Part shown: one piece after another, positions 1 to 64,000 of the stretch
How the letters are laid out: each line of letters starts with the position of its first letter
How positions within the stretch are numbered: the stretch's first letter is position 1
Position numbers and translations under genes: made by a program
NCBI GenBank assembly: GCA_964508925.1
Contig: CAZDVM010000008.1
Coordinates: 97,774-161,773, forward strand
Length of the DNA stretch: 64,000 bases
Reading direction: 5' to 3'
Origin: an uncultured Pirellulales bacterium
Lineage (GTDB): Bacteria; Planctomycetota; Phycisphaerae; Sedimentisphaerales; Anaerobacaceae
Notes under the pieces: generated by a model
Told to the model about the DNA's origin: nothing
Database searches by the model: none
What the model saw: the letters and a program-made list of their open reading frames with translations, nothing else

Positions 1-489
1 ACGACGCAGTCAGCGGTAAGTACCGGCCCTTCAAGTGCGATGAAGACATCGCTCATCTTGATGTCCTTGGGGTCTTTTGCCAACAAGTAGCCGCCTCTTG
101 CCCCCCTGACACTTCTCAGAAAGCCCATGGATTTTAAAATCGTCATTAGTTGTTCCAGATATTTGTTTGAGATATCCTGGTGCTGTGCGATCAGTTTCAA
201 CTGAACAGGGCCGTCTTTTTTTGTCTGTGCGAGTTCTAAAAGAGCTCTTATACCGTATCTTGTTCTTGTAGATAATTTCATATTATCACCTTTTCTATCA
301 CCTATTAACTCTAGTAAAATACTAGTATTTTAAGTATATGTTTCGAATATTTCCAGTAAAAAACAGGAATTTTTTTAAATTCGCCTAAATTCCTTATTTT
401 TATGCTTTTTTTTATCAGATTCAAATATTGACTTTAACTCGAAAACGGGTAAAATACAGTTTTGCTTAGAGGAACAGAGGAGTTTTGAA

Positions 490-2838
490 ATGGCAGAGAA
501 AACGAGAAGACGGGTAGCGTTTGTTTCTACATTTCCGCCAAGAAAATGCGGGATCGCTACATTCACTCAGGATCTTATCACTAATATCAGTAAAATTTCA
601 GGAAGCAACTTCGAGCCTATAGTTATCGCCATGCAGTCAGATAATCAGATAAAATATGATGATCCGGTAAAGTTCGAGATCAGGAGAAATGTCAAGAACG
701 ATTACATCTGTGCAGCGGATTTCATAAATTTCAGTGACGTCGATGTGGTATCGGTACAGCATGAATTCGGTCTTTTCGGTGGTGATGCGGGGTCTTATCT
801 GAATATTCTTCTTGATCGGCTCAATGCACCTGTCATTTCGACACTTCATACGGTATTAAAAGACCCTGAGCCTGATTATTACAAATCCATGACAGCCCTT
901 TGCAACGCTTCCTACAAGATAGTGACTATGAATACCAAGGGTATCGAGATGCTCAGGGAAATTTACGGGATCGACGAAAAAAAGATAGAGCTTATTCCGC
1001 ACGGGATACCGGATCTGCCTTTTGTGGATAATAATTATTACAAACATAAATATTCTATGGAGGGCAGGAAGACCATACTGACTTTCGGGCTGTTGAGTAA
1101 GAACAAGGGGATCGAGTTCATGCTGGAAGCTATGCCCAAAGTGGTAGAAGCGGAACCGTCGGTGATGTACCTGGTTTTAGGGATGACCCATCCCCTGGTA
1201 GCAAAGGAGGAAGGTGAATCCTATCGTTTCAAGCTTCAGCAGAGGGTGAAAGAGCTTGGTCTTGAAAATAACGTTAAGTTCATAAACCGGTTCGTGGATG
1301 ACGACGAGCTGGGCAATTTTCTCTGTGCCTCGGATATTTATGTCACTCCATATATGAACGAAGAACAGCTGACCAGCGGGACGCTTTCCTTTGCTGTGGG
1401 AACAGGCAAGGCGGTGGTTTCCACTCCTTACTGGGCGGCAAAGGAGCTATTGGATGAGGGGAGAGGTATTATAGTGGATTTCGGCGACACCGAAGGGCTG
1501 GCAGATTCGATAATAAAAATACTGCAGGATGACAGGCTTTTTTATACACTGCGCAGGAAGGCTTACGATTACGGGAGGTCGCGAACATGGCCTAAGATAG
1601 GCAAAAAATACTGGAAGCTATTCAGCCAGAAGCTTCCAATATGCCTTTCTCATCTGGTTTCGGATGAATATTTAGAGGCGGGAGCAAACATGTCGTTTCC
1701 CGAGCCTTCCTTAAAACACATAAAGCATCTCACTGATGACACGGGGATAATGCAGCATTGCAAATATACGGTGCCGAACAGAAGTCAGGGTTACTGCACC
1801 GATGATAATGCCCGGGCAGCGATGGCGATGCTGAAATATCATTATCAGCACCCGGATTCGGAAGCATTGAAACTTCTGGATATTTATTTATCCTTTCTGC
1901 TTCATTCGCAGAGGCCTAACGGCAAGATAAGAAACCTGATGCGATATGACCGAAGCTGGATAGAAAATGAGCCTCAGCATGATGCACTGGGAAGATTTCT
2001 CTGGGCACTTGGTAATATTATAGCAGCTCCGCCGAGTAAAGCTTATGTTCCGATTCTGAAGGATTATTTTGACCGGACGGTTAATGCACTTGAATTCGAG
2101 CATCCGCGGGTTCTTTCTTATGCGATTTTGGGAATGTTCGATTACCTAATCCAGTTTCCGGGAGCAAGTGAAATAAAACGTCAGATGCAGAAGGCTGCTG
2201 ACTTTTTAATCGATCTTTATGAAAGCAACAGTGAAGAGGGTTGGGAGTGGTTTTTGGATAAGCTTACTTATGATAATGCGATAATTCCTTATGCTCTTTT
2301 TGTAGTTTCGATGAAGTTCCCCGAAAATACTGAATATTTTGAAGTCGCAGAAAAGAGTTGCGGTTTTTTACTGAAGCAGACATACCGTGAGGGGCACTTT
2401 AGTTTCATAGGCTGTAACGGCTGGTACAAGAAAGGTCACGTCCGGGCACAATTCGATCAGCAGCCGATCGAGGCGGCAAGTACTATCATGATGCTGAGGG
2501 CGGCTTACGATTCGACCAAAAACATAAAATACCTGAAACTTCAGAGAAAAGCATTCGACTGGTTTCTGGGGGATAATGACAGAAGGATACCGGTTTATAA
2601 CTTCAAGACTAAGGGGTGCCATGATGGTTTAATGAGGGGTGGTTTGAATCAGAATCAGGGCGCAGAGGCAATGCTGAGTTTTACTCTCAGTCTGGTAACG
2701 GTGATCGAGAGCTATGCCTTGAAGGACGAAAATCAGGAACAGATATTCAAATCCAGAGTTCCGATCGAACAGCTAAAAAATAAAAGTACCTCATTTAAAC
2801 GTCCTTCTCTGAAGAGCCTGAGATCTCAAAAGAAATAA
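490..2838 (+). CDS. Bifunctional-looking glycosyltransferase: N-terminal GT4 (group 1) domain fused to C-terminal (alpha/alpha)6-barrel glycoside-hydrolase-like domain
   Basis: 782 aa. N-term ~400 aa has GT4 features (EFGLFGG, C-terminal Rossmann half). C-term ~380 aa contains CTDDNARAAMAM-type six-hairpin glycosidase-like motifs. ATG preceded by GAGGAG RBS. Confidence 0.6.
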   Translation: MAEKTRRRVAFVSTFPPRKCGIATFTQDLITNISKISGSNFEPIVIAMQSDNQIKYDDPVKFEIRRNVKNDYICAADFINFSDVDVVSVQHEFGLFGGDAGSYLNILLDRLNAPVISTLHTVLKDPEPDYYKSMTALCNASYKIVTMNTKGIEMLREIYGIDEKKIELIPHGIPDLPFVDNNYYKHKYSMEGRKTILTFGLLSKNKGIEFMLEAMPKVVEAEPSVMYLVLGMTHPLVAKEEGESYRFKLQQRVKELGLENNVKFINRFVDDDELGNFLCASDIYVTPYMNEEQLTSGTLSFAVGTGKAVVSTPYWAAKELLDEGRGIIVDFGDTEGLADSIIKILQDDRLFYTLRRKAYDYGRSRTWPKIGKKYWKLFSQKLPICLSHLVSDEYLEAGANMSFPEPSLKHIKHLTDDTGIMQHCKYTVPNRSQGYCTDDNARAAMAMLKYHYQHPDSEALKLLDIYLSFLLHSQRPNGKIRNLMRYDRSWIENEPQHDALGRFLWALGNIIAAPPSKAYVPILKDYFDRTVNALEFEHPRVLSYAILGMFDYLIQFPGASEIKRQMQKAADFLIDLYESNSEEGWEWFLDKLTYDNAIIPYALFVVSMKFPENTEYFEVAEKSCGFLLKQTYREGHFSFIGCNGWYKKGHVRAQFDQQPIEAASTIMMLRAAYDSTKNIKYLKLQRKAFDWFLGDNDRRIPVYNFKTKGCHDGLMRGGLNQNQGAEAMLSFTLSLVTVIESYALKDENQEQIFKSRVPIEQLKNKSTSFKRPSLKSLRSQKK

Positions 2839-2860
2839 AACAAGAAAATTAAAAAAGATT

Positions 2861-2992
2861 TTAATTTGCGGCATCCTGAATTCCATCTCCAACTGCCGAA
2901 ATATCCTCTCCGATACCTTCAACCGTGTTACAGCCGACGCAGGAAACGATTAATATTAATATTGTTGCAATTAATAACATTTTACGGATCAT
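2861..2992 (-). CDS. Entericidin A/B-like small lipoprotein (43 aa)
   Basis: Below the 60-aa cutoff so absent from the ORF track. Translation MIRKMLLIATILILIVSCVGCNTVEGIGEDISAVGDGIQDAAN has a lipobox (VSC-VGC) and the GCNT..G.GxDI...G..I..AA entericidin signature. AAGGAG RBS sits 8 nt upstream of the ATG. Confidence 0.6.
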   Translation of the reverse strand: MIRKMLLIATILILIVSCVGCNTVEGIGEDISAVGDGIQDAAN

Positions 2993-3144
2993 TTTTAGAC
3001 TCCTTCTCTTATCAAAATTTTATTTTTAACTATTATATTATCTTTCTTCATGTAAGGAAATATATTTTATAATTGGAAAATTAATATCAATGCATTTATA
3101 ATCAGATTTGAATTTATTTCTATGTAAAAGGAAGAAAACTCAAA

Positions 3145-3915
3145 ATGCAGATAGCTACTTTTAATGTAAATTCACTGCGAGCACGAATCGGAATCGTGCG
3201 GGACTGGATCAAGGACAATAAGCCTGATGTGCTGTGCCTTCAGGAAACGAAGGTTCAGGATGATGAATTTCCGGAAGATGAATTCGACGGTTTCGAATAT
3301 AATTTCGTTTACCGGGGACAGAAGACTTACAACGGAGTTGCGATAATAAGCAGGCATGAGATAAATGATGTAGAGATGAGCCTGGATGAGGATCCGAAGG
3401 ATGAGGCAAGGCTGATAAAGGCAGCAGTTAATAATGTTGCGATAATAAATGCCTATGTACCACAGGGACAGTCGCGAGATTCTGATATGTTTCAATATAA
3501 ATTAGAATGGCTGGGGAATCTTAAGAAATTCATCGATAAGCGATTTAAGAAAAAAGACAAGGTTGTTCTAGTTGGGGATCTTAATATAGCTCCGGAGGAC
3601 AGAGACGTTTATGACCCGGAAATACTAGAGGGGCATGTCTGTTTTAATGAGGAAGTCAGTAAGATATTCGATGATCTGAAGGACTGGGGATTTGTGGACT
3701 GTTTCAGAAAGCATAATGAAAAGCACAGTCAGTTTTCTTTCTGGGATTATCGCGAGGGAAATGCGTTCAAGAAGAACCGCGGGTGGCGGCTTGATCATAT
3801 TCTTGCAACAAAGCCAATGGCGGACAAGTGTTCGAAGTGCTATATAGATAAGGGACAGAGGGAACTTAAAAAGCCGAGTGACCATACGCCCGTTATTGCG
3901 GAGTTCGATATATAA
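3145..3915 (+). CDS. xth: Exodeoxyribonuclease III
   Basis: MQIATFNVNSLRARIG...DVLCLQETK...SDHTPV: full ExoIII/APE1 family signature. Confidence 0.9.
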   Translation: MQIATFNVNSLRARIGIVRDWIKDNKPDVLCLQETKVQDDEFPEDEFDGFEYNFVYRGQKTYNGVAIISRHEINDVEMSLDEDPKDEARLIKAAVNNVAIINAYVPQGQSRDSDMFQYKLEWLGNLKKFIDKRFKKKDKVVLVGDLNIAPEDRDVYDPEILEGHVCFNEEVSKIFDDLKDWGFVDCFRKHNEKHSQFSFWDYREGNAFKKNRGWRLDHILATKPMADKCSKCYIDKGQRELKKPSDHTPVIAEFDI

Positions 3916-3939
3916 AATTTTAAATTCAGGGAAGATATT

Positions 3940-5277
3940 ATGTTTCAAAAAGTATTCGATTTTTTAAGGCACGGTATCTGGCGGTTGAGATTGAAGAATT
4001 ATCCGCCGGGAAAGTCATTTCTATTAAAACAGCTTCGAGTAATAGTGCTGTCGGTGAGAGGATTTGTAGAAGATCAGTGCAAGTTCCGAGCGTCTGCTTT
4101 AACATTCTTTTCGCTGCTTTCGATCGTGCCTGTATTGGCATTAATGTTCGGCATAGCAAAGGGATTCGGCCTTCAAAAAAGAGTAGAAAATGCAATACTT
4201 AATAATTTGCAAGACTTTGAAAATGTAGAAGGCTATGAAAAGATGGCCGAAAACATCATTTCCTTTTCAAATTCGCTGCTAGAACGAACAAGCGGCGGCC
4301 TTATTGCTGGTATCGGTGTGGTGTTTCTTTTCTGGACTATTATTAAGCTTTTAGGAAATATTGAAAATTCATTCAATAACATCTGGGGCGTTAAAAAACC
4401 CAGGCACCTTGGAAGAAAATTCAGTGACTATCTTTCAGTGATCCTTATCTGCCCGATACTTCTGGTGATATCCAGTAGTCTCAATGTAGCAATAACGACA
4501 CATGTAAAAGACTTTATTGCAAATTTCGATGTTCCGAATATTATTTCAGCCTTGATATTACTTTCATTGAGGCTGCTTCCGTTTATCACAATCTGGTTAA
4601 CCTTTTCGTTTGTATTTATTTTCATGCCAAATACAAAGGTCAAGCTTAAATCGGCCTTCGCATCTGCAGTGGTTTCGGGGACATTATTTGTTATAGCTCA
4701 GAAGCTTTATGTGATTTTCCAGGTAGGATCAGCCAAATACAGTGCTATTTACGGTAGCTTTGCAGCACTTCCTTTGTTTTTATTGTGGCTTCAGATAAGC
4801 TGGCTGATAGTTCTTTTCGGGGGGGAGTTGTCTTTTGCATATCAGAATGTTGACACTTACGAGTTCGAACAGGAGAGCCTCTCGATAAGTTATAAATTCA
4901 AGAAAAAGCTTTCGCTTCTGATAACGCATTTATTCGTAATGGATTTCTGCAATGAAAAGCCTGCGAAGACATCGTCAGAAATTACGCATCATTTTGAGAT
5001 CCCGATCAGGCTTGTACGGCAGATAGTTTTCGAACTTTGTGAATCAGGTATTCTTTCGGAAGTTAAAAAAGACGATGAGACTGACACGGCGTATCAGCCC
5101 GCGGTTTCAGTGAATAAGCTGACCATTAAATATGTTCTGGATGCCCTGGAAGGACATGGCAGTGCCGATATACCCATGGAAAAGACCGAGGTGCTTGAAA
5201 AACTGTCCGGCTGTCTAGAAGATATTTCCAAACAGATAGAGAAGTCGCCGGCTAATGTAAAATTAATGGACATCTGA
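3940..5277 (+). CDS. YihY/BrkB family membrane protein (RNase BN-like) with C-terminal extension
   Basis: 445 aa. Multi-TM core typical of the YihY family (FRASALTFFSLLSIVP) plus a soluble C-terminal ~110 aa domain. Confidence 0.65.
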   Translation: MFQKVFDFLRHGIWRLRLKNYPPGKSFLLKQLRVIVLSVRGFVEDQCKFRASALTFFSLLSIVPVLALMFGIAKGFGLQKRVENAILNNLQDFENVEGYEKMAENIISFSNSLLERTSGGLIAGIGVVFLFWTIIKLLGNIENSFNNIWGVKKPRHLGRKFSDYLSVILICPILLVISSSLNVAITTHVKDFIANFDVPNIISALILLSLRLLPFITIWLTFSFVFIFMPNTKVKLKSAFASAVVSGTLFVIAQKLYVIFQVGSAKYSAIYGSFAALPLFLLWLQISWLIVLFGGELSFAYQNVDTYEFEQESLSISYKFKKKLSLLITHLFVMDFCNEKPAKTSSEITHHFEIPIRLVRQIVFELCESGILSEVKKDDETDTAYQPAVSVNKLTIKYVLDALEGHGSADIPMEKTEVLEKLSGCLEDISKQIEKSPANVKLMDI

Positions 5278-5307
5278 TAATCAAATCCCAGGGATGTATA
5301 AAAAAAG

Positions 5308-5378
5308 CTGGGGCACAGGGATTTGAACCCCGACTAAATGATTCAGAGTCATTCGTGCTACCATTACACCATGCCCCA
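5308..5378 (-). tRNA. tRNA-Gln (anticodon CUG)
   Basis: Minus-strand sequence TGGGGCATGGTGTAATGGTAGCAC...AATGA-CTCTGAA-TCATT...CGGGG-TTCAAAT-CCCTG-TGCCCCA-G folds as a cloverleaf. 7-bp acceptor stem, TTCAAAT T-loop, anticodon loop CU-CUG-AA. CCA is not encoded. Confidence 0.85.
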
Positions 5379-5524
5379 GTAAATGAACATTTACCAGCAA
5401 AGAGTATAAAAGTTTAGTGATTTTGCAGAATTTTTCAAGTTATTTGGCATATTTTTCGGTTTATTTTTATTTATAAAATAAGGGTTAAGTTGACTTGAGA
5501 TGCTTTTGTTACTAATTTAATGCT

Positions 5525-6412
5525 ATGAGAAAAAGGATTTTTGAAATTTTATTTTTATTTTTTCTGGTCATACTGTTGGGTTGTGAAGGCCCTCCTGAAA
5601 GAAAAGTGCGGGAAAAGCCTGAATTGCAGGGGCTTACGGTACGGGACCTTGGTTCGCAGTATGATTTCAGAAAGGGTCGCTCAAAGAGCAGAAACATAAT
5701 AGAGATCAGCTTCGTGTGGCTCGAGATGCCGGCAGATAAAATCGGCAGTTTGATCGATATCACGAGACACCTTTCTAAAGAAAATATAGAATTGTTCAAT
5801 GAAGAAATCTTCTATGCCAATGATTTTGCAATTCATTTCGGACAGGTGGAACAATTCGAGGAAGTAGCGAATGCTCTTGCTGTTCAGGAGGCAAAAGAAA
5901 ATAAGATCACTAATATGGTAATAAATGAGCAGTTTTACAATGAGATCGAGCTGAAGAATTTCGAAAAAGAAAAGACGATATTTTATAATTCCGAATATGA
6001 ATCTCTGGAGGGAATAAGCCAGGAGGGTGGAAGTCTGGCGCTGCGTCTGAGGGTGAAAGTGTTAAAAGAACAGCGGGGGGCAGCTAAATTAAAAGCAGTG
6101 CCTGTATACCTGCCGGCAAAAAGCCGCCTGCCGGATATTTCAGGTATAGAGGAAAATAAGGAATATCCTTTTACGGATCTGGGTTTCAGTGCGGATATGG
6201 CGGTCGGTGACTTTGTTATGATGACACCGACTTCTCTGCACGATGATCAGGGCAGTTTGAACGGGATTTTCTTCTACAATCCTGAGTCGGATATCCTGCC
6301 GCCCAAGCCTGCAAAAGTTAAAAGCGGCGAAGAAGACAAACCAGGCGTGATAAGACTTACAAGTCAATCTTCGATCAATGTATTCATCATGTTTTTAAAA
6401 AGGATAGGCTAG
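5525..6412 (+). CDS. Hypothetical lipoprotein
   Basis: 295 aa. N-terminal signal peptide with lipobox LLGC. No recognisable catalytic motifs. Confidence 0.5.
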   Translation: MRKRIFEILFLFFLVILLGCEGPPERKVREKPELQGLTVRDLGSQYDFRKGRSKSRNIIEISFVWLEMPADKIGSLIDITRHLSKENIELFNEEIFYANDFAIHFGQVEQFEEVANALAVQEAKENKITNMVINEQFYNEIELKNFEKEKTIFYNSEYESLEGISQEGGSLALRLRVKVLKEQRGAAKLKAVPVYLPAKSRLPDISGIEENKEYPFTDLGFSADMAVGDFVMMTPTSLHDDQGSLNGIFFYNPESDILPPKPAKVKSGEEDKPGVIRLTSQSSINVFIMFLKRIG

Positions 6413-6415
6413 CGG

Positions 6416-7369
6416 ATGAATTTTTCCTGTGCTGTGGCAGAATGCAAAGATTACGAAAAGGAAAACGTAAAAGGTGCTTTGGAAAGGACTTTTTCACTTC
6501 TGGGGGGACTGGATAAATTTGTTGACAAAGGTGACAAGGTACTTATCAAACCCAATCTTATCGCTCCTAAGCCGGCTTCCATCCCGGCACAGACAAACGG
6601 AACCATGATCGTTGAGACGGCGAGAATTTTAAAGGAATTCGGAGCGAAGCCTTTTGTGGGTGATTCCCCTGCTTGGTCGAATATTTCTAACTGTTTAAAG
6701 AAGCTGGTTATTTATGATGAACTGGAAAGGATGGATGTGCCGGTCAAGGCATTTGTCAGGCCATATAAGAAGAGACTAAAGAATCCTTCCTGTAAGATCG
6801 GTTTCAGCACGGCTGCAAAGGAAGCGGACAAGATAATAAATCTGCCGAAATTGAAGGCACATCAGCAGCTTGGAGCGACGGTTGCGGTAAAGAATATGTT
6901 TGGGACAGTCACGGGAAAACAGAAGGCATACCTGCATTTTTCTATGGGCGGTAACAGGGCAAGATTCGCCAAGATGCTGATAAATATTTATGAAGAGATG
7001 AGGCCGGCACTGAATATTGTGGATGCGGTGGATGCAATGGAAGGACCGGGGCCTATCCGAGGCAATCCAAGGCGGCTTGGGTTGATCGTATCTTCGGAGC
7101 AGCCGATATGCTGTGAGCTGATATGCGCAAAAGTGATCAACCTGGATATCAATAAATTGTGTATCTTAAACGCTGCGAGAGAGCTTCATTACGGGCCGAA
7201 GCGACCGGAGGAAATCGAAATCCTCGGAGACGGATTCGAAGATAGAATATGCAGGAATTTTGTTTTGCCTGAGATCAAGCCGATCAAATTTTCCTTCGGA
7301 CATGTCTGCAGGAGTGTTTTTAGGCAGATAATGCTATTGATAAAGGCAGGCAGGAATTCGGATAATTGA
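6416..7369 (+). CDS. DUF362 domain-containing protein
   Basis: GDKVLIKPNL...GAKPFVGDSP pattern typical of DUF362. Starts 4 nt after the upstream lipoprotein gene, so likely co-transcribed. Confidence 0.7.
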   Translation: MNFSCAVAECKDYEKENVKGALERTFSLLGGLDKFVDKGDKVLIKPNLIAPKPASIPAQTNGTMIVETARILKEFGAKPFVGDSPAWSNISNCLKKLVIYDELERMDVPVKAFVRPYKKRLKNPSCKIGFSTAAKEADKIINLPKLKAHQQLGATVAVKNMFGTVTGKQKAYLHFSMGGNRARFAKMLINIYEEMRPALNIVDAVDAMEGPGPIRGNPRRLGLIVSSEQPICCELICAKVINLDINKLCILNAARELHYGPKRPEEIEILGDGFEDRICRNFVLPEIKPIKFSFGHVCRSVFRQIMLLIKAGRNSDN

Positions 7370-7394
7370 CACGGAAATGTTTTTGGGCTAATAT
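7366..7394 (+). promoter_or_regulatory. Sigma70-like promoter (TTGACA-17nt-TAATAT) directly upstream of tsaD, likely giving a leaderless or near-leaderless mRNA
   Basis: TTGACA at 7366-7371 and TAATAT at 7389-7394 with 17-nt spacing. The tsaD ATG at 7403 lies ~8 nt downstream of the -10 element. Confidence 0.5.
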
Positions 7395-7402
7395 TTTTGC
7401 TT

Positions 7403-8452
7403 ATGGAAATTGAAAATAAACAAGTGAATATACTGGGTATCGAGACTAGTTGTGATGAGACGGCGGCGGCGGTTATTACAGACGGCAAGATCATAAAATC
7501 CTCGGTAGTGGCCAGCCAGACCGAACTACATGAGAAGTACGGCGGGGTGGTGCCGGAGATCGCTTCCCGTGCGCATATTCAGAACATCTATCCGGTAGTA
7601 AAAGAAGCACTTGATCGGACAGGTATGGGCAAGGATGATATCGACGCAATCGCGATCGCAAACCGGCCCGGACTTACCATAGCCTTAATGGTAGGTGTCA
7701 CTGCAGCAAAAGCTCTCAGTTTTGCATGGGAAAAGCCGCTGATATCGATCAATCATATTCACGCACATCTGCAGTCGGCGATAATGGAAGAGGAAGAGAT
7801 CGAACTGCCGGCGGCAGGGCTTATAGTTTCCGGGGGGCATACGAGCTTATATGACTGTCACTCGATCTTAGAGCCTAGACTACTCGGTTCTACCATAGAC
7901 GATGCAGCAGGTGAGGCATTCGATAAGGTGGCGTCTATTTTGAAGCTGCCTTATCCCGGCGGGCCTAGTATCGAAAAAGCAGCCAAGGAGGGCAATCCGG
8001 AGGCGATCGATTTTCCAAGGACGCTGCTGGATAAGTTGTCCCTTGATTTTTCCTTTAGCGGGATCAAAACAGCTGTGCTTTATTACTGCAGGGGACAGGA
8101 TATGAAGGGTGAGAACCAGGTGGATAAAATGTCCAGGCAGCAGATAGCAGATATAGCTGCTTCGTTTCAGAAGGCGGTCGTTGATGTGTTGGTGATTAAG
8201 ACCAAGAGAGCTGTCGATAAGATAGATGCAAAAACAGTGCTGCTGGGAGGCGGAGTTGCGGCTAACAGTCTTTTAAGGGAAGAACTCGGGAAGTTTTGTG
8301 AAGAACACCGGCCTGAATTGAAACTTCTGATCGCACCGAAAAAATATTGCACGGATAACGCAGTTATGGTAGCCTCCCTTGCGTATTATAAGTATAAAGC
8401 GGGAATATTTGCCGATCTTTCTTTGGAACCGAAGGCGACGGCTGATGAATAA
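7403..8452 (+). CDS. tsaD: tRNA N6-adenosine threonylcarbamoyltransferase
   Basis: NILGIETSCDETAAAV...HIQ motif of Kae1/TsaD. The ORF track starts at a TTG at 7397, but the ATG at 7403 is more likely the true start. Confidence 0.9.
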   Translation: MEIENKQVNILGIETSCDETAAAVITDGKIIKSSVVASQTELHEKYGGVVPEIASRAHIQNIYPVVKEALDRTGMGKDDIDAIAIANRPGLTIALMVGVTAAKALSFAWEKPLISINHIHAHLQSAIMEEEEIELPAAGLIVSGGHTSLYDCHSILEPRLLGSTIDDAAGEAFDKVASILKLPYPGGPSIEKAAKEGNPEAIDFPRTLLDKLSLDFSFSGIKTAVLYYCRGQDMKGENQVDKMSRQQIADIAASFQKAVVDVLVIKTKRAVDKIDAKTVLLGGGVAANSLLREELGKFCEEHRPELKLLIAPKKYCTDNAVMVASLAYYKYKAGIFADLSLEPKATADE

Positions 8453-9314
8453 AGTCACTGAAATACCGAAATTACCGGAACGCAAAGCCAATTCACATAA
8501 GGGGACATACGGCAAGGTCTGCATGATAGCGGGTTCTTTCGGTATGAGCGGAGCGGCGGCGATAATGGCCAAATCCGCACTTCGCAGCGGAACGGGACTG
8601 TCCCGGGCGGCGGTACCTGAGAGCATTTTGCCGATCATAGCAGCTATTGAACCCTCATATACTATCACCCCCCTTCCGGAAGATAAACAGGGAAGAATAT
8701 CAAGAAAGGCGCTGCATACCATCCTCGATCTGCTCCCTCTTAATGACTGCATAGGAATGGGGCCGGGGCTTGGTAAAAGCAATGACCTGAAACTCATAAT
8801 CGAAAAAATAATCGGTCAGGAAGATTTGAAGCTGGTGCTGGATGCCGATGGTCTGAACAATCTTTCCGGGATCAAAGGCTGGCCCGGTAAGGTCAAGGCG
8901 GATATCATTCTCACACCTCATCCGGGTGAAATGAAGAGGATCTACAAATCGGTATTCAGGGAGGAAATGCCGGATGACAGGGTCGAGCAGGCGGCATGCC
9001 TGGCGGAAGAAACTAATACCACAGTGGTCTTAAAAGGAGCGGGGACGGTAGTTACTGACTGTAAGAAATATTATATCAATGATACAGGTAATTCAGGACT
9101 TGCAAGCGGGGGTACCGGCGACTGCCTGACAGGTATCATCACTTCTTTACGTGGACAGGGAATGTCTGCCTTTGAAGCAGCTCAGCTGGGGGTTTACATA
9201 CACGGGGTTGCAGGTGATATTGCAGCGGAAAAGCTGGGACAGATATCGATGATCGCTTCGGACGTAGTAGATTTTCTGCCGGAGGCTTTTAAACAATCGG
9301 CTCAAAATCAGTGA
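8445..9314 (+). CDS. nnrD: ADP-dependent NAD(P)H-hydrate dehydratase (YjeF C-terminal domain)
   Basis: HKGTYGKVCMIAGS...GGTGDCLTGII motifs of YjeF-C carbohydrate-kinase-like dehydratase. ATG overlaps the tsaD stop by 8 nt. Confidence 0.85.
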   Translation: MNKVTEIPKLPERKANSHKGTYGKVCMIAGSFGMSGAAAIMAKSALRSGTGLSRAAVPESILPIIAAIEPSYTITPLPEDKQGRISRKALHTILDLLPLNDCIGMGPGLGKSNDLKLIIEKIIGQEDLKLVLDADGLNNLSGIKGWPGKVKADIILTPHPGEMKRIYKSVFREEMPDDRVEQAACLAEETNTTVVLKGAGTVVTDCKKYYINDTGNSGLASGGTGDCLTGIITSLRGQGMSAFEAAQLGVYIHGVAGDIAAEKLGQISMIASDVVDFLPEAFKQSAQNQ

Positions 9315-9399
9315 TTTATAATGGAAATTCAGGCAGTACGCATGTAATATTGAAGAAATAAATCTTTTTAAGACGATATAAAACAAGGTTCTGTGTTTT

Positions 9400-10374
9400 T
9401 TGAAGGATTCAAGGATGCATCCTGAAATGGAAGAAAAAGGAATTTCAGAGGAAAAGAAGACATTCGATTTTTCCAGGAATCTTACGTCTATCGACGAATA
9501 TGCCCGCAAGCAGGGAGTCAGCACCGAACTGGTAAAAAGATGTGCCAAGCTGGGTGTTGTAAAGGTGAGGAAATTCAGGGGACAAACCTTCGTGATCGAT
9601 AATTCTCTTACCAGCAAGGAGGACCTTCTGGAAAATCTCGATATGGAGCCGGAGGAAAATGAAGAAGAGGCCTTGAGCCTTGATGTAAAGGAAGAAAAGA
9701 ATTTCGATGAGGATGAGCTCTTCGAGCCGGAACATAATGAGAGCGTGAAGGAGCCCACGCGAGAGGATGTAAACAGGGAGATGCAAAAGCTTAATAATAT
9801 CATGCAGCAGGCAAAGGCCAAGTCGGCCTCCAATTCTTATAAAAAAGCAGCTGAGCCGAAGCAGGAGATCAATGACGATACAGATGTTCCCGGCAATATC
9901 GATGCCCACAGGCTGCGGGATATTAAGCAAAAATTTCAAAATGAAAGTGACCAAAAGCAGGAGGAAGCAAGACCCGGTTTTATAAGGATAATGGCGAATC
10001 GTTTATGGCAGGTAGTTGCGGTAATTCTTTTTACGATGCTGCTTGTTGCGGGGCTTTCGGCGGCATGGCTTTACATGAACAACCAGGTGAATGTTGACCG
10101 TCTGAACGAAACCAAGGCTGCACTACAGACAACTGCAAAAGATACAACTAATTATAAACAGAAGGCACAGCAGCTGCAGAATAAACTTGTGGATACGAAA
10201 TCCGAACTGGGAAAGATCGAGGCGGGATACGAAGCATCGCAGGCGGAAATTCTTTCACTAAAAAAAGAATTATCGCAGGCAAAGTCTAATATCAAAGAAA
10301 TGCGTAACAAAAACAACGAGGCAATCGAGAGATTGAACAAGCAGATCATTAAGCTGAAAAGTCTGCAGAAATAA
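9400..10374 (+). CDS. Hypothetical single-pass membrane protein with N-terminal HTH-like segment, acidic linker and C-terminal coiled coil
   Basis: 324 aa. N-terminal ARKQGVSTELVKRCAKLGVVKV (HTH-like), acidic region, one TM segment (WQVVAVILFTMLLVAGLSAAWLY), then heptad-rich C-terminus. Start could be the ATG at 9415. Confidence 0.5.
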   Translation: MKDSRMHPEMEEKGISEEKKTFDFSRNLTSIDEYARKQGVSTELVKRCAKLGVVKVRKFRGQTFVIDNSLTSKEDLLENLDMEPEENEEEALSLDVKEEKNFDEDELFEPEHNESVKEPTREDVNREMQKLNNIMQQAKAKSASNSYKKAAEPKQEINDDTDVPGNIDAHRLRDIKQKFQNESDQKQEEARPGFIRIMANRLWQVVAVILFTMLLVAGLSAAWLYMNNQVNVDRLNETKAALQTTAKDTTNYKQKAQQLQNKLVDTKSELGKIEAGYEASQAEILSLKKELSQAKSNIKEMRNKNNEAIERLNKQIIKLKSLQK

Positions 10375-10799
10375 AGGCTTTTCGGCATTTCATAATTTCA
10401 TTTTCGAAGATCTTTTGCGGGCAAGTCCTATATTATTCGCTTTAAAAGGCGTTGTATGAAGGGGTGGAAAATTTTCTTAAAATTTTTGAATTTTGTTCGG
10501 TTTTTGTTTGGGTTTTCCAGGTCGGTTTGCCGATAGAGTTATACACATTGCAAATGATAAAAAATGATCGGATGAAACCATGAAAAAAGAAGATAATAAA
10601 AAACCTTTATGTGTATTCGGGCCGGGCGGAGATTTCAATTCGATCCTCCGTTCAAGTGCTGAATTATCAGAAAATGAAAGCGGAGGACCGCTGGGTTCGG
10701 CTCTGGCTTTGATCAGGGATACTCTGAAGACTCTTTTGAGTCCGGACTCATATGAATATTCAGATGATGTAAGTGAAGTATTTAACGAAAAGGAAAAAA

Positions 10800-11426
10800 A
10801 TGTTAACACCACGTCAATTGGAATTGTTGAAAACGGTAAAAGATCTAACAGACAGCAACTGTTATTCCCCGTCAATAACAGAGCTGGCGACAGAAGCGGG
10901 AATAAGCCGAAGCACCGCATACGAACATATAAGCGAACTCAAAAACAAAAAAATGCTCACAGCTATCCCCGGCAAGGCTCGCTCTTTGAAAACAACTTCA
11001 AAGGCACTAAAACTGCTTGAGCAGTTAGATCGCCAACCGGAGGCAGAATCGAACGGATCGGGTATTCCGCTTTTGGGAAGGGTAGCGGCAGGTATGCCTA
11101 TTGAGGCGGTTGAAAACAGGGAATATTTGTCACTTGAGGATCAATTTGCCGTTTCCGATGATTCTTTCGCCTTAATGGTCAAAGGTAACAGTATGATCGG
11201 TGACAATATTTTTGACGGGGATTATGTGATCTGCAGGAGAACTGCCGCAGCCCGAAACGGAGAGCTTGTAGTTGCGATCATCGATAATGAAAATGCAACT
11301 CTGAAGAGATTTTTCAAGGAAAGTGACAGAATTCGGCTTCAGCCTTCCAATGAAGATTATGAACCGATCTATACGGACAACTGTCGGATCGAGGGTGTGG
11401 TTACCGGTTTGATGAGAAAATACTAG
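10800..11426 (+). CDS. lexA: LexA repressor
   Basis: LTPRQLELLK...ITELA...GISRSTAYEHI (LexA wHTH), then VAAGMPIEAVEN (Ala-Gly self-cleavage site) and GNSMIGDNI...GDYVICRR (S24 Ser/Lys). The ATG at 10800 has an AAGGA RBS. The ORF-track start at 10773 is a GTG. Confidence 0.9.
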   Translation: MLTPRQLELLKTVKDLTDSNCYSPSITELATEAGISRSTAYEHISELKNKKMLTAIPGKARSLKTTSKALKLLEQLDRQPEAESNGSGIPLLGRVAAGMPIEAVENREYLSLEDQFAVSDDSFALMVKGNSMIGDNIFDGDYVICRRTAAARNGELVVAIIDNENATLKRFFKESDRIRLQPSNEDYEPIYTDNCRIEGVVTGLMRKY

Positions 11427-12240
11427 AAGACTCTTCTATACACGATCTATTGGCCTGTACCATAAGGGAGGCCAGTCTTTCTGCAACCATAAATGACGGC
11501 CAGGTATTAAATTTTCGCTGATGATTGTTTTCATACCATGCAGTGTATAAGGGTAAAATAACCGCTTCTATTTCCCGCCCTTCCAGTTCTGAGGTCAGCA
11601 TAGCAAGTACATCCGACATTCTTAAAGGCATCTGGATGACCTTGAGGCGGGGATTTTTTTCTAGGCAGCTTTGTTCGCTTCCCACTACCAGATGTTCCCT
11701 GCATACGAGAGGGCGGCAGTTATAAATACTGCATTTGCCGTATTTTAAAAAAGGGCAGGACATTTCAAGGTGGTCGTAACTTTCTGCGATCTGCTGGATG
11801 TTTTTGCCCTGAAGTGTTTTGTTTTCGAGGATCTTTTTGGAATTTACCAGGCATTTAATGTTAATCTGTTCTCTTTGCCATTTGTCCATTATTTCGAGTT
11901 CATCGTTTAGTCTCAGGCTTTCGGGTACAGTTGCGGGGACGAGATATTTGCAGCATTTATTGCAGCCGGCTTTACAGGGAATATTATGGCCTTGCTCCTG
12001 AAGATATTGTATTACCGAGCTGCTTATCTTATCACTGATCTGTCTTGCTGCAGGTACTAATTCCACGAGTGTTGTTTTGTCTTTTGAAATTCCCAGATTT
12101 ATATTTAATTTTTTTTCATAAATCTGCAGGCTCAGTCCTATAATGTGTTGGTAATGACTGGAATTTTTATTCAAATTTTTTTCATTTACCAATGATATTG
12201 CAGGTTCTTTAAACATAAAAAAGCCGGCCTCCATGACCAT
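11401..12240 (-). CDS. YkgJ-family zinc/iron-chelating (CxxCxxCC) domain protein
   Basis: CKAGCNKCCKYLVP and CPFLKYGKCSIYNCRPLVCREH motifs characteristic of the YkgJ/UPF0153 family. Convergent with lexA, overlapping it by 26 nt. Confidence 0.65.
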   Translation of the reverse strand: MVMEAGFFMFKEPAISLVNEKNLNKNSSHYQHIIGLSLQIYEKKLNINLGISKDKTTLVELVPAARQISDKISSSVIQYLQEQGHNIPCKAGCNKCCKYLVPATVPESLRLNDELEIMDKWQREQINIKCLVNSKKILENKTLQGKNIQQIAESYDHLEMSCPFLKYGKCSIYNCRPLVCREHLVVGSEQSCLEKNPRLKVIQMPLRMSDVLAMLTSELEGREIEAVILPLYTAWYENNHQRKFNTWPSFMVAERLASLMVQANRSCIEESSSIFSSNR

Positions 12241-12314
12241 ATCTAATTTTTTTCAATGCTTTTTTAAATACCTACAAATCTCATCGGTACTTTTTAAGGG
12301 TTGCTTCAGCAGCT

Positions 12315-12830
12315 TTATTGCTGTTCTTTTTTTAGTACCAGCGTTTCAGCCAGTATATCGTGAAGCCCCTGATGTCTGGGGGTAAATGCTATCATGATAA
12401 AGCCGATGCCGAAGATGGCCAGTGATATGTACTTGCCGAAATGCCTGCCTGTAGCCCTTGCGAAGCTGATCTTATTGCGATCCAGGTTGGTGACTTTTAT
12501 GCCTAAAGCCATTTTCCCGAGGGTCGCCTGCAGATTGCTGCTTTCCATTATGGCAAAGTAAAGCCATGCGACCAGCATTCTTATGAATATGAGAATCGGT
12601 GTGACCAGAACAAGTACAACTATAAAGACTTTTTTATCGATCTGCATGATGCTGCCGGGACCTGTTCGCAGAATAAGGAAAATCAAAAAGATCGTCAGTA
12701 TAAACAGTAATCTGAAGAAAAGAGTAATCGCTGTTACGAATAAAAAATCAACGAAAGCAGCGATGAGTCTTTTAACAAATCCGGCGTAAATTTTCGTTTC
12801 TTTTTCGCTTTGATATTTTTTATCAACCAT
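12315..12830 (-). CDS. RDD family membrane protein
   Basis: RLIAAFVDFLFV...R..D motif arrangement of the RDD family. 3-4 TM segments. Confidence 0.7.
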   Translation of the reverse strand: MVDKKYQSEKETKIYAGFVKRLIAAFVDFLFVTAITLFFRLLFILTIFLIFLILRTGPGSIMQIDKKVFIVVLVLVTPILIFIRMLVAWLYFAIMESSNLQATLGKMALGIKVTNLDRNKISFARATGRHFGKYISLAIFGIGFIMIAFTPRHQGLHDILAETLVLKKEQQ

Positions 12831-12947
12831 TTTATTTCCTCCCGAGAAATTTATTTCTTTTATTTTATTTTACTGGACTTAAGATAGCAAGTTTAATTAA
12901 CATGATACCGTAAATAATAATAATTTTATAAAAAGGGAACGGATAAT

Positions 12948-13373
12948 ATGGCAAACATACCGCCGCCGATATTGCTTTCAGCAGTTATATGTGACCGGGT
13001 GATCATCGATAAGATGACGGGAATGCCTTCTCTGATAAATATAATCCAGACGTTAAGGGCACCAAAATTTCCAACCCGTATGCGTCTTCTTGTATTTTTC
13101 TGTGAACTTACCAACGGCAGAGGAAATGCCAGCACCAAGGTTCGGCTGATAGAATCTCAAAAGAAGGAGAAGGTTATGTTCGAACAGAAAGGAAGTGTCA
13201 AATTTCAGGACATAAAGCAGATTGTGACGATGAGTCTTAATATGCAGGGAGTGGTTTTTCCTGAGCCTGGAGAATACCGCTTTCAACTGTTTGTAGATGA
13301 GGAACTTATCGGGGAAAGGCGGCTTCAATGCAAAAAAACAGAGAGAAAGCAAGGCCCTCCTCCGAAAAAATAA
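12948..13373 (+). CDS. Hypothetical protein
   Basis: 141 aa. ATG with GGA-rich RBS. No recognisable domain by eye. Confidence 0.4.
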   Translation: MANIPPPILLSAVICDRVIIDKMTGMPSLINIIQTLRAPKFPTRMRLLVFFCELTNGRGNASTKVRLIESQKKEKVMFEQKGSVKFQDIKQIVTMSLNMQGVVFPEPGEYRFQLFVDEELIGERRLQCKKTERKQGPPPKK

Positions 13374-13450
13374 TTATTGTAATTTTTCTGTATTTATACA
13401 TAATCAAGGCCTAATTAAAATTTTAATCAAAGAATTTACGGGGGTTAAGG

Positions 13451-14473
13451 ATGATCAAAAAAACTTTTTGCTTTTCGTTAATATTTTTAGTCTGTTCGAT
13501 AACTGCTGCGGATAAAGTTTATTTGAAAAACGGGGACAGCCTTACTGGCAAGATAAAGACTATGACGGATAATAAGCTTGTTCTGAAATCTGAAATGGCA
13601 GGTGAGATCCAGATACCTTTTGAAAATATAAGAACCTTCGGTACCTCAGAAGCGGTTAAACTTCAGCTTCAAGACGGGTCAGTTATAAATGTAAAAACAG
13701 AGTCCTCCGAGCCGAATACAGTTTCTATCAAAGAAGGACAGACTTTAGAGAAACAAAGTTTAGCTTTCTCGGAGCTGAAATCGATAAACCCACCCCCTGA
13801 GAAAAAACCGAGATGGGCAGGTGACTTTTCCGCGGGGTATTCCAGTACTCACGGCAACACGCAAACACAAAACATCTCAGCAAGTTTCAATATGAAGAAA
13901 AGAACCGAAAATGACAGGACCACCTTCACCGGTGACTATGCCCGCAGTGAACAGACAGACGATGACACCGGCGAAGATGAGACTACGGAAAACTGGTGGA
14001 GGCTGAAGGGGAAATATGATTATTTCTTCTCGAAGAAATTTTATACATATCTTGACACCCGATATGAAACCGATGAAATAGCTGAACTTGACAGCAGGTA
14101 TATTGTGGGATCAGGTTTCGGTAAGCAGTGGATAGAATCCGAAGAGATGAATTTTTCCACAGAAGGCGGCCTCGCTTATGTAAAAGAGAATTTCGAAACC
14201 GAGGGCGATAATTCTAATTGTACCGTTCAGATGGGATATAATTTCGATAAGAAGATCAACGACAAATTGAAGATCATTAATGACCTCACTTATTATCCTT
14301 CGTGGGAAGATGTTTCAGATTATATTCTCACCACGACCGGTGAGATAAGATATAAACTGAACGACAGATTATTTACCAATTTCAGGGCTATTTTCGATTA
14401 TGATTCTACACCTGCAGAAGGAGCAGGCAATACAGATACTAAATACTTACTGGGAGTCGGGGGAACCTTTTAA
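13451..14473 (+). CDS. DUF481 (YdiY-like) outer-membrane beta-barrel protein
   Basis: Signal peptide, then alternating beta-strand pattern. C-terminal ...NFRAIFDYDSTPAEGAGNTDTKYLLGVGGTF matches the DUF481 C-terminus. Confidence 0.7.
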   Translation: MIKKTFCFSLIFLVCSITAADKVYLKNGDSLTGKIKTMTDNKLVLKSEMAGEIQIPFENIRTFGTSEAVKLQLQDGSVINVKTESSEPNTVSIKEGQTLEKQSLAFSELKSINPPPEKKPRWAGDFSAGYSSTHGNTQTQNISASFNMKKRTENDRTTFTGDYARSEQTDDDTGEDETTENWWRLKGKYDYFFSKKFYTYLDTRYETDEIAELDSRYIVGSGFGKQWIESEEMNFSTEGGLAYVKENFETEGDNSNCTVQMGYNFDKKINDKLKIINDLTYYPSWEDVSDYILTTTGEIRYKLNDRLFTNFRAIFDYDSTPAEGAGNTDTKYLLGVGGTF

Positions 14474-14628
14474 CAGGGAAAAAGTTAAAATAAACCCAAA
14501 AACATTTGGTTTTATGTTCATAATTATGCCGGTTTTAAAAACAACCCTCTTTCTCCCATTCCCTGACCAGCAGATCTCAGGTTACGAATAATGCCTTTTA
14601 CTCGTCCTTTTTACTAAGCAGCCGCTTT

Positions 14629-14808
14629 TTAAATATCAACATCCAGTAAAGACGGTTCAATGAAATCGGCAAGCTGTGCTATGAGTTTTCCCTGCAAAGT
14701 ATGCAGATCAAGCAGTTTTTCGAGAGTTTCAGCAGCTTTTGACCTGTCGAATTTTACTTGAACCTCTTTCTGTATGTTATGGCGGCCATTTTGTACCTCT
14801 TTGAACAT
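14629..14808 (-). CDS. Candidate small ORF (59 aa) divergent from the XRE-S24 repressor gene
   Basis: Absent from the ORF track. Translation MFKEVQNGRHNIQKEVQVKFDRSKAAETLEKLLDLHTLQGKLIAQLADFIEPSLLDVDI. It shares the 160-nt operator-bearing intergenic region with the repressor gene, a CI/Cro-like arrangement. No strong RBS. Confidence 0.3.
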   Translation of the reverse strand: MFKEVQNGRHNIQKEVQVKFDRSKAAETLEKLLDLHTLQGKLIAQLADFIEPSLLDVDI

Positions 14809-14856
14809 AATAATCCTTTCTCCGCTATTGACTTTGCAATAGCGATGTGTTACAAA

Positions 14857-14944
14857 TATTTCGCAAATATAAATTATACAGCCGTATATTATCGTTTATG
14901 CGAATATTTTTAAGTATTTACTTACGTTTTTGCGAATTATTTTG
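14857..14944. promoter_or_regulatory. Three copies of a TTGCGAAWWATTT operator-like motif (one inverted) in the repressor promoter
   Basis: TATTTCGCAAATAT (14857-14870, inverted), TATGCGAATATTTT (14897-14910), TTTTTGCGAATTATTTT (14926-14944), all within 110 nt upstream of the ATG at 14967. Confidence 0.5.
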
Positions 14945-14966
14945 AGTTTTTTTAGACCGGCAGATA

Positions 14967-15923
14967 ATGAGCAGTAATTCAGACCAGCAGATCATAGAAA
15001 GGGTGAAGATCCTGCGCGATAAATTTGCAGGGCCTCGAGGTAAAAGCAAGTTTGCCAAGGCGATTGGCATCAGCCCATCGACGTATAATTATTACGAAAA
15101 AGACCGGGTACCGCCTATTGAGACCCTGGTCAAAATGGCGGAACTGTCCGGTGCTGACCTGGTATGGCTTTTGACCGGCAAAAAAAACACAGAAAAACTT
15201 CAGCTGGGGCCTAACCAGGGATTGATAAAGAAGATCATCAGGCTGCTGGATGAAAACCAGGAGCTTGCGGGGCCTCTGGAAGCTTTTGTAGAACTTCTGG
15301 AAGCTCAACAGGAAATAGAGAATAAGGGTAAGTCAAAAAAAGTTAAGGATGATAAGGGCGGGGATAACTGGATCCCGGTGCTGGGAAGAACGGCAGCGGG
15401 GATTGCTTACAAGTGGAACGAAACTTTAAAACAACAAAGGCCCGATGTTACGGAACTTAAAGATATCGTTAAAGAACATACCGGAAAGGACATCTTAGAC
15501 AGCAGGGAGAAGAAAATCGAGATAGACCTGAAAGCCAGACCTTTGATGGAAAATCTTTCGGAGGGGGAAGTTAGCATTGTCAGGGTTACTGAAAATAACG
15601 GGGATGAACTGTTCGAATTCGTGGACAGTGAAAAAATAATCAGTATGTTCTCGGATGCGTTTGCATTGCATATTGACGGCGACAGCATGTCTCCGAAGAT
15701 AAATGACGGTAATATAGTGATAGTCAGTCCTTCAGTTAATGCTATCGAAGGCCAGACAGCAGTGGTAAAGATAAAGGATCAGATAGGAGTTACATGCAAA
15801 TTATTCCGTAAAGATGGGGGAAAAGTGCACCTGATCCCCGTCAATGAGAAATTCGATACTAAAGTATTCGATGAAAATGAACTTGAATGGGCCCTGGCAG
15901 TTTTGTGTCATGTCGATTTTTGA
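14967..15923 (+). CDS. LexA/CI-like self-cleaving repressor: XRE-family HTH fused to S24 peptidase
   Basis: 318 aa. N-term FAKAIGISPSTYNYYEKDRVPPIETLVKMAELSGADLVWLLTG (Cro/C1 HTH). LGRTAAGIAYKWNE (LexA-like Ala-Gly cleavage region). C-term GDSMSPKINDGNIVIV...KLFRKDGG (S24 Ser/Lys dyad). Confidence 0.85.
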   Translation: MSSNSDQQIIERVKILRDKFAGPRGKSKFAKAIGISPSTYNYYEKDRVPPIETLVKMAELSGADLVWLLTGKKNTEKLQLGPNQGLIKKIIRLLDENQELAGPLEAFVELLEAQQEIENKGKSKKVKDDKGGDNWIPVLGRTAAGIAYKWNETLKQQRPDVTELKDIVKEHTGKDILDSREKKIEIDLKARPLMENLSEGEVSIVRVTENNGDELFEFVDSEKIISMFSDAFALHIDGDSMSPKINDGNIVIVSPSVNAIEGQTAVVKIKDQIGVTCKLFRKDGGKVHLIPVNEKFDTKVFDENELEWALAVLCHVDF

Positions 15924-16085
15924 AAATTTTAATATTTAACCGGAACTTTTTTTATAAAAAAAAGGATTCTGAGATTTATTCTAAATTAATGCATCTAAAT
16001 TGTTTTGTTGAACTTTTTATTTGGCATGTTATAATCGGTAAGATTTTATAATAGGGGAAGTATATTATTTTGGAGAGTATCTTTT

Positions 16086-17153
16086 ATGTTTAAGAACATT
16101 TTACGTTTCATTTTTATTGTTGTAATTGCCGCAGTTATCATAGTTAATCTGACCATTCCCGAAATTTCAGGAGAAGTCGGCAGGAAGAATTTTTTCGTAA
16201 TCCTCTGGAGCGGTATCGGACTTGCAATAATAACTCTTTTAATTGACCTTTTTATGCCTAAAAAGTCGCTTGCGGGGCTTGCGGGCGTGTTTTTCGGTCT
16301 TTTGGTGGGAGTTTTCATCAGCTGGGTGCTTGCCCTTGTATTGAAAATGATGAACGAGATTTACAACATAGGATTGACTGTTACCGGGGTGCAGGCGATA
16401 CAATGGCTATTGGGTATATGTATTTGTTACACGGTTATCACCATAGTTTTGAGGACGAAAGACGATTTTCGTTTTGTAATTCCTTATGTCGAATTTGCAA
16501 AGCAGACCAAAGGTGCCAGGCCCCTGGTTATGGACACCTCAGCTATTATAGACGGCAGAATCGCCGACCTTTATAATAATAACCTGTTCGATGCCCCGAT
16601 AATCGTTCCCAGGTTTGTGATAAACGAACTGCAGCTTCTTGCGGATTCCTCTGATAAACTGAAAAGGAACCGCGGCAGAAGAGGGCTCGATATTTTAAGG
16701 TCCATGCAGGAAAACCCCAAGATGGAGGTCGAGGTCGATGAGAGCATCGTCAAGGATTCAGAAGGTAAGGGAGTTGACCAGAAGCTGGTCGTACACTGCA
16801 AAGAGATAAACGGCAGGTTGGTTACTACGGATTACAATCTTTCCAAGGTCGCACAGGTCAGGCAGGTCGATGTGATGAATATAAATGAGCTGGCCAATTC
16901 CATGAAAGCAATTGCCCTTCCGGGTGAAGAGATGACGGTCAAGATCATTCGCGCAGGTGAAGAAGCAGAACAGGGGATCGGATACCTCGATGACGGCACC
17001 ATGGTGGTTGTCGAAGGCGCAAGAGATAAGATCGGAAAAGACCTCAAGATCACCATCACAAGTTCGCTTCAGACTTCTGCAGGTAAGATGATATTCGGCA
17101 AGTTCGAGGGATTTGCAAATAAAAGATCAAAGCAAAGACATCAGAATGTCTGA
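16086..17153 (+). CDS. PIN and TRAM domain protein (YacL-like)
   Basis: N-terminal TM segments, PIN domain (PLVMDTSAIIDGRI...), C-terminal TRAM (MTVKIIRAGEEAEQGIGYLDDGTMVVVEGA). Confidence 0.8.
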   Translation: MFKNILRFIFIVVIAAVIIVNLTIPEISGEVGRKNFFVILWSGIGLAIITLLIDLFMPKKSLAGLAGVFFGLLVGVFISWVLALVLKMMNEIYNIGLTVTGVQAIQWLLGICICYTVITIVLRTKDDFRFVIPYVEFAKQTKGARPLVMDTSAIIDGRIADLYNNNLFDAPIIVPRFVINELQLLADSSDKLKRNRGRRGLDILRSMQENPKMEVEVDESIVKDSEGKGVDQKLVVHCKEINGRLVTTDYNLSKVAQVRQVDVMNINELANSMKAIALPGEEMTVKIIRAGEEAEQGIGYLDDGTMVVVEGARDKIGKDLKITITSSLQTSAGKMIFGKFEGFANKRSKQRHQNV

Positions 17154-18206
17154 TCAATATTTTTCTATCTCCGCTAATAGCTGATCGATAAGCTCTTGTT
17201 CGGGTACCGTGGAAATTTTTTTACCCTTGCTGTAAATATAGCCCTTTCCCTTACCGGCGCAAATGGCGAGGTCGGCATCTTTTGCTTCCCCGGGGCCGTT
17301 GACGACGCATCCCATGACAGCGATCTTCAGAGACTTAGTGACATTTTTTAAAGAGCTTTTGACTTTTTTTGCAAGGCCGATGACATCAACCTGAGTTCTG
17401 CCGCAGGTGGGACAGACGACTAACTCGAGTTTCGGTTTTTCTCTCAGGCCTAGCGATGTCAATATTTCATCTGCAATTTTCGCTTCTTTTACCGGGTCCC
17501 CTGCGATGCTTACCCTTATAGTATCACCGATGCCCTGGGAAAGCAGACTTCCTATGGTGACAGCAGAAGGAACTTTCGCATCTTCTGGCAGGCCTGCATG
17601 GGTAAGGCCGAGATGAATGGGATAATCGAAGTTTTCTGACAACATTTTGTTTACTTCGATGGTTCTCATCGGATCGCTGCTTTTTGCACTCAAAACGAGT
17701 TTTTCAAAATTTCTTTCTTCGAAAAGTTTTACGTAGCTTTTCAATTCCCGGAGCATGTGTTTTGTTCTTTTATTTAAGGGGACATCTTTTTTCAGATTGC
17801 GAATGCTTGCTTCGTTTACCCCTGCACGGACAGCGACATCGTTTGCTTTTGCGGCATCGATTATTCTTAAGATGTCATTTTTACTTTTTATGTTTCCAGG
17901 ATTTAGTCTGATCTTGGCAGCACCTGCTTCTATGGATTCGATCGCTCTGGAGGGACTGAAATGCACATCTGCTATAAGGGGAACATCGACTTGCGGTACG
18001 ATTTTTTTGAAAGCTTCGGTATCTTTTTTAGTTGGTACGGCAAGTCTTACCAGGCCGCAGCCTGCCTTGACCAATTGCTTGACCTGCTTTACACATCTTT
18101 CAATATCGGTGGTCGGCACTTTGGTCATGGACTGTATGATTACAGGGTGGTTATCGCCTAAAGATATGTTACCGATTTTTACGGTTTTGCTTTTCCGTTC
18201 TATCAT
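17154..18206 (-). CDS. ispG: 4-hydroxy-3-methylbut-2-en-1-yl diphosphate synthase (flavodoxin)
   Basis: VKIGNISLGDNHPVIIQSMT...CPTCGRT signature of IspG/GcpE. Confidence 0.95.
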   Translation of the reverse strand: MIERKSKTVKIGNISLGDNHPVIIQSMTKVPTTDIERCVKQVKQLVKAGCGLVRLAVPTKKDTEAFKKIVPQVDVPLIADVHFSPSRAIESIEAGAAKIRLNPGNIKSKNDILRIIDAAKANDVAVRAGVNEASIRNLKKDVPLNKRTKHMLRELKSYVKLFEERNFEKLVLSAKSSDPMRTIEVNKMLSENFDYPIHLGLTHAGLPEDAKVPSAVTIGSLLSQGIGDTIRVSIAGDPVKEAKIADEILTSLGLREKPKLELVVCPTCGRTQVDVIGLAKKVKSSLKNVTKSLKIAVMGCVVNGPGEAKDADLAICAGKGKGYIYSKGKKISTVPEQELIDQLLAEIEKY

Positions 18207-18742
18207 CGATCATTCAATTTTTTTTTAACGAAATTTTCAAATTCCTGGTAGAGTTCCCATGCTTCGACGTAACTGAAAAAACTGGTATCAAGGGTTTTTT
18301 TGTCCATATCTACATTTATTAATTTTCCGTTCCATTCGACAGGCAGTCTTTCTTTGTCATATTTATTAAACTCGAATCTGCAGTTATGTGAAAGATAATT
18401 TCTTATCAGCCTTGCAAATTCATACCAGGGTTCAGATTTAAAAGTCGGATACTGATTGGTTTTTTCGCAATAATCCTTAATATGTTCAAATGCTTCTTTG
18501 ATGAAAGTTCTCAAAAGCATTTTTGCAAATTCATTCAGAGCCAGAGTCCTGTCTTTTTTATTTCTTAAAAGATTAGCCACCTGGTCAAAAGTAACAGTAT
18601 AAGGTCCGAAAGCTGCCATGTGGGTTTCGAGCAGGCTGTATGATCTTCCAGTATCGAACAAAGAATATGCCGCCAGCCCGAGAATAAAATTGTTCTTAGT
18701 ATGCTCCAGCTGGTTCATAAGTTCTGATTTCGTAATTTTCAT
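18203..18742 (-). CDS. Hypothetical helical protein with HEPN-like Rx4H motif
   Basis: 179 aa. Stop overlaps the ispG start by 4 nt (ATGA). LIRNYLSHN in the C-terminal half fits the Rx4-6H HEPN motif. Otherwise no recognised domain. Confidence 0.45.
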   Translation of the reverse strand: MKITKSELMNQLEHTKNNFILGLAAYSLFDTGRSYSLLETHMAAFGPYTVTFDQVANLLRNKKDRTLALNEFAKMLLRTFIKEAFEHIKDYCEKTNQYPTFKSEPWYEFARLIRNYLSHNCRFEFNKYDKERLPVEWNGKLINVDMDKKTLDTSFFSYVEAWELYQEFENFVKKKLNDR

Positions 18743-18880
18743 ATCCTGACCTTTTACTCAAACCTGAAATTCATTTCAGATTTTCAAATAATATCAGCTA
18801 ATTGCAATTTTTTCATGTAAAAATGGGGAAGTTATTGAAAAACTTTGGATTTTAACATCTATTTTTAGAAAAAGTGAGTT

Positions 18881-19684
18881 TCAGCCGAATAATTCCTTGA
18901 ATTTTGCGGTTATGTCTTCGCTTTCGCAAAGGGTCTGTCCGATCAGGACTCCGCCGATGCCTGCTTTTATTAATTTTATGACATGCTTTCGGGTTTTTAT
19001 GCCGCTTTCTGCGATAAGCTCATTTCTGCGTTCAACGAATTCGGCAAGCCTCAGAACGTTATTGAAATCAACTTTCATTGTATCAAGGTTTCTATTGTTA
19101 ATACCCATGACGGAATAGCCGCTTTTTGGAAAGCCTATGAGGCTTCGGTACTGAAGCAGGATATCTGCGCCGTGGACTTCCAGTAAAACTGTCAGAGAGA
19201 GTTCGGCAGCCTTTATCATTAGATCTACAAGCTGACCTTTTTTCAAGGCATCTGCTATGAGAAGGATGGCATCTGCCCCCGCTGCGCGGGATTCGTAAAC
19301 CTGGTATTCATCTATTATGAAATCTTTTCTGAGAACAGGGATGTCCACCGCATCCTTGACCCTGGTGAGATATTCGAGCTTTCCCTGGAAATATTTTTCA
19401 TCGGTAAGAACGCTTATCGCATCGGCTCCGCACTGCCGGTAAGTTTTTGCGATTTTTACGGGGTCGAAGTCCTCTCTAATGACACCTGCCGAAGGTGAGG
19501 CTTTTTTGACCTCTGCAATGACGTTTATGCCTCGGGGGTTTTTCTTTGAAACCTCCTTGTAGAAATTCCTGCATTTGGGGAGGTGTTGGGTCGATTCCTT
19601 CAGTTCTTCTACAGGTACGGCCTTTTTTTGCTCTGTGACTTCTTTCTTTTTGTCCGCTATTATTTTGTCCAGTATGTTTGCCAA
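18881..19684 (-). CDS. trpC: Indole-3-glycerol phosphate synthase
   Basis: IAEVKKASPSAGVIREDFDP...ISVLTDEKYFQG...LRKDFIIDEYQ motifs of TrpC. Confidence 0.9.
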   Translation of the reverse strand: MANILDKIIADKKKEVTEQKKAVPVEELKESTQHLPKCRNFYKEVSKKNPRGINVIAEVKKASPSAGVIREDFDPVKIAKTYRQCGADAISVLTDEKYFQGKLEYLTRVKDAVDIPVLRKDFIIDEYQVYESRAAGADAILLIADALKKGQLVDLMIKAAELSLTVLLEVHGADILLQYRSLIGFPKSGYSVMGINNRNLDTMKVDFNNVLRLAEFVERRNELIAESGIKTRKHVIKLIKAGIGGVLIGQTLCESEDITAKFKELFG

Positions 19685-19688
19685 AGTA

Positions 19689-20084
19689 TCAGCCCGTCAT
19701 TTTCACATATGCCATTCTCAGCTGGTTCAGGGTATCGTTTAATATCTTGCTTTCTTCATCCGAGAGGTTTCCTTTTGTTTTTTCCTCAAGGGTTTCGAGC
19801 ATATCGATATTGTATCGTGCCACCTGAAGATCGGGTTCTCTTTTTTCCTGTCCTTCCAGCTGGATGAGTCCCATTGCAAAAAACGCCTGGGTTGCCAGCA
19901 TACTCAGCAAGGCCTTGAAATCACCTTTTGGAAGTTCTCTTTTTTCCTTCTGTTCTTCGGTACCTTCTTTATCTTCCTTTTCTTTTTCGGCCTTTTCTTC
20001 TTTGGCTAATTTTTCCTTTTCCTGCTGGGCTTCCTTTTTCCAGTCTTCATCAACAATAATCTTTTTTTCTTTGTCTTCGGCCAT
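19689..20084 (-). CDS. DUF1844-like acidic protein
   Basis: 131 aa. Lys/Glu-rich N-terminus, then LATQAFFAMGLIQLEG...DLQVARYNIDMLETLEEKT resembling DUF1844. Starts 5 nt after trpC ends. Confidence 0.5.
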   Translation of the reverse strand: MAEDKEKKIIVDEDWKKEAQQEKEKLAKEEKAEKEKEDKEGTEEQKEKRELPKGDFKALLSMLATQAFFAMGLIQLEGQEKREPDLQVARYNIDMLETLEEKTKGNLSDEESKILNDTLNQLRMAYVKMTG

Positions 20085-20097
20085 AATTTTCTCCTTG

Positions 20098-20580
20098 TTA
20101 TCTGTAATTTTTCATTTGTTTTTCAATTCTGCGCTTCTGTTCTTTTTCCGCAATTGACTTTCTCTTATCGTATTTTCTTTTACCCTTTGCCAGTGCAAGC
20201 TGGCACTTTGCATATCCTCTTTCGTTAAAATAAATTTTCAGTGGAACGAGGGTGTACCCTCTCTGTTCGAGTCTGGTAGTTATTTTTCTTATTTCCGATT
20301 TATGCAGTAACAGTTTTCTGCTCCTTTTAGGATCGTGGTTATTTATTCCCGCTTCGTCATACTGAGAGATACTGGCTCCCATAAGCCATATTTCCCCGCG
20401 TCTTACTCTTGCGTAAGAGCCGGAGAGGTCTGCCTGGCCGCTGCGTAAGGATTTTACCTCACTTCCGACCAGGGACATACCTGCTTCGTATTTATCCTCG
20501 ATGTTGAACTCGTGAAAAGCCTTTTTATTTACAGTTACCGGGCCTTTTGCTTTTTTGTTTTTGTTATCTTTTGCCGTCAT
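20098..20580 (-). CDS. smpB: SsrA-binding protein
   Basis: KKAFHEFNIEDKYEAGMSLVGSEVKSLRSGQADLSGSYARV matches SmpB throughout. Confidence 0.9.
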   Translation of the reverse strand: MTAKDNKNKKAKGPVTVNKKAFHEFNIEDKYEAGMSLVGSEVKSLRSGQADLSGSYARVRRGEIWLMGASISQYDEAGINNHDPKRSRKLLLHKSEIRKITTRLEQRGYTLVPLKIYFNERGYAKCQLALAKGKRKYDKRKSIAEKEQKRRIEKQMKNYR

Positions 20581-20621
20581 GGTGTTATCTTAAGGTTAAA
20601 TTTTGCGTTTTGCAAGCTCCG

Positions 20622-20957
20622 CTACCTTTGAAAAATTATTTGATGTATAACGGCAACGATAATCCACGCGGCAAAACTAAGACCCACTGCAATCCAAACC
20701 GGTTGATCTTTTTTAAATGCCAGATAAGCCGCCAGGAAAAAGAAAATACTTGGTACTATCCCTGTAAGTGCCCCGGCAGTGTAGTCGACCATTATCTTCT
20801 GTTTATCCGGGTTTTCCGCATACAGCCAAAGCAGAACAATAAGGCCTGTCAGCGGCATAACTGCGATAAGGCCCGAAAGTGACGGCAATTTCCTGCCGAT
20901 CTGCGTGCAGAAGATTATTATCAGCACGCTTATCAAAAGCCTTACAACAAATTTCAT
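20622..20957 (-). CDS. Small integral membrane protein (DUF3147-like)
   Basis: 111 aa with 4 predicted TM helices. Family assignment is tentative. Confidence 0.45.
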   Translation of the reverse strand: MKFVVRLLISVLIIIFCTQIGRKLPSLSGLIAVMPLTGLIVLLWLYAENPDKQKIMVDYTAGALTGIVPSIFFFLAAYLAFKKDQPVWIAVGLSFAAWIIVAVIHQIIFQR

Positions 20958-20975
20958 TTTTAAACGATCCGTTAA

Positions 20976-21452
20976 TTATTTCAGGAAGTTTATCGCGATC
21001 GGATACCTGTAAACCTTACCTTCGCTTGCCCTCAAGGCACCGATTATCACGAAAACGATCTGCAGAACAACCAGGACAGGCAGCAGCAATGCACCAATAA
21101 CGATCAATGTCAGTACAAAACTGATCATATAATAGATGATCATCGAGATAATGAAGTTAATCGCCGCTTTGCCGTTGTCATTGATAAACGGATGGCTGTC
21201 CTTTTTCACAAGCCAGATTATCAAGGGTCCTATCAGGCCGAATATCCCCGGAAAGATCCCCAGCAAATGGCAAAGCATTGCCATATTGCGGATATCCGCA
21301 GGTAATTTTTCACCTTCCGGCTGAGTCTGTGCTTCCGGAGTTCCCTGTATTTGTTCTTCTTTAGCTTCCTGACTTTCTTCTATTTTTTCTTTTTCTTCCG
21401 CCATAAATATTCCCTCCAAAGAGACTATAGATTTGTAATTATTTTTTAACAA
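20976..21452 (-). CDS. DUF4870 domain membrane protein
   Basis: MLCHLLGIFPGIFGLIGPLIIWLVKKDSHPFINDNGKAAINFII matches the DUF4870 core. Acidic N-terminal tail. Confidence 0.6.
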   Translation of the reverse strand: MLKNNYKSIVSLEGIFMAEEKEKIEESQEAKEEQIQGTPEAQTQPEGEKLPADIRNMAMLCHLLGIFPGIFGLIGPLIIWLVKKDSHPFINDNGKAAINFIISMIIYYMISFVLTLIVIGALLLPVLVVLQIVFVIIGALRASEGKVYRYPIAINFLK

Positions 21453-21536
21453 ACAATTTATAATGTGACAAGAAAAATAATAGAAAAAAGCGGGATATTG
21501 GATCCCGCCTTTGTCATTTCTATTTTCAAATTGTTA

Positions 21537-23999
21537 TTATTTTTTATTTTCGGAGCAGAATTTTCCCATCAGCATCATTGGTTCGTTCATCTTTTCGGGC
21601 GAACCGTCGTTCTTTGCGAATGCATCTACAAGCTTAACCAGTTCGGGGTCGGCTTCCTTGTAGCCGTATTTGTGCGAGGTATTTACTATACCTGCATCAA
21701 GGCCGTATTCGCGGGCCTTTTTGACGTAGGCTCTGCATATACCGATCTTTCTTGCCGGCAGGTCCCTGCAGCAATTGCTGATACCGAGAGAAAAGTGAAC
21801 ATCCTTCATATCGGGATCGTTTTTGATCTTTTTGATGGTTTCAAACGCCCTGTATGTAAAGCTGGGAGTACCGGGTTCCATGGGCATATCGATAGCCAGC
21901 GGGAATACCGTAGTATCGAAGAAAATTTCTTCGGGTTTAAAACCATATTTGTTTACAGCTGCATCGAAAATGGTCTTGGCGACTTCGTAAAGATCATCGA
22001 TAGTGTGCATACCTTTGGGACCTGAACCCTGACTTTCGGTGACCAGTAGTCCTATGAAGGAGTAATCATAATGTTTCTTGAGCGGCATCAGTTCATCGAT
22101 GTTGTGATCTTTTATGGAGTTTATCAAAGGCTGTTTTACTTCTTCGTCTGTATTGTACCATTCTTTCAGGCCTGCAATGAGAACTTCGTTGTTGCTGCTG
22201 TCAATGCAGATCGGAACACCTTCGCCCCATTTTCTAACCATCTTCACGTATTCCTTCATCATATCGACTGCAAGCTGCGGGTCCTCTTCGCCGAATGAAT
22301 CCAGGTTAACAGCGATGTAATCTGCCCCGTCGTCAGCCTGTGACTGTATCAGTGCCTTGATGTAATCCAGCTGATCGGATGGTTTTTTATAGGCATCGGG
22401 CCCCATTTGCTGGAGTTCCTTCATTATCTTGCCTGTTTTTGGAATCGATGCGTGAACAGATTCGCCAATATAAATGATCGGATTTTTCATAGTATGATCC
22501 TTCCCGAAAATATAATTTAACATTGAAGACGTATTTTCCAGTTCAGGGTTTCGCGGCTGATTAATTCTTTTTCTCAAAGTTTCCAGCCCGTTCTTTTCTG
22601 AAGCTGCCGCCTTGTAAATATATTCGCCGATGCATATCCGGTCAAGATTATTTCCGCACATGCCTTCAACGGTGGCATCGCCGCAGGGTGCATTGTCCAT
22701 TCCTTTTTCGCATCCGCCTATGGTGCACCAGCTGAAGTTTTCCGGCAAAAAGCAGTCGCCGCATTCTTCGCAATCGAAAAGCAGATACTTCGATACCTTT
22801 TCGAAACAGAAAAATGATTTATAGGCAAATCCTTCGCCCTTTTCTGCGCCAAGGGTTTTCATCACCTTATTAAATGCGTGAAAGCCTTTGTAGTCCGGGT
22901 CAAGGATGCTTCTGTGCATGAGCTTGAACATGGCGTGATTCAGTTTTTTCCTGTGTTTTGAAAGTTGATTCTGTTTTCCGTTCTCATCGTAAAGGTAGTA
23001 AGATTCTTCGGCGGGCCAGTACAGGTTATCTTTGTATTTTTCCCAGTCCTGGCCGATCTCGGCAGCTCTTTTTACTATTTTCTGAAAGGTTTTAAAGTTG
23101 TGCACTCCACCGATATCGGCACCGGCAGCTCCCATTGTCTTGTACATTGCCACCTGCTGAGCAGCTCTTTCGATATTTTCCTCTTTGCTTTCCGAATATA
23201 CTTTCTCAAGCAGATCGTCGCTTACGAAACAACCGGGCAGTTCAATATCGTGCATGAGTTTTGCAGCCTTGTTGGAATTGCTGAGCATGTAAACATTGCC
23301 GATGACCGGGACATCGATTTCGTTATCCTGCATGTATTGGAAAAGTTCTTTTGATTTTTTCCAGTCCCAGCCGACCTGGGTGATAAGAAATTCTGCCCCC
23401 GTTTTAATTTTCTTTTCCATTTTAAAATACTGCTGCAGCAGAGATGGTTCGGTGTATTTGAAAGGCGAAACGGCAGCGCCGGTATAAAACCTGTGAACGG
23501 AGTCAAGTGAGTCCGGTTTTGCCTTTGTAAGGGCCTTGTTGTTCATCTGCCTTATCATTCTCAGCAATCCTATTGCATCCAGTTCGAAAACACCCTTGGA
23601 GCTTATGGGTTTGTCTCCGGTTAAAACCAGGATATTATCGATGCCTGCTTTCTGGTAGCCGATGATCAAGCTTTTCAGGCCGTCTTCATTATGATCTTTA
23701 CAGCTTATGTGAGGAACAAAATGCAGACCGTCGAGCAGACCGTTTTTGTCCACATATCTTAGAACGTCTGCCGGGTCGAGATTTGCCACTCCACCTGGAT
23801 TTTGGGGAAATGTTATTGAGCAGAAATTGAAATCTTCGGGTACCCAGTCGTCTCCTTCTTCTCTGTAGCCTTCGAGGAATTTTTTGATAGGATTGAGCTT
23901 ATAGCCGAAGCCTGCTGTCAATTCCACATTTATCACAAAATTCGAATTGTCTTCAAGTTTTTCTTTAAACGTCATTTCAGTCATTACAAAACTCTCCAT
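21537..23999 (-). CDS. Fusion protein: methylenetetrahydrofolate reductase (MetF-like) + Zn-ribbon MetV-like segment + methyl-THF pterin-binding methyltransferase domain (MetH/AcsE/MtrH-like)
   Basis: 820 aa. N-term MTHFR fold (FVINVELTAGF...HFVPHISCKDHNEDGL...ILVLTGDKP). Middle Cys-rich CEECGDCF...CTIGGCEKGMDNAPCGD. C-term IAVNLDSFG...VPICIDSSNNEVLIAGLK...GISNCC...GLDAGIVN parallels the MetH pterin-binding barrel (IDSS motif). The second ATG at 23984 has a better RBS (GGAGAG). Confidence 0.75.
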   Translation of the reverse strand: MESFVMTEMTFKEKLEDNSNFVINVELTAGFGYKLNPIKKFLEGYREEGDDWVPEDFNFCSITFPQNPGGVANLDPADVLRYVDKNGLLDGLHFVPHISCKDHNEDGLKSLIIGYQKAGIDNILVLTGDKPISSKGVFELDAIGLLRMIRQMNNKALTKAKPDSLDSVHRFYTGAAVSPFKYTEPSLLQQYFKMEKKIKTGAEFLITQVGWDWKKSKELFQYMQDNEIDVPVIGNVYMLSNSNKAAKLMHDIELPGCFVSDDLLEKVYSESKEENIERAAQQVAMYKTMGAAGADIGGVHNFKTFQKIVKRAAEIGQDWEKYKDNLYWPAEESYYLYDENGKQNQLSKHRKKLNHAMFKLMHRSILDPDYKGFHAFNKVMKTLGAEKGEGFAYKSFFCFEKVSKYLLFDCEECGDCFLPENFSWCTIGGCEKGMDNAPCGDATVEGMCGNNLDRICIGEYIYKAAASEKNGLETLRKRINQPRNPELENTSSMLNYIFGKDHTMKNPIIYIGESVHASIPKTGKIMKELQQMGPDAYKKPSDQLDYIKALIQSQADDGADYIAVNLDSFGEEDPQLAVDMMKEYVKMVRKWGEGVPICIDSSNNEVLIAGLKEWYNTDEEVKQPLINSIKDHNIDELMPLKKHYDYSFIGLLVTESQGSGPKGMHTIDDLYEVAKTIFDAAVNKYGFKPEEIFFDTTVFPLAIDMPMEPGTPSFTYRAFETIKKIKNDPDMKDVHFSLGISNCCRDLPARKIGICRAYVKKAREYGLDAGIVNTSHKYGYKEADPELVKLVDAFAKNDGSPEKMNEPMMLMGKFCSENKK

Positions 24000-24510
24000 T
24001 AATGCCGGATTTTTAACATTTCAACCGATCATTTTGTTCTCCAAAACAACATATTTGCCGTTTTCAGTAATAAAACGGACATTGAAATTTGTTATAAAGA
24101 TTTTTATTTAAAATTTATAGGGTCTTTACAGCTATTTTTTATAATAATCTGGCTATATGGGATATAGGGAAAATTTTGATATGTTAATTTTCTGTTATTG
24201 TGGATAACTTGTTGAAAACTCTGATTTTTTCCACAGGCAAATGTTAATAAAATATTAATGTCACGTTAATTGTAAATTAAGCCTCATTGAATATATTAAC
24301 GGCCCGCATACTCTACTTAGTTTAACACCCCTTAAACCTTTATTATATAAGTACTTAAAACTTTTTTAACAAATAGAACCAGATAGTGTTTGTTAAAATT
24401 GTCAATTTTACTTAGGTTGCCTATTTTAACATATGGTATATCTAGAGGAAAAGATACCATAATAGAAAGACGTGGATAAGTGTTTGAATTAAGAAAATTT
24501 TTCAATTTTT

Positions 24511-25572
24511 TTATATTTTTTGCTCATCGAAGAACTGATCGAGCTTTTTTTTGAAATTTTTACAGGCCTCGATGGGGTCAGGAGCCTTAGTAATTGCAGA
24601 ACAAACGGCAACCGCATCCGCTCCTGCACTGAGTACTTTTTCCAGATTATCAAGGTTAATACCGCCAATGGCAACAACTTTTGGAGCTTCATTTTTTAGC
24701 CTTGCTGATGCTTTTTTAATGTAGTCAAGTCCGGCAATTTCGGGGATCTCTTTTGTTTCACTTTCAAAAACCGGGCCTGCTGCTACATAAGAGGGGTTTT
24801 GAGCAAGGGCTATTTCCAGCTGATTCATATTGTGAGTGCTTTTTCCTATGATCATGGGCCCCTGCTGGAGTTTTCTTGCATCTTCTATGGAAATATCATG
24901 CTGGCCCAAGTGGACGCCGTCAGCTGAACTGGCTATCGCTATATCAACCCTGTCATTTACTATGCATATCACCCCCATATCCCTGCAGAATTCAGAAACC
25001 TGCCTGCATACAGCCACCAGCTGGTCGTCGGCCGTATTCTTGCACCTTATCTGAATGCAGTCAACTTCTCCGATAGCACAGCATCTTGCCATGGAAATTA
25101 TGTCCAAGGGATTGTCGCTTGATATCAAAACGTAAAGTTTAACATTTTTGAATTTATTAATGCAGTCACCCTGCAGTGCTGCATCCTTTTCAAGAGCATA
25201 GGACCTGTATCTTAAATCTTCAAAGGAAGCGGCGATCTCAGGGTCAATTGATTGCGTGGTTTCGGCAAGGACTCTCATGGCTTCTGAAAATCTTTTGCAG
25301 GCAGCGGTGAAACTGTCATTGATATCTTTTCTGGAAAGCTGGCCTTTGACCTGTTTGCCTATCCCGACATCTCCTTCGGTATCTCTGTTTGCAAGGAGTC
25401 TGGACTGCTGGAATTTTGAAATTTCAGTGCATAACTCGTGCCTCAACTGTTTTATCCTAGCTGTCAAAAACTCGGAGTTGAGGTAAAATCTGCAGAATTC
25501 TTCCATCACTCTGGCGGCTTCTCTGGCCCGATTGAAATTAGCATCAATTATCCTGTAAATGCTGTTGTCCAT
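24511..25572 (-). CDS. thiE: Thiamine-phosphate synthase with ~150-aa N-terminal extra domain
   Basis: C-terminal 200 aa: KLYVLISSD...GVHLGQHD...VAIGGINLDNLEKVLSAGADAVAV, as in ThiE. N-terminal RIIDANFNRAREAARVMEE-type extension. Confidence 0.8.
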   Translation of the reverse strand: MDNSIYRIIDANFNRAREAARVMEEFCRFYLNSEFLTARIKQLRHELCTEISKFQQSRLLANRDTEGDVGIGKQVKGQLSRKDINDSFTAACKRFSEAMRVLAETTQSIDPEIAASFEDLRYRSYALEKDAALQGDCINKFKNVKLYVLISSDNPLDIISMARCCAIGEVDCIQIRCKNTADDQLVAVCRQVSEFCRDMGVICIVNDRVDIAIASSADGVHLGQHDISIEDARKLQQGPMIIGKSTHNMNQLEIALAQNPSYVAAGPVFESETKEIPEIAGLDYIKKASARLKNEAPKVVAIGGINLDNLEKVLSAGADAVAVCSAITKAPDPIEACKNFKKKLDQFFDEQKI

Positions 25573-25650
25573 ACATTTAAGGATATATTAAGTTAGAAAA
25601 AAATCCAATAGTAAAATAAATATTTTAAGTAAAATGAAACTTGCGAGAAA

Positions 25651-25689
25651 TAAAAAAGCTGAGCCGTCCTCCTCCGATTTCGACTCAGC
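25651..25689 (-). terminator. Rho-independent terminator-like hairpin (minus strand) 79 nt upstream of thiE; possible attenuator
   Basis: Minus strand reads GCUGAGUCGAAAUCGGAGGAGGACGGCUCAGC followed by UUUUUUAUUU. It lies 377 nt downstream of the preceding gene's stop. Confidence 0.4.
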
Positions 25690-26066
25690 GTCACCCTTTT
25701 AATAAATTGCCCTGAAAGTTTTATCGAGCGGACCATTCCTCCTCCAAATAAAACTTTTCGAATGTCCGCCCGATATCAACTTTTTAAAGCAACGGACTTT
25801 ATTATATGCAATAGGTATGCCAAAAACTTTTCTTTTTTGAATAAGCTCAAAAAAAGCCCGAAAACAGGCATTAAAGGGGTTATTAAAAAATTTTGAAAAT
25901 ATTTTTGATTGTAACAGTTTTGCGCTTTTGTTGATTTTATTAAACATCTGGTTTGTTTCAGGGTTTTTATTTAAGTAAATATCGGACTTTTACCCCATGT
26001 CTATTGTAAAGAATCCTTGTGTTTAAAAAAATAAACACCTCTGTTTACAAAAGTGTACGAAAGAGT

Positions 26067-28055
26067 TTATTTCTTTTCTTTGTCTTCGAATCTTGCCCAT
26101 GCCAGCCTATCTGACCATTTGACCAGCCACTTATCATATAAAATAATTCGTCCTTCTTCTTTTTGCCTTATCTTCATGATGGTGTTTCTTCGCCAGGTGA
26201 TAATTTTCTTCACTAACTTTTGATCGTCGGGCTTTTTTATTTCTGTTCTTTTGACTTCATCGGGGTCTTTCTCGAGATCATATAGCCATGCGGCTTCATT
26301 GGTGGGATTATAGACGAATTTTTTATCACCCTTGACGTACCCGAAGGGACTCTGCATAAGCCAGCCGCTGAAATAAACCTTTCTCTCAGGAATATTGCTA
26401 TTAAGAACATCTTTGCCCAAGAAACCGGAATCGTCGATTTTCAAACCTAATTGAGCCAGGATCGTCGGTGTTACATCAATTGAGCTGACAGGCTTAGAGA
26501 TGTTTTGCGGGTCATTACCCGGAATTTTAATTACCCACGGAACCTTGAGCACTTCATCGAAGGCGATCCTTTCATGGCCGTGCAGGCCGTGTTCGCCAAA
26601 GGCCTCGCCGTGGTCACCGACCACGCAGAAGATGGTGTTTTCCATCTGTCCCTGCTTTTGCAGTTTTCGATATAAAGTTTCAATAAATTCATCAGTATAC
26701 CTTATGGTTTTAAGATACTGGAAAATCGGCTTGCCCTCTATATCAGAGTACCATTCGGGCACTTCATATGGGTCATGCGTCACTGAGCAGAGCATGGTTA
26801 AAAGGTAAGGCCTGTTATCTTCATTTATCCAATCCAGGGCAGGGTCGATCATGGCGAATTCATCACTGCCCAGGTAACCGACGAACAGGTTCGGGTCCTT
26901 TAAGTTTTCTCTTGACCAGAATTTATCGAAGCCGAGATTATGAACCATGGACGGGCGGGATTCGAAATTTCCTTTTGCGGACTGAAAAAAGGCTGTCTTA
27001 TAATTCAGATTATCTCCGAGAATGGCAGCCAGACCCGCATAGGGTCTATCGACGGGAACGGTTTCAGCCAGGTCCTGAGATGCAGAAGGATAACGTCCTG
27101 TTAAAATCGAAAAGACGGCCTTTGTAGTGTGGGTCAGGGCTGATCTCATTTCAGTGAAGTTAACGGCTTCTTTTGAAAGCTGAGAAAGAAAAGGGGTTGT
27201 AGAATAGATGTTCTCCGCCAGGGAAGTTTTCTGGAACTGAACACCTTCCAGTATCACTATCACGATATTCGGCTTATTGTGCTGTGGATTACCTGCAGAA
27301 GTCAAATTTACCTCATCACGAAAAGGTATCACCCTTTCAAAGTTCTTATCATTTAAGATATCGGTTTCATCCGAACCGAGGGAAAAAATCTGGAACATTC
27401 CTTTTAAGTGAGCATTGAATTCCAAGCCCTCAGAGATAATGAAATTCGGTGTTTCTTTTCTTATGGCAACAAAACTCAGGGCAGTCATCAGGATAAAAAT
27501 ACAGAAGATCATTATTTTCACCGAGACCCTTTTAACATTCACCCGGGGGATCCTGGGCTTTGCGAGAACAGAAAATAGAAACATAAGTGCAAGAGCACTC
27601 GGTACCAACAGAACGACCGAAGCAAGTGGCATTTTTATAAGGTTCCCGCCGATTATCTGCAGAGCGTTTAAGGGATCGCGGAACAGGGGAAGCAGGACAT
27701 GGGGAAGTATCTGAGTTCCTGTGCGTATAATCCAGCCGGCATTTAAAACCGCATAAGTACAGATCAAAGCGGCGAAAATGGTGAGCGTTCTGTAAACTGC
27801 TTTTGTGGGGAATCGATACAGGATTATAAAAAAGAGGGTTTCTACACCCAAAAGAAATAAAACATCGAAAACGATCCAGAAAAAATACTGGTTCAACATA
27901 TCTACCCTGACTGCATGGTAGAATTTTACCCCGATGGTGAATAAAAGCGCAACAGTTATGATAACGCTGAAAGCGTTTTGTGAAAGATATTTATATAAAC
28001 GAAGGAGCAAGTGGCGGGACTTTTTCCTGATCTTTTCCTTTTTCTCATCTCGCAT
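26067..28055 (-). CDS. LTA-synthase/sulfatase-family membrane enzyme (LtaS-like phosphoglycerol transferase or sulfatase)
   Basis: 662 aa. Five N-terminal TM helices, then alkaline-phosphatase-superfamily domain (VIVILEGVQ..., VVGDHGEAFGEHGLHGH). Confidence 0.7.
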   Translation of the reverse strand: MRDEKKEKIRKKSRHLLLRLYKYLSQNAFSVIITVALLFTIGVKFYHAVRVDMLNQYFFWIVFDVLFLLGVETLFFIILYRFPTKAVYRTLTIFAALICTYAVLNAGWIIRTGTQILPHVLLPLFRDPLNALQIIGGNLIKMPLASVVLLVPSALALMFLFSVLAKPRIPRVNVKRVSVKIMIFCIFILMTALSFVAIRKETPNFIISEGLEFNAHLKGMFQIFSLGSDETDILNDKNFERVIPFRDEVNLTSAGNPQHNKPNIVIVILEGVQFQKTSLAENIYSTTPFLSQLSKEAVNFTEMRSALTHTTKAVFSILTGRYPSASQDLAETVPVDRPYAGLAAILGDNLNYKTAFFQSAKGNFESRPSMVHNLGFDKFWSRENLKDPNLFVGYLGSDEFAMIDPALDWINEDNRPYLLTMLCSVTHDPYEVPEWYSDIEGKPIFQYLKTIRYTDEFIETLYRKLQKQGQMENTIFCVVGDHGEAFGEHGLHGHERIAFDEVLKVPWVIKIPGNDPQNISKPVSSIDVTPTILAQLGLKIDDSGFLGKDVLNSNIPERKVYFSGWLMQSPFGYVKGDKKFVYNPTNEAAWLYDLEKDPDEVKRTEIKKPDDQKLVKKIITWRRNTIMKIRQKEEGRIILYDKWLVKWSDRLAWARFEDKEKK

Positions 28056-28089
28056 TAATTATGTAAATCAGCCTTAATTTTTTAAAAAG

Positions 28090-29133
28090 TTAGTCGAAAG
28101 TATCATAAATATCCGACATCGGCAACTCTGCATACGCAACAGAGTTATCGGAAACACCGTAATATAACTTCAAAACTTCTTTTTCGTTCAGAAGACCGGA
28201 AGTAAAAACGACATTTCCAAAAAAACCCTTAATCTCATAATCGGTTTCAGGTTCCATTATCGGTTTTTTTGATCTTTTGAGTATCTTCCATGGCTGATCG
28301 GCATCCGTAAGAACGCCGCCGAGACAATATCTATCCCTTTCATCGACGCCGTGGTATATTTCCAGCCAGCCTTTTTCCGTTTTAAACGGTACCGCTCCTG
28401 CTCCCCCCCGGTTACAATCCCACATACCCTCCTCGAATCCCATAAAATAACGGTGATTGCCCCAGTTAATGAGGTCCTTCGATTCTGCAATCCAGATATG
28501 GTATTTATCGAAAAGAGGTGTTACGGGCCTGTGAAGGGCAAAGTACGTGCCGTTTATTTTTTCCGGAAAAATCGCTACATCCTTATTTTCAGGACAGAAA
28601 ATAACGCCCAGCTTCTGGAAGGACTCAAAATCCTTTGTTTTTGCAAGGCAGGTTGATATCCCTTTGTCACAGACGCCTACGTAATCAATATAGTAAGTAT
28701 CATCTATCTTTGTGATCCGCGGGTCCTCGATGCCGAAGGATTCATACATATTATCAGGAAAAAGCGCTGGTTCATCTTCGATTTCAAAATTTATTCCGTC
28801 CCTGCTTTTTGCAATTCTCAGGTATGAAAGGGAAGTAAGGAATTTGCCGTCAGGTGCTATCCTCATCCGTGGATCGGTAAAGTCAATCCGTTTATTTGCT
28901 TTATTGAATCCTTTCGTTTTCAGTTTTTTGTTCTCAGCATCATAAATGAAGGTCGCTTCGATATCAGGATGTTCTGTGACGGGTCTTTCTGCGACTCTTA
29001 ATAAGAGAATTATTTCGCCCTGATATTTCGTAACGCCGGGATTGAAGGCCCCTATAACTTCCGAATCCGGCAAAAGGGGGTTCACATCCTCCGGGGTAAT
29101 AATGGGATTATCCAGGGATCTTAGTACAGCCAT
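28090..29133 (-). CDS. Glycoside hydrolase family 130 (beta-mannoside phosphorylase-like)
   Basis: NPIITPEDV...GAFNPGVTKYQGEIILLLRVAE...FEIEDEP...GIEDPRI...GFFGNVVFTSG motifs of GH130. Confidence 0.8.
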   Translation of the reverse strand: MAVLRSLDNPIITPEDVNPLLPDSEVIGAFNPGVTKYQGEIILLLRVAERPVTEHPDIEATFIYDAENKKLKTKGFNKANKRIDFTDPRMRIAPDGKFLTSLSYLRIAKSRDGINFEIEDEPALFPDNMYESFGIEDPRITKIDDTYYIDYVGVCDKGISTCLAKTKDFESFQKLGVIFCPENKDVAIFPEKINGTYFALHRPVTPLFDKYHIWIAESKDLINWGNHRYFMGFEEGMWDCNRGGAGAVPFKTEKGWLEIYHGVDERDRYCLGGVLTDADQPWKILKRSKKPIMEPETDYEIKGFFGNVVFTSGLLNEKEVLKLYYGVSDNSVAYAELPMSDIYDTFD

Positions 29134-29260
29134 TTTTAACCTCCCGTAAAATTAAATCAAAATGGACAATATAAATATACCAGTGGTTTAAAGTAACTAC
29201 AAGATTAAATAAAAAACCCGGCCCTGATACGAGCCGGGTTGTATCTAACAAAATCGAAAC

Positions 29261-31987
29261 CTATTTAAATTCGGAAGAATCCACTTCGATGAAGGGTACT
29301 TGGCCTGCCCTGTGGAGAACCGGCCGGTTTTGAACAGAGCTTGTAATGATATCGAAATGTTCTGAAAGATCCAACACATCACCTTCATAAGTTTTAAAAT
29401 TGGGGACGTCGATCTTTATCGCTTCGGATGCAGGTTTGCCTGCAGGTACGACTTCGATATCGAATATTTTCATAGGCTTGCTTCGGTACATCTTTTCGAT
29501 CTTTAATTTAACGGTTTCCTTTTCCATGTCAATTTCGAGTGTCGCCCAGAATCTCGGGTAAAATAACGGATAGCGGACGAACTCGGCATCTTGCCTGATG
29601 ACCGGTGCCAGCCTGAATAATTTTTCCGGCCCGTCGAAACTTGCTCCTGCAAGGACATCGGTAATAAACCATGTCACCGGTGCGGACATATAGGTAGCTT
29701 CTCCGGGATTCCATAAGTTCTGGGTCCAGGTCCAGCCTTCTCTTAAGTGCACCAACTGGATATTTTTCATTATCGCCAGGCCGTCTTCAAGGTAGCCGTT
29801 TTGTATGCCGAGCATGGCGGTGTAGCTTTCCAGGTAAAAAGGCCAGCACTGTGAACCGGATTTGTCTATACCTCTTTTCAGGTTCAGGTCATAGACCTTG
29901 GGGGCATAATATGAAGGTGCACTTGATACAGAGGTCTTGAACTGTGAAAGCACAGAAGCCCGTGCCATTTTCTGTGGTACGACGTCACCCCAGCCGCAAT
30001 ACCTGCTTACGAACTGTCCCGCCAGCTGGCCGGTGAACATCCTGTAGTCCTGTTCATCAGAGCCGTCGAGGTCGCAGCCGTAAGAAAAGAACCTGCCGTT
30101 CCAGAGATATTTAATAAAGTCTTTCCGTGTTTCTTCCAACTGTTTCTGCAGCTTATTTTCGAAATCGTCGTCGTCCATGCAGTCTGCAAGTACCTTGCCT
30201 GCTTCCAGTGCAGAAAGATAAACGCCCGCGATGTAGGAATAAACGGGTGGATGGATGTAATCATCGTAGGTTGTCTTTCCGACAGGGATATCTATATCAC
30301 TTTTTATATTGTTCTTTAAATTCTCAAATGCGAATTTGACTCTTTCATAGTGCTCTTTGACGTATTCCTCGCCGCGTGTCTGCTGGTAGTCTTTCGCCAG
30401 CTGAATTATCCAACTGCAGGTGTTATCGAGCATCGTGCCCTTTGGAGCCGGTGACAAGCCTTCACGGGTTGCGATTCCAAGGTAATAATGGCCGTTGAAG
30501 TGCAGAATGAATCCTTCTTCCGGGTCCTGGGTATAAGCGAAGAGGTCCATTTCGGCCCTGTCAAGGTCGGTGAAGAATTTCTGGTAAAAGGGATGGGCGC
30601 TGAGCCTCTGGTCCATGGTGCCGGCAAGGCCTCCCATCTTACCTTCCATGACCGCAAAGTCACCTGCCCTGTTTAAGATACTGTTTGTATAGAGTACGTA
30701 GGCACTGTTTATAAGTTTGAATTTCAGCCAGTCCGGATAGGTACTTTCCAGTATAGGTTTATGCCATTCGACTGTACCTTCATGAATTCTGCTGTAATTT
30801 TGGGCAGAGTAGGCAACAATGTCACTTATCCCGTCGAAGAATTTGTGGAAATATCTGCCGTAATCCTGGGTTCCGAAATAGCTTTTAGGGTGTGCTTTTT
30901 CCCTGTCAATCTTCAGCTGCGGATAGTACCAGGCGACCATAAAGCGGACGGTTTTGGTTTCCGCTTTGTCAAGTTTGAGTTTCAGGGCTATGGCACTTGC
31001 TTTCTCTTTTGCTTCATCGGGATCGTAAAGTTGTACCTTGTCGAAATCTTTCGCAAATGTTCCGTCTTTTTTGAAGGTCTTCCATTTCTGTTCGCCGTTG
31101 TTTACTTCATATGCGGGAAGAACGGTAACTTCTGTTCCTTCGGTTTCTTCAGCAAGGATGGCGACTTCCTGAACGTAATTCTGGTAAGTAGCCTTGATCG
31201 GGTCGAAAGGTTCGGGAGTAAACTGTTTAATGCCTTTCCATTTGCCGACTTCGAAGGGTTCAGAAAAAGTTTCGACCCTGGGGTAATCGACCCAGTTGGC
31301 TCTTTTGACGTGAAAGGCGTTGTTTTTGGGTAGTTTATCCAGCGCATCTTTGTTTTCCAGATCAAGAAGGCCTCTGGAGATGATATCTTCCCATGAAAGT
31401 GCGATACTGGTTTCTATCGGCCTGTTTTCAGTATTAACGATCGACACTTCGAAAAATGCCACCGGCAGCGAAGAATCCTTTATGTTATGGGGAACGCAGC
31501 CAGACCAGCCGTAAAGAGAGAGTCTCGAACGGGGTTCATCTGCACTTCTGTCCTTGAAGGCAACTCTTGCAGTCGGGAAAAGTCCCCGGTAAATGGAACT
31601 TGCGTAACCTTTCAGACCCAGATATTCGGAATCATCCCTTACCATCCTCCTGTGGGTTATCTTTTTCCTTCTTGTATTGTTTTCCCAGATAGCAAAGAAG
31701 CTCGCCTTTACGTCTTTGATAACCCCGTCTTCGTGGGTGTTATTCAGTGCTATCCTTGTGAATTCGCCTGTAGGTGCGAGGTCAAAACAACCTGTACCTA
31801 CACCGCCGAACGGTACCCCGCTTGGCCCGATATGATCCTTTAATGCAAGGTAGTTAAAGCCTGTAGCACCGCCGGAAACATCACTGAAGAAGCTGGTATT
31901 TGCCGTTTCCGCCCCGTAATCAGGCTGAGCGGCAAAACTTGTGGTCAGGATCAATAATGACATGATAAAAATACCCGTTTTTCGCAT
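29261..31987 (-). CDS. Secreted GH116-like glycosyl hydrolase (GBA2/beta-glucosidase-type)
   Basis: 908 aa. Signal peptide. N-terminal GVPFGGVGTGCFDL motif typical of the GH116 N-domain, followed by a large (alpha/alpha)6-type catalytic region. Confidence 0.6.
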   Translation of the reverse strand: MRKTGIFIMSLLILTTSFAAQPDYGAETANTSFFSDVSGGATGFNYLALKDHIGPSGVPFGGVGTGCFDLAPTGEFTRIALNNTHEDGVIKDVKASFFAIWENNTRRKKITHRRMVRDDSEYLGLKGYASSIYRGLFPTARVAFKDRSADEPRSRLSLYGWSGCVPHNIKDSSLPVAFFEVSIVNTENRPIETSIALSWEDIISRGLLDLENKDALDKLPKNNAFHVKRANWVDYPRVETFSEPFEVGKWKGIKQFTPEPFDPIKATYQNYVQEVAILAEETEGTEVTVLPAYEVNNGEQKWKTFKKDGTFAKDFDKVQLYDPDEAKEKASAIALKLKLDKAETKTVRFMVAWYYPQLKIDREKAHPKSYFGTQDYGRYFHKFFDGISDIVAYSAQNYSRIHEGTVEWHKPILESTYPDWLKFKLINSAYVLYTNSILNRAGDFAVMEGKMGGLAGTMDQRLSAHPFYQKFFTDLDRAEMDLFAYTQDPEEGFILHFNGHYYLGIATREGLSPAPKGTMLDNTCSWIIQLAKDYQQTRGEEYVKEHYERVKFAFENLKNNIKSDIDIPVGKTTYDDYIHPPVYSYIAGVYLSALEAGKVLADCMDDDDFENKLQKQLEETRKDFIKYLWNGRFFSYGCDLDGSDEQDYRMFTGQLAGQFVSRYCGWGDVVPQKMARASVLSQFKTSVSSAPSYYAPKVYDLNLKRGIDKSGSQCWPFYLESYTAMLGIQNGYLEDGLAIMKNIQLVHLREGWTWTQNLWNPGEATYMSAPVTWFITDVLAGASFDGPEKLFRLAPVIRQDAEFVRYPLFYPRFWATLEIDMEKETVKLKIEKMYRSKPMKIFDIEVVPAGKPASEAIKIDVPNFKTYEGDVLDLSEHFDIITSSVQNRPVLHRAGQVPFIEVDSSEFK

Positions 31988-32149
31988 AAATTACTCCTTT
32001 GAAAAAATTTACGAACTCGTTTTGCAGCTATTTTTATGAATTTTTTGCTCAATTTAAAGTCAAAAATCGAACAGAAGCGAAAATTTAAATTAAAAAAGAG
32101 TTAGGAATCTTGACTTATTTGCCGAAGGTTATTAATATCTCTAGTTCTT

Positions 32150-32221
32150 GCCACTGTAGCTCAACGGCAGAGCACCGGTTTTGTAAACCGGCGGTTGAGA
32201 GTTCGAATCTCTCCGGTGGCT
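32150..32221 (+). tRNA. tRNA-Thr (anticodon UGU)
   Basis: GCCACTGTAGCTCAACGGCAGAGCA-CCGGT-TTTGTAA-ACCGG-CGGTT-GAGAG-TTCGAAT-CTCTC-CGGTGGC-T cloverleaf, followed by a T-run. Confidence 0.9.
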
Positions 32222-32257
32222 TTTTTATTTTACTCACATACAGTTTTTCCAGCTTAA

Positions 32258-33133
32258 CTAAAATATGATACTTGCATAGCCTACACTTTCCTCGCTGCTT
32301 CGGCCCATTTTTTGTTGCATGATGTTATTGCTGTTATCTTTATCCAGCAGGATACCTTTTGTTCTTCCGAGTTTTCCAGCAAAAGCTACAACAGCCGCAG
32401 CCGCACCCGGGCCGCAGGCGTTGTGATGAGACATAGCTTTGTCCAGAAGCTGGGCGGGCTTTACATCATTTGCAAGCTGTATGAATTCCTCATCATTAAC
32501 ATCGGAAGCCCATTTCAATGCCTCTTCTCCCGTACCCTGGGGCTCAAAGCCGTACCGCGGGCCGTAATGAGTCAAATCGGTCGAACCGATGCAGACTACC
32601 TGTTTTTCGGTTTCCTCAGTTATTATTTCTGCCAGACCTTCGCCTAAAGCAACTGCATTTTCATTGGGTGAAACGATTACGGGGATGATCTCTGCACCTT
32701 CGAACATGTGCTGGATGAAGGGAACCTGCACTTCGATACTGTGTTCATATTTATGGGCGCCGGAGTCACTTATTGCCAGCTCTTTTTTTCTAATCTTTTT
32801 TGCAAGTTCCTCGTCGATACTGATATCCCCCAGCGGCGTGCTCCAAGCTCCCTTGTCATAGGCAGCCGGTATATCGCCGAAATAGCCGTGAGAAGTGCCG
32901 AAGATCACGAAGGTATCGACTTTTTCATTCTGCTGTTTTACGGCCTGGAAAACTTCAAGTGCCAGTTTTCCGCTGAAGAACCACCCTGCATGAGGTACGA
33001 TTGCACCCACTATTTTTTCGGGAAGTTCGGTTTCAAGTTTGATCTCGCTTAGCATCTGCTCGATCTCGGAAATGCATTTTTCCTTATCTCCCGGGTAAAA
33101 CTGTCCTGCTACGATCGCTCTTCTTTTCTGCAT
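32258..33133 (-). CDS. AmmeMemoRadiSam system protein B (MEMO1-family)
   Basis: AGQFYPG...IVPHAGWFFSG...FGTSHGY...CGPGAAAAV pattern of the Memo-like family. No AMMECR1 or AmrS radical-SAM partner in the window. Confidence 0.75.
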   Translation of the reverse strand: MQKRRAIVAGQFYPGDKEKCISEIEQMLSEIKLETELPEKIVGAIVPHAGWFFSGKLALEVFQAVKQQNEKVDTFVIFGTSHGYFGDIPAAYDKGAWSTPLGDISIDEELAKKIRKKELAISDSGAHKYEHSIEVQVPFIQHMFEGAEIIPVIVSPNENAVALGEGLAEIITEETEKQVVCIGSTDLTHYGPRYGFEPQGTGEEALKWASDVNDEEFIQLANDVKPAQLLDKAMSHHNACGPGAAAAVVAFAGKLGRTKGILLDKDNSNNIMQQKMGRSSEESVGYASIIF

Positions 33134-33227
33134 GTTTCAACCTGCCCCTTGAAATTATCACTTTTGCAAGTTATATTAACTCCGCTTATTTTCAACCATA
33201 ATTTTAACTTATTAGGAAGAAAAAACA

Positions 33228-33734
33228 ATGGTAAATGAAAAAACATCCAGCGTAGCTGTGGTAATGGGTTCAGACAGTGATCTTAAAGTAATGCAGAGCT
33301 GTATCGATAACCTGAAGGATTTCGGTATCAATCCGATCGTCAGGGTTATCTCTGCTCACAGAACTCCCCAAATTGCAGATGAATTCGCTGCAAATGCAAA
33401 GGAAAAGGGAGTAAAGGTCATCATAGCAGCTGCGGGAATGGCTGCTCATCTTGCAGGTGCCATGGCGGCAAGGTCGAGACTGCCTATAATCGGAGTACCT
33501 ATCCAGGCAAGCTCCGGGCCTAACGGGATGGACGCCCTTTTGAGCACCGTTCAGATGCCGCCTGGTGTTCCGGTAGCTACCGTCGCCATCGGTAAAGCTG
33601 GTGCCAAGAACGCAGCAGTGCTTGCGATTCAGATACTGGCACTTTCTGATGAAGATATGGACGAGAAATTAAAGCAATACAAAGCCGACATGGAAAAGAA
33701 GGTGATCGAAAAGGACAAGAGTATCCAACAGTAA
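33228..33734 (+). CDS. purE: N5-carboxyaminoimidazole ribonucleotide mutase
   Basis: VAVVMGSDSDLKVMQ...ISAHRTP...AAGMAAHLAG...IGVPI, canonical PurE. Confidence 0.9.
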   Translation: MVNEKTSSVAVVMGSDSDLKVMQSCIDNLKDFGINPIVRVISAHRTPQIADEFAANAKEKGVKVIIAAAGMAAHLAGAMAARSRLPIIGVPIQASSGPNGMDALLSTVQMPPGVPVATVAIGKAGAKNAAVLAIQILALSDEDMDEKLKQYKADMEKKVIEKDKSIQQ

Positions 33735-33759
33735 AAACAACATCGTGCTGTTCTAATAC

Positions 33760-35286
33760 ATGCAAAACAATTTCAAAGGGTACGAGATGAAAGCAATTAA
33801 GACAATAATGGCCTTTATATTTTGCATTTCTAGTTTATTGAATGCAGATGTCAAAGTCAATCCTCTTTTTTCTAAAAACATGGTTTTACAGGAAAATGCT
33901 GAAGTTCCGATCTGGGGTTGGGCAGAACCGGGAGAGGAAGTCACGGTGTCTGGAAGCTGGGGTGAATCTGAAAACACTGTCGCAGATAAAAACGGAAAAT
34001 GGATGGTTAAACTGTCAACTCCGGTATCCAATGATGTTTTCACTGTAAGGATCAAAGGTAAAAACGAGATAAATATCGGGAATGTGCTTCTGGGGCAAGT
34101 ATGGCTGTGTTCGGGTCAGTCAAATATGCAGTGGATACTTGCCTGGAGTAAGAACGCCGAGGAAGCTATCTTGGGTTCGAGATATCCTGAGATAAGATAT
34201 TTTCATGTCAAAAGGACCGCTTCTGAAACCCCACTTGAAAAATGCGAAGGTGAGTGGGTTATATGCGATCCTTATACTTCCAAGGATTTTTCTGCTGTAG
34301 CATATTTTTTCGGCAGGGAATTATTTCAGGAATTAAGAAAGCCGATCGGTTTGATAAATTCCTCTTTCGGAGGGACAAGGGCAGAGACATGGACGCCTTT
34401 AGAAACTTTGAAAGCAAATCCGGTTAATAAAGATTATCTTGAAAATTACGAAAAAGCTGCAAAGACTTATCCTGAACAAATGGAAAAATTCCGCAGGGAA
34501 CGTCACGAATGGATAAAGGAATCTCGCAAAGCCAGGTTTAAAGGCAAGAAAGTACCGAGGCCTCCGCATAAACCCTACGGGCCGGGACATCAGAATGCAC
34601 CCGCTCATTTATATAATGCTATGATAAATCCGCTAGTGCCTTTTGAAATAAAAGGTGTGATATGGTACCAGGGTGAGGCTAATAACAGAAATCCGTCAGC
34701 ATATAAAACTATTTTTCCCGAGATGATAAAAAGCTGGAGAAAATTATGGAGCGATCCGAATATGCCTTTTTATTTTGCACAGCTTTCAGATTTTAAGGGA
34801 ATAAAGCCCATTACCAGAGAGGCCCAGATGAGTGTCCTGTCACTTGATAACACCGGCATGGCTGTTACCGTCGACATCGGCAATCCCAATGACATTCACC
34901 CCAGGAACAAAGAGGATGTCGGAAAAAGGCTGGCACGATGGGCGTTAGCAAAAGATTACGGCAAAGATATTGTATATTCCGGGCCTTTGTATAAATCTCA
35001 TAAAATAGAAGAAGATAAAATAAGAATTCATTTTAAATATGCCGGATCAGGGCTTAAAGTTAAAGGTAACAAATTATCTGAATTTACAATAGCAGGTAGT
35101 GATAAAGAATTTCTTACTGCAAAAGCAGAGTTGGAAGGCGATACTGTTCTTGTATGGAATGAAAAGATCGAAAATCCTAAGGCAGTACGATACGGCTGGT
35201 CCAATTCGCCAGACATAAAATTGTATAATGGGGAAGACCTGCCGGCTTCACCATTTAGAACAGATAACTGGGAAATTAAGGATTGA
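33760..35286 (+). CDS. Sialate O-acetylesterase (SASA/DUF303 family), secreted
   Basis: Signal peptide. GQVWLCSGQSNMQW catalytic motif. IWYQGEAN second motif. Confidence 0.85.
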   Translation: MQNNFKGYEMKAIKTIMAFIFCISSLLNADVKVNPLFSKNMVLQENAEVPIWGWAEPGEEVTVSGSWGESENTVADKNGKWMVKLSTPVSNDVFTVRIKGKNEINIGNVLLGQVWLCSGQSNMQWILAWSKNAEEAILGSRYPEIRYFHVKRTASETPLEKCEGEWVICDPYTSKDFSAVAYFFGRELFQELRKPIGLINSSFGGTRAETWTPLETLKANPVNKDYLENYEKAAKTYPEQMEKFRRERHEWIKESRKARFKGKKVPRPPHKPYGPGHQNAPAHLYNAMINPLVPFEIKGVIWYQGEANNRNPSAYKTIFPEMIKSWRKLWSDPNMPFYFAQLSDFKGIKPITREAQMSVLSLDNTGMAVTVDIGNPNDIHPRNKEDVGKRLARWALAKDYGKDIVYSGPLYKSHKIEEDKIRIHFKYAGSGLKVKGNKLSEFTIAGSDKEFLTAKAELEGDTVLVWNEKIENPKAVRYGWSNSPDIKLYNGEDLPASPFRTDNWEIKD

Positions 35287-35304
35287 GAAAGAAATATTTC
35301 AATT

Positions 35305-35337
35305 AAATCAAAAAAGACTGTGGTTTTTGCCACAGCC
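35305..35337 (-). terminator. Rho-independent terminator (minus strand) after the ParA-CBM48 gene; hairpin shared with convergent SASA gene
   Basis: GACTGTGG-tttttg-CCACAGcC hairpin. On the minus strand it is followed by TTTTTTGATTT. Confidence 0.6.
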
Positions 35338-35364
35338 TTCCTTAATGGAGAAAAGTAATTTAAG

Positions 35365-36597
35365 TTATTTTACTTCGACAACCGAATTGTATTCGCCGAA
35401 GGGGTTTACTTCTTTTGTTTCGTTGTATGGGTCCTGCTGCCATTTGCCGTCAACTACTATCCTGTAGCGGTGCTTTCCTTTAGGTATTTTCACCTTAGCC
35501 TGCCAGATTCCGCTTTCGCCGACTTTCTTCATGGGGGTTTTTTCGGGCTGCCAGCCGTTGAAGTCACCTGCGATCTGAACTTTTTCAGCCCGCGGGTACA
35601 AACTTACGAATGCCACGGCATCTTTCATGCAGGTGACGCCGTAATAATCGGAAAGCTTTTCATCCAGCGAACTTTTCTGTTCTGTTTTTTCCTGCTGTTT
35701 TGTCGCAGTTGCGGTTTGCTGTTTGGTTTTATTTTCCGGCTGAACTTTGCTGATAATCTCATCAGCGGTCATACTTATCTTTGTCAGCCTGTCATCCATT
35801 TGATTGACTTTTTCGTCCCTGCTGTCGATAACCTGTGAATTCAGTAATTCTTCTGCAAGGGAATTGAAATCCATTCTTCCCCTGCTGCCGGGGTCGTATT
35901 CGCAGATGGGCTGGCCGAAACTGCTTGCTTCCTTGATCTTGGTGTTGAAATTGATAACCGTAGTGAACATCTTATCGGTAAAGTGATTTCTCAGTTCTGC
36001 GAGAATTTCTCTTGCCATTTTGGTTCTTACATCATACATGCTGGCAAGTACTTGGACGTTTACGTCCTGGTTGGATCTTTCGGTAATGATATTCAAGGTC
36101 TCAAGCTGTTTGCTCAAACCATGCAGAGCAAAATAGCCGGTTTCCACCGGAACGATAACTTCCGAAGATGCCTTCAATGCGTTGAAGGTCAAAAGGCTTA
36201 CAGCCGGGGGACAGTCTATAACGACATAGTCGTATTTATCGCGTACTTTTTCGAGTTCTTCCTTTAAGGTGTATTCCCTTCCGACAACGCCGCTCATCTG
36301 CTGTTCGAATGCAGACAGATCGATACTGCTGGGGGCCAATTCGAGATTATCGGTTATCTGCCAGAGAATTTCTGACAATTCGGTTTTTTCGTTTCGGCTT
36401 TTGCTGATCATAACATCGTAAATGCTCTGATCGATCTGGTCTTCGGGCACTGCCAGACCAACGGCGCAATGTGATTGCGGGTCCATATCGACAAGCAGTG
36501 TTTTCTGGCCTAGTTCTGCAAGTGCACTTGCCAGGTTAATTGAAACGGTGGTTTTTCCGCAACCACCCTTTTGGTTAATGACTGCGATCGTTCTCAT
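35365..36597 (-). CDS. ParA/MinD-family ATPase fused to C-terminal CBM48 (AMPK-beta-like glycogen-binding) domain
   Basis: 410 aa. N-term MRTIAVINQKGGCGKTT (deviant Walker A) ...LLVDMDPQ... full ParA core to ~aa 250. Low-complexity Q/T/K linker. C-term ...VQIAGDFNGWQPEKTPMKKVGESGIWQAKVKIPKGKHRYRIVVDGKWQQDPYNE matches the CBM48/AMPK1_CBM consensus (GSFNNW...G.H.YKF.VDG.W..DP). Confidence 0.8.
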   Translation of the reverse strand: MRTIAVINQKGGCGKTTVSINLASALAELGQKTLLVDMDPQSHCAVGLAVPEDQIDQSIYDVMISKSRNEKTELSEILWQITDNLELAPSSIDLSAFEQQMSGVVGREYTLKEELEKVRDKYDYVVIDCPPAVSLLTFNALKASSEVIVPVETGYFALHGLSKQLETLNIITERSNQDVNVQVLASMYDVRTKMAREILAELRNHFTDKMFTTVINFNTKIKEASSFGQPICEYDPGSRGRMDFNSLAEELLNSQVIDSRDEKVNQMDDRLTKISMTADEIISKVQPENKTKQQTATATKQQEKTEQKSSLDEKLSDYYGVTCMKDAVAFVSLYPRAEKVQIAGDFNGWQPEKTPMKKVGESGIWQAKVKIPKGKHRYRIVVDGKWQQDPYNETKEVNPFGEYNSVVEVK

Positions 36598-36982
36598 TGT
36601 TTCTGAACAACCCCCTATCTGAATCCATTCTTTAAACCATAATCCATTATATTCTCTATAAGTATAAAAATACCTATAGTAATTCTTTCGGCCAGTTTTA
36701 CTTTAAAACTTTACAATTTTATGGGACGAGCCGATAAAAAACCCCGATATTAATACTAAAATCGGGATTTTCGAGTGTTTTCCAATATGAAAAAGTAGTG
36801 TAAAAATCTTCATGGCAAGGTTTTACGGCACTTTGAGATATCCTGAACTTTTCAGCAAAAAATATTAAATTTTTTTGAATTTTTATAAAGATTGCTGTTA
36901 TTAATGCCATGAAAACCAAAAACCGCTGGTTTTTAGCTGGCGGTCCCAGGTGATTTTCAGTATTTCTGAAAGCTGAAAATTC

Positions 36983-37342
36983 TTATTTTTTCAGCTTAGC
37001 GATCAATTCTTCGATCTTTTTATGGTTTTCAGGCGTAGTTCTAACAAATACCTGCCCATCATTTTTAATTTGATAAATTCTATGTGGAGACTTCGGTTTC
37101 CGTTTCAGTCTCGATGTCTCCCAATCCTCGGGTATCATGGTTTGGATGAGTTTTGGTAAATTCCTGTTTGTTTCTTCATCGTTTATAAAACAATAGGTTT
37201 TAACCTTGAAATCCGCATTTTCATAGGGTGTTGATCTTTCAGGCTCATCGGATTTATACTCTTTTCTACTAGAAACGCAAATACAGCCTGAAGGAGTTAA
37301 AGTTACCAATACTAAAAGACTCACCAATATTCTCTTTTTCAT
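36983..37342 (-). CDS. Small secreted/lipoprotein (119 aa)
   Basis: Signal peptide with lipobox-like TPSGC. 9-bp stem hairpin plus downstream terminator-like structure at 36905-36982. Confidence 0.5.
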   Translation of the reverse strand: MKKRILVSLLVLVTLTPSGCICVSSRKEYKSDEPERSTPYENADFKVKTYCFINDEETNRNLPKLIQTMIPEDWETSRLKRKPKSPHRIYQIKNDGQVFVRTTPENHKKIEELIAKLKK

Positions 37343-37354
37343 ATTTTTCCCTTT

Positions 37355-37555
37355 TCATTTTCTTAATTCAGTGATTAATTCTTCTATTTTTTTATGATCC
37401 CCGGCTGGATTTTCAACATTAACATCACTTAAAAGCTGCTTGTAATAAATACTGTGGAAACCTGGCTGGCCATTCCAATTTTCAATTATAACAGTATGGA
37501 TGAAATTTAATAAATTCCTGTTTATCAAGCCTTTCATATTTTCTCCCCTTAACAA
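37355..37555 (-). CDS. Small ORF (66 aa) paralogous to the C-terminus of the adjacent lipoprotein
   Basis: C-terminal ...NPAGDHKKIEELITELRK versus neighbour ...TPENHKKIEELIAKLKK. Likely a partial tandem duplication. Coding status uncertain. Confidence 0.3.
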   Translation of the reverse strand: MLRGENMKGLINRNLLNFIHTVIIENWNGQPGFHSIYYKQLLSDVNVENPAGDHKKIEELITELRK

Positions 37556-37692
37556 AAATACCTTCTATTTAATATGACGTGAAAGCGGGAAAAATTGTAC
37601 AAAAAACTTTAAATTTTATTAAAAAAAGGAATGCACCACCTTATTGAAAGATGATGAATTCCTGGAGGATGGTATTTGTTCTTTTCAGTTAA

Positions 37693-38154
37693 TTACTTCG
37701 ATCCTTTGATCTGGATCTTTTTGGTCTTAGTTTCGGCTGCTTTCGGCATAGTTATCTGGAGCAGACCGTCTTTATACTCTGCCTCTATCTTGTCTCTGTC
37801 AACTTCGCTGGGCAGAGTTACATCTCTTCTGAATTTTCCGAAAGACCTCTCCATTCTGTAACAGCCTTCCTTTTCATATTCTTTTTCCCTTTTCTTTTCA
37901 CCGCTGATGGTCAATACATCGCCGTGAATTGAAAGATCAATGTCGTCGGCCTTGCAGCCCGGAACTTCAGCATTTACAATGATATTGTCTTCTTCTTCGA
38001 CCATATCCAGACTTGGCCAGGTCATTGTTGTTTCAGTAGCGGTTGTTCTGGAAGGCCACCTGCCGAAAAATGAGCCGAAAAGATCATCAACTTCATTCTG
38101 CAGCCTCTCAAGTTCGTTTCTAATTCCTCCTCTTCTTAATTGAATGTTAGCCAT
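37693..38154 (-). CDS. Hsp20/alpha-crystallin family small heat-shock protein
   Basis: MANIQLRRGG...WPSLDMVEEEDNIIVNAEVPG...LTISGEKK...FGKFRRDVTLP. Perfect AGGAGG RBS 8 nt upstream of the ATG at 38154. The ORF-track N-terminal extension was rejected. Confidence 0.9.
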   Translation of the reverse strand: MANIQLRRGGIRNELERLQNEVDDLFGSFFGRWPSRTTATETTMTWPSLDMVEEEDNIIVNAEVPGCKADDIDLSIHGDVLTISGEKKREKEYEKEGCYRMERSFGKFRRDVTLPSEVDRDKIEAEYKDGLLQITMPKAAETKTKKIQIKGSK

Positions 38155-38440
38155 AGTTAAACCTCCTTTTATAAATTCCCGTTTAATTAATTCATTTCTT
38201 TTATTAACCTCTATTTTAAAGTTTGCAAATGCTGTGCCAATCGGGTAAATCCCCGAAATCTGCCTTTTTTTACCCTTAACAGCATATGGGGCTGTCAAAA
38301 TGACGCCCTTTAACTTGAAACTGTTGTAAAAATGGCAGGTAATAAAAAATTTTAAAAAATACTTTCAACTGAAATTATTTTTGTTATAATATTTTTTGTT
38401 GAATAAATTTGAACTGATACTACTTTTTTAAATAAAGAAT

Positions 38441-38998
38441 ATGATAAGAAACGAACCGGAAAAAAACAGAAATAACGCTGCTGATTTAAAAGGAGCTGCT
38501 GAAGATACTAAATTTTTCAGGAACCACAGCTTCAGGATATTAAGCAGTCTGCGTAAAATAACGCATTCAGTGGCCATATATTCAAAAAAACTGAAAAAAA
38601 TATATGGTATAACAGGGCCTCAGCTGCTCTGTCTGTATGCTATTGAAGAAAACGGGCCCACCACTTTGACCGAGATCAGCAAACTTATCAGCTTAAGCAG
38701 CAGTACAATACTGGGCATAGTGGACAGACTGGAAAAGAAAGACCTTGTAGAAAGAAGAAGAGATTCAAAAGACAGGAGAAAAGTATTTATCACCACAACC
38801 TCAAAAGGGAGCGAATTTGCACTCAATGCTCCCATGCTGCTTGAAGATAAGGTAGCGGAAGGGATTCTGAAAAAAGACGAAAAAGATCAGGCTGCGATCG
38901 CATGGTCGTTAGAGCAGATCGTTACGCTCATGGATGAAAACTGTTTTTCAGACATAAGTAAATCGGAAATTGAATCTTTTGAAAAAAATATAAGATAA
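38441..38998 (+). CDS. MarR-family transcriptional regulator
   Basis: ITGPQLLCLYAIEENGPTTLTEISKLISLSSSTILGIVDRLEKKDLVERRRDSKDRRKV: winged HTH of MarR. Its end lies 58 nt upstream of ablA. Confidence 0.85.
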   Translation: MIRNEPEKNRNNAADLKGAAEDTKFFRNHSFRILSSLRKITHSVAIYSKKLKKIYGITGPQLLCLYAIEENGPTTLTEISKLISLSSSTILGIVDRLEKKDLVERRRDSKDRRKVFITTTSKGSEFALNAPMLLEDKVAEGILKKDEKDQAAIAWSLEQIVTLMDENCFSDISKSEIESFEKNIR

Positions 38999-39057
38999 GA
39001 ATTTCTGAAAGATTAAAACTGCGTTCAACTTTATTAACTCATTAGAGGGTTATAATT

Positions 39058-40368
39058 ATGATAAAAGTGCTTAAAGACAAAAAAATGAAAGTTAAAGAAG
39101 CTATTTCCATTGATAAAGATATTTTCAAATGGGAAGACTGGAGATGGCAGCTGAAACATTCTATCAAAAGCATCGAGACATTCGAGGAGCTGCTTGGTAT
39201 CCAGTTCAGGGAAGACATACGTGAAGAGATCGAAAAGACCGTGGAGAAGTTCCCTTTAAGCATTACTCCGTACTACCTTTCATTAATAGATACAGACGAT
39301 ATTAAGAACGATCCTATATTCAAACAGGCCTTCCCTTCCCCTCATGAAATGGACGATCACAAATGTGACATGTCCGACCCGCTTGCAGAAGATAAGGACA
39401 GCCCGGTGGAAGGGATCACTCACAGGTATCCTGACAGGGTGCTTTTCCTTGTAAGTAATGTCTGTTCAATGTACTGCAGACACTGTACTAGAAAAAGAAG
39501 GGTTGGCGACGTCGATTTCGTGCCGGACAAGAAAACTATCTTAAAAGGGATCAAATACATAAAGGATCATCCGGAGGTACGTGACGTGCTGCTTTCGGGC
39601 GGAGATCCGTTTTTGCTATCAAATGAATACCTGGACTGGATTTTGAGCGAACTTGCAGAGATCGAACATCTGGAGGTTATAAGGATCGGCACGAGAACGC
39701 CGGTAGTTCTGCCTCAGAGGATAACGGATGAACTGGTGGATGTTCTCAGGAAATACCAGCCGATCTGGATAAATACACATTTCAACCATCCCAGGGAAAT
39801 AACTAAATCCTCCAGAAAAGCCGTAAAAAAACTTGCAGATGCAGGTATCCCGCTGGGTAATCAGTCGGTACTTCTTGCGGGTGTCAACGACTGCCCGCGG
39901 ATAATGAAGGCCCTGGTACATAAGCTTGTCGAAAACAGGATCAGGCCTTACTATCTGTATCAGTGTGACCTTTCAGAGGGATTGACGCATTTCAGAACGC
40001 CCGTCGGAAAAGGTATCGAAATAATAGAAAATCTCATCGGCCATACTTCCGGATTTTGCGTCCCCAGATATGTAATAGATGCTCCGGGCGGAGGCGGAAA
40101 AATTCCGGTAATGCCGAATTACCTGATATCATGGTCAACGAATAAAGTTGTACTGAGGAATTACGAAGGTGTCATTACCACCTATAAAGAGCCTGATTCG
40201 TATGAGCCTATCTTCTGCGACAGGAAATGCGGCGACTGCAAACTGCAATTAAAAACAGATGACGCCGAAGAGCAAAAGGCCACGGGTATCTGTAAACTTC
40301 TCAACGATTACGATAAGGATATATCACTGACGCCTTCGGAAAATGAACGTCACTCAAGAAGGAAATAG
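39058..40368 (+). CDS. ablA: L-lysine 2,3-aminomutase (radical SAM, KamA/AblA)
   Basis: [12 protein letters not shown] (CX3CX2C radical-SAM cluster of the KamA family). Whole-length KamA similarity ([27 protein letters not shown]). Confidence 0.85.
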
Positions 40369-40370
40369 TT

Positions 40371-41819
40371 ATGGCTGTAATTGACTATATCCTCTTCGGT
40401 CTGTATATGGCAGGTGTCCTCGGGATCGGATACTACCATTTCCTGAGAAACGAGGACAGGGAAGATTATTACGTCGGCAGCAGATCCATCAAGGCTCACC
40501 ACGTAGGTTTATCCATAGTCGCCACCGACGTAGGGGGCGGCTTTTCCATAGGTCTGGGCGGACTTGGGTTCGTGATGGGACTTGCGGGAAGTTGGCTTTT
40601 GTTTACCGGCCTTATAGGTGCCTGGCTGACTGCCGTGATAGTAATACCGAGGATCAAGAAATTCGACAGAAAACATAAGATGTTCACCTATCCGGATTTT
40701 TTAAGGTTCAGATATAATGAGAAAGTGGCCCTTGCAGCTGCCCTGATATCCGGGCTGGGATATATGGGATTTACAGGAGCACAGGTTCTGGCAGGTGCCA
40801 AACTGGCATCGGCTACCCTGATAACCAAGGCTCCTTTCGGTCTTACTCCCCTTGAATTTTCCATCTATATAATCGCCTGTATAACTCTTGTTTACACAGT
40901 GATCGGGGGTTTGAAGGCGGTCATATATACTGATACCGCACAATGGGCGATTCTTTTAACCGGTCTGATATTTGTTACTATACCGGTGACTCTTTTTAAA
41001 CTGGGAGGTATCTCCAGACTGAAAGAGGCACTGCCTTCGAATTACTTTGACCTGACCAACATAACCGCAACCCAGTTTATAAACTGGATGGTGACTATTA
41101 TACCTATCTGGCTGATAGGAATGACACTTTACCAGCGAATGTACGCCTGCAAGAACGAAGAGGAGGCCAAAAAGGCCTGGTACATCGCCGGTCTGTTCGA
41201 GTACCCGGTAATGGCTTTCACCGGCGTTTTTCTTGGGATGTGTGCAAAGGTGCTTATCCCGGAGGCGGAGTCGGAAATGGCAATGCCCATGCTGATATCA
41301 CGGATGCTGCCCATAGGAGTGACGGGGATTGTTATCGCATCTTATTTTTCGGCTATAATGTCAACCGCAGACAGTTGCCTTATGGCATCATCGGGCAACC
41401 TGGTCAACGACGTACTTCACAGGTATATATTCAAGAACAATTCTGACAAGCAGCTGATGTTCTTATCACAGATAGTAACACTTATCATCGGCATAGTCGC
41501 CATCGTGATCGCAAGTGAATTTAAAAAGGTGCTCGATGCCATATTATATGCCTACGCCTTCATGGTTTCAGGGTTGTTCATACCGACACTGGGTGCATAT
41601 CTGTGGAAAAAGGCGAGCTCGACCGGGGCTTTATTGAGCATGATAGCTGGTGGAAGTCTGACATTGACCCTGCAGATAAAGCCCGAACTCCTGCCGGAAA
41701 AATTAAGTAAGACAGGTTTAGATGCCACGGTCTACGGCATTTTGATCTCACTGATCATATTTATAAGTTGTTCCTATATATTTCCCGATAAAGAAAAGAC
41801 GAATCATTATGACATTTGA
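40371..41819 (+). CDS. Sodium:solute symporter family (SSF) transporter
   Basis: 482 aa, ~13 TM helices. SSF-like N-terminal Y..GR...........GG motif region. Inserted between ablA and ablB. Confidence 0.75.
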
Positions 41820-42648
41820 CAAGATAGAAAAGATCGGAAGTTCACTGATACAGCACGGCGAGATGAACAGCAGGATTTACCTGATGAAACTCCATCATGA
41901 GGATTTTCCCGATATTGTCGAAAACATAGATAAGCTGTCCGAAAAAAACAACTATACAAAGATATTCGTCAAGATTCCCGCCGAATTCGAGAAAAAATTC
42001 GAGAAGTTCGGTTATCAGCGGGAAGCCTGTATACCGAAATTCTTCAACGGCAGAAAAGATGCCGTCTTCATGGGTAAGTATTTCAGCGAACACAGGAAAA
42101 ACGATAAAAATCTCGAAATAATTAAAACAAACCTGAAACTGGCTGAGGAAAAAAGGAAAACTCCGGCAAGCAGTGACATCCCGGAAGGTTTCGAGTTCTC
42201 GAAATTGAGTTCTGACAGTGTCGATGAAGCTGCTCAATTGTACAAGGATATCTTCACCAAATATCCTTTTCCCATCTTCGACCCGGTTTACCTGCACAAT
42301 ACCATGGAAAGTCACGTCGATTATTTTTGCGTGCGGGACAAAGGTAAGATGATCGCACTTGCATCGGCTGAAAAGGATGAGGAACACCAAAATGTAGAGA
42401 TGACGGATTTTGCTACCATACCAGAATATCGAGGCAGAGGCCTTGCTTCAGCACTTTTAAAGAAAATGGAAGAGGAAATGAAAGATCAGGGTATGAAAAC
42501 CGCCTATACCATCGCAAGGGCCTTGTCTGCGGGAATGAATATCACCTTTGCAAGGGCAGGCTATGAATTTGCGGGAACATTGATAAACAACACCAACATA
42601 TATTCAGGCCTTGAGAGCATGAACGTGTGGTACAAGCCGCTTAAATAG
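41809..42648 (+). CDS. ablB: Putative beta-lysine N6-acetyltransferase (GNAT)
   Basis: 279 aa, the length class of AblB. C-terminal GNAT motif [19 protein letters not shown]. Positioned in an abl operon. Overlaps the SSF gene by 11 nt. Confidence 0.6.
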
Positions 42649-42666
42649 GCGATACGGCAACACATG

Positions 42667-43929
42667 TCACTTTATTTTTAAGATTTCGTCCCAGCGGGTG
42701 GTGTATCTTGCCGAACGGTGCATTGCCTTCATCTGCCATAGCTGATCCGTACCCTGGGCGGCGAATCTGAGCTGGGAGAAGGGAAAGTCCCGGTTTATCC
42801 GGTCTATTGTTTTCATCAGTTTTTTCGATCTGCTGCGGCTTACGGTATTAAAGAAATTTTCCTGGATATTATCTTCATTTACCAGGCCGGTGAGCATAAG
42901 GCCGGATTTTTTGAATTCCTGCCCCTGCCGGTAGAGTTTTTTCACTATTTTGCGAGCACTTTCAATGAGCTCGGGCGTATTCTGCGTCGGTGTCAGAAAC
43001 TTCACAGTGGCGGAATTATAATAGCTCTGATCGGAATCGAAACGGTTTGTCATCACGAAAACGGTCATGCAGGAGGCGGCCTTTTTTTCTTCTCTTAACT
43101 TTTCGCCCGCCCTTGCTGCATACTGGCTGGTTGCCTCCATGAGTTCATCGAGATCAGTCACCGGCCTGCCGAAGCCGCGCGAACAGGTGATCCCCTTTTT
43201 TGCAGGGGGATTGGACTCCAGGGGATAGCAGCTTATGCCGCGAAGTTCGTAAACGGTTCTTACTCCTACCACGCCGAATGTTTTCCTTACCCTTTCGGCG
43301 TCGGCATCCCGCAGCTGTTTTGCATTTTGGATCCCTATCTTTCTTAGTTTTTTGGCTGTTCTGCGTGCTACCCCCCAGATATCTTCAAGTTCGATCTTTT
43401 CAAGGGCCTTATTGAGATAGAGGGAGTCGCTGAGATCGAGAACGCCGCCTGCTTTCTTGGATTTTTTGGCTATCTTGTTTGCAGCCTTGGCAAGTATCTT
43501 CGTAGGTGCTATACCGACTGAAACCGGGATTCCCATCCACTGCTTGACGGTCGCTTTCATTTCCCTGCAGTACTTTGTCAAATCCGCGGGGATGCCGCTT
43601 AAGTCCAGAAAAGCCTCGTCTATAGAGTAAACTTCGATCTCGGGAGTAAATTCAGCCAGCGTCTGCATTACCCTTGAGGACATGTCGGCATAAAGGGCAT
43701 AGTTTGAAGAATAAACTTCCACATGATGTTTTTCAAGCTGATCTTTGACCTTGAAATACGGAATGCCCATGGGTATGCCGATGGCTTTGGCCTCATTGGA
43801 TCGGGCTACCACACAACCATCGTTATTGGAAAGTACCACCACCGGCTTGTTGTTTAAGTGCGGGTCGAAAACCCTTTCACACGAGACGTAAAAATTGTTG
43901 CAGTCTACTAGTGCAAAAATCTTTTTCAT
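42667..43929 (-). CDS. umuC: Error-prone translesion DNA polymerase V subunit UmuC (Y-family)
   Basis: [19 protein letters not shown]...[19 protein letters not shown]: Y-family polymerase N-terminus. 420 aa. Confidence 0.9.
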
Positions 43930-44366
43930 AGCTGATGAATTACGTAAGTTACAACGCCCCAGACCTCGAATTCCATGGACTCATCCAGTTCCTGTGTCTG
44001 GAAATCCTCGTTTTCCGGTTCCAGATAATATTTCCCTTTGATTATACGGATTCGCTTGACAGTGAGTTCCCCGTTAATATTGGCGATAACCACTTTTTTA
44101 TTGCGAGGTTCAACGGATCTGTCAACAACCAGCAAATCGCCTGAATGAATGCCGGCACCCAGCATGGAATCACCGGTGACACGTACAAAATATGTGGCGG
44201 CGGGATTTTTGATCAGGTACTTGTTTAAATCCAGCTTTTCTTCTTCGTAATCCGATGCCGGTGAAGGAAAACCGGCAGAGACATTAGCCACATACAACGG
44301 CTGTTTGCTGTCGGTTGACCAGTCCGGCTTGAATATGTTTTTTATCTTTATTCCCATGCCCGGCAT
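43926..44366 (-). CDS. umuD: UmuD-like S24 peptidase (translesion synthesis accessory protein)
   Basis: VSAGFPSPA...[25 protein letters not shown]...[11 protein letters not shown]. Overlaps umuC by 4 nt. The true start may be the ATG at 44357 (MGIKIK), which sits 7 nt downstream of a TGTTATAAT extended -10, giving a leaderless configuration. Confidence 0.85.
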
Positions 44367-44428
44367 TATAACAGAAATTATCGAAGTACTGAATTTTTTT
44401 AGTAATAAAGTTAATCACCGATTCATCC

Positions 44429-45478
44429 TCAGGTGTCAATGTCGTAGCCGTATTTTTCCACAGCCTGTTTCTTGATAAATTCCATGAGCACTGGATAATG
44501 TTTTTCGATATTAATCATCTCAATTTCCTGGTCTGTGCCGGTTTGCTTGCGGATAGCATCGGTTATCTTACCTGTTTCCCAGACATTGGGGCTGACTTCA
44601 TGGGTCATTTCAAAACCGTATTTATCCAGTGCGGTCAGAACCGGAACAGGATATGATATGGGCTCCGGATTCCCGCAGCCTTCTACATTCGGCATAAGTG
44701 TCGCTGTTATGTACCCGTCATCCAGTCCTATATCCATATTCCTTTTTTTAGTATCCACATGCAGCAGACCGCTGTACCATTTACCCCTCATCTTTTCGGT
44801 GGCCTGTATTGCCGTTTTTTTCGATACCCCTCCAAGCTTTTCCAGTTCTTTATCTATAGCCTCGGTCATTGCCTGATCATAATCCTCTCCTGAGCGCATT
44901 GCCTTGAGGCCTAGTCTTACACCGACCAGATTAGAGAAATTGTCTTCCCATGAAAATGCGGAATTGAATTCCGGCTCGAAGGCAGCAAATTTGGTACCGA
45001 ACCAGGTAATTATCTCGTGCCATAAAGTGGAATTGAAGGCAATATAAGGAGCCGCCTCGAAGGCGATCTCGTCGGCAATCTTTTCTCTTTGCTGTTTACC
45101 CATCTGCTTCCAGTTTGCAGGATAATCGAAACTTATATAATGAGTCGAAGGTTCCCAGGTCAGGTTATAATGAAATCCCTGCTCGTTTTCCAGCAAGGTC
45201 TCGCATATCCTTTCTATAAAATACCTGGTATAGTCAGCGTTCCATCTTACGTGAGTCAGATCAATATGTCCCCCTTTGCAAGTATAAACTTGAGCATTTT
45301 TTTCAAACAGGTCGAAATGATAAGAATGTTTTCCAATGTTGTCAGGGTCGACATATCGCGGGCCCGGCGGCGGCGTAGGCAGGGTTCCCATTCTCGGTCT
45401 CGGTGCTTTGATATTACATCCTGCTGCAAAGATCAACAAACACCCTCCAACTGCTGAAATTATTTCTCCTTTACTCAA
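44429..45478 (-). CDS. Hypothetical lipoprotein
   Basis: Signal peptide with lipobox (FAAGC). 349 aa. Family uncertain. The Cheo-like palindrome lies 47 nt upstream. Confidence 0.5.
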   Translation of the reverse strand: MSKGEIISAVGGCLLIFAAGCNIKAPRPRMGTLPTPPPGPRYVDPDNIGKHSYHFDLFEKNAQVYTCKGGHIDLTHVRWNADYTRYFIERICETLLENEQGFHYNLTWEPSTHYISFDYPANWKQMGKQQREKIADEIAFEAAPYIAFNSTLWHEIITWFGTKFAAFEPEFNSAFSWEDNFSNLVGVRLGLKAMRSGEDYDQAMTEAIDKELEKLGGVSKKTAIQATEKMRGKWYSGLLHVDTKKRNMDIGLDDGYITATLMPNVEGCGNPEPISYPVPVLTALDKYGFEMTHEVSPNVWETGKITDAIRKQTGTDQEIEMINIEKHYPVLMEFIKKQAVEKYGYDIDT

Positions 45479-45524
45479 TTTTAGTCCTCCGTCTTGAATA
45501 ATTTACTCAGTTTTGCTATCTTAT

Positions 45525-45540
45525 CCGAACAATTGTTCGG
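45525..45540. promoter_or_regulatory. Perfect 16-bp palindrome CCGAACAATTGTTCGG, a Cheo-box-type (CGAAC-N4-GTTCG) LexA operator candidate
   Basis: Matches the Bacillus-type SOS box consensus CGAACRNRYGTTCG. Lies in the 410-nt divergent intergenic region between the lipoprotein gene (44429-45478) and the EEP nuclease-family gene. Confidence 0.5.
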
Positions 45541-45889
45541 CATCCAGGTTAATTCAAAATACAAGGTGGTTATTGGAGGACTGCTTAAACCAAACGGTTT
45601 GATACTCTTCCTTCCCAATAAACCCCTTATCTAATTGCAGTTACAAGATTATCCGTATTTTTCTTCGGAGTCAAGGGTATTAATGAATTTTTAATTCAGA
45701 CGAATATCTTGTATTGACGATTATTTTAAAAGCTGCATTTTCTTTAAGTTTTGCTCTTTAAACAGGAATACCTGTCTCAGAGGCAACGGGATTGCCCGGA
45801 GTAAAACAAAAATCCGGATTACAGTAATGAGAATTTAAATTTGGGGGTGTACAGTTTACACCGTATTTTTTAATTGGAGATCTCAGGGT

Positions 45890-46807
45890 ATGTTTAAACA
45901 GGTAAAATTAACGGCAATTATTTTATTTTTAACAGTTTTCCTTGTTTTATCGGGGTGTGGCAGTCAAAAAATTGAATCAAGGGAAATGAACTTTTCGTCT
46001 AATTCAAACGGGATAGTCAAAGCAATGACTTTCAATATCCGCACCGGCACGGCATGGTGGGATGCTTTCAACAACTGGAACAACCGCAAGCAGCTGGTGA
46101 TCGATACCATAGCAAAAAACAAGGCGGATGTAATCGGGCTTCAGGAAGGACTGAACTATCAGATCGAACAGATCCAGAAAGGCCTGCCGCAATATGAAAA
46201 ATATGCCGTCGGGAGAAATGACGGAAAAAAAGACGGAGAGACCTGTGCCATTTTTTACAGGAAGGACCGATTTACAAAACTTGATTCGGGAACGTTCTGG
46301 TTTTCCGAAACTCCGTCAGAGGCGGGTTCGAAATACTGGATGAGTATTTTTCCAAGAATTTGCAGCTGGGTTCATCTGGTTGACACAGCCAGTAACAAGG
46401 GTTTTTATGTTTACAATGTTCATCTTGCATGCCTTTCTCAATCAGCCCGAGAAAAAAGCGTGCGTCTTCTTGCAGAAAAAATAACAGGCAGACGGACAAA
46501 CGACCCTTTTATTGTCACCGGTGACTTCAATATGGAACTGGACAATGACGCCATGAAATACCTGCAGAATATAGGCAAAAGAAACCCCCATCCTTCGATG
46601 TACGATGCATGGGCATCAGCTAACCCGGGTAAAAGGATTATCGGCACGACGCATCAATTTACCGGCAGTGACAGCGGGCCGAAGATCGACCACATACCGA
46701 TAAGTGAAAACATTAAAGCGATAGAAGCAGTTGTGGATCGATATGCATGGGACGGACGTTACCCTTCCGATCATTTTCCAGTAACTGCGATCCTGCAGAT
46801 ATTCTGA
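45890..46807 (+). CDS. Endonuclease/exonuclease/phosphatase (EEP) family secreted protein
   Basis: Signal peptide/lipobox (LSGCGS). MTFNIRTG...GLQEG...DHFPVTA motifs of the EEP fold. Confidence 0.75.
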   Translation: MFKQVKLTAIILFLTVFLVLSGCGSQKIESREMNFSSNSNGIVKAMTFNIRTGTAWWDAFNNWNNRKQLVIDTIAKNKADVIGLQEGLNYQIEQIQKGLPQYEKYAVGRNDGKKDGETCAIFYRKDRFTKLDSGTFWFSETPSEAGSKYWMSIFPRICSWVHLVDTASNKGFYVYNVHLACLSQSAREKSVRLLAEKITGRRTNDPFIVTGDFNMELDNDAMKYLQNIGKRNPHPSMYDAWASANPGKRIIGTTHQFTGSDSGPKIDHIPISENIKAIEAVVDRYAWDGRYPSDHFPVTAILQIF

Positions 46808-46883
46808 CAGTTGAAAAGCTCATAAGCTAATTAAAAAGGCCTTCCCATTTAAGAGAAGGCCTTTTTCTTTTCAGATTGTGAAT

Positions 46884-48395
46884 CTATTTCTGAGGTCCTT
46901 TCTGAGTCGGTTTGAGTTTGCCTTTTAAGATGGTACCCATCAAGGCATCTGTCATACCGCCGTTCTGGCCTGCACCGACCATGACCTGCGGAGTGATGTT
47001 GATATCTTCATCTGCGACCAGTTTCATAAGTTCAAGAAGTGCAGCGTTATCAGGACCTATAACGTCAGAGACTTTCTTATAGGCCTCGGCTTTAGCTGTT
47101 GCGACAGTTTTCAGTTGCTCGGCTTCTGCCTCTGCATCAATGATCCTTTTCTGCTTTTCCTGTTCAGCTACCTGGACAGCGTATTCTGCAGTAGCGAGTT
47201 TCTTTTCTTCTTCCGCTTCCTGTTCGGTTCTTTTCAGGGCTTTGGATTCTTCTGCTGCTTTCTGCTGTTCTATCAGTGTCTGCTGTTCCTGTCTTGCGAT
47301 TTCCCTGTCTGTCTGGGTCTTCAAAAGTTCGCCCAGTGACTGTTCGTCGCCGACGTCGCCTATCCTTACGGCAAGAACTGTCACACCGTATTTATCCAGC
47401 TCTGCTTCAAGCATTTTCTCACTTTTTTCTTCCTGTACGGATCTGTTCTGAACATATTCCAGGGCCTTTACCTTTTCAGCGTTGTTTCTGAATATTGCAC
47501 GAACAGCCGGTGTCACCAGCTTTTCCAGTACCAGCTCATCATCACCGATTCTGGCAACCACTACCGGCGCATCTTCGGGTTCTATAATATATGTCACCCT
47601 GACATCGACAGGAAAGGTAAAACCGTCCGAACTTCTTACAGTAATAGGTCTTAACGGCTGGAACTTGCTTTCACCGGCTTCGCTTGATGCGGTATAGCTG
47701 ACCTTCACCTGCCTTATATCCAGCATGGTGACTTCATAGGCATTGGTGTTCAGGTAGTACTGACCTTCTCCGAGGGGTGTATCCCAGATACCTCTTTTTC
47801 CCCTTTCGACAAGACGGTTATCCGTTTCGTCGCCGACATTACTTTTAATAACCGCTACTTTACCGGTTTCCACGTTCACTACAGGCACCTGATTAACGGA
47901 AAACAGCTTTGTGTTAAACCTGTACTTACCCGGCTTCAAAACCGTTAGCTGAGGCCCCTTGTAGCCGTTGCCCTTGTCTTCTGAAAGGAAGTACCGGGCT
48001 CTTAACATGTCATCCGGATTTTCCCATTCGGGGGCATAGATAGTATTGGGAGGAAGACTTCTGCCGTCGTTTGCCTTCAGCATACCTACCATACCTTCAG
48101 GTATCTCGATGATGTCTTCCTTGATGATCCTGTACTGCCACTTCCAGTAGAAAAAATGCCAGCCCGGAGACAGGATCTTTGCCTGGATACCGTTTTCACC
48201 GTTGACCGCAATGATCTTTCCTTCGGGCAAGGATCCGCCGCCGAATTTCTTTTCCACGATTCCTATCTGATCACCGTCAATGTAGGTGACAGAACTTCCG
48301 ATCAGAACGACCACCAGCACCGTCACTACAACGATAAACCCGATAATTGCTTTTACTTTTGACATTGATCTTACTTCATTCCATTCCTGTTCCAT
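46884..48395 (-). CDS. Flotillin-like SPFH/band-7 protein (YqiK-type)
   Basis: N-terminal TM, SPFH domain, long Ala/Glu/Lys-rich coiled-coil (EQQKAAEESKALKRTEQEAEEEKK...), 503 aa. Confidence 0.8.
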   Translation of the reverse strand: MEQEWNEVRSMSKVKAIIGFIVVVTVLVVVLIGSSVTYIDGDQIGIVEKKFGGGSLPEGKIIAVNGENGIQAKILSPGWHFFYWKWQYRIIKEDIIEIPEGMVGMLKANDGRSLPPNTIYAPEWENPDDMLRARYFLSEDKGNGYKGPQLTVLKPGKYRFNTKLFSVNQVPVVNVETGKVAVIKSNVGDETDNRLVERGKRGIWDTPLGEGQYYLNTNAYEVTMLDIRQVKVSYTASSEAGESKFQPLRPITVRSSDGFTFPVDVRVTYIIEPEDAPVVVARIGDDELVLEKLVTPAVRAIFRNNAEKVKALEYVQNRSVQEEKSEKMLEAELDKYGVTVLAVRIGDVGDEQSLGELLKTQTDREIARQEQQTLIEQQKAAEESKALKRTEQEAEEEKKLATAEYAVQVAEQEKQKRIIDAEAEAEQLKTVATAKAEAYKKVSDVIGPDNAALLELMKLVADEDINITPQVMVGAGQNGGMTDALMGTILKGKLKPTQKGPQK

Positions 48396-48426
48396 TTCTA
48401 ACTCCTATACAACTCAATAAAATTCT

Positions 48427-49353
48427 CTATTCTACAATTTCAGCTTCTATTATTTCAGATTTGAAAACGTCATATTCACTGCCGAACTGACGCAGGAAAA
48501 ACACCGAATACGAGCGGATAAAAGAATGTACCGGCAGTAAAATCACTGCATTAATATAAGGCAGGGCAAGTAAAATACCGGCACAGCAGCATGTCAATAA
48601 TACAGCTAACATAATTAAAAATATTACCGCTAAAAATATTACTATTTGAAACAGCAAATATAAAAAGAATGACATTTTATTGTACTTCAACAGGCCGAGA
48701 AAATCTTTCCATGCATCAATGACTTTAATTTGTTTTACATACATAATCGGCACGACGAAATCCACCGTGAATTTAACCACAATCGCAAGGATGCTAAACA
48801 AAAGGGTCATCGAAATAAAAATCACAGAAAATAAAGCAAACCCCACAACACCCCCTGGAAGACCTTTGTCGAAAAAGTGGGCAAAAGCAGCTATACCGCC
48901 AACTAAGAAGAGAATAAAAACCAGTATCCCTCCGTAAAGCAAAAGGCGGAACAGAAATAAACTGTTTCCTCCGATCTTGTACTGCTTCCAGGGTTTTTTC
49001 ACTTCACCCTTATTTTCTGCCACACAGCCTAAAAACATGAACTCACCCCTGCTGGAGACCCATAAAAGCAACACGAACAATCCAAGCAGAATCGGTGCCC
49101 CGATAAGGATCAGGGGGAGCAAAAATGAGGGAGCATTGTGTATAGGCAGATTGGTATATTGAGAAGGTTGTCCCGAACCTGAAATATTGAAATTGAACCC
49201 GCCGCTTCCCAATGTCGCAAGCCACGCACAGAAAGCCATGGCCATCCATTTAGTGCCGTCAAAATCGGTGAACAGAATTTTTTTCGTCCAGTCGATCGCA
49301 TTGCCGACCGGTTCTATGACACTGATATTTTCCAGATGTTTATTCATTTTCAT
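48427..49353 (-). CDS. Polytopic membrane protein (DUF4013-like)
   Basis: 308 aa, ~6 TM helices. N-terminal ...IDWTKKILF... resembles DUF4013 proteins. Upstream of and co-oriented with the flotillin gene. Confidence 0.45.
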   Translation of the reverse strand: MKMNKHLENISVIEPVGNAIDWTKKILFTDFDGTKWMAMAFCAWLATLGSGGFNFNISGSGQPSQYTNLPIHNAPSFLLPLILIGAPILLGLFVLLLWVSSRGEFMFLGCVAENKGEVKKPWKQYKIGGNSLFLFRLLLYGGILVFILFLVGGIAAFAHFFDKGLPGGVVGFALFSVIFISMTLLFSILAIVVKFTVDFVVPIMYVKQIKVIDAWKDFLGLLKYNKMSFFLYLLFQIVIFLAVIFLIMLAVLLTCCCAGILLALPYINAVILLPVHSFIRSYSVFFLRQFGSEYDVFKSEIIEAEIVE

Positions 49354-49675
49354 CCTCTTTTGGTTCCTTTTCTTTCATCTGTTTATTCAGTTTTCCCTTT
49401 TCTTTCTGCATTTTTTTCATGTACCTGAGTTCCCTTCTTACCGGCCAGTCACTGAATGCTAGGTAGAACGGCAATATTACATTTACGATAGGAACAAGTA
49501 ACAATAATCCCCAAAACCAGCCGAACCCGGCTTTATGAAATAACATACACCAAATGACCACGGATATTATCATCGAGAGTATAAAAAACAGAATTCCCAG
49601 ACCTACAAGAAAGAATATCCAGGGACCCATTTGACATGAAGAAATTGCAGTTGCATCATAAACACACTGGTTCAT
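49340..49675 (-). CDS. Small membrane protein (111 aa)
   Basis: Two to three TM helices, basic C-terminal tail. Overlaps the downstream gene by 14 nt. Confidence 0.45.
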   Translation of the reverse strand: MNQCVYDATAISSCQMGPWIFFLVGLGILFFILSMIISVVIWCMLFHKAGFGWFWGLLLLVPIVNVILPFYLAFSDWPVRRELRYMKKMQKEKGKLNKQMKEKEPKEDENE

Positions 49676-49901
49676 AATTTTTACCTTTCAAAATTAATAA
49701 TCCCGATTTGCCAATATGATAATATAATATAAGGATATGAAAAGAATAAAATCAAAAAATGAAAATGGAAAATGAGCCGTCTATTTCTTCTTATTTCGGC
49801 GCATGATCATAAATACTATCAGCGCAGTGATAATAACTATGACCATTACTTCACCTTGTCCGAATAATACACCCAGCATTTTCCATTCTCACAATAAAAA
49901 A

Positions 49902-50909
49902 TTATATCGCAATATTCACGTCTTTTATTATACCATGAATTTCAGAAAGTTCATCCTCTGTAAATTCAAGGTTGTCAAGTACCGCCACGTTTTCCTCTAT
50001 CTGGCTTACCTTACTTGCACCAATCAGAACGGTCGTCATTCTCGGATCCTTAAGCAGCCAGGCTATCGCCATCTGTGCAAGGCTTTGTCCTCTTTTTTCT
50101 GCTATCTTGTTCAGCTTTTCAGCCACCTGCACAGCTTCTTCAGTCACCTGTTCTTTTTCCAGTCCCCTGCCCTTTTTAGTTGCCCTGGAACCTTCGGGAA
50201 TACCGTTTATATACTTGTCTGTCAAAAGTCCCTGGCACAAAGGGCAGAACGCGATACAGCCGACACCTTCATTTCCCAGCACATCCAGAAGCGCATATTC
50301 GGGCCACCTGTTGAGCATCGAATAGTTCGGCTGATGTATCAGACAAGGCGTACCGAGATCATTTAACACTTCGATCGCTTTTTGGGTCTGGTAAGCGTTG
50401 TAAGAGGATATACCGGCATAAAGTGCCTTGCCCTGCCTGACTGCAGTGTCAAGTGCACCCATGGTTTCCTCGATCGGCGTATCGGGGTCGGGGCGGTGAC
50501 TGTAGAATATATCAACGTAATCGACGCCCATTCTCTTAAGGCTCTGGTCGAGACTTGCTATCAGGTATTTTCTCGAACCCCATTCGCCGTAAGGTCCCGG
50601 CCACATATAGTGACCTGCCTTGGTACTGATTATAAGCTCATCCCTGTAAGCCGAGAGTTCGGAGTTCAATATCTTCCCGAAGTTCCTTTCCGCAGAACCG
50701 GCAGAAGGCCCGTAATTGTTCGCAAGATCGAAATGAGTTATCCCCAAATCGAAAGCCCTGAATATCATCTTTTTAATATTATTGAAATCATCAACATCGC
50801 CGAAGTTATGCCATAACCCGAGAGCAACTGCCGGTAATTTCAATCCGCTGTTTCCACAGCGGTTATATATCATCTTGTCATATCTTTGTTCTGAAGGTTT
50901 ATAAGTCAT
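49902..50909 (-). CDS. Aldo/keto reductase (YghZ/Tas-like)
   Basis: LPAVALGLWHNFG...GITHFDLANNYG...IISTKAG...: AKR superfamily throughout. 335 aa. Confidence 0.85.
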   Translation of the reverse strand: MTYKPSEQRYDKMIYNRCGNSGLKLPAVALGLWHNFGDVDDFNNIKKMIFRAFDLGITHFDLANNYGPSAGSAERNFGKILNSELSAYRDELIISTKAGHYMWPGPYGEWGSRKYLIASLDQSLKRMGVDYVDIFYSHRPDPDTPIEETMGALDTAVRQGKALYAGISSYNAYQTQKAIEVLNDLGTPCLIHQPNYSMLNRWPEYALLDVLGNEGVGCIAFCPLCQGLLTDKYINGIPEGSRATKKGRGLEKEQVTEEAVQVAEKLNKIAEKRGQSLAQMAIAWLLKDPRMTTVLIGASKVSQIEENVAVLDNLEFTEDELSEIHGIIKDVNIAI

Positions 50910-50924
50910 GTATTCCTTTCTATA

Positions 50925-52082
50925 TTATCCTCGTGAAAATCTTTTCGATAAACAAACAACGAACAGCCCCATCAGGGCAAAACCCGAAGTTGCTTCCAGC
51001 ATAGCAACGAATCTGCAGGAACCATCTGCTGCCGGGTAAATGTCACCGAAACCCAGCGTCGTAAATGTTATAGTACTGAAATAAAGCCCTTCTATAAATT
51101 CCGGCTGCTCAGGGTGCAGTTCGCCCATAAGCTTTCCGGGCTGGGAATAGTATAACGCACAAAGCAGTATGATTATTGCACTTGCAAATAAAACCCGTAC
51201 CGGCCTTTCACCGTAGCCGAAAAGCAGCTTACCGAAAAGATATTCCGGCAGAAGCCTTATTCCCTTTATCAATCTGACCATTTTTCTTTTGAAACTTAAC
51301 TTGCTGACTCCCGGCACTCCCCAGAGTTTTTTCCTCAAGCCGCTGCACATCTCGTGGTAAAAACATTCACCGGAAAGTTGATAATAACCGGCTTCCTGTG
51401 CGGACTGTTTTACAAACCGCCAGAAACTTTCGTCATCGCCGTACATCTTCCTGCCGAACCTGACACCTTCGTAAGCGGGTACCGCCCTGCTGGATGAATA
51501 AACGCCGTTGAAATCGGTATATCCTTTAAAATAAACGTCACTGAAGTTCACCCCTTTAACAAAGTGACTGTTAGTGAATCTTGTCGAAGCATCAAAGACC
51601 GCATTGCCGAAAAGTGAATAACCCTTGAAGGTCGCTGTTCTGAATTTTGCATCTTTTTTGACCTCTGCATTCTTAAATGTCACCACCCCGTCAAAGGTAC
51701 AGCCGTCAAACCCCGCAATACCGTGAAATACCGCTCCCCTGAACCTCGCCTGCCCGAGAAAATGAGAACTGTTGAAGATCACGTCCTGCTGAAATTCGAC
51801 TGAAATGCTGTCAGGTTTCGACCACGGGCCGCTGAATACCATATTCTCCTCGAAATCGCACTTATCGAAAACCACCGACTGAGGCAGTACCATGCTCACA
51901 GAATCCGGGTTCTGCCTGCAGTCCAGTTTAGAGGTGTCGAATTTTTCCTCCTCATGAAAAAGCCTGCCGATATCCAGAATGCCGGTGATGGTACACTGGC
52001 TCAATTGAATATCTTCCCCGTCGGCTATGGCCTGCAGGATGTCACTTGACGGCACGCTTTGTTTTTCCCGTTCAAACGCCAT
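50925..52082 (-). CDS. Pentapeptide-repeat protein fused to a two-TM potassium-channel pore domain
   Basis: N-term ~250 aa of F/N-rich pentapeptide-like repeats (..FKNAEV..FRTATF..FGNAVF..FTNSHF..). C-term TM1, pore helix STITFTTLGFGDIYP (TxGxGD selectivity-filter variant), TM2. Confidence 0.6.
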   Translation of the reverse strand: MAFEREKQSVPSSDILQAIADGEDIQLSQCTITGILDIGRLFHEEEKFDTSKLDCRQNPDSVSMVLPQSVVFDKCDFEENMVFSGPWSKPDSISVEFQQDVIFNSSHFLGQARFRGAVFHGIAGFDGCTFDGVVTFKNAEVKKDAKFRTATFKGYSLFGNAVFDASTRFTNSHFVKGVNFSDVYFKGYTDFNGVYSSSRAVPAYEGVRFGRKMYGDDESFWRFVKQSAQEAGYYQLSGECFYHEMCSGLRKKLWGVPGVSKLSFKRKMVRLIKGIRLLPEYLFGKLLFGYGERPVRVLFASAIIILLCALYYSQPGKLMGELHPEQPEFIEGLYFSTITFTTLGFGDIYPAADGSCRFVAMLEATSGFALMGLFVVCLSKRFSRG

Positions 52083-52088
52083 TCAGGA

Positions 52089-53063
52089 TCATCCTAAATC
52101 CTGCTGCATTAACATTTCGAGTATTTCCGACTTAGTGGGCATCGCTTCCATACTTCCGAATTTCGTGCAGGCAAGCGCACCTGCAGCAGAGGCGAATTTG
52201 ACACCTTCTCGTATATCGTCCTTCACTGCACAGTAAGCGGCCAGTGCCCCAGCAAATGCATCTCCCCTTGCGGTCTGGTCCACCAGCTCGATATTGAATG
52301 CCTCCACATGTTCTGCGATATCCCTGTCAACCACCATGCAGCCCCTTCTGCCCATGGTTATAACCGCCTTACCCACACCGCGTGCCACCAGATCCGAGGC
52401 GATAAGTTTAGCTGTCTCACCCCTTGAATTCATAAAGGCAGAATGCTCTGTAATATTAGTTGCCTCGTAAAGATTTGCCAGCATGATATCCGCATTGAAA
52501 TACTCATCCGGCAACGGAGCATATTCCAGTGGTACGTTCTCTGTGCTGATGGGCATAGCCGGGTTCAATATGATCTTTCTGCCGTGAACCTTTGCCGACT
52601 TAATGGCTGCGATTATAGTTTCCTTGGGCAGTCTGCCGTGTATAAGACAAAGATCGGCATCTGCTATTAGATCGTCTGCAGATTTTATATCATTGGGAGA
52701 CAGTGCACAGTTTGCACCGTGATATATCACCATGGCGTTTTCGCCTTCGGAATTGACCAAAGTAACTTTCATGCCGGTTTTATGGGGTTCTGATATTGTA
52801 ACGTTGTCTGTTTTGATCCCGTAAGATTTAAGGGCATCGAGAACTACCTCTGCAAAACAGTCGCCCCCCACCTTACTCAACAGATTCACCTCGCAGCCGC
52901 AGTTGGCGACCTCCACCGCCTGGTTTGGGCCCGGGCCGGTCGAGGTATAAGAAAGATCCGAGCCAACGATGTTATCCCCTGCTGTGGGAAATTGGTCACA
53001 TCGGACCGCCATGTCCACAAAGGTACTGCCTATGACTAACATTTTCGGTACGTTCGAAGGCAT
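52089..53063 (-). CDS. PfkB-family carbohydrate kinase (ribokinase-like)
   Basis: MLVIGSTFVDM...GPGPNQAVEVANCG...GDAFAGALA (PfkB signature). 324 aa. Confidence 0.8.
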   Translation of the reverse strand: MPSNVPKMLVIGSTFVDMAVRCDQFPTAGDNIVGSDLSYTSTGPGPNQAVEVANCGCEVNLLSKVGGDCFAEVVLDALKSYGIKTDNVTISEPHKTGMKVTLVNSEGENAMVIYHGANCALSPNDIKSADDLIADADLCLIHGRLPKETIIAAIKSAKVHGRKIILNPAMPISTENVPLEYAPLPDEYFNADIMLANLYEATNITEHSAFMNSRGETAKLIASDLVARGVGKAVITMGRRGCMVVDRDIAEHVEAFNIELVDQTARGDAFAGALAAYCAVKDDIREGVKFASAAGALACTKFGSMEAMPTKSEILEMLMQQDLG

Positions 53064-53175
53064 AATATTCTCCGTAAATTCCTTTTATTCGAATGACAAG
53101 TATAACTGCTGACAAGCGAATTGCAAAGGATTTTGAACGATACCGATTAATTGCAGGATTAATAATTTAAAACCC

Positions 53176-53541
53176 CTAGTCCAGGATCACGGTCTTCTCG
53201 GCGGGCCTTGGAATCTTTACTACCAGCACCCTCAGGTTTTCATCACTGGTATTGTACCAGCAGTGCGGTATCCTCGCCGGGCTGTCTACTAGGGTATCTG
53301 CCTTTACCTGTTGTTTTTCATCCCCTATTTCGACAGTACCTTTACCCTCCAGCACATAAAAGAATACATCGACCGGAGTTATGTGCCTTTTCAGGGATTC
53401 CCCCGGCTTAAGATCAATATGCATCACCTGCGCATGCTCGGAACTGTATAGCCTGGCTGCCTTTACATTATGAGGATTCTTAATCGTTTCTGCATTTTTG
53501 GCGTTCACTATCTTCATACCTGTTTCTCCTTGTTTTAACAT
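53176..53541 (-). CDS. Cupin domain protein
   Basis: HITPVDVFFYVLEGKGTVEIGDEKQQVKADTLVDSPARIPH: two-His cupin motifs. The likely start is the internal ATG (MKIVNAKN). Confidence 0.65.
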   Translation of the reverse strand: MLKQGETGMKIVNAKNAETIKNPHNVKAARLYSSEHAQVMHIDLKPGESLKRHITPVDVFFYVLEGKGTVEIGDEKQQVKADTLVDSPARIPHCWYNTSDENLRVLVVKIPRPAEKTVILD

Positions 53542-53719
53542 TCTGTTTTTATGTAGGACTATTTTAGTCTTATTATAAACTATTATATTGCCTCTTTAAA
53601 AAAATTCAAGCATTTTTATTTTCTATTGCTTAACAGTATGAAATTTTCTTGAAGGGAAAAGCGATTCAGGGTAATATCCATTTTTTTAATCGCTAACTCA
53701 GAAAAGAGGGTTTAAGCAA

Positions 53720-55249
53720 ATGCTGGCAAGGTTAAACAGTGTAACGCTGATGGGGATCGACGGGCTGATCTGCGAGGTGGAAGTTGATGTTTCCGGCGCC
53801 GGGCTGGAAAAATCCGTGGTGGTGGGCCTTCCCGATGCAGCAGTCAAGGAATCGGTGGAAAGGGTAAAAAGTGCGGTCATCAATTCCGGCTTCACCTATC
53901 CCCGCACTCAGTCGCTGGTTAATCTCGCCCCGGCAGATGTAAAAAAGGCAGGACCCGCATTTGATCTTCCCATCGCCCTTGGAATGCTCATTGGCTCAGG
54001 TCAGCTGACCTCCCAATCTGTAAAGGATTACATCATCGCAGGCGAACTTGCACTTGACGGCAGGGTCAGGCCGGTGAACGGCGTTTTGAGTATGGCAATG
54101 ACGGCGGCGGATAACGGATTCGATAAAATGATCGTCCCCATAGAAAACGCAAAAGAAGCGGCAGTGGTAAAAGATATCGATGTTTACCCGGTCGGATCGC
54201 TTACCCAGGCGGTAGGGTTTCTCTGCGGCGATGTGGCACTGGAAACCGAATATATCGACCTGGAAGATGTTTTCGAGGTAGCATCCAATTACAAGAGCGA
54301 CTTTGCAGACGTCAAGGGGCAGGAAAATGTTAAAAGAGCTCTCACTATAGCAGCAGCCGGTTCACATAATTTAATGATGATCGGCCCTCCGGGTGCAGGA
54401 AAGACAATGCTCGCAAAACGATTGGCGACTATTCTGCCTCCCTTGAGTTTAAAAGAGTCACTGGAAACAACGCGGATATATTCCTCGGTGGGACTGTTGG
54501 ATAAAAAAGAACCGCTCCTTGCCAAAAGACCCGTAAGAATGCCGCACCATTCGGCTTCTGCACCCGCTTTAGTCGGCGGCGGAACATATCCCAGACCCGG
54601 GGAACTGTCACTTGCTCATTACGGGGTGCTCTTTCTGGATGAATTCGCCGAATTTCCAAGGAACGTACTGGAGACCATCCGCCAGCCTTTAGAAGACGGC
54701 AACGTCACCATATCCAGGGCAAAAGGAACCATATCCTTTCCCGCTGAATTCATGATGGTGGCGGCAATGAACCCGTGTCCCTGCGGCTACTTCGGCTCCA
54801 AGATAAGAAACTGTAAATGCACCCCTAACCAGATCGAAAGATACCTCGGCAAGATCTCCGGCCCGCTCCTTGACAGAATAGACATCCACGTGGAAGTAAA
54901 CGCGACCCCGTTTAAAAAGCTGAGAACCAGATCAAAACAGATCACCTCCGAACAGATCAGGGAAAAAGTTACCGATTCAAGAGATATCCAGAAACAAAGA
55001 TTTTCAGAAAACGGCATTCTGACCAATTCGGCCATGGGGCACAAGGACATTGAAAAATTCTGCAAACTCGACAGGTCATCCGAACAGATGTTAAAACACG
55101 CCATGAGTGAACTCGGCCTGTCGGCAAGAGCACATGACAAGATTTGCAAGGTCGCAAGAACAATCGCAGATTTGGAAAATGAGGAAAATATCAAACCCGA
55201 ACACATAGCTGAAGCAATCAGCTATCGAAAACTCGACCGCAAGCTGTAA
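53720..55249 (+). CDS. comM: YifB/ComM family Mg-chelatase-like AAA+ ATPase
   Basis: MLARLNSVTLMGIDGLICEVEVD... (N-terminal Lon-like), GPPGAGKTMLAKRL Walker A, VLFLDEFAEF Walker B, C-terminal HTH region. Confidence 0.9.
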   Translation: MLARLNSVTLMGIDGLICEVEVDVSGAGLEKSVVVGLPDAAVKESVERVKSAVINSGFTYPRTQSLVNLAPADVKKAGPAFDLPIALGMLIGSGQLTSQSVKDYIIAGELALDGRVRPVNGVLSMAMTAADNGFDKMIVPIENAKEAAVVKDIDVYPVGSLTQAVGFLCGDVALETEYIDLEDVFEVASNYKSDFADVKGQENVKRALTIAAAGSHNLMMIGPPGAGKTMLAKRLATILPPLSLKESLETTRIYSSVGLLDKKEPLLAKRPVRMPHHSASAPALVGGGTYPRPGELSLAHYGVLFLDEFAEFPRNVLETIRQPLEDGNVTISRAKGTISFPAEFMMVAAMNPCPCGYFGSKIRNCKCTPNQIERYLGKISGPLLDRIDIHVEVNATPFKKLRTRSKQITSEQIREKVTDSRDIQKQRFSENGILTNSAMGHKDIEKFCKLDRSSEQMLKHAMSELGLSARAHDKICKVARTIADLENEENIKPEHIAEAISYRKLDRKL

Positions 55250-55329
55250 AATCCTTCCAGATATTATTATTTGCCTTTTTTAATGGATTTCTGTATAATA
55301 CCTTAATCTATTTTATCGGAGCAGGATGA

Positions 55330-57312
55330 ATGGGAAAGTTTTACAGATATAAATCACTATATATTCTCGTCTTACAATTTTTTGCGCTGTTATTTTTTCT
55401 TTCCTTCGCTTACGGCACACCAGTCAAAAGAAAATACCATCCGAGATTAAAAGACCCTGAATTCAGGGCACAGAAAGTCAGACAGCTCCGAAGAAAATAT
55501 AGGCAGAAAAGGCAAAGAGCCCACCGGATCGCAAAAGAAAAAGGCTGGCCGGTAAGAACTTACATCAACGGAAATCTTCATGTTCTGGTAGATATAGATG
55601 AAGGCGGGCCGAGATATATAAGCACCTGCAACAAGGAATCCGCTATCGTTATTAACGCAGACAAGGTCAGGCAAACCCCGCCATACAACATCGACGGAAC
55701 CGGAATTGCAGTAGGAGTTTGGGACGGCGGCGCTGCCAGGGACACCCATGTAGAACTGGATGGAAGAGTCCAGCTCATGGAGTCGATGAGCTATAATTCC
55801 CATGCAACCCACGTAACAGGTACAATCGCAGCCGAGGGTGATTATTTCAAAGCAAAAGGGATGGCGCCGAATGCAAACATATTATCCTATGATTTTATAG
55901 ACGACATTTTTGAAATGACTGCCGAAGCCATGAGCGACCCCTGTCAGACTGACACGATCCAGATTTCCAACCATTCTTATGGATTTTCGGTTGGATGGGT
56001 AGCTGATGCTAATTATTCAGATACACCCGGCTGGCATTGGCTGGGAAATATAGATGAAAATGAATCATATTATTTCGGACTTTACGACAGCAAATCTCAG
56101 GACATCGATGCCCTCTGTTATGATGCTCAGTATTACCTCCCATTTTTCGCGGCAGCAAATGAAAGAGGTGATACTACTCCTGCAGAAGGCGAAACCTTCT
56201 GGTACAGGGAATATCATATAATCCACGGATGGCGATGGGAAAGTAAATCATATGATTCATCAACGGATCCGCCGCCGGATGACTGGGATAACGGCGGTTT
56301 CGATACCATACCAAACGGAAGCACTGCAAAAAATCCTGTGGTTATCGGATCGATAAATCAGGCAGTAACCTCAGGACAGCGTGACCTTTCGACCGTATCT
56401 TCCTCATCTTTCAGCAGCTGGGGGCCTGTAGATGACGGCAGGGTAAAACCCGACCTTGTAACATGCGGAGAGAACGTTTACTCATGCATCGCTACCGGCG
56501 ACATCAATTACGGCTACAAATTGGGAACCAGCACAGCAACACCTTCTGCAACAGGGGCAGCCGCCCTTCTTATCGATTATTATGACAATCTTTATCCCGG
56601 CGAAGTAATGCCGGCAAGTACGATAAAAGGGCTTTTGATCCATACTGCAGACGATGTGGGAAATATCGGACCGGATTACAAGTTCGGCTTCGGAGTGATA
56701 AATACCTTAAAAGCCGTACAGCAAATAGAAAACAGCTACAGATATGCAAATTCCGATTTTATCATCGAAGGGCTTGAAGAAAATTCCGGTTCCTCGAATA
56801 TCTATACATTCAGATGGAACGACACTGACCCCATTAAAGTCACCATAGTCTGGACCGATCCGGAAGGACCCTCTTCTAACGACCTGGATGACACCACACC
56901 CGTTTTGATAAATGATCTTGACATTCAGCTTGAAGATCCGATGGGAAATATTTACCAGCCCTACGTGCTCGATGTTTACAATCCCGACCTGCCGGCAACT
57001 GAAGGTGATAATGACATTGACAATGTCGAACAGATATATGTTTACAATCCCATGATAAGCGGCGATTATACAGTAACAGTATCGCACGAAGGCTCTTTAA
57101 GCGACGGTTACCAGTACTATTCACTTTTCATCTCCGGACAGAAAACAATTAAAGGTGATTTCAATGATGATAAAACAGTTGATCTGAAGGACCTTAAAAT
57201 ATTTTCTGATAACTGGCTGGGTTCGGATATCCGTACCGATATCGCAGGCAATGACGAAAATACGAATCTGTCTGACTTCGAAATATTCTCACAGAATTTC
57301 CCGACACCTTAA
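55330..57312 (+). CDS. Subtilisin-family (S8) serine peptidase with C-terminal dockerin-like domain
   Basis: Signal/TM N-terminus. Asp region (GVWDGG), HATHVTG His motif, GTSTATP Ser motif. C-terminal GDFNDDKTVDLKDLKIF...DIAGNDENTNLSDFEIF resembles duplicated dockerin Ca-binding repeats. Confidence 0.75.
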   Translation: MGKFYRYKSLYILVLQFFALLFFLSFAYGTPVKRKYHPRLKDPEFRAQKVRQLRRKYRQKRQRAHRIAKEKGWPVRTYINGNLHVLVDIDEGGPRYISTCNKESAIVINADKVRQTPPYNIDGTGIAVGVWDGGAARDTHVELDGRVQLMESMSYNSHATHVTGTIAAEGDYFKAKGMAPNANILSYDFIDDIFEMTAEAMSDPCQTDTIQISNHSYGFSVGWVADANYSDTPGWHWLGNIDENESYYFGLYDSKSQDIDALCYDAQYYLPFFAAANERGDTTPAEGETFWYREYHIIHGWRWESKSYDSSTDPPPDDWDNGGFDTIPNGSTAKNPVVIGSINQAVTSGQRDLSTVSSSSFSSWGPVDDGRVKPDLVTCGENVYSCIATGDINYGYKLGTSTATPSATGAAALLIDYYDNLYPGEVMPASTIKGLLIHTADDVGNIGPDYKFGFGVINTLKAVQQIENSYRYANSDFIIEGLEENSGSSNIYTFRWNDTDPIKVTIVWTDPEGPSSNDLDDTTPVLINDLDIQLEDPMGNIYQPYVLDVYNPDLPATEGDNDIDNVEQIYVYNPMISGDYTVTVSHEGSLSDGYQYYSLFISGQKTIKGDFNDDKTVDLKDLKIFSDNWLGSDIRTDIAGNDENTNLSDFEIFSQNFPTP

Positions 57313-57418
57313 TAGCGAATCAACTTTTAAACTTATTTCAATTATAAGCTTGTCAATAACTCTTTTTTCCCTCACAATAGATAGCTGAAAATTGTCTTAT
57401 TTTTGAAAGGGGTTTAAC

Positions 57419-57721
57419 ATGGAGATCAAACTTGACTTTAAAACGTTGATAGTGGGAATTATCCTGGGAATGATATTGGCCTTCGCTCTGGCATTTAACG
57501 GCTCTGCTGACCAGGCAGACTTCGGTATTGCTATTCAGGAAAAGGGGTCGGCCCTTGTACAGACCACCGGAGGGGATTTCTGGATAGTCGATTCCGATAA
57601 CGGAATGGCTACACGTGTCCTGATCCAGCCTAGTTTAAGCGATGATCCCGATACAAGCAGATCATCAAGAGATACTGTTCCCCTGAACTTCAATCTCGGG
57701 AGAAGAGGCACAGAAGATTAA
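57419..57721 (+). CDS. Small membrane-anchored hypothetical protein (100 aa)
   Basis: N-terminal TM/signal. Followed immediately by a strong terminator, which supports expression. Confidence 0.5.
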   Translation: MEIKLDFKTLIVGIILGMILAFALAFNGSADQADFGIAIQEKGSALVQTTGGDFWIVDSDNGMATRVLIQPSLSDDPDTSRSSRDTVPLNFNLGRRGTED

Positions 57722-57754
57722 TTATTAAAAATATTTACGATTTCTAAATTTTAA

Positions 57755-57778
57755 GCCCCGCAGGTCGGGGCTTTTTTT
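57755..57778 (+). terminator. Rho-independent terminator
   Basis: GCCCCG-CAGGT-CGGGGC hairpin followed by TTTTTTT. Confidence 0.85.
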
Positions 57779-57987
57779 GCCTTAAACCTTCAGGATTATA
57801 GGACGTTTCTCTTTGCGGTCTGAAAATTAATTCTGATCTTCTTTAGAAAACACTCTAACATCCATCCTGCCTTACCATTAATGGGTAATTATTTCTTTTC
57901 TATTTTAACATTTTTAATTAATCAGGACTACAAGTTTTCCGATACAGACTGTGTATTTGGATTCATTAATTAATAGGAGATAATAAA

Positions 57988-58323
57988 ATGGGAATTCAGA
58001 ACTGGTCCGAAAATGTAGTTCTGGTTGATCTGGCTGAGGAGCCTCAATTGGGTGATGAAATAAACAGCACCATTTCAATGGTAAAAGAGCAGGGAAATTT
58101 TGATGTAGTGATGGATTTTTCAGGTGTGGATATCATCACCTCATCGAGCCTTTCCAAGCTCCTTAAGTTAAGAAAACTTCTGGACAGCTGCGACAGAAAA
58201 CTGATCTTCTGTAATATGGCACCTGCAACCAAAGGGATATTTACGGTTACAGGCCTGGAAGAACTGTTCGAAATGGTCGATGACAAATTCGTAGCATTGG
58301 CAAGCCTTCAGATGGTTTGCTGA
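57988..58323 (+). CDS. STAS-domain anti-sigma-factor antagonist-like protein
   Basis: 111 aa. ...DFSGVDIITSSSLSKLLKLRKLL... conserved phosphorylatable Ser region of SpoIIAA-like STAS proteins. Confidence 0.75.
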   Translation: MGIQNWSENVVLVDLAEEPQLGDEINSTISMVKEQGNFDVVMDFSGVDIITSSSLSKLLKLRKLLDSCDRKLIFCNMAPATKGIFTVTGLEELFEMVDDKFVALASLQMVC

Positions 58324-58547
58324 CGGAAACCGACTTCTAACATAATACTTTCTCCATAAAGGGCCGGCGGGTGAACATCGTCGGTCCTTTACGATTACTA
58401 ATTATCTGACGATCATGAATACATTCGCTTGTCAAAATATATATTTTAAAGTATTATTTATCAGTGAATTATTAACAGTAAGCCGATTACGAAATTTGTC
58501 ATGTAAACAGACTTCGTAATCTGCTTCCTTTTTCAGATGAGATTACA

Positions 58548-59300
58548 ATGGACCTCAAGACCTTAAAAGAAGTAGAAAAAAAGATAGGTTACGAATTCAA
58601 AGAAAAAAAGCTTTTAAACCAGGCATTTGACCATTCCTCTTATGTCGATAATCGGCTGACCAGCAACGAAAGGCTCGAGTTTCTCGGCGATTCCATTCTC
58701 GGCACCGTAATATGCGAAAAGCTGTTCAATACCTTCCCTACTTATACGGAAGGTGATCTTACCAAGATAAAGAGCATGCTGGTTTCCCGAAGGAGCTGTG
58801 CCAAAGTCACCAAAAACCTTGACATTATAAAATACCTCAAAGTCGGAAAGGGAATGGCCAAAAGCCGGGCTCTGCACGGCTCTATAGCTGCCGGGCTTCT
58901 GGAAGCGGTTATCGCAGCCATTTACATCGACGGAGGTTATGAAGCCGCTAAAAATTTCGTCCTCAATAATTTCGATGAACTCATAGTCGAGACCGATGCC
59001 CATGAATTCCACGGCAATTTCAAGTCCATGCTTCAGCAGTATGCACAGCAGAATTATAATTTTACCCCCGATTATATCCTGCTGGATGAAAAAGGCCCTG
59101 ATCACGATAAATGCTTCGAGACCCAGGCGATCATAAAGGAAAGACATTTCAGCAGTGCATGGGGAAATAATAAAAAAGAAGCAGAACAGAAAGCCGCCTT
59201 TAACGCATTACTGGAACTCGGCGTGATAGAACTCCATCACGGAAAGGAAAAAACCAGAGAACTGGATGAGGACCTGGAAGAATCAGACCAGTTACAATAA
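58548..59300 (+). CDS. rnc: Ribonuclease III
   Basis: ERLEFLGDSILG (RNase III signature), C-terminal dsRBD. 250 aa. Confidence 0.9.
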   Translation: MDLKTLKEVEKKIGYEFKEKKLLNQAFDHSSYVDNRLTSNERLEFLGDSILGTVICEKLFNTFPTYTEGDLTKIKSMLVSRRSCAKVTKNLDIIKYLKVGKGMAKSRALHGSIAAGLLEAVIAAIYIDGGYEAAKNFVLNNFDELIVETDAHEFHGNFKSMLQQYAQQNYNFTPDYILLDEKGPDHDKCFETQAIIKERHFSSAWGNNKKEAEQKAAFNALLELGVIELHHGKEKTRELDEDLEESDQLQ

Positions 59301-59585
59301 AACCAGCTGCAGCAGATAAAGAACCACCGCCGCCAGGATCATAAACCCCATGATGGAACCGAAAAGCAGAACCACCTCTCTCGTATATTTATACAGCGAT
59401 ACTTCCTTCAACTTCGTGGCCTTATAAACTATAGCTATGGAAAGCACCAAAGGCAGCAGCCAAAGCAGTGATTCGGGCTCACAGCCGATCTCTATAGGCG
59501 AGGTAAAGGAGGCAGGAAAATCAAATAGTTGAAACATTTTCACCTCCGAAAACCTCTTCCTCGTTTGTAAGTGCCAGATGAACAC
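59292..59585 (-). CDS. Small membrane protein (start uncertain)
   Basis: Two hydrophobic helices. The likely start is an internal Met (MFQLFDF...). Weak call. Confidence 0.3.
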   Translation of the reverse strand: MFIWHLQTRKRFSEVKMFQLFDFPASFTSPIEIGCEPESLLWLLPLVLSIAIVYKATKLKEVSLYKYTREVVLLFGSIMGFMILAAVVLYLLQLVLL

Positions 59586-59940
59586 AATTTATAATAACCA
59601 GCATATTCAAAAGACCGGCAATACTGGTATATATCTGGCCGATAGTATAGGGTTTGCCGTAAACCATATATTGTCCCGACTCCGTTGTATGCCCTATTAT
59701 CGAAACCAGCGGAGAATTGAGTATCTGCGCAACATACCAAGGCTTGGAAGTCACCGGATCGATAACGCCGATGCTCCCTATAAATATTCCCAGCAAAAAA
59801 GTCGCAGCCAGCGTCACGAAAACCACAACCGCCCTTTTTTTCTGCCCCAGAACCAGATACCCCAGCCCGGGAATAAACCAGGCCGCTATACCTGAAACTA
59901 TGGCCTGCAGATTCTTGTTATCAGTATACTTTTCTATCAT
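59521..59940 (-). CDS. Integral membrane protein (139 aa)
   Basis: Three to four TM helices. Its start lies immediately after the stop of the upstream PpiD-like gene, so operonic. Confidence 0.5.
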   Translation of the reverse strand: MIEKYTDNKNLQAIVSGIAAWFIPGLGYLVLGQKKRAVVVFVTLAATFLLGIFIGSIGVIDPVTSKPWYVAQILNSPLVSIIGHTTESGQYMVYGKPYTIGQIYTSIAGLLNMLVIINCVHLALTNEEEVFGGENVSTI

Positions 59941-62187
59941 CTATTCGATCACTTCATTCGGCTCGTTCGGCTCGGAAAGTTCGGTTTCTTCCTCGACAAA
60001 ACTGAAGTTATTTCTTTCCACGATATTGTCAGATGTAAGATGAACCATCGCAAGGCTCTGGGCCTTCCTGCCGGCTTCAAGATAAAGTGTCATCGGTTTG
60101 TTCATCTCATAATCTTCGAAGAAAAACTCATCGGCAGAAAGAGTATTTACCACATAATAGCTCTGTTCTGGCTTAAACACAAAACTCAGCGGAAGTTCAT
60201 TCGGCTCTTGTTTGCCCCGGGGTATCAGTGACATCAGCTTTTCATTCAGCAGTGCCCTCTTCTTATAGGCCCCGGTCGCCCTTCCCTGCGGCGTACCCTC
60301 ACTCTGTATCTCATACACCAGCATATCTTCAGGCGTAAAGAGCCTGATCCTCTGACGATCCCTGACCGTCACCTTCAGATCATCTTTTGCATACTCGGAA
60401 TTAAATTTCTCAACCGCCGCTTCGAAGCTGTTCGCATCCTCAACCATCTTCACAAACTCATCGACTTTCGGCTGCATATTCTCAAGTGCTGCAACCTTCT
60501 TCAGATCCTCAGTGACATCTTCCTTAACCGAGTAAATTTTTTCCTCTGCGGTCTCTTCCAGCCTCAAGGCGTTTTTACTTATCACGGTATCAAGTGTCGG
60601 CATCTTCTGCTTCTGAGTTTTCGTCACTCGCGCAAGCATGAACAGCCTGTTACCCATATCCTTCAGCGGCCCGATATTCTTATAAAGCTCCGGAGGCTGA
60701 ATATCGAAAGGTCCGAGGTCACTCAAATCCAGCTCACCTGCAGAGAACAATATCTGGCTCATATAAACCGGTGTACCGGCAGAACCACGCATAAACATTC
60801 TGCCCAGGTTTGCATCTTCCATAACATCCGCCACTCCAAGCATACCGGTCTTACCCGAAAGCACCGGCAGCCCGAACTTTTCGGTAAGCTCCTGTGCCGC
60901 CATCTTATAATCACCCGAAAGCTTCCTGTAATCCTCTCCGGTCAGCATTTCCACACTTTTATCACTCTGCTCAAGCCCAACCTCGGTAAGCGTTTTCGCT
61001 TGCTCCATAACCTTATCGGCCTTGTCGGTGATCCGGTTCTCCGTAATCCTCCTTCGTATCTGGCTCATCACCGAGGAATAACTCTTCAGCCTTTGCTCTT
61101 TCGGCGAATTCGGATCGTTAGGATCGGTCGGCACCTGCTCGGTGAACATGTTCCGGTTTCTCTGATAAAAATTCTCCATCTCCTCGCTCGTAGGCAATTC
61201 GACAGTCTCTAAGATATCGTCCCTTTTCACCGCAATATACTCGAACGCCACCATCTCCGGCAGCTTATACCCGAAGCCGTAAGGATTATCCTCCGTCACC
61301 ACATCCGGCAGCACATCCTTATACTCTTCAAACTGCTGCTCGATCGCCTCCTGCGAAGGCTCCGGCTGCTCATCCAGAAAAAGCTCCGCCGGTACAGCCG
61401 CAAACTGACCCGAAACTTTTGCATTTCTCAGCTTCGTATCGACCCTGATCTCTGTTTCGGTAAAACTCTCACCCGTGCAGACCATCCGGTTATAAGTAAT
61501 TATCCTCATCAGTTTCGCAAAAGTATCTATCACCTGCTCCTGCGATATATTCTGCATTCGGGTAACATTCTGCATCACCTGCTCGAAACTCGACTGCTCG
61601 AAAAGCTGCGGAACGACGTTGGCAAGCTGCTTAGCGGCATCTTCCCTTTTGATCCTTATTCCCGCCTGGTGGGCCTCGTGGTTCAGAAGTATCCAGTAGA
61701 TATGCGGCGGATAACGCTTCTCATAAAAATTATTTATCTGCTCTGCACTTATCGCAATATTATTCGTCACCGCTATCCTCTGCAGAAACTGGGCGATCTG
61801 TGCAGATGTGGTCGTATCGGAAAAAAGCAGTTCCGCTATCAGCAAAGCCCTCAGATCAGGCGCCCTCATCGCCGGCATCGGGATATTCCTCAGCATTAAC
61901 TCCGCCCTCAAAAACTTCAGCGTCTCAAGCTCCCTGGAGGCTATAATACTGTCCTCGCGGGTGATCTCCTTGCCGTCATTATAAACTGCAAGTGTCTCGC
62001 CGAGACCTCTCCTTCTCTTGCCAAGCTGCCTCAGCCATGCACCTGCCACAAATCCGATCATAAGAATTACGATCACGATCGCCATTATCTTACGGTTGTT
62101 CCTGCGGAACCATCTGGTTAAACTCATATTTCGCTCCAAATATCTTTTAGAATCTCTTTGTGGAAAAACTTCAAGTATAAAGGGCAA
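59941..62187 (-). CDS. Periplasmic chaperone PpiD/SurA-like protein with N-terminal membrane anchor
   Basis: 748 aa. Basic N-terminus plus single TM (IMAIVIVILMIGFVAGAWL). Long SurA-N-like helical domain. No clear parvulin signature seen by eye. Confidence 0.5.
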   Translation of the reverse strand: MPFILEVFPQRDSKRYLERNMSLTRWFRRNNRKIMAIVIVILMIGFVAGAWLRQLGKRRRGLGETLAVYNDGKEITREDSIIASRELETLKFLRAELMLRNIPMPAMRAPDLRALLIAELLFSDTTTSAQIAQFLQRIAVTNNIAISAEQINNFYEKRYPPHIYWILLNHEAHQAGIRIKREDAAKQLANVVPQLFEQSSFEQVMQNVTRMQNISQEQVIDTFAKLMRIITYNRMVCTGESFTETEIRVDTKLRNAKVSGQFAAVPAELFLDEQPEPSQEAIEQQFEEYKDVLPDVVTEDNPYGFGYKLPEMVAFEYIAVKRDDILETVELPTSEEMENFYQRNRNMFTEQVPTDPNDPNSPKEQRLKSYSSVMSQIRRRITENRITDKADKVMEQAKTLTEVGLEQSDKSVEMLTGEDYRKLSGDYKMAAQELTEKFGLPVLSGKTGMLGVADVMEDANLGRMFMRGSAGTPVYMSQILFSAGELDLSDLGPFDIQPPELYKNIGPLKDMGNRLFMLARVTKTQKQKMPTLDTVISKNALRLEETAEEKIYSVKEDVTEDLKKVAALENMQPKVDEFVKMVEDANSFEAAVEKFNSEYAKDDLKVTVRDRQRIRLFTPEDMLVYEIQSEGTPQGRATGAYKKRALLNEKLMSLIPRGKQEPNELPLSFVFKPEQSYYVVNTLSADEFFFEDYEMNKPMTLYLEAGRKAQSLAMVHLTSDNIVERNNFSFVEEETELSEPNEPNEVIE

Positions 62188-62232
62188 ATCCGTTTTTTCA
62201 AGAAAAATAGCCGCCTAAAAAGACGAAAATAA

Positions 62233-62639
62233 CATATGCAAAAAGTTGTGCATATGCCAACTCATTGCTGTAATACCGGATGAAGCTTAAACCATACCCC
62301 AGCCTGCCCTGAGCAAAGCCGAACGGGTCATCTCGAGTGAGGCGAAGCCGAATCGAGCCAATGCCGTTTATTGCAAGGTGTCGTTCCTTAAATCTTTTCG
62401 CTTAAGGAATGTTAATATGAGTATCGACTTTAAAAATCGGGAGCCTTTACCGCAGAAAGATCTCTCCGCTTCGACCGGCAAAGCCGGTCTCCGGTCGAGA
62501 TGACGGGGAGGGCGATTGTACTTCGTTCACTGTGTACGAGATAACAGGGGGGGGGACTTCACTCACTCCGATTAAGATTACATACACTGTTTGCAAAACG
62601 TTTTCTACCTCACGTCATTCCGAGCGGAGCCGAGGAATC
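62233..62639. repeat. Hairpin-dense non-coding region with four perfect 8-bp inverted repeats, a G9 homopolymer and a pair of imperfect 26-28 nt direct repeats
   Basis: IRs: CATATGCA/TGCATATG (62233-62256), TTCCTTAA/TTAAGGAA (62384-62409), TCGACCGG/CCGGTCGA (62471-62498), CTCGA/TCGAG within the repeat at 62327. G9 at 62547-62555. Direct repeats GTCATCTCGAGTGAGGCGAAGCCGAATC (62327-62354) and GTCATTCCGAGCGGAGCCGAGGAATC (62614-62639). Confidence 0.5.
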
Positions 62640-62845
62640 TTTCTTAGATAACCCTTTATAAAGATATATAAAAATTAATATAATAGTTTTATTTATTTTT
62701 GTCACTTTTTAAAAAAGATTAAACAGTAATAAAAATTTTTATATGTTAAACAAAAAATACTGAAGAAAAAAAAGAAAAAAACCGAAAGGAACAATATGAT
62801 ACTGTGACTTTTTATTGTTGAACTTTTAACTTGGAAAGGAAAATA

Positions 62846-63073
62846 ATGGCTAAAAGAAAAACAAGAAAGAAAAAATCAGGAAAAAAGAACCTTAAAAAGG
62901 GTAGATGGACTAAAGAAGAAGTAAAATTTCTCAAAAAAGAATTTCCAAGAAGACCATGCCAAGAAGTCGCTAATGAATTAGGCCGCCCATTGTATGCAGT
63001 TAAAAGAAAAGCGTATAGACTGGGCAAATACAAAACTAAAAAATATTTAAGAAGTTTGGGGCGTAAAGTTTAA
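62846..63073 (+). CDS. Small highly basic protein with Myb/SANT-like (homeodomain-like) helix pattern
   Basis: 75 aa. MAKRKTRKKKSGKKNLKKGRWTKEEVKFLKKEF...CQEVANELGRPLYAVKRKAYRLGK fits W-T-x-EE...L...IA..LGR...C..R of SANT/Myb repeats. AAGGAAA RBS. Lies in AT-rich DNA. Confidence 0.5.
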   Translation: MAKRKTRKKKSGKKNLKKGRWTKEEVKFLKKEFPRRPCQEVANELGRPLYAVKRKAYRLGKYKTKKYLRSLGRKV

Positions 63074-63076
63074 AAT

Positions 63077-63946
63077 TTAGACTTTAGAAACCCTTTTGCT
63101 TTTTACCTTAAGTAATTTGTAACTAGCGCCTATATGCACTAGGGTTTTTTCCTTAGATGGATTTAATCTTTTTTGAGTTGTTTTTATTGCTGCTTCTGAT
63201 TTATCGATACCCATCCATTTACGGTTAAGGTTTTCTGCAATCTTTAATGTAGTTCCAGAGCCACAGAAACAATCAAATACTGTATTTTCTGGTAGAGATG
63301 AAGCTTCAATAATACGCTTAAGAAGCTTTAAATTTTTTTGTGTAGGATAAGAGGGATAAGGGGCATCTTTAAATTCCCAGATATCTTGCACCATTTTTCC
63401 CTTTTTCCTGGCTTCGTCAGCATATTTAATTTTTCTAGGATTGCCAGTTTTGGACCATTCTATTAAACCTTTTTCGTCTAACTTATCTAATTTTTTAGGA
63501 TCATATCGCCAATGCCTACCTGGTGGTGGATTCATGCCTTTCCACTTTTTCCCTGTATTTCCATTAGCAGTTTCACCGGGTGCATGTAAAGGAGTAGTGG
63601 TATATCTCCGTCCCTTGGAGTCTTTTTTAGGGAATAGTCTTTTTAAATCTTCCTCACTTTGTGGTTCTCTTGGTTCGTTCCAAATAAAATCATCAGACTT
63701 GGTATAGAAAAGAATCATATCTTTAATATTTCCGTAACCTTTTCTTTTAAAATTTTTAGGATTACATTTAATCCTTGTTATATCATTTCTAAAATTATCT
63801 TGCCCAAAAACCTCGTCCATGATTATTTTAACGTAATGACCAATTTTATAGTCTATGTGCAGGTAAATAGAGGCGTGTTCAGCCATGAGTTCTCGGATGT
63901 ATATTAATCTTTCTCTTATAAATTCAAGATATTTTTCTTCTTTCAA
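63077..63946 (-). CDS. DNA methyltransferase (N4/N6 amino-MTase, beta-class), 5' end truncated by window edge
   Basis: C-terminal FDCFCGSGTT (motif I, AdoMet binding), typical of beta-class MTases where DPPY precedes it. The DPPY motif lies beyond the window end. Convergent with the basic mini-protein gene, 3-nt gap. Confidence 0.7.
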   Translation of the reverse strand: MKEEKYLEFIRERLIYIRELMAEHASIYLHIDYKIGHYVKIIMDEVFGQDNFRNDITRIKCNPKNFKRKGYGNIKDMILFYTKSDDFIWNEPREPQSEEDLKRLFPKKDSKGRRYTTTPLHAPGETANGNTGKKWKGMNPPPGRHWRYDPKKLDKLDEKGLIEWSKTGNPRKIKYADEARKKGKMVQDIWEFKDAPYPSYPTQKNLKLLKRIIEASSLPENTVFDCFCGSGTTLKIAENLNRKWMGIDKSEAAIKTTQKRLNPSKEKTLVHIGASYKLLKVKSKRVSKV

Positions 63947-64000
63947 AGTGGCGTGACCCCCTGAAACTGTACCATTGCTAATTAGAGAGTATTCGATAGA

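Follow-up and report, generated by a model that had tools for sequence, protein, structure and literature searches.

In Francisella, which lacks a functional canonical LexA, the chromosomal S24 repressor FddR combines a phage-type N-terminal domain with conserved catalytic residues, has a palindromic operator (GTG-N11-CAC) in its own promoter next to a divergent gene, and is conserved clade-wide (PMC13148647). In Acinetobacter, the self-cleaving S24 repressor UmuDAb is encoded divergently from the small lineage-specific protein DdrR, with an operator in the shared promoter region and both genes under S24 repression; DdrR has been shown to bind UmuDAb and to act as its co-repressor (PMC11332147). 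The non-canonical LexA-like repressors of Bacteroidetes, which are chromosomal, join a phage-type HTH to an S24 domain and recognise short palindromes (GGA-N5-TCC and CTAA-N5-TTAG), control a conventional SOS network of several genes in bacteria without LexA (PMC8565304). PrlP of Streptococcus suis is a chromosomal XRE-HTH and S24 protein with Ala-Gly self-cleavage, few direct targets and the motif CCTGAAWCT; its cleavage responds to pH and further stresses and is not shown to be DNA-damage-dependent, and a conserved divergent small partner is not described for it (PMC12273997). Finally, pairs of LexA1 and LexA2 are reported, for example in Leptospira (PMC3789691).

Here we describe a cassette of two divergent genes, coding for a 318-aa S24 repressor and a 59-aa protein, in a 64-kb stretch of planctomycete DNA (the window). 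By description, its nearest analogues would be FddR and UmuDAb-DdrR. Like FddR, the repressor is chromosomal and conserved across its clade, its N-terminal domain is of phage type, its catalytic residues are retained, and a predicted palindromic operator lies in its promoter beside a divergent gene. It differs from FddR in its operator (TTCGCA-N2-TGCGAA), in an insertion of ~80 aa, in a partner of ~55 aa predicted to form a single helix, in having three to five phased operators, and in its promoters, which are predicted to lie face to face. Moreover, the repressor does not replace a lost or degenerate LexA as FddR does, a canonical LexA being encoded 3.5 kb away. With UmuDAb-DdrR the cassette shares an S24 repressor, predicted to be self-cleaving, the small lineage-specific divergent protein, the putative operator in the shared promoter region and the predicted repression of both genes. 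In contrast to the cassette repressor, UmuDAb is derived from UmuD, has a cryptic N-terminal HTH, controls the umuDC/umuC polymerase genes and replaces LexA (PMC11332147); in the case of the cassette, no operator sites occur at polymerase genes in the window. The repressor has its HTH-S24 plan and chromosomal location in common with the Bacteroidetes proteins and with PrlP, and its predicted short palindromic sites with the former. Unlike the situation in Bacteroidetes, LexA is present and the regulon that can be detected is a local one; the dyad differs from the Bacteroidetes motifs and from that of PrlP.

The repressor and its small divergent partner

The features of the cassette are collected in Table 1. 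A sequence-only reading of this DNA had proposed a Cro/C1-type HTH joined to an S24 domain, which the Pfam search confirmed: HTH_3 is found at residues 25-68 (E 1.5e-8) and Peptidase_S24 at residues 226-308 (E 2.9e-18), together with matches to HTH_19 and, weakly, to Phage_CI_repr. The winged-helix domain LexA_DNA_bind (PF01726) was not found in the same scan. The protein also matches PHROG_4 over residues 7-305 (E 6.4e-25). The AF2 model has a pLDDT of ~90 over residues 10-70, and the nearest folds to the HTH are those of P22 c2 and 434 (Foldseek, rmsd 1.7-1.8 Å). Across the family the recognition-helix segment ISPSTYNYYE shows little or no variation, which fits the conservation of the operator motif described below.

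Table 1. Features of the cassette and its surroundings, in window coordinates.
Feature	Position	Strand	Remarks
Canonical LexA (context, outside the cassette)	10773/10800-11426	+	Pfam LexA_DNA_bind and S24
Small divergent gene	14629-14808	-	59 aa
Putative Shine-Dalgarno region of small gene, GGAGAAAGGA (minus strand)	14813-14823	-	read from sequence
Predicted repressor promoter P_rep	14828-14856	+	-35 TTGACT (14828-33), 17-nt spacer, -10 TACAAA (14851-56)
Candidate operator site A, TTTCGCAAATATAAAT	14859-14874	.	11.0 bits (PWM scan); only one good half-site
Predicted small-gene promoter P_small	14886-14913	-	-35 TTAAAA (rc 14908-13), 16-nt spacer, -10 TAATAT (rc 14886-91)
Candidate operator site B, TATCGTTTATGCGAAT	14890-14905	.	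14.6 bits; in P_small spacer; equals family site O1
Candidate operator site C, TTACGTTTTTGCGAAT	14922-14937	.	15.4 bits; equals family site O2
Repressor gene, 318 aa	14967-15923	+	from N- to C-terminus an HTH of XRE type, a helical linker, a LexA-like cleavage motif, the insertion specific to the family and the S24 core
HTH DNA-binding domain, residues 25-68	15039-15170	+	Pfam, homolog alignment
Putative autocleavage region LGRTAAG, residues 139-145	15381-15401	+	alignment
Predicted scissile bond Ala144-Gly145	15396-15401	+	alignment
Family-specific insertion, residues ~146-225	15402-15641	+	between cleavage motif and S24 core; conserved
S24 catalytic core	15642-15890	+	Ser240 at 15684-15686, Lys278 at 15798-15800

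The same reading had pointed to a LexA-like AAG cleavage region and a Ser/Lys dyad, and both are indeed retained. The cleavage motif VLGRTAAGIAYK, Ser240 (GDSM) and Lys278 (CKL) are all present; G140, R141, T142, A143 and G145 are invariant among 120 homologs, as are Ser240 and Lys278, which align with the corresponding residues of LexA. The segments WIPVLGRTAAG, GDSMSP and CKL are invariant in the 26-homolog as well as the 120-homolog alignment, and the cleavage region can be aligned to the segment IPLLGRVAAGM in the LexA encoded in the window. Residues 232-317 match UmuD and LexA in a PDB profile search, and the core is nearest to LexA C-terminal domains (Foldseek, 29-34% identity, rmsd 2.5-2.9 Å), with 32% identity to that of the window's LexA. 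At the level of sequence the repressor thus has the Ala-Gly site and the Ser/Lys dyad of LexA, and its S24 domain looks LexA-like and catalytically intact. What it shares with canonical LexA is the GR(V/T)AAG cleavage motif, the dyad and the catalytic-core fold; what sets it apart is the N-terminal domain, an insertion, and the absence of an SOS-box regulon in the scanned DNA.

The insertion, of ~80 residues, is missing from LexA, CI and UmuD. It contains conserved columns in the homolog alignments (W150, T162, V168, G173, D187, V207, E217 and F218), and the region alone gave no matches in Pfam or the PDB. AF2 pLDDT values are below 50 for residues 141-179, and over residues 122-180 the model is too uncertain to show the cleavage-site geometry, including the reach of the Ala-Gly bond to the active site.

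The 59-aa ORF, which had been suggested to share the upstream region of the repressor gene, is real and conserved: an orthologous ORF is present at 75 of the 80 related loci, and its coding character is supported by third-codon-position bias (5304/2865/9350). A family consensus, ctCcTT, adjoins its start, and its relatives, of 45-96 aa, make up 65 stand-alone clusters. The AF2 model shows one helix, at residues 12-55, with mean pLDDT of 90-98 in 10-residue blocks spanning residues 21-50, and an N-terminus of low confidence that is basic and variable in relatives. The conserved part of the protein is one amphipathic helix with the core L..L..LQG.L...L; most orthologs also have a lysine-rich tail. 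No matches were found in Pfam, NCBIfam, PHROG, PADLOC or the PDB. The suggestion that this ORF takes the role of Cro was therefore abandoned: the prediction for the partner of the repressor is one long helix and not a Cro-like HTH.

The shared intergenic region and the proposed circuit

The two start codons are separated by 158 nt, in which three copies of the motif TTGCGAAWWATTT had been proposed. Only two exact matches exist, at 14854-66 (minus strand) and 14930-42 (plus strand), and the claimed third copy at 14899 fits the looser TGCGAAWWWTTT alone. When one mismatch is allowed the third match is found at 31044, beyond the locus, and the resulting count of three is no excess over chance, being reached in 19 of 100 shuffles. 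The motif was consequently replaced by a PWM derived from the 80 related loci with the window excluded. The putative operator defined in this way is an imperfect dyad of 14-16 bp, WTTCGCA-WW-TGCGAAW, with a 16-bp repeat unit. Thus the motif was given up, while the idea of three operators shared with the divergent small gene survived, with dyads as the sites.

The three candidate operators, A, B and C, are spaced 31 and 32 bp apart, or about three helical turns. Three operator-type matches within 100 bp did not occur in any of 200 block shuffles of the window, nor did two or more in any of 5000 shuffles of the intergenic region. Among the related loci, the ~230-nt upstream regions (~18 kb in total) contain 143 PWM matches of at least 9 bits, as compared to 144 in the remaining ~550 kb, and across the 80 loci the matches recur at the fixed positions -52, -21 and +11, counted from the start codon. 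Orthologs also have sites at +230 to +271, which like the one at +11 are intragenic, and members of the family have three to five phased candidate operators. All three window sites are kept in the closest relative (L083, 68% identical), site A by its half-site TTCGCAA and site C as part of an identical 18-nt block. A perfect 8-bp inverted repeat at 14823-14844, CGCTATTG-N6-CAATAGCG, was also considered as an operator and was rejected, as it is not kept in L083. In silico, then, several operators appear to lie between the divergent genes and to be shared by repressor and small gene.

Each gene has a predicted promoter. For P_rep, TTGAC is found in 75 of 75 loci at 17-20 nt from the small-ORF start, and the family consensus TTGACa-N17-TAAanT, kept in L083, is conserved in the manner of a sigma-70 -35/-10 pair. 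For P_small, the family consensus AAtAtTAACGCAttTGCGAAa.AttgCAA reads TTGcaa-N16-TAaTaT on the minus strand and encloses O1; its conservation peaks at the TTG and at A2 and T6 of the -10 box, and the L083 equivalent is TTGAAA-N16-TATATT. The window's own hexamers are weaker than the family consensus in the -10 box of P_rep and the -35 box of P_small. A strict promoter scan of 14400-16100 called neither promoter, the final T being absent from the -10 boxes, and the promoter/terminator scan of the same interval gave no small-gene terminator. An Rfam search of 13000-17500 gave no matches.

P_rep and P_small are conserved and oriented face to face, with start points predicted near 14863 (+) and 14879 (-), and their transcripts are predicted to overlap. 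The lambda-like OR1-3 arrangement that had been suggested for this region does not apply, since the promoters are not placed back to back like PR and PRM and the operators are 31-32 bp apart. Coliphages 186 and P2, in which the promoters face each other, are nearer to the layout of the cassette. With lambda CI, P22 c2 and 434 the repressor has in common the two-domain plan, the HTH fold and the presence of multiple operators between divergent genes. It differs from them in its location outside a prophage, in a partner that is not an HTH Cro, in its facing promoters, in its operator spacing and in an S24 core that is closer to LexA than to CI.

We consider the cassette to be, probably, a self-contained, autoregulated and cleavage-inducible repressor-effector unit that coexists with LexA. 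The 318-aa repressor would act as a dimer and recognise the WTTCGCA-WW-TGCGAAW dyad by its P22 c2/434-type HTH. As site B lies in the spacer of P_small, and site C just upstream of its -35 box and within the 5' leader of the repressor, repressor bound at B and C would keep the small gene silent. Site A overlaps the predicted start point of P_rep and is therefore a likely autoregulatory site; negative autoregulation is likely, as in the lambda CI, P22 c2 and 434 switches. On a signal, the S24 autopeptidase would cut its own Ala144-Gly145 bond, the HTH would be parted from the dimerisation domain and the small gene would be derepressed, until which time it is most likely kept off by the repressor. 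The induced product would be a single-helix protein of ~50-60 aa, usually with a lysine-rich tail, and could either effect the response or modulate the repressor. By analogy with LexA, CI, UmuDAb and FddR, the signal would most likely be RecA-ssDNA after DNA damage. However, the presence of a canonical LexA leaves no obvious need for another RecA-driven repressor, and S24 regulators can answer other signals than DNA damage, as exemplified by PrlP (PMC12273997).

Instead of being an independent effector, the small helix protein might act on the repressor itself in a feedback switch, whose trigger might not be RecA. It could do so as a co-repressor similar to DdrR or phage gp7, or as an anti-repressor or cleavage gate docking on the insertion. 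We regard such feedback as possible though unlikely. The strict co-occurrence and divergent arrangement of the two genes agree with it, as does the fact that the sole conserved part of the small protein is an amphipathic helix, a typical protein-binding element, and that the conserved insertion of the repressor adjoins the cleavage site. Face-to-face promoters would in addition make the genes mutually antagonistic, and the binding of DdrR to UmuDAb provides a precedent (PMC11332147). On the other hand, the lysine-rich tail of most orthologs could equally mean nucleic-acid binding, and a repressor that silences its own co-repressor is an unusual circuit, albeit one found in UmuDAb-DdrR. In a more specific form, which we hold to be rather unlikely, the helix would dock on the insertion and control cleavage or binding of the repressor, giving a protein-gated S24 switch; together with the facing promoters, such gating would make the unit bistable and a memory device parallel to LexA/RecA.

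Targets and chromosomal setting

The self-contained repressor-effector unit preferred here has LexA as a neighbour, and the annotation of a canonical LexA at 10800-11426 proved correct: the protein combines LexA_DNA_bind with S24 and scores 157.2 bits against NCBIfam lexA (TIGR00498, cut-off 110.95). The 318-aa repressor reaches 44.4 bits and stays below this equivalog threshold. LexA is ~3.5 kb from the cassette in the window and adjoins it in two related loci (L058 and L070).

The operator PWM was scanned over the 64-kb window and over ~8 kb at each of the 80 related loci (~550 kb). In the window no promoter-located sites were found elsewhere: none lies upstream of umuDC or error-prone polymerase genes, and no other window gene has an operator upstream. 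The only other window match of at least 11 bits, at 30320, is within a 908-aa coding sequence. In the ~550 kb around the 80 orthologs about five matches of at least 14 bits are located away from the cassette, close to the ~0.4 per 64 kb expected by chance; the one of these distal matches that was inspected, an 18-bit match in L050, is within a transketolase gene. Both this site and the one at 30320 are intragenic, and they were rejected as regulon members and taken as chance matches. Within the window and the ~550 kb of flanks, the detectable target of the repressor is the cassette itself.

These results bear on the proposal that the repressor is a second LexA of the LexA1/LexA2 kind, a second SOS master regulator with repair genes under scattered TTCGCA-N2-TGCGAA boxes. 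In its favour, the cleavage motif and S24 core are LexA-like, and XRE-type S24 regulators that run SOS networks have precedent (PMC8565304). We nevertheless give this proposal little credence, considering the XRE, P22 c2/434-type N-terminus, a score of 44 bits as compared to a cut-off of 111, the presence of canonical LexA, and the lack of promoter sites in the 64-kb window and of any excess over chance in the ~550 kb of flanks. The parallel regulon suggested by the sequence-only reading likewise found no support in these stretches of DNA.

The repressor has 956 homologs of ~319 aa each and is encoded in at least 445 species genomes of Sedimentisphaerales/Phycisphaerae (Planctomycetota), and the ~50% identity across 445 species argues for old vertical descent. 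No relatives were found in 2.9 million viral contigs and no full-length ones in 50,697 phage and 72,556 plasmid records, which gave partial S24 matches alone. The cassette has housekeeping genes as neighbours, which differ between lineages, and the synteny repressor-PIN/TRAM-ispG is kept in the window's clade, across divergent lineages. No phage genes flank the pair in the window; the sequence-only reading had noted the absence of phage structural genes. PADLOC defence models gave no matches for the repressor, the small protein or the PIN/TRAM neighbour. Long inverted repeats with operator-like sites bracket both genes at three of ~70 loci (L013, L061 and L074); they are absent from the window and from those other loci whose flanks are long enough for comparison, and were rejected as a general feature of the cassette.

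The cassette is very probably a chromosomal family passed on by vertical descent and not a prophage relic. The repressor has the XRE HTH and S24 architecture of CI-type repressors without their phage or prophage location. That the pair is a prophage or mobile-element remnant, either a leftover CI/Cro-type immunity region or a small mobile cassette, is very unlikely given its distribution, its neighbours and a partner that is not a Cro-like HTH protein, despite an architecture as in phage CI-like repressors (PHROG_4, the weak Phage_CI_repr match and the P22 c2/434-like HTH) and despite the repeats at three loci. Of the domesticated CI/Cro-like switch once proposed here, the chromosomal repressor switch with three operators stands, and the Cro-like partner and lambda-like layout do not.

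Implications for the Planctomycetota

According to a 2016 paper, DNA-damage regulation was undescribed for the whole PVC superphylum (PMC4951493). In the Planctomycetota such regulation is not known to have been described. Sequence alone defines here a regulator of the whole clade together with its predicted operator and promoters and its one conserved target, which makes the system directly testable. It would add a case in which a phage-style S24 repressor exists alongside LexA instead of replacing it, and this coexistence is relevant to the suggested growth of SOS-like networks out of self-contained divergent units (PMC13148647).

The ~80-aa insertion and the one-helix small protein are uncharacterised elements that could hold new biology. 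To our knowledge, the bacterial order that carries the cassette lacks FtsZ. In these FtsZ-less bacteria the small protein could act as an effector induced by damage, or it could be a new type of repressor modulator; and if the protein-gated switch were true, the cassette would provide this order with a memory device for damage or stress that is independent of canonical LexA/RecA.

The repressor and its family

The repressor gene and the divergent small gene are treated here as one cassette (Table). Homologs of the repressor number 956 (~319 aa, roughly 50% identity), and the few that are named belong to MAGs of Sedimentisphaerales or Planctomycetota. With each species represented by a single genome, a scan identified 445 genomes encoding a relative, the best 80 of which provided the loci L001-L080.

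The sequence-only reading had described an HTH plus S24 protein with a LexA-like AAG region and a Ser/Lys dyad, encoded alongside a canonical LexA, and both proteins were recognized as such by profile searches (Table). Two alignments, with 26 and 120 repressor sequences, showed four elements to be invariant or nearly so: the recognition-helix region ISPSTYNYYE, WIPVLGRTAAG, GDSMSP with Ser240 and CKL with Lys278. With the NCBIfam lexA equivalog model, whose cut-off is 111 bits, the repressor reached just 44. Its Ala-Gly motif and catalytic serine are ~95 residues apart, whereas ~40 separate them in the LexA of the window. This additional stretch (approximately residues 146-225) is conserved and found no match in Pfam or PDB. 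The AF2 model (mean pLDDT 67.7) was confident for the HTH and fell below 50 for residues 141-179. Foldseek placed the HTH nearest P22 c2/434 (rmsd 1.7-1.8 Å) and the S24 core nearest LexA C-terminal domains, at 29-34% identity and an rmsd of 2.5-2.9 Å; lambda CI (24%) and UmuD (about 20%) ranked behind these.

Just 5' of position 10800, where lexA probably starts, in a window of 43% G+C, an inverted repeat with 21-nt arms (10723-10767, 81% complementary) and the palindrome TCATATGAATATTCAGATGA form a candidate LexA box for this organism.

Features of the cassette, its surroundings and related loci (operator positions in the family are relative to the repressor start codon)
Feature	Position	Strand	Remarks
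Canonical LexA	10773/10800-11426		LexA_DNA_bind + S24; NCBIfam lexA equivalog 157 bits, cut-off 111
Small ORF	14629-14808	-	59 aa, no family match
P_rep (predicted repressor promoter)	-35 14828-33; -10 14851-56	+	TTGACT, 17-nt spacer, TACAAA
P_small (predicted small-gene promoter)	-35 rc of 14908-13; -10 rc of 14886-91	-	TTAAAA, 16-nt spacer, TAATAT
Site A	14859-14874		PWM 11.0 bits
Site B (cf. O1)	14890-14905		PWM 14.6 bits
Site C (cf. O2)	14922-14937		PWM 15.4 bits
Repressor ORF	14967-15923	+	318 aa; Pfam HTH_3 residues 25-68, Peptidase_S24 226-308
PIN + TRAM protein	16086-17153		355 aa, membrane-anchored; downstream neighbour of repressor
Operator-like site, family	about -105		some loci
Operator O1, family	-52
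Operator O2, family	-21
Fourth phased operator, family	+11		about a quarter of loci
Operator-like sites, family	+230 to +271		within coding region
Inverted repeat arms	L013:3350-3648 and 5024-5324
Inverted repeat arms	L061:3357-3513 and 5099-5244
Inverted repeat arms	L074:3082-3136 and 4859-4913

Phased operators and promoters predicted to face each other

The upstream regions of the 80 loci share the dyad WTTCGCA-WW-TGCGAAW, with the core CGCA-WW-TGCG. A PWM built from these regions, with the window sequence excluded, gave 143 matches scoring 9 bits or more within 230 nt 5' of the repressor genes (~18 kb in total), as against 144 in the remaining ~550 kb. The matches occupy fixed positions relative to the repressor start codon, and adjacent operators are 31-32 bp apart. 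The window's own sites follow the same spacing (A-B 31 bp, B-C 32 bp); three matches within 100 bp did not occur in any of 200 block-shuffled windows, nor even two in any of 5000 shuffled versions of the intergenic region. The closest relative, L083 (68% identical), keeps site C as an identical 18-nt block, site B, and the good half of site A.

Three copies of TTGCGAAWWATTT had been proposed in this region. Two are exact (14854-66, minus strand; 14930-42, plus strand), while the third, at 14899, fits only the looser TGCGAAWWWTTT; allowing one mismatch adds a match away from the locus, at 31044, and the one-mismatch count is not unusual. A repeat search returned two direct copies of a 27-nt unit, 14893-14919 and 14925-14951, at a spacing of 32 nt, and the repeated unit thus exceeds the 13-mer. 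A perfect 8-bp inverted repeat, CGCTATTG-N6-CAATAGCG (14823-14844), overlapping the predicted P_rep -35, was discarded as it is not conserved in L083.

Conservation also points to two promoters. TTGAC lies between both start codons in 75/75 loci, 17-20 nt from the small-ORF start, and belongs to the plus-strand consensus TTGACa-N17-TAAanT, which is most conserved at positions important for sigma-70 and which we infer to be P_rep. From its position, the repressor leader would be roughly 75 nt long and contain O1 and O2. The consensus around O1, AAtAtTAACGCAttTGCGAAa.AttgCAA, reads on the minus strand as TTGcaa-N16-TAaTaT with O1 within the spacer; conservation is strongest at TTG and at A2/T6 of the -10, in line with a putative P_small. 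The window hexamers are weaker than the family consensus and were not called by a strict promoter scan, and L083 has a better P_small -35 (TTGAAA). In these orientations the promoters would face each other with predicted start points ~15 nt apart, so that transcripts would overlap and polymerase footprints collide.

Several relatives carry further operator-like sites. The +11 operator (e.g. L003:4012-4027, L065:2374-2389) falls within codons 4-9 of the repressor, 31-32 bp past O2, and the N-terminal residues vary to suit it (D-A-N-A-I instead of D-E-K-A-I). Sites deeper in the gene include L013:4272-4287 and one in L003 at +230. The linker motif F-A-F-G, encoded TTC-GCA-TTT-GGG, forms such a site, and in other loci the full site TTTCGCTTTTGCGAAA runs across codons S-L-L-R-K; the window repressor gene has neither type. 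Among the 17 loci with F-A-F-G, the codons are TTC in 17/17, GCA in 15/17, TTT in 16/17 and GGG in 17/17 (background use: TTC 17%, GCA 29%, GGG 22%), a pattern that suggests DNA-level selection, albeit among phylogenetically non-independent loci.

Tandem 42-nt repeats, each with a near-perfect operator (e.g. TTACGCATTTGCGAAA, 23 bits), occupy non-coding DNA immediately after the stop codon of the small gene and so flank the cassette on a single side (L055:3437-3620, L024:3559-3684). In three related loci the cassette is bracketed by inverted repeats of up to ~300 nt and 91-93% complementarity (Table), whose arms contain 10-11-nt periodic sub-repeats and 42-nt repeats with strong operator-like sites. 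Neither the window nor the other loci whose flanks are long enough for comparison have such brackets, which may be a repeat element or serve in looping as distal operators.

The small gene

In 75 of the 80 loci, an ORF of 47-80 aa orthologous to the small gene starts on the minus strand, ~130 nt 5' of the repressor. Pairwise differences by codon position (5304, 2865 and 9350 for positions 1, 2 and 3) are concentrated at third positions, which identifies it as a coding gene under purifying selection. The N-terminus is variable in length and sequence and usually Lys/Arg-rich, and the C-terminal ~27 residues are conserved (majority form KAAEYVxHLLELHKLQGxLLxxLxKEV). AF2 predicted a single continuous helix spanning residues 12-55; averaged over 10-residue blocks, pLDDT is 90-98 across residues 21-50. 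Pfam, NCBIfam, PHROG, PADLOC and PDB returned no match. The gene had been placed in the Cro position; its location fits, but a protein predicted as one helix and with no family match does not, and Cro-like identity was rejected. An exhaustive profile search gave 65 representative clusters, 64 of them stand-alone proteins of 45-96 aa and one a 1151-aa protein matching in seven short stretches. A word-based search gave 19, the named ones being hypothetical proteins of Planctomycetota.

Origin, reach and a proposed switch

The window neighbours of the cassette are ordinary genes: by Pfam match, RDD, DUF6941 and DUF481 upstream and the PIN + TRAM gene downstream, and further genes which we take, from their translations alone, to be ispG, trpC and smpB. 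Neighbours vary between lineages and are housekeeping genes. In the window and ~16 divergent loci, the gene after the repressor is PIN + TRAM, usually with ispG next on the opposite strand; the order repressor-PIN/TRAM-ispG is conserved in the window's clade, and in L058 and L070 the canonical lexA comes next. The conserved repressor-PIN/TRAM synteny is evidence of vertical descent. No relative was found in 2.9 million viral contigs, and phage and plasmid records gave partial S24 matches only. The overall plan of the repressor matches the phage CI-like family PHROG_4, which makes a distant phage ancestry possible; the present cassette is chromosomal and old. L081, the contig with homolog P0057, also has a type II CRISPR-Cas locus (Cas9, Cas1, Cas2; L081:1-1767) ~6-8 kb upstream of the cassette, probably by coincidence.

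A parallel regulon, as first suggested, did not emerge from the window or from the flanks of the 80 loci. The one PWM match in the window beyond the cassette, at 30320, falls within the coding sequence of a 908-aa protein; in the flanks, strong sites are about as frequent as expected by chance, those inspected being inside coding sequences. Judged by predicted sites in the 64-kb window and these flanks, the detectable regulon is the cassette itself.

We propose that repressor dimers bind the phased sites. Within the P_small spacer at site B (O1), and beside the P_small -35 at site C (O2), they would silence the small gene; at site A, which overlaps the window's P_rep start point, they would keep synthesis of the repressor itself in check. 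In relatives this autoregulatory part would fall to sites in the P_rep spacer and leader. Self-cleavage at Ala144-Gly145 would detach the HTH from the dimerisation domain and so lift repression of the small gene, and P_small firing would then interfere with P_rep. The trigger is most likely RecA-ssDNA, given the LexA-like motif and the analogy with LexA, CI, UmuDAb and FddR (PMC11332147, PMC13148647), though a different stress could act instead, as with PrlP (PMC12273997). The least certain step is the last, in which the small protein would act as an effector or a modulator of the repressor.

Full-text literature searches found no description of this cassette family, and a 2016 Verrucomicrobia paper called the SOS response undocumented in the PVC superphylum (PMC4951493). 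Three systems are the closest analogues. The Francisella protein FddR is an S24 repressor of phage type that has been co-opted, and its core network consists of FddR and one divergent gene of unknown function (PMC13148647). In UmuDAb-DdrR, the S24 repressor is likewise paired with a small, divergently encoded protein (PMC11332147). Bacteroidetes LexA-like proteins share the domain plan, but their motifs differ and their regulon is broad (PMC8565304, where Planctomycetes are unmentioned). What sets the present family apart from the known cases is the canonical LexA alongside, the conserved insertion beside the cleavage site, a predicted one-helix partner, operators phased at 31-32 bp and in part intragenic, and promoters predicted to face each other.

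Follow-up and report, generated by a model that had tools for sequence, protein, structure and literature searches.

A widespread, unstudied MTHFR-MetV-pterin methyltransferase fusion in anaerobic Planctomycetes, predicted to feed methyl groups to a separate corrinoid protein

The window, by which we mean the whole 64-kb stretch of DNA that was analysed, contains an uninterrupted 820-codon open reading frame on the minus strand (21537..23999; ORF list of the window) that fuses three modules. The features of this locus are as follows.

21486..21512, minus strand: terminator-like hairpin (11 bp, 5 GC) plus T-run, directly after the stop codon of the fusion
21537..23984, minus strand: whole fusion gene, 815 aa from the likely start ATG at 23984; stop codon 21537-21539
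21540..22490, minus strand: methyl-THF pterin-binding methyltransferase module of MetH-Fol/AcsE/MT-II type, aa 499-815 (by Pfam, alignment and fold)
22500..22829, minus strand: MetV-like Cys-rich module (PF12225/DUF5981), about aa 386-495, with eight invariant Cys
22830..23009, minus strand: helical linker, about aa 326-385, family-conserved, with no Pfam match; predicted helices 348-360 and 366-377
23010..23984, minus strand: MTHFR (MetF) TIM-barrel module, about aa 1-325 (by Pfam PF02219, invariant columns and predicted fold)
24197..24220, minus strand: conserved non-coding element AGTTTTCAACAAGTTATCCACAAT, a tandem DnaA-box-like pair with perfect TTATCCACA
24227-24235, plus strand: further DnaA-box-like box upstream of the fusion
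24471-24479, minus strand: further DnaA-box-like box upstream of the fusion

A further in-frame ATG lies upstream of the likely start, at 23999. Translation probably begins at the second ATG (23984), because a GGAGAG Shine-Dalgarno-like sequence is located 7 nt upstream of it, the identical database protein (P0001) has 815 aa, and the N-termini of homologs align at that ATG. The earlier note on this DNA had described a polypeptide of 820 aa; its single reading frame stands, and the length is revised to a probable 815 aa. Because of the terminator-like hairpin and the long upstream spacer, the gene looks monocistronic.

The same note had claimed a three-part fusion and proposed a domain search. 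Indeed, one intact ORF carries three Pfam domains (MTHFR, MTHFR_C and Pterin_bind), each matched above its gathering score, and the motifs that the note had quoted (CEECGDCF, CTIGGC, CGD, ICIDSS, GISNCC and GIVN) are all present in the ORF, with their Cys, Asp and Asn residues invariant in 26 homologs. Additionally, catalytic residues are conserved in all three modules, and the structure model of the whole chain reaches a pTM of 0.80. Taken together, the sequence matches and the structure model support all three domain assignments.

The MTHFR module matches PF02219 over residues 91-300, with 64.3 bits versus a cutoff of 24. Its residues Glu21, Asp124 (in LTGD) and Gln203 (in ITQ) align with E28, D120 and Q183 of Escherichia coli MetF, whose catalytic roles we take to be established. 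The three residues are invariant in comparison with four separate MetF-type sequences; among 26 homologs of the fusion family, D124 and Q203 never vary and E21 hardly does. The predicted fold is that of the flavin-binding β8α8 barrel and resembles the MTHFRs of T. thermophilus and E. coli (1v93 and 1b5t; TM 0.74). In sequence, the module is 24-26% identical to MetVF-type MetF versus 21% to canonical MetF. It is not a canonical MetF equivalog, because it scores far under the cutoff of the NCBIfam equivalogs for NAD(P)H-MetF (71 versus 294).

The middle module matches DUF5981/MTHFR_C (PF12225) over residues 396-482, with 42.8 bits versus a cutoff of 23. Eight Cys residues, C405, C408, C411, C420, C425, C434, C443 and C451, are invariant in 26 homologs, and all of them align with the Cys residues of separate MetV proteins and of a permuted fusion. 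Specifically, the module corresponds to the C-terminal 8-Cys half of MetV; in the alignment, the N-terminal half of MetV (about 100 aa), present in the MetV proteins of two related loci (L096 and L158), has no counterpart in the fusion. This segment had been called a MetV-like Zn-ribbon; the likeness to MetV holds (PF12225, eight Cys), and the description as only a Zn ribbon probably does not. Since MetV has been assigned biochemically two [4Fe-4S] clusters plus zinc (PMC8760232), the module is predicted, by sequence and analogy, to bind two [4Fe-4S] clusters and to serve as an electron entry point rather than merely as a Zn ribbon.

The C-terminal module matches Pterin_bind (PF00809) over residues 545-742, with 40.9 bits versus a cutoff of 25.5. 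Its site residues are E508 (IGE), D595 (DSS), N622 (NS), D690 (FFD), N737 (SN) and R740/R745. Among these, the IGE Glu, DSS Asp, NS Asn, FFD Asp and SN Asn are invariant in 26 fused proteins, and the latter four are also kept in stand-alone pterin proteins. D595, N622, D690 and N737 align to the matching motifs of 2yci; their counterparts in the MeTr pterin site are D75, N96, D160 and N199. The predicted fold is similar to the MetH folate domain (5von, TM 0.79), AcsE (2e7f, TM 0.75) and the O-demethylase MT-II (4o1e, TM 0.74). The module boundary is matched by natural split forms: one protein (P0125) ends there, and five others (P0130, P0134, P0140, P0144 and P0148) begin there. Of the MetH domains (Hcy, Fol, B12-cap, B12 and activation), the fusion has just the Fol-type barrel, and it scores 68 bits versus a cutoff of 1011 on the MetH model TIGR02082. 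Pfam finds no match to the homocysteine S-methyltransferase domain PF02574 in the fusion, and the YitJ model NF006396 covers the MTHFR part only, with 104 bits versus a cutoff of 453. With MeTr/AcsE and the MetH folate domain as its top curated matches, the C-terminal domain is pterin-binding rather than YitJ-type, as had been proposed.

Relatives of the fusion are encoded by 322 GTDB species representatives, of which the best 80 are Phycisphaerae/Sedimentisphaerales-type Planctomycetota MAGs. At least 120 homologs among the matches listed have the same set of three Pfam domains. The architecture recurs far beyond chance, because it is found at 60-68% identity in the best 80 genome loci and in many metagenome contigs. 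In databases, family members bear generic names such as 'methylenetetrahydrofolate reductase C-terminal domain-containing protein' and '5,10-methylenetetrahydrofolate reductase'; the fusion passes no cutoff of the curated NCBIfam models, and a full-text literature search found no description of it. Whether this is a known, widely annotated family, a question raised in the earlier note, has a divided answer: the family is widespread, and it is not described under a specific name. It is a widespread, unstudied family of anaerobic Planctomycetes (Sedimentisphaerales).

The fusion gene in the window is preceded by a ThiD2+TMP-TENI (thiE-type) gene and followed by two genes for small membrane proteins, in agreement with the neighbours first read from the sequence. 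No B12-binding or homocysteine-binding gene had been seen next to it. Pfam confirms this, and extends it to RACo/RamA genes, for the 48 ORFs checked in the 64-kb window (all those of at least 150 aa except six internally overlapping ones). Likewise, in the 10 kb to either side of the fusion, the 80 orthologous loci have no consistent corrinoid, homocysteine-binding or activator gene, and phmmer searches of all fused loci for corrinoid, RACo, URO-D, DUF1638 and Hcy proteins gave nothing consistent. One 'RACo-like' match (L075) was rejected as a Fer2-FNR-type reductase. Instead, the neighbours are housekeeping genes in the window, in four long contigs and in a neighbour clustering of the 80 loci, and the partner of the fusion is for this reason taken to be unlinked. 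A ThiE-like gene is located upstream in 36 of the 80 loci, on the same strand wherever present. Other recurrent neighbours are trpC, smpB, DUF1844 and GlnRS, with FolP (7/80) and CobA/BtuR (6/80) as minor ones. The contigs of P0163, P0129 and P0147 are too short for informative context.

The DnaA-box-like element upstream of the fusion can also be written TTATCAACAGGTTATCCACAA. Upstream of orthologs, fused and stand-alone alike, boxes occur at 1.8-2.1 per 600 nt versus a background of 0.157, which makes it possible that the element is an operator or promoter element of the fusion gene. The motif is absent at the corrinoid protein gene of a Sedimentisphaerales MAG. We rejected a replication origin (oriC) as the explanation of the box cluster: the window has no GC-skew switch, just 9 of 48 loci have an origin-like pattern, and the ThiE-like gene, where present, is co-oriented with the fusion. 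A riboswitch in the long 5' region was also rejected, as no Rfam gathering score was reached in the window and 11 related loci. A permissive scan returned nothing credible, and neither the fusion gene nor the gene for the corrinoid protein is preceded by a SAM or B12 riboswitch in the Rfam scans.

Split and permuted relatives point to the partners of the fusion. Orthologous stand-alone pterin proteins are about 68-71% identical to the pterin module of the window. In one locus (L111), the stand-alone pterin gene is located 4 nt downstream of a corrinoid protein gene; in three others (L110, L112 and L141), it overlaps a canonical MetF gene; in another (L158), the gene row is MetV, MetF, pterin; and in L096, the pterin gene is divergent from an fhs-folD-NiFe hydrogenase-metV-metF-corrinoid protein cluster. 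Additionally, in L092 and L095, a 45-48% identical stand-alone pterin protein is encoded directly upstream of a homocysteine methyltransferase gene, which in L092 is of YitJ type (homocysteine methyltransferase/MTHFR) and passes the equivalog cutoff of NF006396. A permuted fusion, with the order Pterin-MTHFR-MetV, is only 33% identical to the window protein, and its operon encodes a corrinoid protein, DUF1638, a RACo/AcsV-like activator and a URO-D-family methyltransferase.

L111 and L096 encode corrinoid proteins that share 83% identity. They belong to a family of 208 aa with B12-binding_2 and B12-binding domains, conserved at 85-92% in Sedimentisphaerales-type MAGs, some members of which are named 'corrinoid protein [Sedimentisphaerales bacterium]' or '[Planctomycetota bacterium]'. 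The protein scores about 190 bits on catabolic MtgC/MtbC-type models versus 143 on the MetH model. In a Sedimentisphaerales MAG its gene stands alone, with no partner gene beside it, and co-occurrence with the fusion is seen only at the lineage level. The earlier note had left the methyl acceptor open; linkage in the split orthologs narrows it to this 208-aa MtgC/MetH-type corrinoid protein, which, encoded elsewhere in the genome, is the most likely acceptor on sequence grounds.

In the best reading, the fusion would unite on a single polypeptide the 'front half' of a corrinoid-dependent methyl-transfer chain made up of several proteins. By homology, low-potential electrons from ferredoxin or another donor would first pass through the two [4Fe-4S] clusters of the MetV-like module to the flavin in the MetF barrel; with its flavin reduced, the barrel would convert 5,10-methylene-THF to 5-methyl-THF. 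Judging from its site residues and fold, the MetH-Fol/AcsE-type barrel would then bind methyl-THF and offer the N5-methyl group to corrinoid Co(I). As gene linkage in the split orthologs suggests, the corrinoid would be carried by the separate 208-aa B12-binding_2+B12-binding protein. The last step is the weakest: the methyl-corrinoid would most likely pass its methyl group to homocysteine via a separate Zn-dependent homocysteine methyltransferase. This step is supported because L092 and L095 link a pterin homolog, albeit a distant one (45-48%), to a homocysteine methyltransferase gene. A homology search with the Hcy domain of L092 returned stand-alone PF02574 proteins in Planctomycetota MAGs, in genomes not tied to the fusion. 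The fusion, the corrinoid protein and the Hcy protein together would thus amount to a split methionine synthase that carries an MTHFR of its own. In roseobacters, a methionine synthase split in this way consists of MtgD (pterin), MtgC (corrinoid) and MtgE (Hcy), and mtgD adjoins a metF paralog (PMC12478193). Fusing the modules would keep the making and the use of methyl-THF on one polypeptide, and physical channelling of the substrate may follow. The position of the fusion as a single, seemingly monocistronic gene in housekeeping surroundings in 80 loci speaks for this chain. The absence of linked partner genes, the absence of SAM and B12 riboswitches and the higher score of the corrinoid protein on catabolic models speak against it, and a canonical MetH, MetE or second MetF may be present in the same genome. 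We lean, with some reserve, towards this chain from methylene-THF via methyl-THF to the corrinoid, with methionine as its most likely end product.

Because the chemistry of methyl transfer between methyl-THF and the corrinoid is reversible, the same proteins could also run in the opposite, catabolic direction. Here an MT-I would load methyl groups from methoxylated or methylated compounds or quaternary amines on the corrinoid protein, the pterin module would act as MT-II towards THF, and MetF-MetV would oxidise methyl-THF to methylene-THF for C1 oxidation or assimilation. The permuted fusion does lie in a classic operon of MT-I (URO-D family), corrinoid protein, RACo activator and DUF1638, but it is the 33% identical relative noted above; among 80+33 fused loci no MT-I (URO-D or MttB) recurs near the fusion, with one weak URO-D match (L009). 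The corrinoid protein is closest to MtgC/MtbC-type cognate corrinoid proteins, the pterin fold also matches the Desulfitobacterium O-demethylase MT-II (4o1e), and the L096 cluster, in which fhs, folD and a hydrogenase accompany MetVF and the corrinoid protein, could open a way to formate and H2. However, the fusion is a single gene in a housekeeping context, kept across an order of sugar fermenters, and methyl-THF oxidation (E0' about -200 mV) via Fe-S to ferredoxin or H2 is thermodynamically uphill. The thermodynamics of this oxidation via MetVF are discussed in PMC8760232; roseobacter MtgD is bidirectional, and its neighbour MetF2 has been suggested to oxidise methyl-THF (PMC12478193). We regard the catabolic direction as rather unlikely for the fusion.

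The pterin module could instead be of AcsE type and methylate the corrinoid iron-sulfur protein (CFeSP) for acetyl-CoA synthase, with MetF-MetV as the preceding step in the methyl branch of the Wood-Ljungdahl pathway. Acetogens typically have MetVF-type reductases, an fhs-folD-metVF cluster is present in L096, and the best curated and PDB matches include PRK07535, the methyl-THF:corrinoid/iron-sulfur protein methyltransferase (90 bits), and 2yci (1.7e-9). Yet all MeTr/AcsE models fall far under their cutoffs (90 versus 259; 43 versus 370), the specific NCBIfam models for the pterin module likewise stay below theirs (93 versus 259), the linked corrinoid protein is the small B12-binding_2+B12-binding protein and not CFeSP, and no CODH/ACS or CFeSP (AcsC/AcsD) gene occurs in any annotated neighbourhood. 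One metagenomic study gave putative Wood-Ljungdahl pathways to Sedimentisphaerales MAGs (PMC13335318), but such MAG-level calls may partly rest on the fusion gene itself. We consider this role quite improbable.

That the C-terminal barrel is no corrinoid methyltransferase at all, and is a non-catalytic folate-binding or regulatory domain or uses free cobalamin or another pterin substrate, seems to us highly implausible. The specific curated models all stay below cutoff, the fused loci of this lineage have no linked partner, and MetH fragments without a B12 domain can use free cobalamin; against this, the residues by which MeTr/MetH bind and activate methyl-THF do not vary among 26 fused proteins, orthologs stand in direct linkage with a corrinoid protein gene, and 7 loci encode a genuine DHPS (FolP, 286 bits) separately, next to the fusion. 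Finally, an artefact in which neighbouring metF, metV and pterin genes were mis-assembled or read through, conceivable in that split versions of the same genes exist, is effectively refuted, because the uninterrupted ORF with conserved linkers recurs in many independent assemblies (NCBI, JGI, ENA and Logan), and the whole chain yields a structure model with a pTM of 0.80.

A bolder extension of the methyl-transfer chain, which we hold to be doubtful, is that canonical MetF and MetH have been replaced order-wide in anaerobic Planctomycetes by an Fe-S/ferredoxin- (or hydrogenase-) driven MTHFR-methyltransferase fusion plus the ultra-conserved 208-aa corrinoid 'hub', which would work in methionine synthesis and also in a THF-linked use of methyl groups from the environment, the gene perhaps being under a conserved DnaA-box-like operator. 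If so, these polysaccharide degraders would have an unsuspected B12-dependent C1 metabolism, and, if the operator is real, C1/methyl supply could be tied to the replication cycle. Like a 'Rosetta stone', the fusion, along with its split and permuted relatives, joins MetF, MetV, a MetH-Fol/AcsE-type methyltransferase and a small corrinoid protein in one pathway, in a little-studied, environmentally abundant lineage. The proposed chain predicts that Sedimentisphaerales depend on B12. If true, it would account for methionine synthesis (or the handling of methyl groups) in these anaerobes, which have no obvious MetH, and it would correct the pathway-gap and 'Wood-Ljungdahl' calls of MAG studies that count the fusion as metF or acsE. 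It would also offer a soluble model on one polypeptide in which to address the electron-donor problem of MetVF-type reductases, and a tractable system for methyl-THF hand-off between two active sites.

Among known systems, the type II MetVF reductase of acetogens such as Clostridium ljungdahlii (PMC8760232) resembles the fusion in combining a MetF barrel that lacks canonical-MetF motifs with an 8-Cys MetV domain. MetVF contains FMN plus two [4Fe-4S] clusters, does not use NAD(P)H and accepts reduced ferredoxin as in vitro donor (PMC8760232). Unlike MetVF, the fusion is one chain in the order MetF then MetV, has only the C-terminal Cys-rich half of MetV, carries a third catalytic module and is found in a Planctomycete; its cofactors are predicted. 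The MtgD/MtgC/MtgE and MetF2 proteins of roseobacters and Phaeobacter inhibens (PMC12478193; PMC7311316) comprise a stand-alone pterin methyltransferase, a small corrinoid protein and a homocysteine-binding protein, with the pterin gene linked to a metF paralog, in a system that works in both directions. In contrast to the fusion, those genes are neighbours and are not fused, there is no MetV, the hosts are aerobic Alphaproteobacteria, and the sequences are distant. The YitJ-type homocysteine S-methyltransferase/MTHFR (NF006396), like the fusion, joins MTHFR to one of the two N-terminal barrels of MetH; however, the YitJ barrel is the homocysteine one (PF02574), whereas that of the fusion is the folate one (PF00809), and YitJ has no MetV module. 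The MetH folate domain, AcsE/MeTr and MT-II (5von, 2e7f/2yci and 4o1e) share the TIM-barrel fold of the pterin module (TM 0.74-0.79) and the same methyl-THF binding residues at about 20% identity, but they occur in MetH or free-standing, and none is joined to MTHFR.

The fusion of MTHFR, MetV-like and pterin-binding modules is encoded by a single, uninterrupted ORF of 820 codons, whose second ATG, at 23984, is likely the true start, because GGAGAG lies 7 nt upstream of it, the identical database protein (P0001) is 815 aa long and the N-termini of homologs align there. Apart from the Pfam domain bounds listed next, residues are numbered on the 815-aa form. A hairpin and a T-run directly follow the stop codon, the 510 nt or so 5' of the gene are AT-rich and non-coding, and no riboswitch was found upstream of it.

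21537-23999, minus strand: fusion gene
Residues 91-300: MTHFR domain (PF02219)
Residues 396-482: DUF5981/"MTHFR C-terminal" domain, the MetV domain (PF12225)
Residues 545-742: Pterin_bind domain (PF00809)

All three Pfam domains score above gathering within this one ORF, so that the domain search proposed in the earlier note confirms the three-part fusion it had read from the sequence. NCBIfam recovers the same three parts, with all curated models far under cutoff: 104 bits against 453 for YitJ, 90 against 259 for MeTr (PRK07535), 68 against 1011 for MetH and 71 against 294 for NAD(P)H-MetF. As the earlier note had supposed, the C-terminal domain is pterin-binding rather than YitJ-type, since the YitJ model aligns over the MTHFR part only and the homocysteine barrel is absent, an absence on which YitJ identity is rejected. 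MetH identity is likewise rejected, as the homocysteine and B12 domains are absent, and so is a canonical MetF equivalog on its model score. PDB sequence matches comprise MeTr (2yci, 1.7e-9), MetH folate domains and E. coli MTHFR.

In an alignment of 26 family members (62-68% identity to the window protein), little or no variation occurs at residues E21, H92, D124 (LTGD) and Q203 (ITQ) of the MTHFR module, C405, C408, C411, C420, C425, C434, C443 and C451 of the middle module, and E508, D595, N622, D690 and N737 of the pterin module. The MTHFR-module residues line up with the catalytic Glu, Asp and Gln found in separate MetF proteins, which in E. coli MetF are E28, D120 and Q183. All eight middle-module cysteines have aligned counterparts in separate MetV proteins and in a permuted fusion, the Cys-rich C-terminal half being the only part of MetV kept, and the MeTr DS/NS/D/SN motifs align with the conserved pterin-module residues. 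In addition, the MetF module is 24-26% identical to MetVF-type MetF versus 21% to canonical MetF. Purified C. ljungdahlii MetVF contains FMN and an Fe/S content that fits two [4Fe-4S] clusters in MetV, and it accepts reduced ferredoxin and does not use NAD(P)H (PMC8760232).

From the family alignment, AlphaFold2 gives a model with a mean pLDDT of 78 and a pTM of 0.80, in which the low-confidence stretches are mostly predicted cofactor and substrate loops. In Foldseek searches, the N-terminal barrel matches MTHFR (1v93 and 1b5t, TM 0.74) and the C-terminal barrel matches a MetH folate domain (5von, TM 0.79), AcsE (2e7f, 0.75) and the O-demethylase MT-II (4o1e, 0.74), while no solved structure covering the Cys module was retrieved. 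The three modules look functional.

Among the proteins listed by a word-indexed search, at least 120 of 799-840 aa carry the same three Pfam domains; they come from Planctomycetota, Phycisphaerae and Sedimentisphaerales MAGs and are named only "5,10-methylenetetrahydrofolate reductase", "methylenetetrahydrofolate reductase (NADPH)" or "MTHFR C-terminal domain-containing protein". A relative is encoded by 322 GTDB species representatives, the best 80 of which (60-68% identity) are Phycisphaerae, Sedimentisphaerales, Anaerohalosphaeraceae or generically labelled Planctomycetota MAGs. The earlier note had considered that this might be a known, widely annotated family: it is indeed widespread, but its names are generic and full-text searching found no descriptive paper. 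An exhaustive search gave 1975 matches among 50%-identity cluster representatives, of which few are full-length three-domain clusters (as low as 33% identity); many are proteins of ~520 aa that align only to residues 5-500 (MetF and MetV), and others, of ~310 aa, align only to residues 499-815.

In natural split forms the break falls precisely on the module boundary, where P0125 (499 aa) ends and P0130, P0134, P0140, P0144 and P0148 (304-320 aa) begin with Met. In a metagenome scan the fusion occurs at 33 loci and a stand-alone pterin gene at 49, the median identity to the window's pterin module being 67.5% for stand-alone and 66.6% for fused orthologs. Many stand-alone genes share the synteny of the fusion, and the two states are interleaved on a neighbour-joining tree, on which the count of fused/split changes is an upper bound, some contigs being cut. 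Fused and split forms are interchangeable. The following arrangements, checked with Pfam, are listed with identity to the window's pterin module unless stated otherwise.

L111, 70.7%: B12-binding_2+B12-binding corrinoid protein gene (7257-7886) ends 4 nt before the pterin gene
L096, 70.7%: pterin gene (7980-8966, plus strand) divergent from a cluster (2-7624, minus strand) of formate-THF ligase (fhs), FolD, NiFe hydrogenase small and large subunits, HycI protease, MetV, MetF and corrinoid protein
L110, L112 and L141, 68%: canonical 291-aa MetF gene overlaps the pterin gene start
L158, 67.8%: metV, metF and pterin gene adjacent
L092 and L095, 45-48%: homocysteine S-methyltransferase gene directly downstream; in L092 YitJ-type Hcy-MT/MTHFR (NF006396, 592 against a cutoff of 453), in L095 an ORF running past the contig end
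L087 (P0142), 33% over the whole protein: permuted Pterin-MTHFR-MetV fusion in an operon with corrinoid protein, DUF1638, RACo/AcsV-like activator and URO-D-family methyltransferase
P0154 (metagenomic, 585 aa), 41%: degenerate MTHFR-like N-terminus joined straight to the pterin module, without the Cys-rich MetV domain

The pterin methyltransferase is repeatedly and independently linked to MetF, to MetV and to a small corrinoid protein. The hydrogenase embedded between folD and metVF in L096 suggests an H2-linked methylene-THF reductase feeding that corrinoid protein. A fused EtfB-EtfA protein (698-744 aa) adjoins the stand-alone pterin gene in L111 (4789-6882, minus strand) and L142 (5344-7578, minus strand), and L111 also encodes an ETF-QO/FixCX-like oxidoreductase (2163-3833, minus strand); these are possible electron-transfer partners, seen in two loci only.

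Between them, the corrinoid proteins of L111 and L096 share 83% identity. Among those listed (P0393-P0512), the 208-aa family spans at least 120 90%-clusters at 85-92% identity, with names such as "corrinoid protein [Sedimentisphaerales bacterium]" and "[Planctomycetota bacterium]"; one of its genes lies in L175 (10001-10627). In a Sedimentisphaerales MAG the gene stands alone among unrelated genes, with no riboswitch at it. The curated models that score highest, though below their cutoffs (~190 bits), are those of the "methyltransferase cognate corrinoid protein" group (MtgC, MtbC, TIGR02370); the model of the MetH B12 region reaches 143 bits. Between species of this lineage the fusion reaches just 62-70% identity, and the unusually high conservation of the corrinoid protein fits a hub with several partners.

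In the window and its relatives, the fusion adjoins small membrane proteins, smpB, DUF1844, trpC, ispG, sulfatases and glycoside hydrolases, and the neighbouring thiE and small membrane proteins described earlier are both found, the former as a ThiD2+TMP-TENI gene upstream. When all neighbours were clustered across 80 genome loci, the ThiE-like gene was the most conserved (36 loci, always upstream on the fusion's strand, ~540 nt away), followed by trpC (21), GlnRS (19), smpB (17), convergent FolP (7) and CobA/BtuR (6). The position of the ThiE-like gene looks like conserved synteny with no evident functional tie. The FolP gene encodes a genuine dihydropteroate synthase, ~10 nt or less from the fusion stop codon (e.g. 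L055, 2730-3584, minus strand). Clustering and local profile searches of the 80 loci gave no recurring corrinoid, homocysteine-binding or activator gene, and the fusion's own gene context is uninformative.

24511-25572, minus strand: ThiD2+TMP-TENI gene (thiamine-phosphate synthase type)
24197-24220, minus strand: tandem DnaA-box-like element
24227-24235, plus strand: further DnaA-box-like box
24471-24479, minus strand: further DnaA-box-like box

The tandem element is conserved ~140-260 nt 5' of the start codon in many orthologs, fused or stand-alone (L003-L174), with the consensus GTT(T/A)TCAACA(G/A)GTTATCCACAA, a DnaA-box-like pair that includes a perfect TTATCCACA. Upstream of these genes, whether fused or stand-alone, boxes occur at 1.8-2.1 per 600 nt, 11-13-fold above the background density of 0.157. 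The window contains no GC-skew switch and an origin-like pattern appears at just 9 of 48 loci, which makes an operator or promoter role more probable than oriC for the element. A second motif, (C/T)GTAAGT(C/A)TTTG, recurs nearby.

Elsewhere in the window, the following features were observed.

39058-42648, plus strand: lysine-2,3-aminomutase (Radical_SAM+LAM_C), SSF-family sodium:solute symporter and GNAT acetyltransferase in a row
35365-36597, minus strand: ParA/MinD-type P-loop ATPase (AAA_31/CbiA) with a C-terminal CBM48/AMPK glycogen-binding module, an unusual pairing
10773-11426 and 14967-15923, both plus strand: LexA/S24-peptidase repressor-like genes less than 5 kb apart, the second with an HTH_3/phage-CI-like N-terminus
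59941-62187, minus strand: 748-aa ORF with no Pfam match at E<1e-4

The first of these resembles an ablA/ablB N-epsilon-acetyl-beta-lysine osmolyte cluster into which a transporter has been inserted, which suggests a halophilic lifestyle.

Taken together, these findings establish the three-module architecture, conserved catalytic residues, predicted folds and lineage-wide distribution of the fusion. We propose that electrons would enter via the Fe-S module, that the MetF barrel would make methyl-THF and that the pterin barrel would methylate the separate 208-aa corrinoid protein. Homocysteine is the favoured next acceptor, giving a split methionine synthase, on account of the fusion's housekeeping, single-gene character, the YitJ linkage of a more distant homolog and the roseobacter MtgD/MtgC/MtgE precedent with adjacent MetF2 (PMC12478193); this is the least certain step. 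The same chain might instead run catabolically in reverse, to which the L087 operon, the MtgC-like corrinoid protein and the L096 hydrogenase/fhs/folD cluster point, yet we consider this unlikely. A Wood-Ljungdahl role, suggested by similarity to MeTr and by the pathway claimed for Sedimentisphaerales MAGs (PMC13335318), seems more improbable still.

The fusion joins known parts in a single pathway in a little-studied order and affects the reading of MAG pathway calls. By its sequence, it would act like a MetVF reductase joined to a methyltransferase of the MetH-Fol/AcsE/MT-II kind, yet with only half of MetV.

What the first reader, a model, noticed from the sequence alone, without database searches (positions are those of the whole stretch)
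35365..36597. ParA/MinD ATPase fused to a glycogen-binding CBM48 domain: candidate glycogen-granule positioning system
The N-terminal 250 aa are a complete ParA-type ATPase with the deviant Walker A KGGCGKTT. ParA-like ATPases position cellular cargo such as plasmids, carboxysomes (McdA), PHB granules and chemoreceptor arrays. The C-terminal 90 aa match the AMPK-beta/CBM48 glycogen-binding module (GDFNGWQ...GKHRYRIVVDGKW..DP), joined by a Q/T/K-rich flexible linker. Cargo ParAs normally need a separate adaptor such as ParB or McdB. Here the cargo-recognition module appears to be built into the ATPase itself, and no ParB-like gene is adjacent. This would be a self-contained granule-partitioning system, which to my knowledge is not a characterised arrangement.
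Basis: partly seen in the sequence, partly recalled or inferred. Interest (0 to 1): 0.8.

Follow-up and report, generated by a model that had tools for sequence, protein, structure and literature searches.

The report
Partition ATPase fused to glycogen-binding module
This gene encodes a chromosome-partition-type ATPase (ParA/Soj) with a glycogen-binding module on a flexible tail; the fusion is widespread in one class of planctomycete bacteria, has never been studied, and may physically link the cell's glycogen store to the chromosome-segregation machinery.

Summary
ORF 35365..36597 (minus strand, 410 aa) is a complete Soj/ParA-type ATPase joined by a helix and a disordered linker to a C-terminal CBM48/AMPK-beta-type module. 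The catalytic residues and the glycogen-contact residues are conserved across 142 diverged relatives.

The fusion is not rare. It occurs in at least 541 species-level genomes and thousands of metagenomic proteins of class Phycisphaerae. It is always labelled generically, and I found no paper describing it.

The "self-contained, ParB-less" reading is only partly supported:
- This lineage has a canonical parS-parB centromere, and its ParB keeps an invariant ParA-activating peptide.
- No ordinary parA lies beside that parB. The only ParA ever seen next to it is this fusion.
- In the sister order the fusion is paired with an unknown downstream gene.
- No glycogen genes are linked to it.

Most likely this is the lineage's partition ATPase with a built-in glycogen tether, so that glycogen particles ride on nucleoid-bound ParA. 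Whether a plain parA exists elsewhere in these genomes could not be tested.

Verdict: a new variant of a known kind, with moderately high interest.

The parts
35365..36597 (-). Whole gene: ParA/Soj-type ATPase, linker and CBM48 (410 aa plus stop codon)
   Evidence: ORF list. An identical protein is on record in NCBI and Logan assemblies. There are hundreds of full-length homologues at 60-72% identity.
35833..36597 (-). ATPase domain, residues 1-255 (Soj/ParA class)
   Evidence: Pfam AAA_31 E=1.5e-55 and CbiA. PDB matches: M. xanthus ParA 8ray E=2e-52, T. thermophilus Soj 2e-44, H. pylori Soj 2e-41, McdA only 8e-12. Foldseek top hits are ParA/Soj. K10, K15, D39 and D128 are essentially invariant in 142 relatives.
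36547..36570 (-). Deviant Walker A motif KGGCGKTT (residues 10-17), including signature Lys10 and catalytic Lys15
   Evidence: Read directly from the sequence. K10 and K15 are present in 139 of 142 relatives; the other three have gaps at these columns.
35617..35832 (-). Linker, residues 256-327: a conserved helix (about 264-283), then a disordered K/T/Q-rich tether (about 284-310), then the N-terminal cap of the CBM
   Evidence: AlphaFold models a helix at 240-283 and gives pLDDT below 50 for 281-310. Linker length ranges from 18 to 297 aa across the family. The hydrophobic face at positions 271, 274, 278 and 281 is conserved while the charges vary.
35368..35616 (-). CBM48 / AMPK-beta-type alpha-glucan-binding module, residues 328-410
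   Evidence: Pfam AMPK1_CBM and CBM_48 are above their cut-offs. Aligned to 1z0n, W100/K126/W133/L146/N150 correspond to W349/R379/W386/F400/N404. These positions are conserved in 141, 138 (R or K), 137, 116 (F, Y or L) and 123 (N or D) of 142 relatives. The fold match to AMPK CBM has a target-normalised TM-score of 0.86.
36735..36766 (-). Terminator-like hairpin (CCCGAT-N10-ATCGGG followed by a T-run) between the upstream small ORFs and the gene. It suggests the gene has its own promoter.
   Evidence: Read from the sequence. The automatic scan did not report it because its loop exceeds 8 nt. Function is not shown.
36646..36651 (-). Consensus TATAAT hexamer ending 49 nt upstream of the ATG; a possible -10 element
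   Evidence: Read from the sequence. This is only a consensus match, and planctomycete promoters are poorly defined.

Best explanation
The gene encodes the Phycisphaerae version of the Soj/ParA partition ATPase, which has acquired a built-in glycogen receptor.

Proposed mechanism:
1. With ATP bound, two subunits form the usual sandwich dimer, using signature Lys10, and bind the nucleoid non-specifically.
2. Each dimer then displays two CBM48 modules on long flexible tails. These grip alpha-1,4/1,6-glucan (glycogen) particles.
3. Glycogen is thereby held on and spread over the nucleoid, and is inherited together with the chromosomes.
4. ATP hydrolysis is most likely triggered by the conserved N-terminal K-H-L-G-R-G-L peptide of the lineage's unlinked ParB bound at parS. 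Hydrolysis releases ParA from the DNA, so the tether is dynamic and tied to chromosome segregation.

Shown here: the domain composition, intact catalytic and sugar-contact residues under purifying selection, wide distribution in the class, a canonical parS-parB without a neighbouring plain parA, and the fusion as the only ParA found beside that parB.

Inferred: DNA binding, the partnership with ParB, glycogen as the ligand in vivo, and positioning or inheritance as the outcome.
For: - Architecture and fold.
- Purifying selection on both active sites in 142 sequences that share only 34-70% identity.
- The CBM is always at the extreme C-terminus behind a linker of 18-297 aa, which is tether-like.
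- The apparent CBM-less relatives are frameshift or truncation artefacts.
- Family size and taxonomy: (541 species genomes).
- Lineage ParBs (at least 64% identical to each other) all keep K(H/R)LGRGLxSL(L/I).
- These ParBs have 1-2 perfect or 1-mismatch parS sites within about 100-950 bp upstream (most within 600 bp).
- No plain ParA lies within +-10 kb in five fully flanked loci, whereas distant ParBs found in the same scan have a 255-284 aa parA immediately upstream, which serves as a positive control.
- The order parS-parB-fusion occurs in L027, L084, L089 and L122.
- Basic residues are retained at the equivalents of HpSoj K199 and K230 and of M. xanthus R238 (R196 and K220).
- Four of the six ParB-pocket positions remain hydrophobic.
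- Precedent for nucleoid tethering of storage granules (PhaM/PhaF/PhaH for PHB, AlgP for polyphosphate): PMC13052382.
Against: - A plain parA elsewhere in these genomes could not be excluded, because no whole-genome access was available.
- The ATPase domain is more diverged from canonical ParAs (mean 36% identity) than those are from each other (mean 54%). That is what a neofunctionalised paralogue would look like.
- Only two of the four HpSoj DNA-contact positions are basic, and a typical family member keeps 1-2.
- ParB-pocket positions 99 and 175 are polar in this protein.
- parB lies near the fusion in only two lineages out of about 80 loci. My rough estimate of the chance expectation is about 0.4, so this enrichment is weak.
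- The NCBIfam ParA equivalog cut-off is not reached (117 against 180 bits).
- There is no linkage to glg genes, and no direct evidence that these organisms form glycogen granules. The literature offers only genome-based predictions.
- In Phycisphaerales the fusion has a different, unknown linked partner.
Confidence: 0.45

Rival explanations
1. The protein is a dedicated orphan ParA paralogue that positions glycogen granules independently of ParB. Cargo recognition is built in, and activation comes from intrinsic turnover or from an unrecognised partner. A plain chromosomal ParA exists elsewhere in the genome.
For: - No parB or adaptor lies in the 64-kb window or in 78 of 80 related loci.
- The ATPase domain has diverged from canonical ParAs (36% against 54% identity).
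- In Phycisphaerales the fusion forms a tight two-gene unit with an unknown 400-500 aa protein that carries an invariant N-terminal peptide FD(D/E)LADLFLG. This resembles parA-parB or mcdA-mcdB modules.
- The ParB pocket is partly polar.
Against: - No plain parA is seen beside the lineage's parS-parB, although ParB keeps its ParA-activating peptide.
- The Phycisphaerales partner has no homologue in the window or in the Sedimentisphaerales loci.
- A ParA that binds its cargo permanently and lacks a cargo-borne activator cannot run a Brownian-ratchet gradient. It could only act as a static tether.
Confidence: 0.2
2. Here glycogen is the scaffold or regulator rather than the cargo. The protein is the chromosomal ParA, and the CBM parks or sequesters it on glycogen bodies. 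This would resemble the way PadC-bactofilin scaffolds sequester ParA in Myxococcus. The result would be a spatial sink or landmark for ParB-parS movement, or a coupling of segregation (and perhaps replication control) to the level of carbon reserves, in the way the AMPK CBM senses glycogen.
For: - It rests on the same ParB-parS evidence as the best explanation.
- There is precedent for scaffold-sequestered ParA (PMC5703909).
- The closest sequence and fold relatives of the module are the AMPK beta CBMs, whose role in AMPK is regulatory (my own knowledge).
- DNA-contact residues are only moderately conserved, which fits a ParA that spends time off the nucleoid.
Against: - There is no evidence that glycogen has a defined position in these cells.
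- Long linkers of variable length (18-297 aa) suit a loose tether better than a precise landmark.
- No regulatory contact between the CBM and the ATPase domain is predicted. The inter-domain region has low confidence.
Confidence: 0.2
3. The CBM48 does not target storage granules. It might bind soluble malto-oligosaccharides or another alpha-glucan as a signal, recruit glycogen-metabolising enzymes, or serve as a protein-protein interaction module. In that case the ATPase would have a role unrelated to glycogen partition.
For: CBM48 modules occur in many enzyme contexts such as branching enzymes, pullulanases and glucan phosphatases. There is no genomic link to glg genes.
Against: The five positions that contact glucan in AMPK beta1 are conserved across 142 diverged sequences, which argues for genuine alpha-glucan binding. 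No catalytic domain is attached. The protein has no signal peptide and so is cytoplasmic, where the only abundant alpha-glucan is glycogen (an inference).
Confidence: 0.1
4. The fusion is an artefact: a chimeric assembly, or a frameshift that joined two separate genes.
For: None.
Against: The identical protein was recovered from independent assemblies. Hundreds of full-length homologues share the same architecture at 34-72% identity. The reading frame is continuous.
Confidence: 0.01

Closest known systems
Chromosomal ParA/Soj of ParABS systems (M. xanthus ParA 8ray, T. thermophilus Soj 1wcv, H. pylori Soj 6iub)
   Same: [quoted passage not shown] These are the best sequence and structure matches. 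The lineage has a canonical ParB with an LGRGL peptide and parS sites.
   Different: - It carries a C-terminal extension of about 155 aa ending in a CBM48.
- It is not encoded next to parB in most genomes.
- It shares only about 36% identity with canonical ParAs, which share about 54% with each other.
- Only half of the DNA-contact lysine patch is retained.
McdA-McdB carboxysome positioning and other cargo ParAs (PpfA, ParC, PomZ)
   Same: The concept is shared: a ParA-family ATPase on the nucleoid distributes a non-DNA cargo.
   Different: Those systems recognise cargo through a separate adaptor that also stimulates the ATPase. Here the cargo-binding module is part of the ATPase itself. Similarity to McdA is low (E=8e-12). 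No adaptor gene is linked in this order.
PhaM, PhaF, PhaH (PHB granules) and AlgP (polyphosphate granules), the nucleoid tethers of storage granules
   Same: The proposed outcome is the same: storage granules attach to the nucleoid so that they are spaced out and inherited (PMC13052382; PMC3556143).
   Different: Those tethers are histone-like or helix-hairpin-helix DNA binders with no ATPase and no homology to ParA. No glycogen equivalent has been described.
AMPK beta-subunit CBM and other CBM48-bearing targeting proteins
   Same: The CBM48 fold matches, and the Trp/Lys(Arg)/Trp/Asn glucan-contact positions are conserved. In both cases a non-catalytic partner is brought to glycogen.
   Different: The AMPK context is a eukaryotic kinase complex. 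Here the module is fused to a bacterial partition ATPase.
PadC-bactofilin scaffold of M. xanthus
   Same: It is a non-nucleoid structure that captures ParA and organises ParABS (PMC5703909). This is analogous to the rival reading in which glycogen captures ParA.
   Different: PadC is a separate adaptor protein on a protein polymer. Here the capture module is fused to ParA and would bind a polysaccharide.

Membership tests
ParA/Soj-type (deviant Walker A) partition ATPases | Deviant Walker A KGGxGK(T/S) with an N-terminal signature lysine | tested here: met
   KGGCGKTT at residues 10-17. K10 and K15 are present in 139 of 142 relatives.
ParA/Soj-type (deviant Walker A) partition ATPases | Walker A' aspartate and Walker B aspartate | tested here: met
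   D39 is present in 140 of 142 relatives and D128 in 142 of 142. D39 aligns to D60 of M. xanthus ParA.
ParA/Soj-type (deviant Walker A) partition ATPases | General family models above their curated cut-off | tested here: met
   Pfam AAA_31 scores 188 bits against 27, and CbiA 68.8 against 25.4.
ParA/Soj-type (deviant Walker A) partition ATPases | Equivalog-level model for ParA partition ATPase above its cut-off | tested here: not met
   NCBIfam ParA_partition scores 117.2 bits against a cut-off of 180. All other ParA, RepA and MinD equivalogs are also below their cut-offs.
ParA/Soj-type (deviant Walker A) partition ATPases | Encoded next to its parB (and parS) | tested here: not met
   The window has no ParB motif and no parS with up to 3 mismatches. 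ParB is absent from 78 of 80 related loci. The exception is the sublineage L027/L084/L089/L122, where parS-parB lies directly upstream.
ParA/Soj-type (deviant Walker A) partition ATPases | Basic surface for non-specific DNA binding | tested here: inconclusive
   HpSoj K199 and K230 align to R196 and K220, which stay basic. K227 and K247 align to F217 and G237, which do not. M. xanthus R238 aligns to K220. A typical family member keeps 1-2 of the 4 positions basic.
ParA/Soj-type (deviant Walker A) partition ATPases | Hydrophobic pocket that binds the ParB N-terminal peptide | tested here: inconclusive
   M. xanthus V116/L150/L152/L155/L187/L192 align to Q99/V133/L135/F138/I170/S175, so four of six are hydrophobic. 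Positions 133, 135 and 138 are conserved in the family, while 99, 170 and 175 vary.
ParA/Soj-type (deviant Walker A) partition ATPases | ATP-dependent dimerisation and partner-stimulated ATPase activity | not testable with these tools
   This needs biochemistry or multimer structure prediction.
CBM48 / AMPK1_CBM glycogen-binding modules | Family models above their curated cut-off | tested here: met
   AMPK1_CBM scores 50.2 bits against 26.8, and CBM_48 42.2 against 22.4.
CBM48 / AMPK1_CBM glycogen-binding modules | Beta-sandwich fold that superposes on solved CBM48 structures | tested here: met
   The domain model has pLDDT 90.3. Foldseek matches AMPK beta1/beta2 CBM with a target-normalised TM-score of 0.86 and rmsd of 1.4-1.8 A, and GlgB CBM48 with a query-normalised TM-score of up to 0.80.
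CBM48 / AMPK1_CBM glycogen-binding modules | Glucan-contact residues (rat beta1 W100, K126, W133, L146, N150; the identity of these residues is from my own knowledge of the 1z0n literature) | tested here: met
   They align to W349, R379, W386, F400 and N404. These are conserved in 141, 138, 137, 116 and 123 of 142 relatives.
CBM48 / AMPK1_CBM glycogen-binding modules | Binding of glycogen or amylopectin shown experimentally | not testable with these tools
   This needs pull-down or ITC experiments with the purified domain.
McdAB-type cargo positioning systems | ATPase belongs to the McdA clade | tested here: not met
   McdA (6noo) matches at E=8e-12 over residues 1-169 only, against 2e-52 for chromosomal ParA.
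McdAB-type cargo positioning systems | Adjacent gene for a small adaptor or activator protein | tested here: not met
   The downstream gene is a convergent SASA esterase. The two upstream small ORFs (60 and 119 aa) have no Pfam hit, are not conserved in the 80 loci, and one carries a lipoprotein-type signal.
MinD | MinD equivalog score, and a membrane-targeting amphipathic helix at the extreme C-terminus | tested here: not met
   minD_bact scores 56.9 bits against 212.9. The C-terminus is a CBM48 domain rather than a helix.

The most novel reading that the evidence does not exclude
In class Phycisphaerae the chromosome-partition ATPase doubles as the glycogen-partition machine. One ParA, driven by ParB-parS, would segregate chromosomes while carrying glycogen particles on built-in CBM48 tethers. 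That would make it the first ParA with an integral cargo receptor and the first glycogen positioning or inheritance system described in bacteria.
Probability: 0.35. Interest if true: 0.8.

Novelty: new variant of a known kind. Interest (0 to 1): 0.62.

Why it matters
ParA/MinD ATPases are the general positioning engines of bacterial cells. In every studied case the cargo is recognised through a separate adaptor that also fires the ATPase. A ParA with the cargo receptor fused to it challenges that design rule, and it gives a simple, genetically compact system for asking how tethering and ratcheting are balanced.

How bacteria place and inherit glycogen, their most common carbon store, is unknown. 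A 2025 review of bacterial organelle positioning does not mention glycogen at all.

If the protein is also ParB's partner, it would link chromosome segregation physically to the energy reserve, in a phylum already known for unusual cell biology (no FtsZ).

The hypothesis is directly testable with a few purified domains and one cultured Phycisphaerae strain.

Tried and rejected
1. Linkage to glycogen genes. Nothing was found in the window, in conserved-neighbour clustering of 80 loci, or in motif scans for GlgA, GlgC, GlgP and GH13 over 1.26 Mb. With about 0.4 genome-equivalents sampled, this only shows absence of linkage.
2. The conserved downstream neighbour C1 (present in 42 of 80 loci). It is a secreted protein with a PEP-CTERM anchor, separated by gaps of 100-400 bp, and it is absent from the window. 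I rejected it as a partner.
3. Hsp20 upstream in 28 loci, including the window. I treated this as inherited synteny and did not follow it up.
4. The idea that the Phycisphaerales downstream protein is a degenerate ParA/MinD. hhalign gives probability 0.2%, and there is no PDB or Pfam hit, so I rejected it.
5. The idea that the conserved motif at 314-320 (KLSDYYG) is a cis-acting ParB-like peptide. The domain model shows it is the N-terminal helix and strand of the CBM fold, so I rejected it. The conserved helix at about 269-282 has the same hydrophobic spacing as the ParB peptide, but so do many amphipathic helices. I left that as an untested idea.
6. Close relatives without a CBM. They are frameshift or truncation artefacts.
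7. A parS site near the gene. None was found with up to 3 mismatches.
8. The promoter and terminator scan was uninformative.
9. Taxonomy of distant subgroups through cluster names gave only Phycisphaerales, Planctomycetota or "bacterium". The many NCBI labels \"uncultured Pirellulales\" on 60-70%-identical proteins are probably placeholder taxonomy.
10. Ten literature searches found no description of the fusion. The last one was swamped by unrelated matches to 'MCDA'.
11. A whole-genome count of ParA genes was not possible with the tools.
Full report
OBSERVATION

Pfam finds a ParA-class ATPase (AAA_31, residues 1-180, E=1.5e-55; CbiA 4-231) and, above their curated cut-offs, AMPK1_CBM (337-410, E=3e-13) and CBM_48 (320-389, E=1e-10). 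NCBIfam equivalogs for ParA, RepA, MinD and the rest are all hit, but all below their cut-offs; ParA_partition scores 117 bits against 180.

Against the PDB, the ATPase half matches chromosomal ParA/Soj best: M. xanthus ParA 8ray at E=2e-52, T. thermophilus Soj at 2e-44, H. pylori Soj at 2e-41. MinD (about 1e-18) and McdA (8e-12) are far weaker. The last 100 residues align end to end with the AMPK beta1/beta2 carbohydrate-binding modules (E=4.5e-8).

A full-length AlphaFold model gives a confident beta-sandwich for residues 328-409. It is preceded by a long helix (240-283) and a disordered stretch (281-310). A domain-only model reaches pLDDT 90.3 and pTM 0.80. It superposes on AMPK beta CBMs (target-normalised TM-score 0.86, rmsd 1.4-1.8 A) and on the CBM48 of glycogen branching enzymes.

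RESIDUES

Using the printed alignments, I mapped functional residues and measured their conservation in an alignment of the query plus 141 fusion proteins. Each of those is the representative of a 50%-identity cluster and shares 34-70% identity with the query.
- Catalytic residues: K10 (signature lysine), K15, D39 and D128 are essentially invariant.
- Sugar contacts: the positions that contact sugar in rat AMPK beta1 (W100, K126, W133, L146, N150; their identity is from my own knowledge of the 1z0n work) correspond to W349, R379, W386, F400 and N404. They are kept in 141, 138 (R or K), 137, 116 (F, Y or L) and 123 (N or D) of 142 sequences.

Both halves are therefore under purifying selection for their canonical activities.

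The DNA-binding surface is less clear. M. xanthus R238, whose R238E variant lacks DNA binding (PMC12462528), and HpSoj K230 both align to K220. HpSoj K199 aligns to R196. HpSoj K227 and K247 (PMC6393308) align to F217 and G237. A typical family member keeps 1-2 of these four positions basic.

Of the six hydrophobic residues that form the ParB-peptide pocket in M. xanthus ParA, four stay hydrophobic here (V133, L135, F138, I170) and two are polar (Q99, S175).

HOW COMMON IT IS

The fusion is a large family.
- The word-indexed search returned 7410 hits. The best 120 are all full-length, 60-72% identical, and carry both ParA and CBM Pfam domains. Where named, they are called \"AAA family ATPase\" or \"chromosome partitioning protein\" from Phycisphaerae, Sedimentisphaerales or Planctomycetota.
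- A scan of one genome per species found relatives in 541 genomes.
- In the exhaustive search of 50%-identity representatives, 141 of the best 150 have ParA plus a C-terminal CBM. The linker is 18-297 residues long (median 141), and the CBM is always at the extreme C-terminus.
- The few without a CBM are frameshifted or truncated.
- The largest distant subgroup belongs to the order Phycisphaerales (3360 hits at E<1e-30).

Ten literature searches found no description of this protein. They included a 2025 review of bacterial organelle positioning that never mentions glycogen.

CONTEXT

In the window the gene stands alone.
- Downstream is a convergent SASA esterase.
- Upstream are a 385-bp spacer, two small ORFs without Pfam hits, and Hsp20.
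- The spacer contains a terminator-like hairpin at 36766..36735 and a TATAAT hexamer at 36651..36646.
- The rest of the 64 kb holds no glg gene, no parB and no second ParA.

Clustering the neighbours in 80 related loci shows only lineage synteny: a secreted PEP-CTERM protein downstream in 42 loci, Hsp20 in 28, and PurE plus Memo in 23. There is no ParB-like or glycogen gene among them.

THE ParB LEAD

A motif scan of all fetched DNA found canonical ParB in two loci. In L027 it lies 323 bp upstream of the fusion gene on the same strand. In L014 it lies 6.7 kb away.

I then fetched 46 ParB loci from metagenomes.
- The ParBs of this lineage (at least 64% identical) all keep an invariant N-terminal K(H/R)LGRGLxSL(L/I) peptide, the canonical ParA-binding and activating motif.
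- They have one or two perfect or one-mismatch parS sites within about 100-950 bp upstream, most within 600 bp.
- None has a plain parA within reach, including five loci with full 10-kb flanks. The only ParA beside them is the fusion (L084, L089, L122).
- In the same scan, six more distant ParBs show the textbook arrangement with a 255-284-aa parA immediately upstream. This serves as an internal positive control.

So this lineage runs a normal ParB-parS centromere whose ParB still expects a ParA, and the only Soj-class ParA I could find is the CBM48 fusion.

Four things weigh against a simple orthologue:
- The fusion's ATPase domain is about 36% identical to canonical ParAs, whereas those share about 54% with each other.
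- The proximity to parB occurs in only two lineages.
- I could not scan whole genomes for an unlinked plain parA.
- In Phycisphaerales the fusion is not near parB. Instead it is followed, 34-64 bp downstream, by a conserved 400-500-aa protein with no Pfam, PDB or ParA similarity and an invariant N-terminal FD(D/E)LADLFLG peptide. That family has 100 members. All labelled ones but one are from Phycisphaerales or Planctomycetota (the exception is a partial protein labelled Thermoleophilia). Ten fusion/partner pairs lie on contigs of identical length. The family is absent from the window and from the Sedimentisphaerales loci.

MECHANISM

What is shown: an active-site-intact Soj-class ATPase, a sugar-site-intact CBM48 on a flexible tether, and the lineage-level ParB-parS facts above.

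What I infer as most likely (confidence 0.45): ATP-bound dimers sit on the nucleoid. Their two CBM48 modules hold glycogen particles, so glycogen is spread over the nucleoid and inherited with it. ParB-parS supplies the hydrolysis trigger, which makes the tether dynamic.

Rivals:
- Glycogen acting as a sink, landmark or metabolic regulator of the chromosomal ParA, by analogy with the PadC-bactofilin scaffold (PMC5703909) (0.2).
- A CBM with a role unrelated to granules (0.1).
- An assembly artefact, which is excluded.

COMPARISON AND VERDICT

The protein is a member of the ParA/Soj superfamily and of CBM48 by every sequence and fold criterion I could test. It fails the equivalog threshold and the gene-neighbourhood criterion for a textbook chromosomal ParA. 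It is not an McdA or a MinD.

In proposed function it would resemble the PhaM, PhaF and AlgP nucleoid tethers of other storage granules, but it would be ATP-driven. I found no precedent for a ParA-family ATPase with a cargo-binding module fused to it, in the literature I could search or in my own knowledge.

I rate it a new variant of a known kind, with interest 0.62. The decisive missing item is a whole-genome count of ParA genes in Phycisphaerae, followed by glycogen-binding and ParB-stimulation assays.

Noticed in passing
L130:11562-12926, L131:11430-12935, L132:11600-12880 (Phycisphaerales loci; not in the window): A conserved gene lies 34-64 bp downstream of the ParA-CBM48 gene in Phycisphaerales. 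It encodes a 400-500 aa protein with an invariant N-terminal FD(D/E)LADLFLG peptide and has no Pfam or PDB match. The family has 100 members, all annotated as hypothetical. It could be the partner or activator of the fusion ATPase in that order.
   Followed up: partly
L087, L097, L098, L100, L107, L014 and other ParB loci (about 100-950 bp upstream of parB): In this lineage the canonical parS sites (TGTTTCACGTGAAACA) sit directly upstream of an orphan parB, with no parA in the operon. Neighbours include an RNase III-like gene and a D-tyrosyl-tRNA deacylase-like gene (both identified by eye) rather than rsmG/gidB.
   Followed up: partly
P0129 (from the representative search; not in the window): An 1812-aa protein has about 17 tandem CBM48-like repeats that match the C-terminal module of this gene (35% identity). 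Its taxon and function are unknown.
   Followed up: no
window 36983..37342 (-) and 37355..37555 (-): Two tandem small ORFs (119 and 66 aa; the second was called as 60 aa on the source contig) share the C-terminal motif HKKIEELI(A/T)(K/E)L(K/R)K. The longer one starts with a lipoprotein-type signal (…LTPSGC). Neither has a Pfam hit, and neither is conserved in the 80 related loci.
   Followed up: partly
window 39058..42648 (+): A lysine 2,3-aminomutase (Radical_SAM plus LAM_C), an SSF-family transporter and a GNAT acetyltransferase lie in a row behind a MarR regulator. This layout is typical of N-epsilon-acetyl-beta-lysine osmolyte synthesis (my own knowledge) and suggests a salt-adapted organism.
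   Followed up: no
window 59941..62187 (-): A 748-aa ORF with a TTG start has no Pfam family at E<=1e-5.
   Followed up: no
window 42667..44400 (-) and 10773..11426 / 14967..15923 (+): There are several LexA/S24-peptidase genes, and a Y-family polymerase (IMS plus DUF4113) next to an S24 peptidase. This looks like an SOS-mutagenesis-type cassette.
   Followed up: no
L001-L080, downstream of the fusion gene (for example L027:3102-3722): A protein of about 205 aa with a signal peptide and a C-terminal PEP-CTERM-type anchor lies near the fusion gene on the same strand in 42 of 80 loci (immediately downstream in 29), but not in this window. This is probably inherited synteny.
   Followed up: partly
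record titles: Many MAGs that carry 60-70%-identical copies are labelled "uncultured Pirellulales bacterium", and one is labelled "Candidatus Aegiribacteria". These labels sit oddly with the Sedimentisphaerales and Phycisphaerae labels of equally similar proteins. They are likely placeholder taxonomy or binning errors.
   Followed up: no
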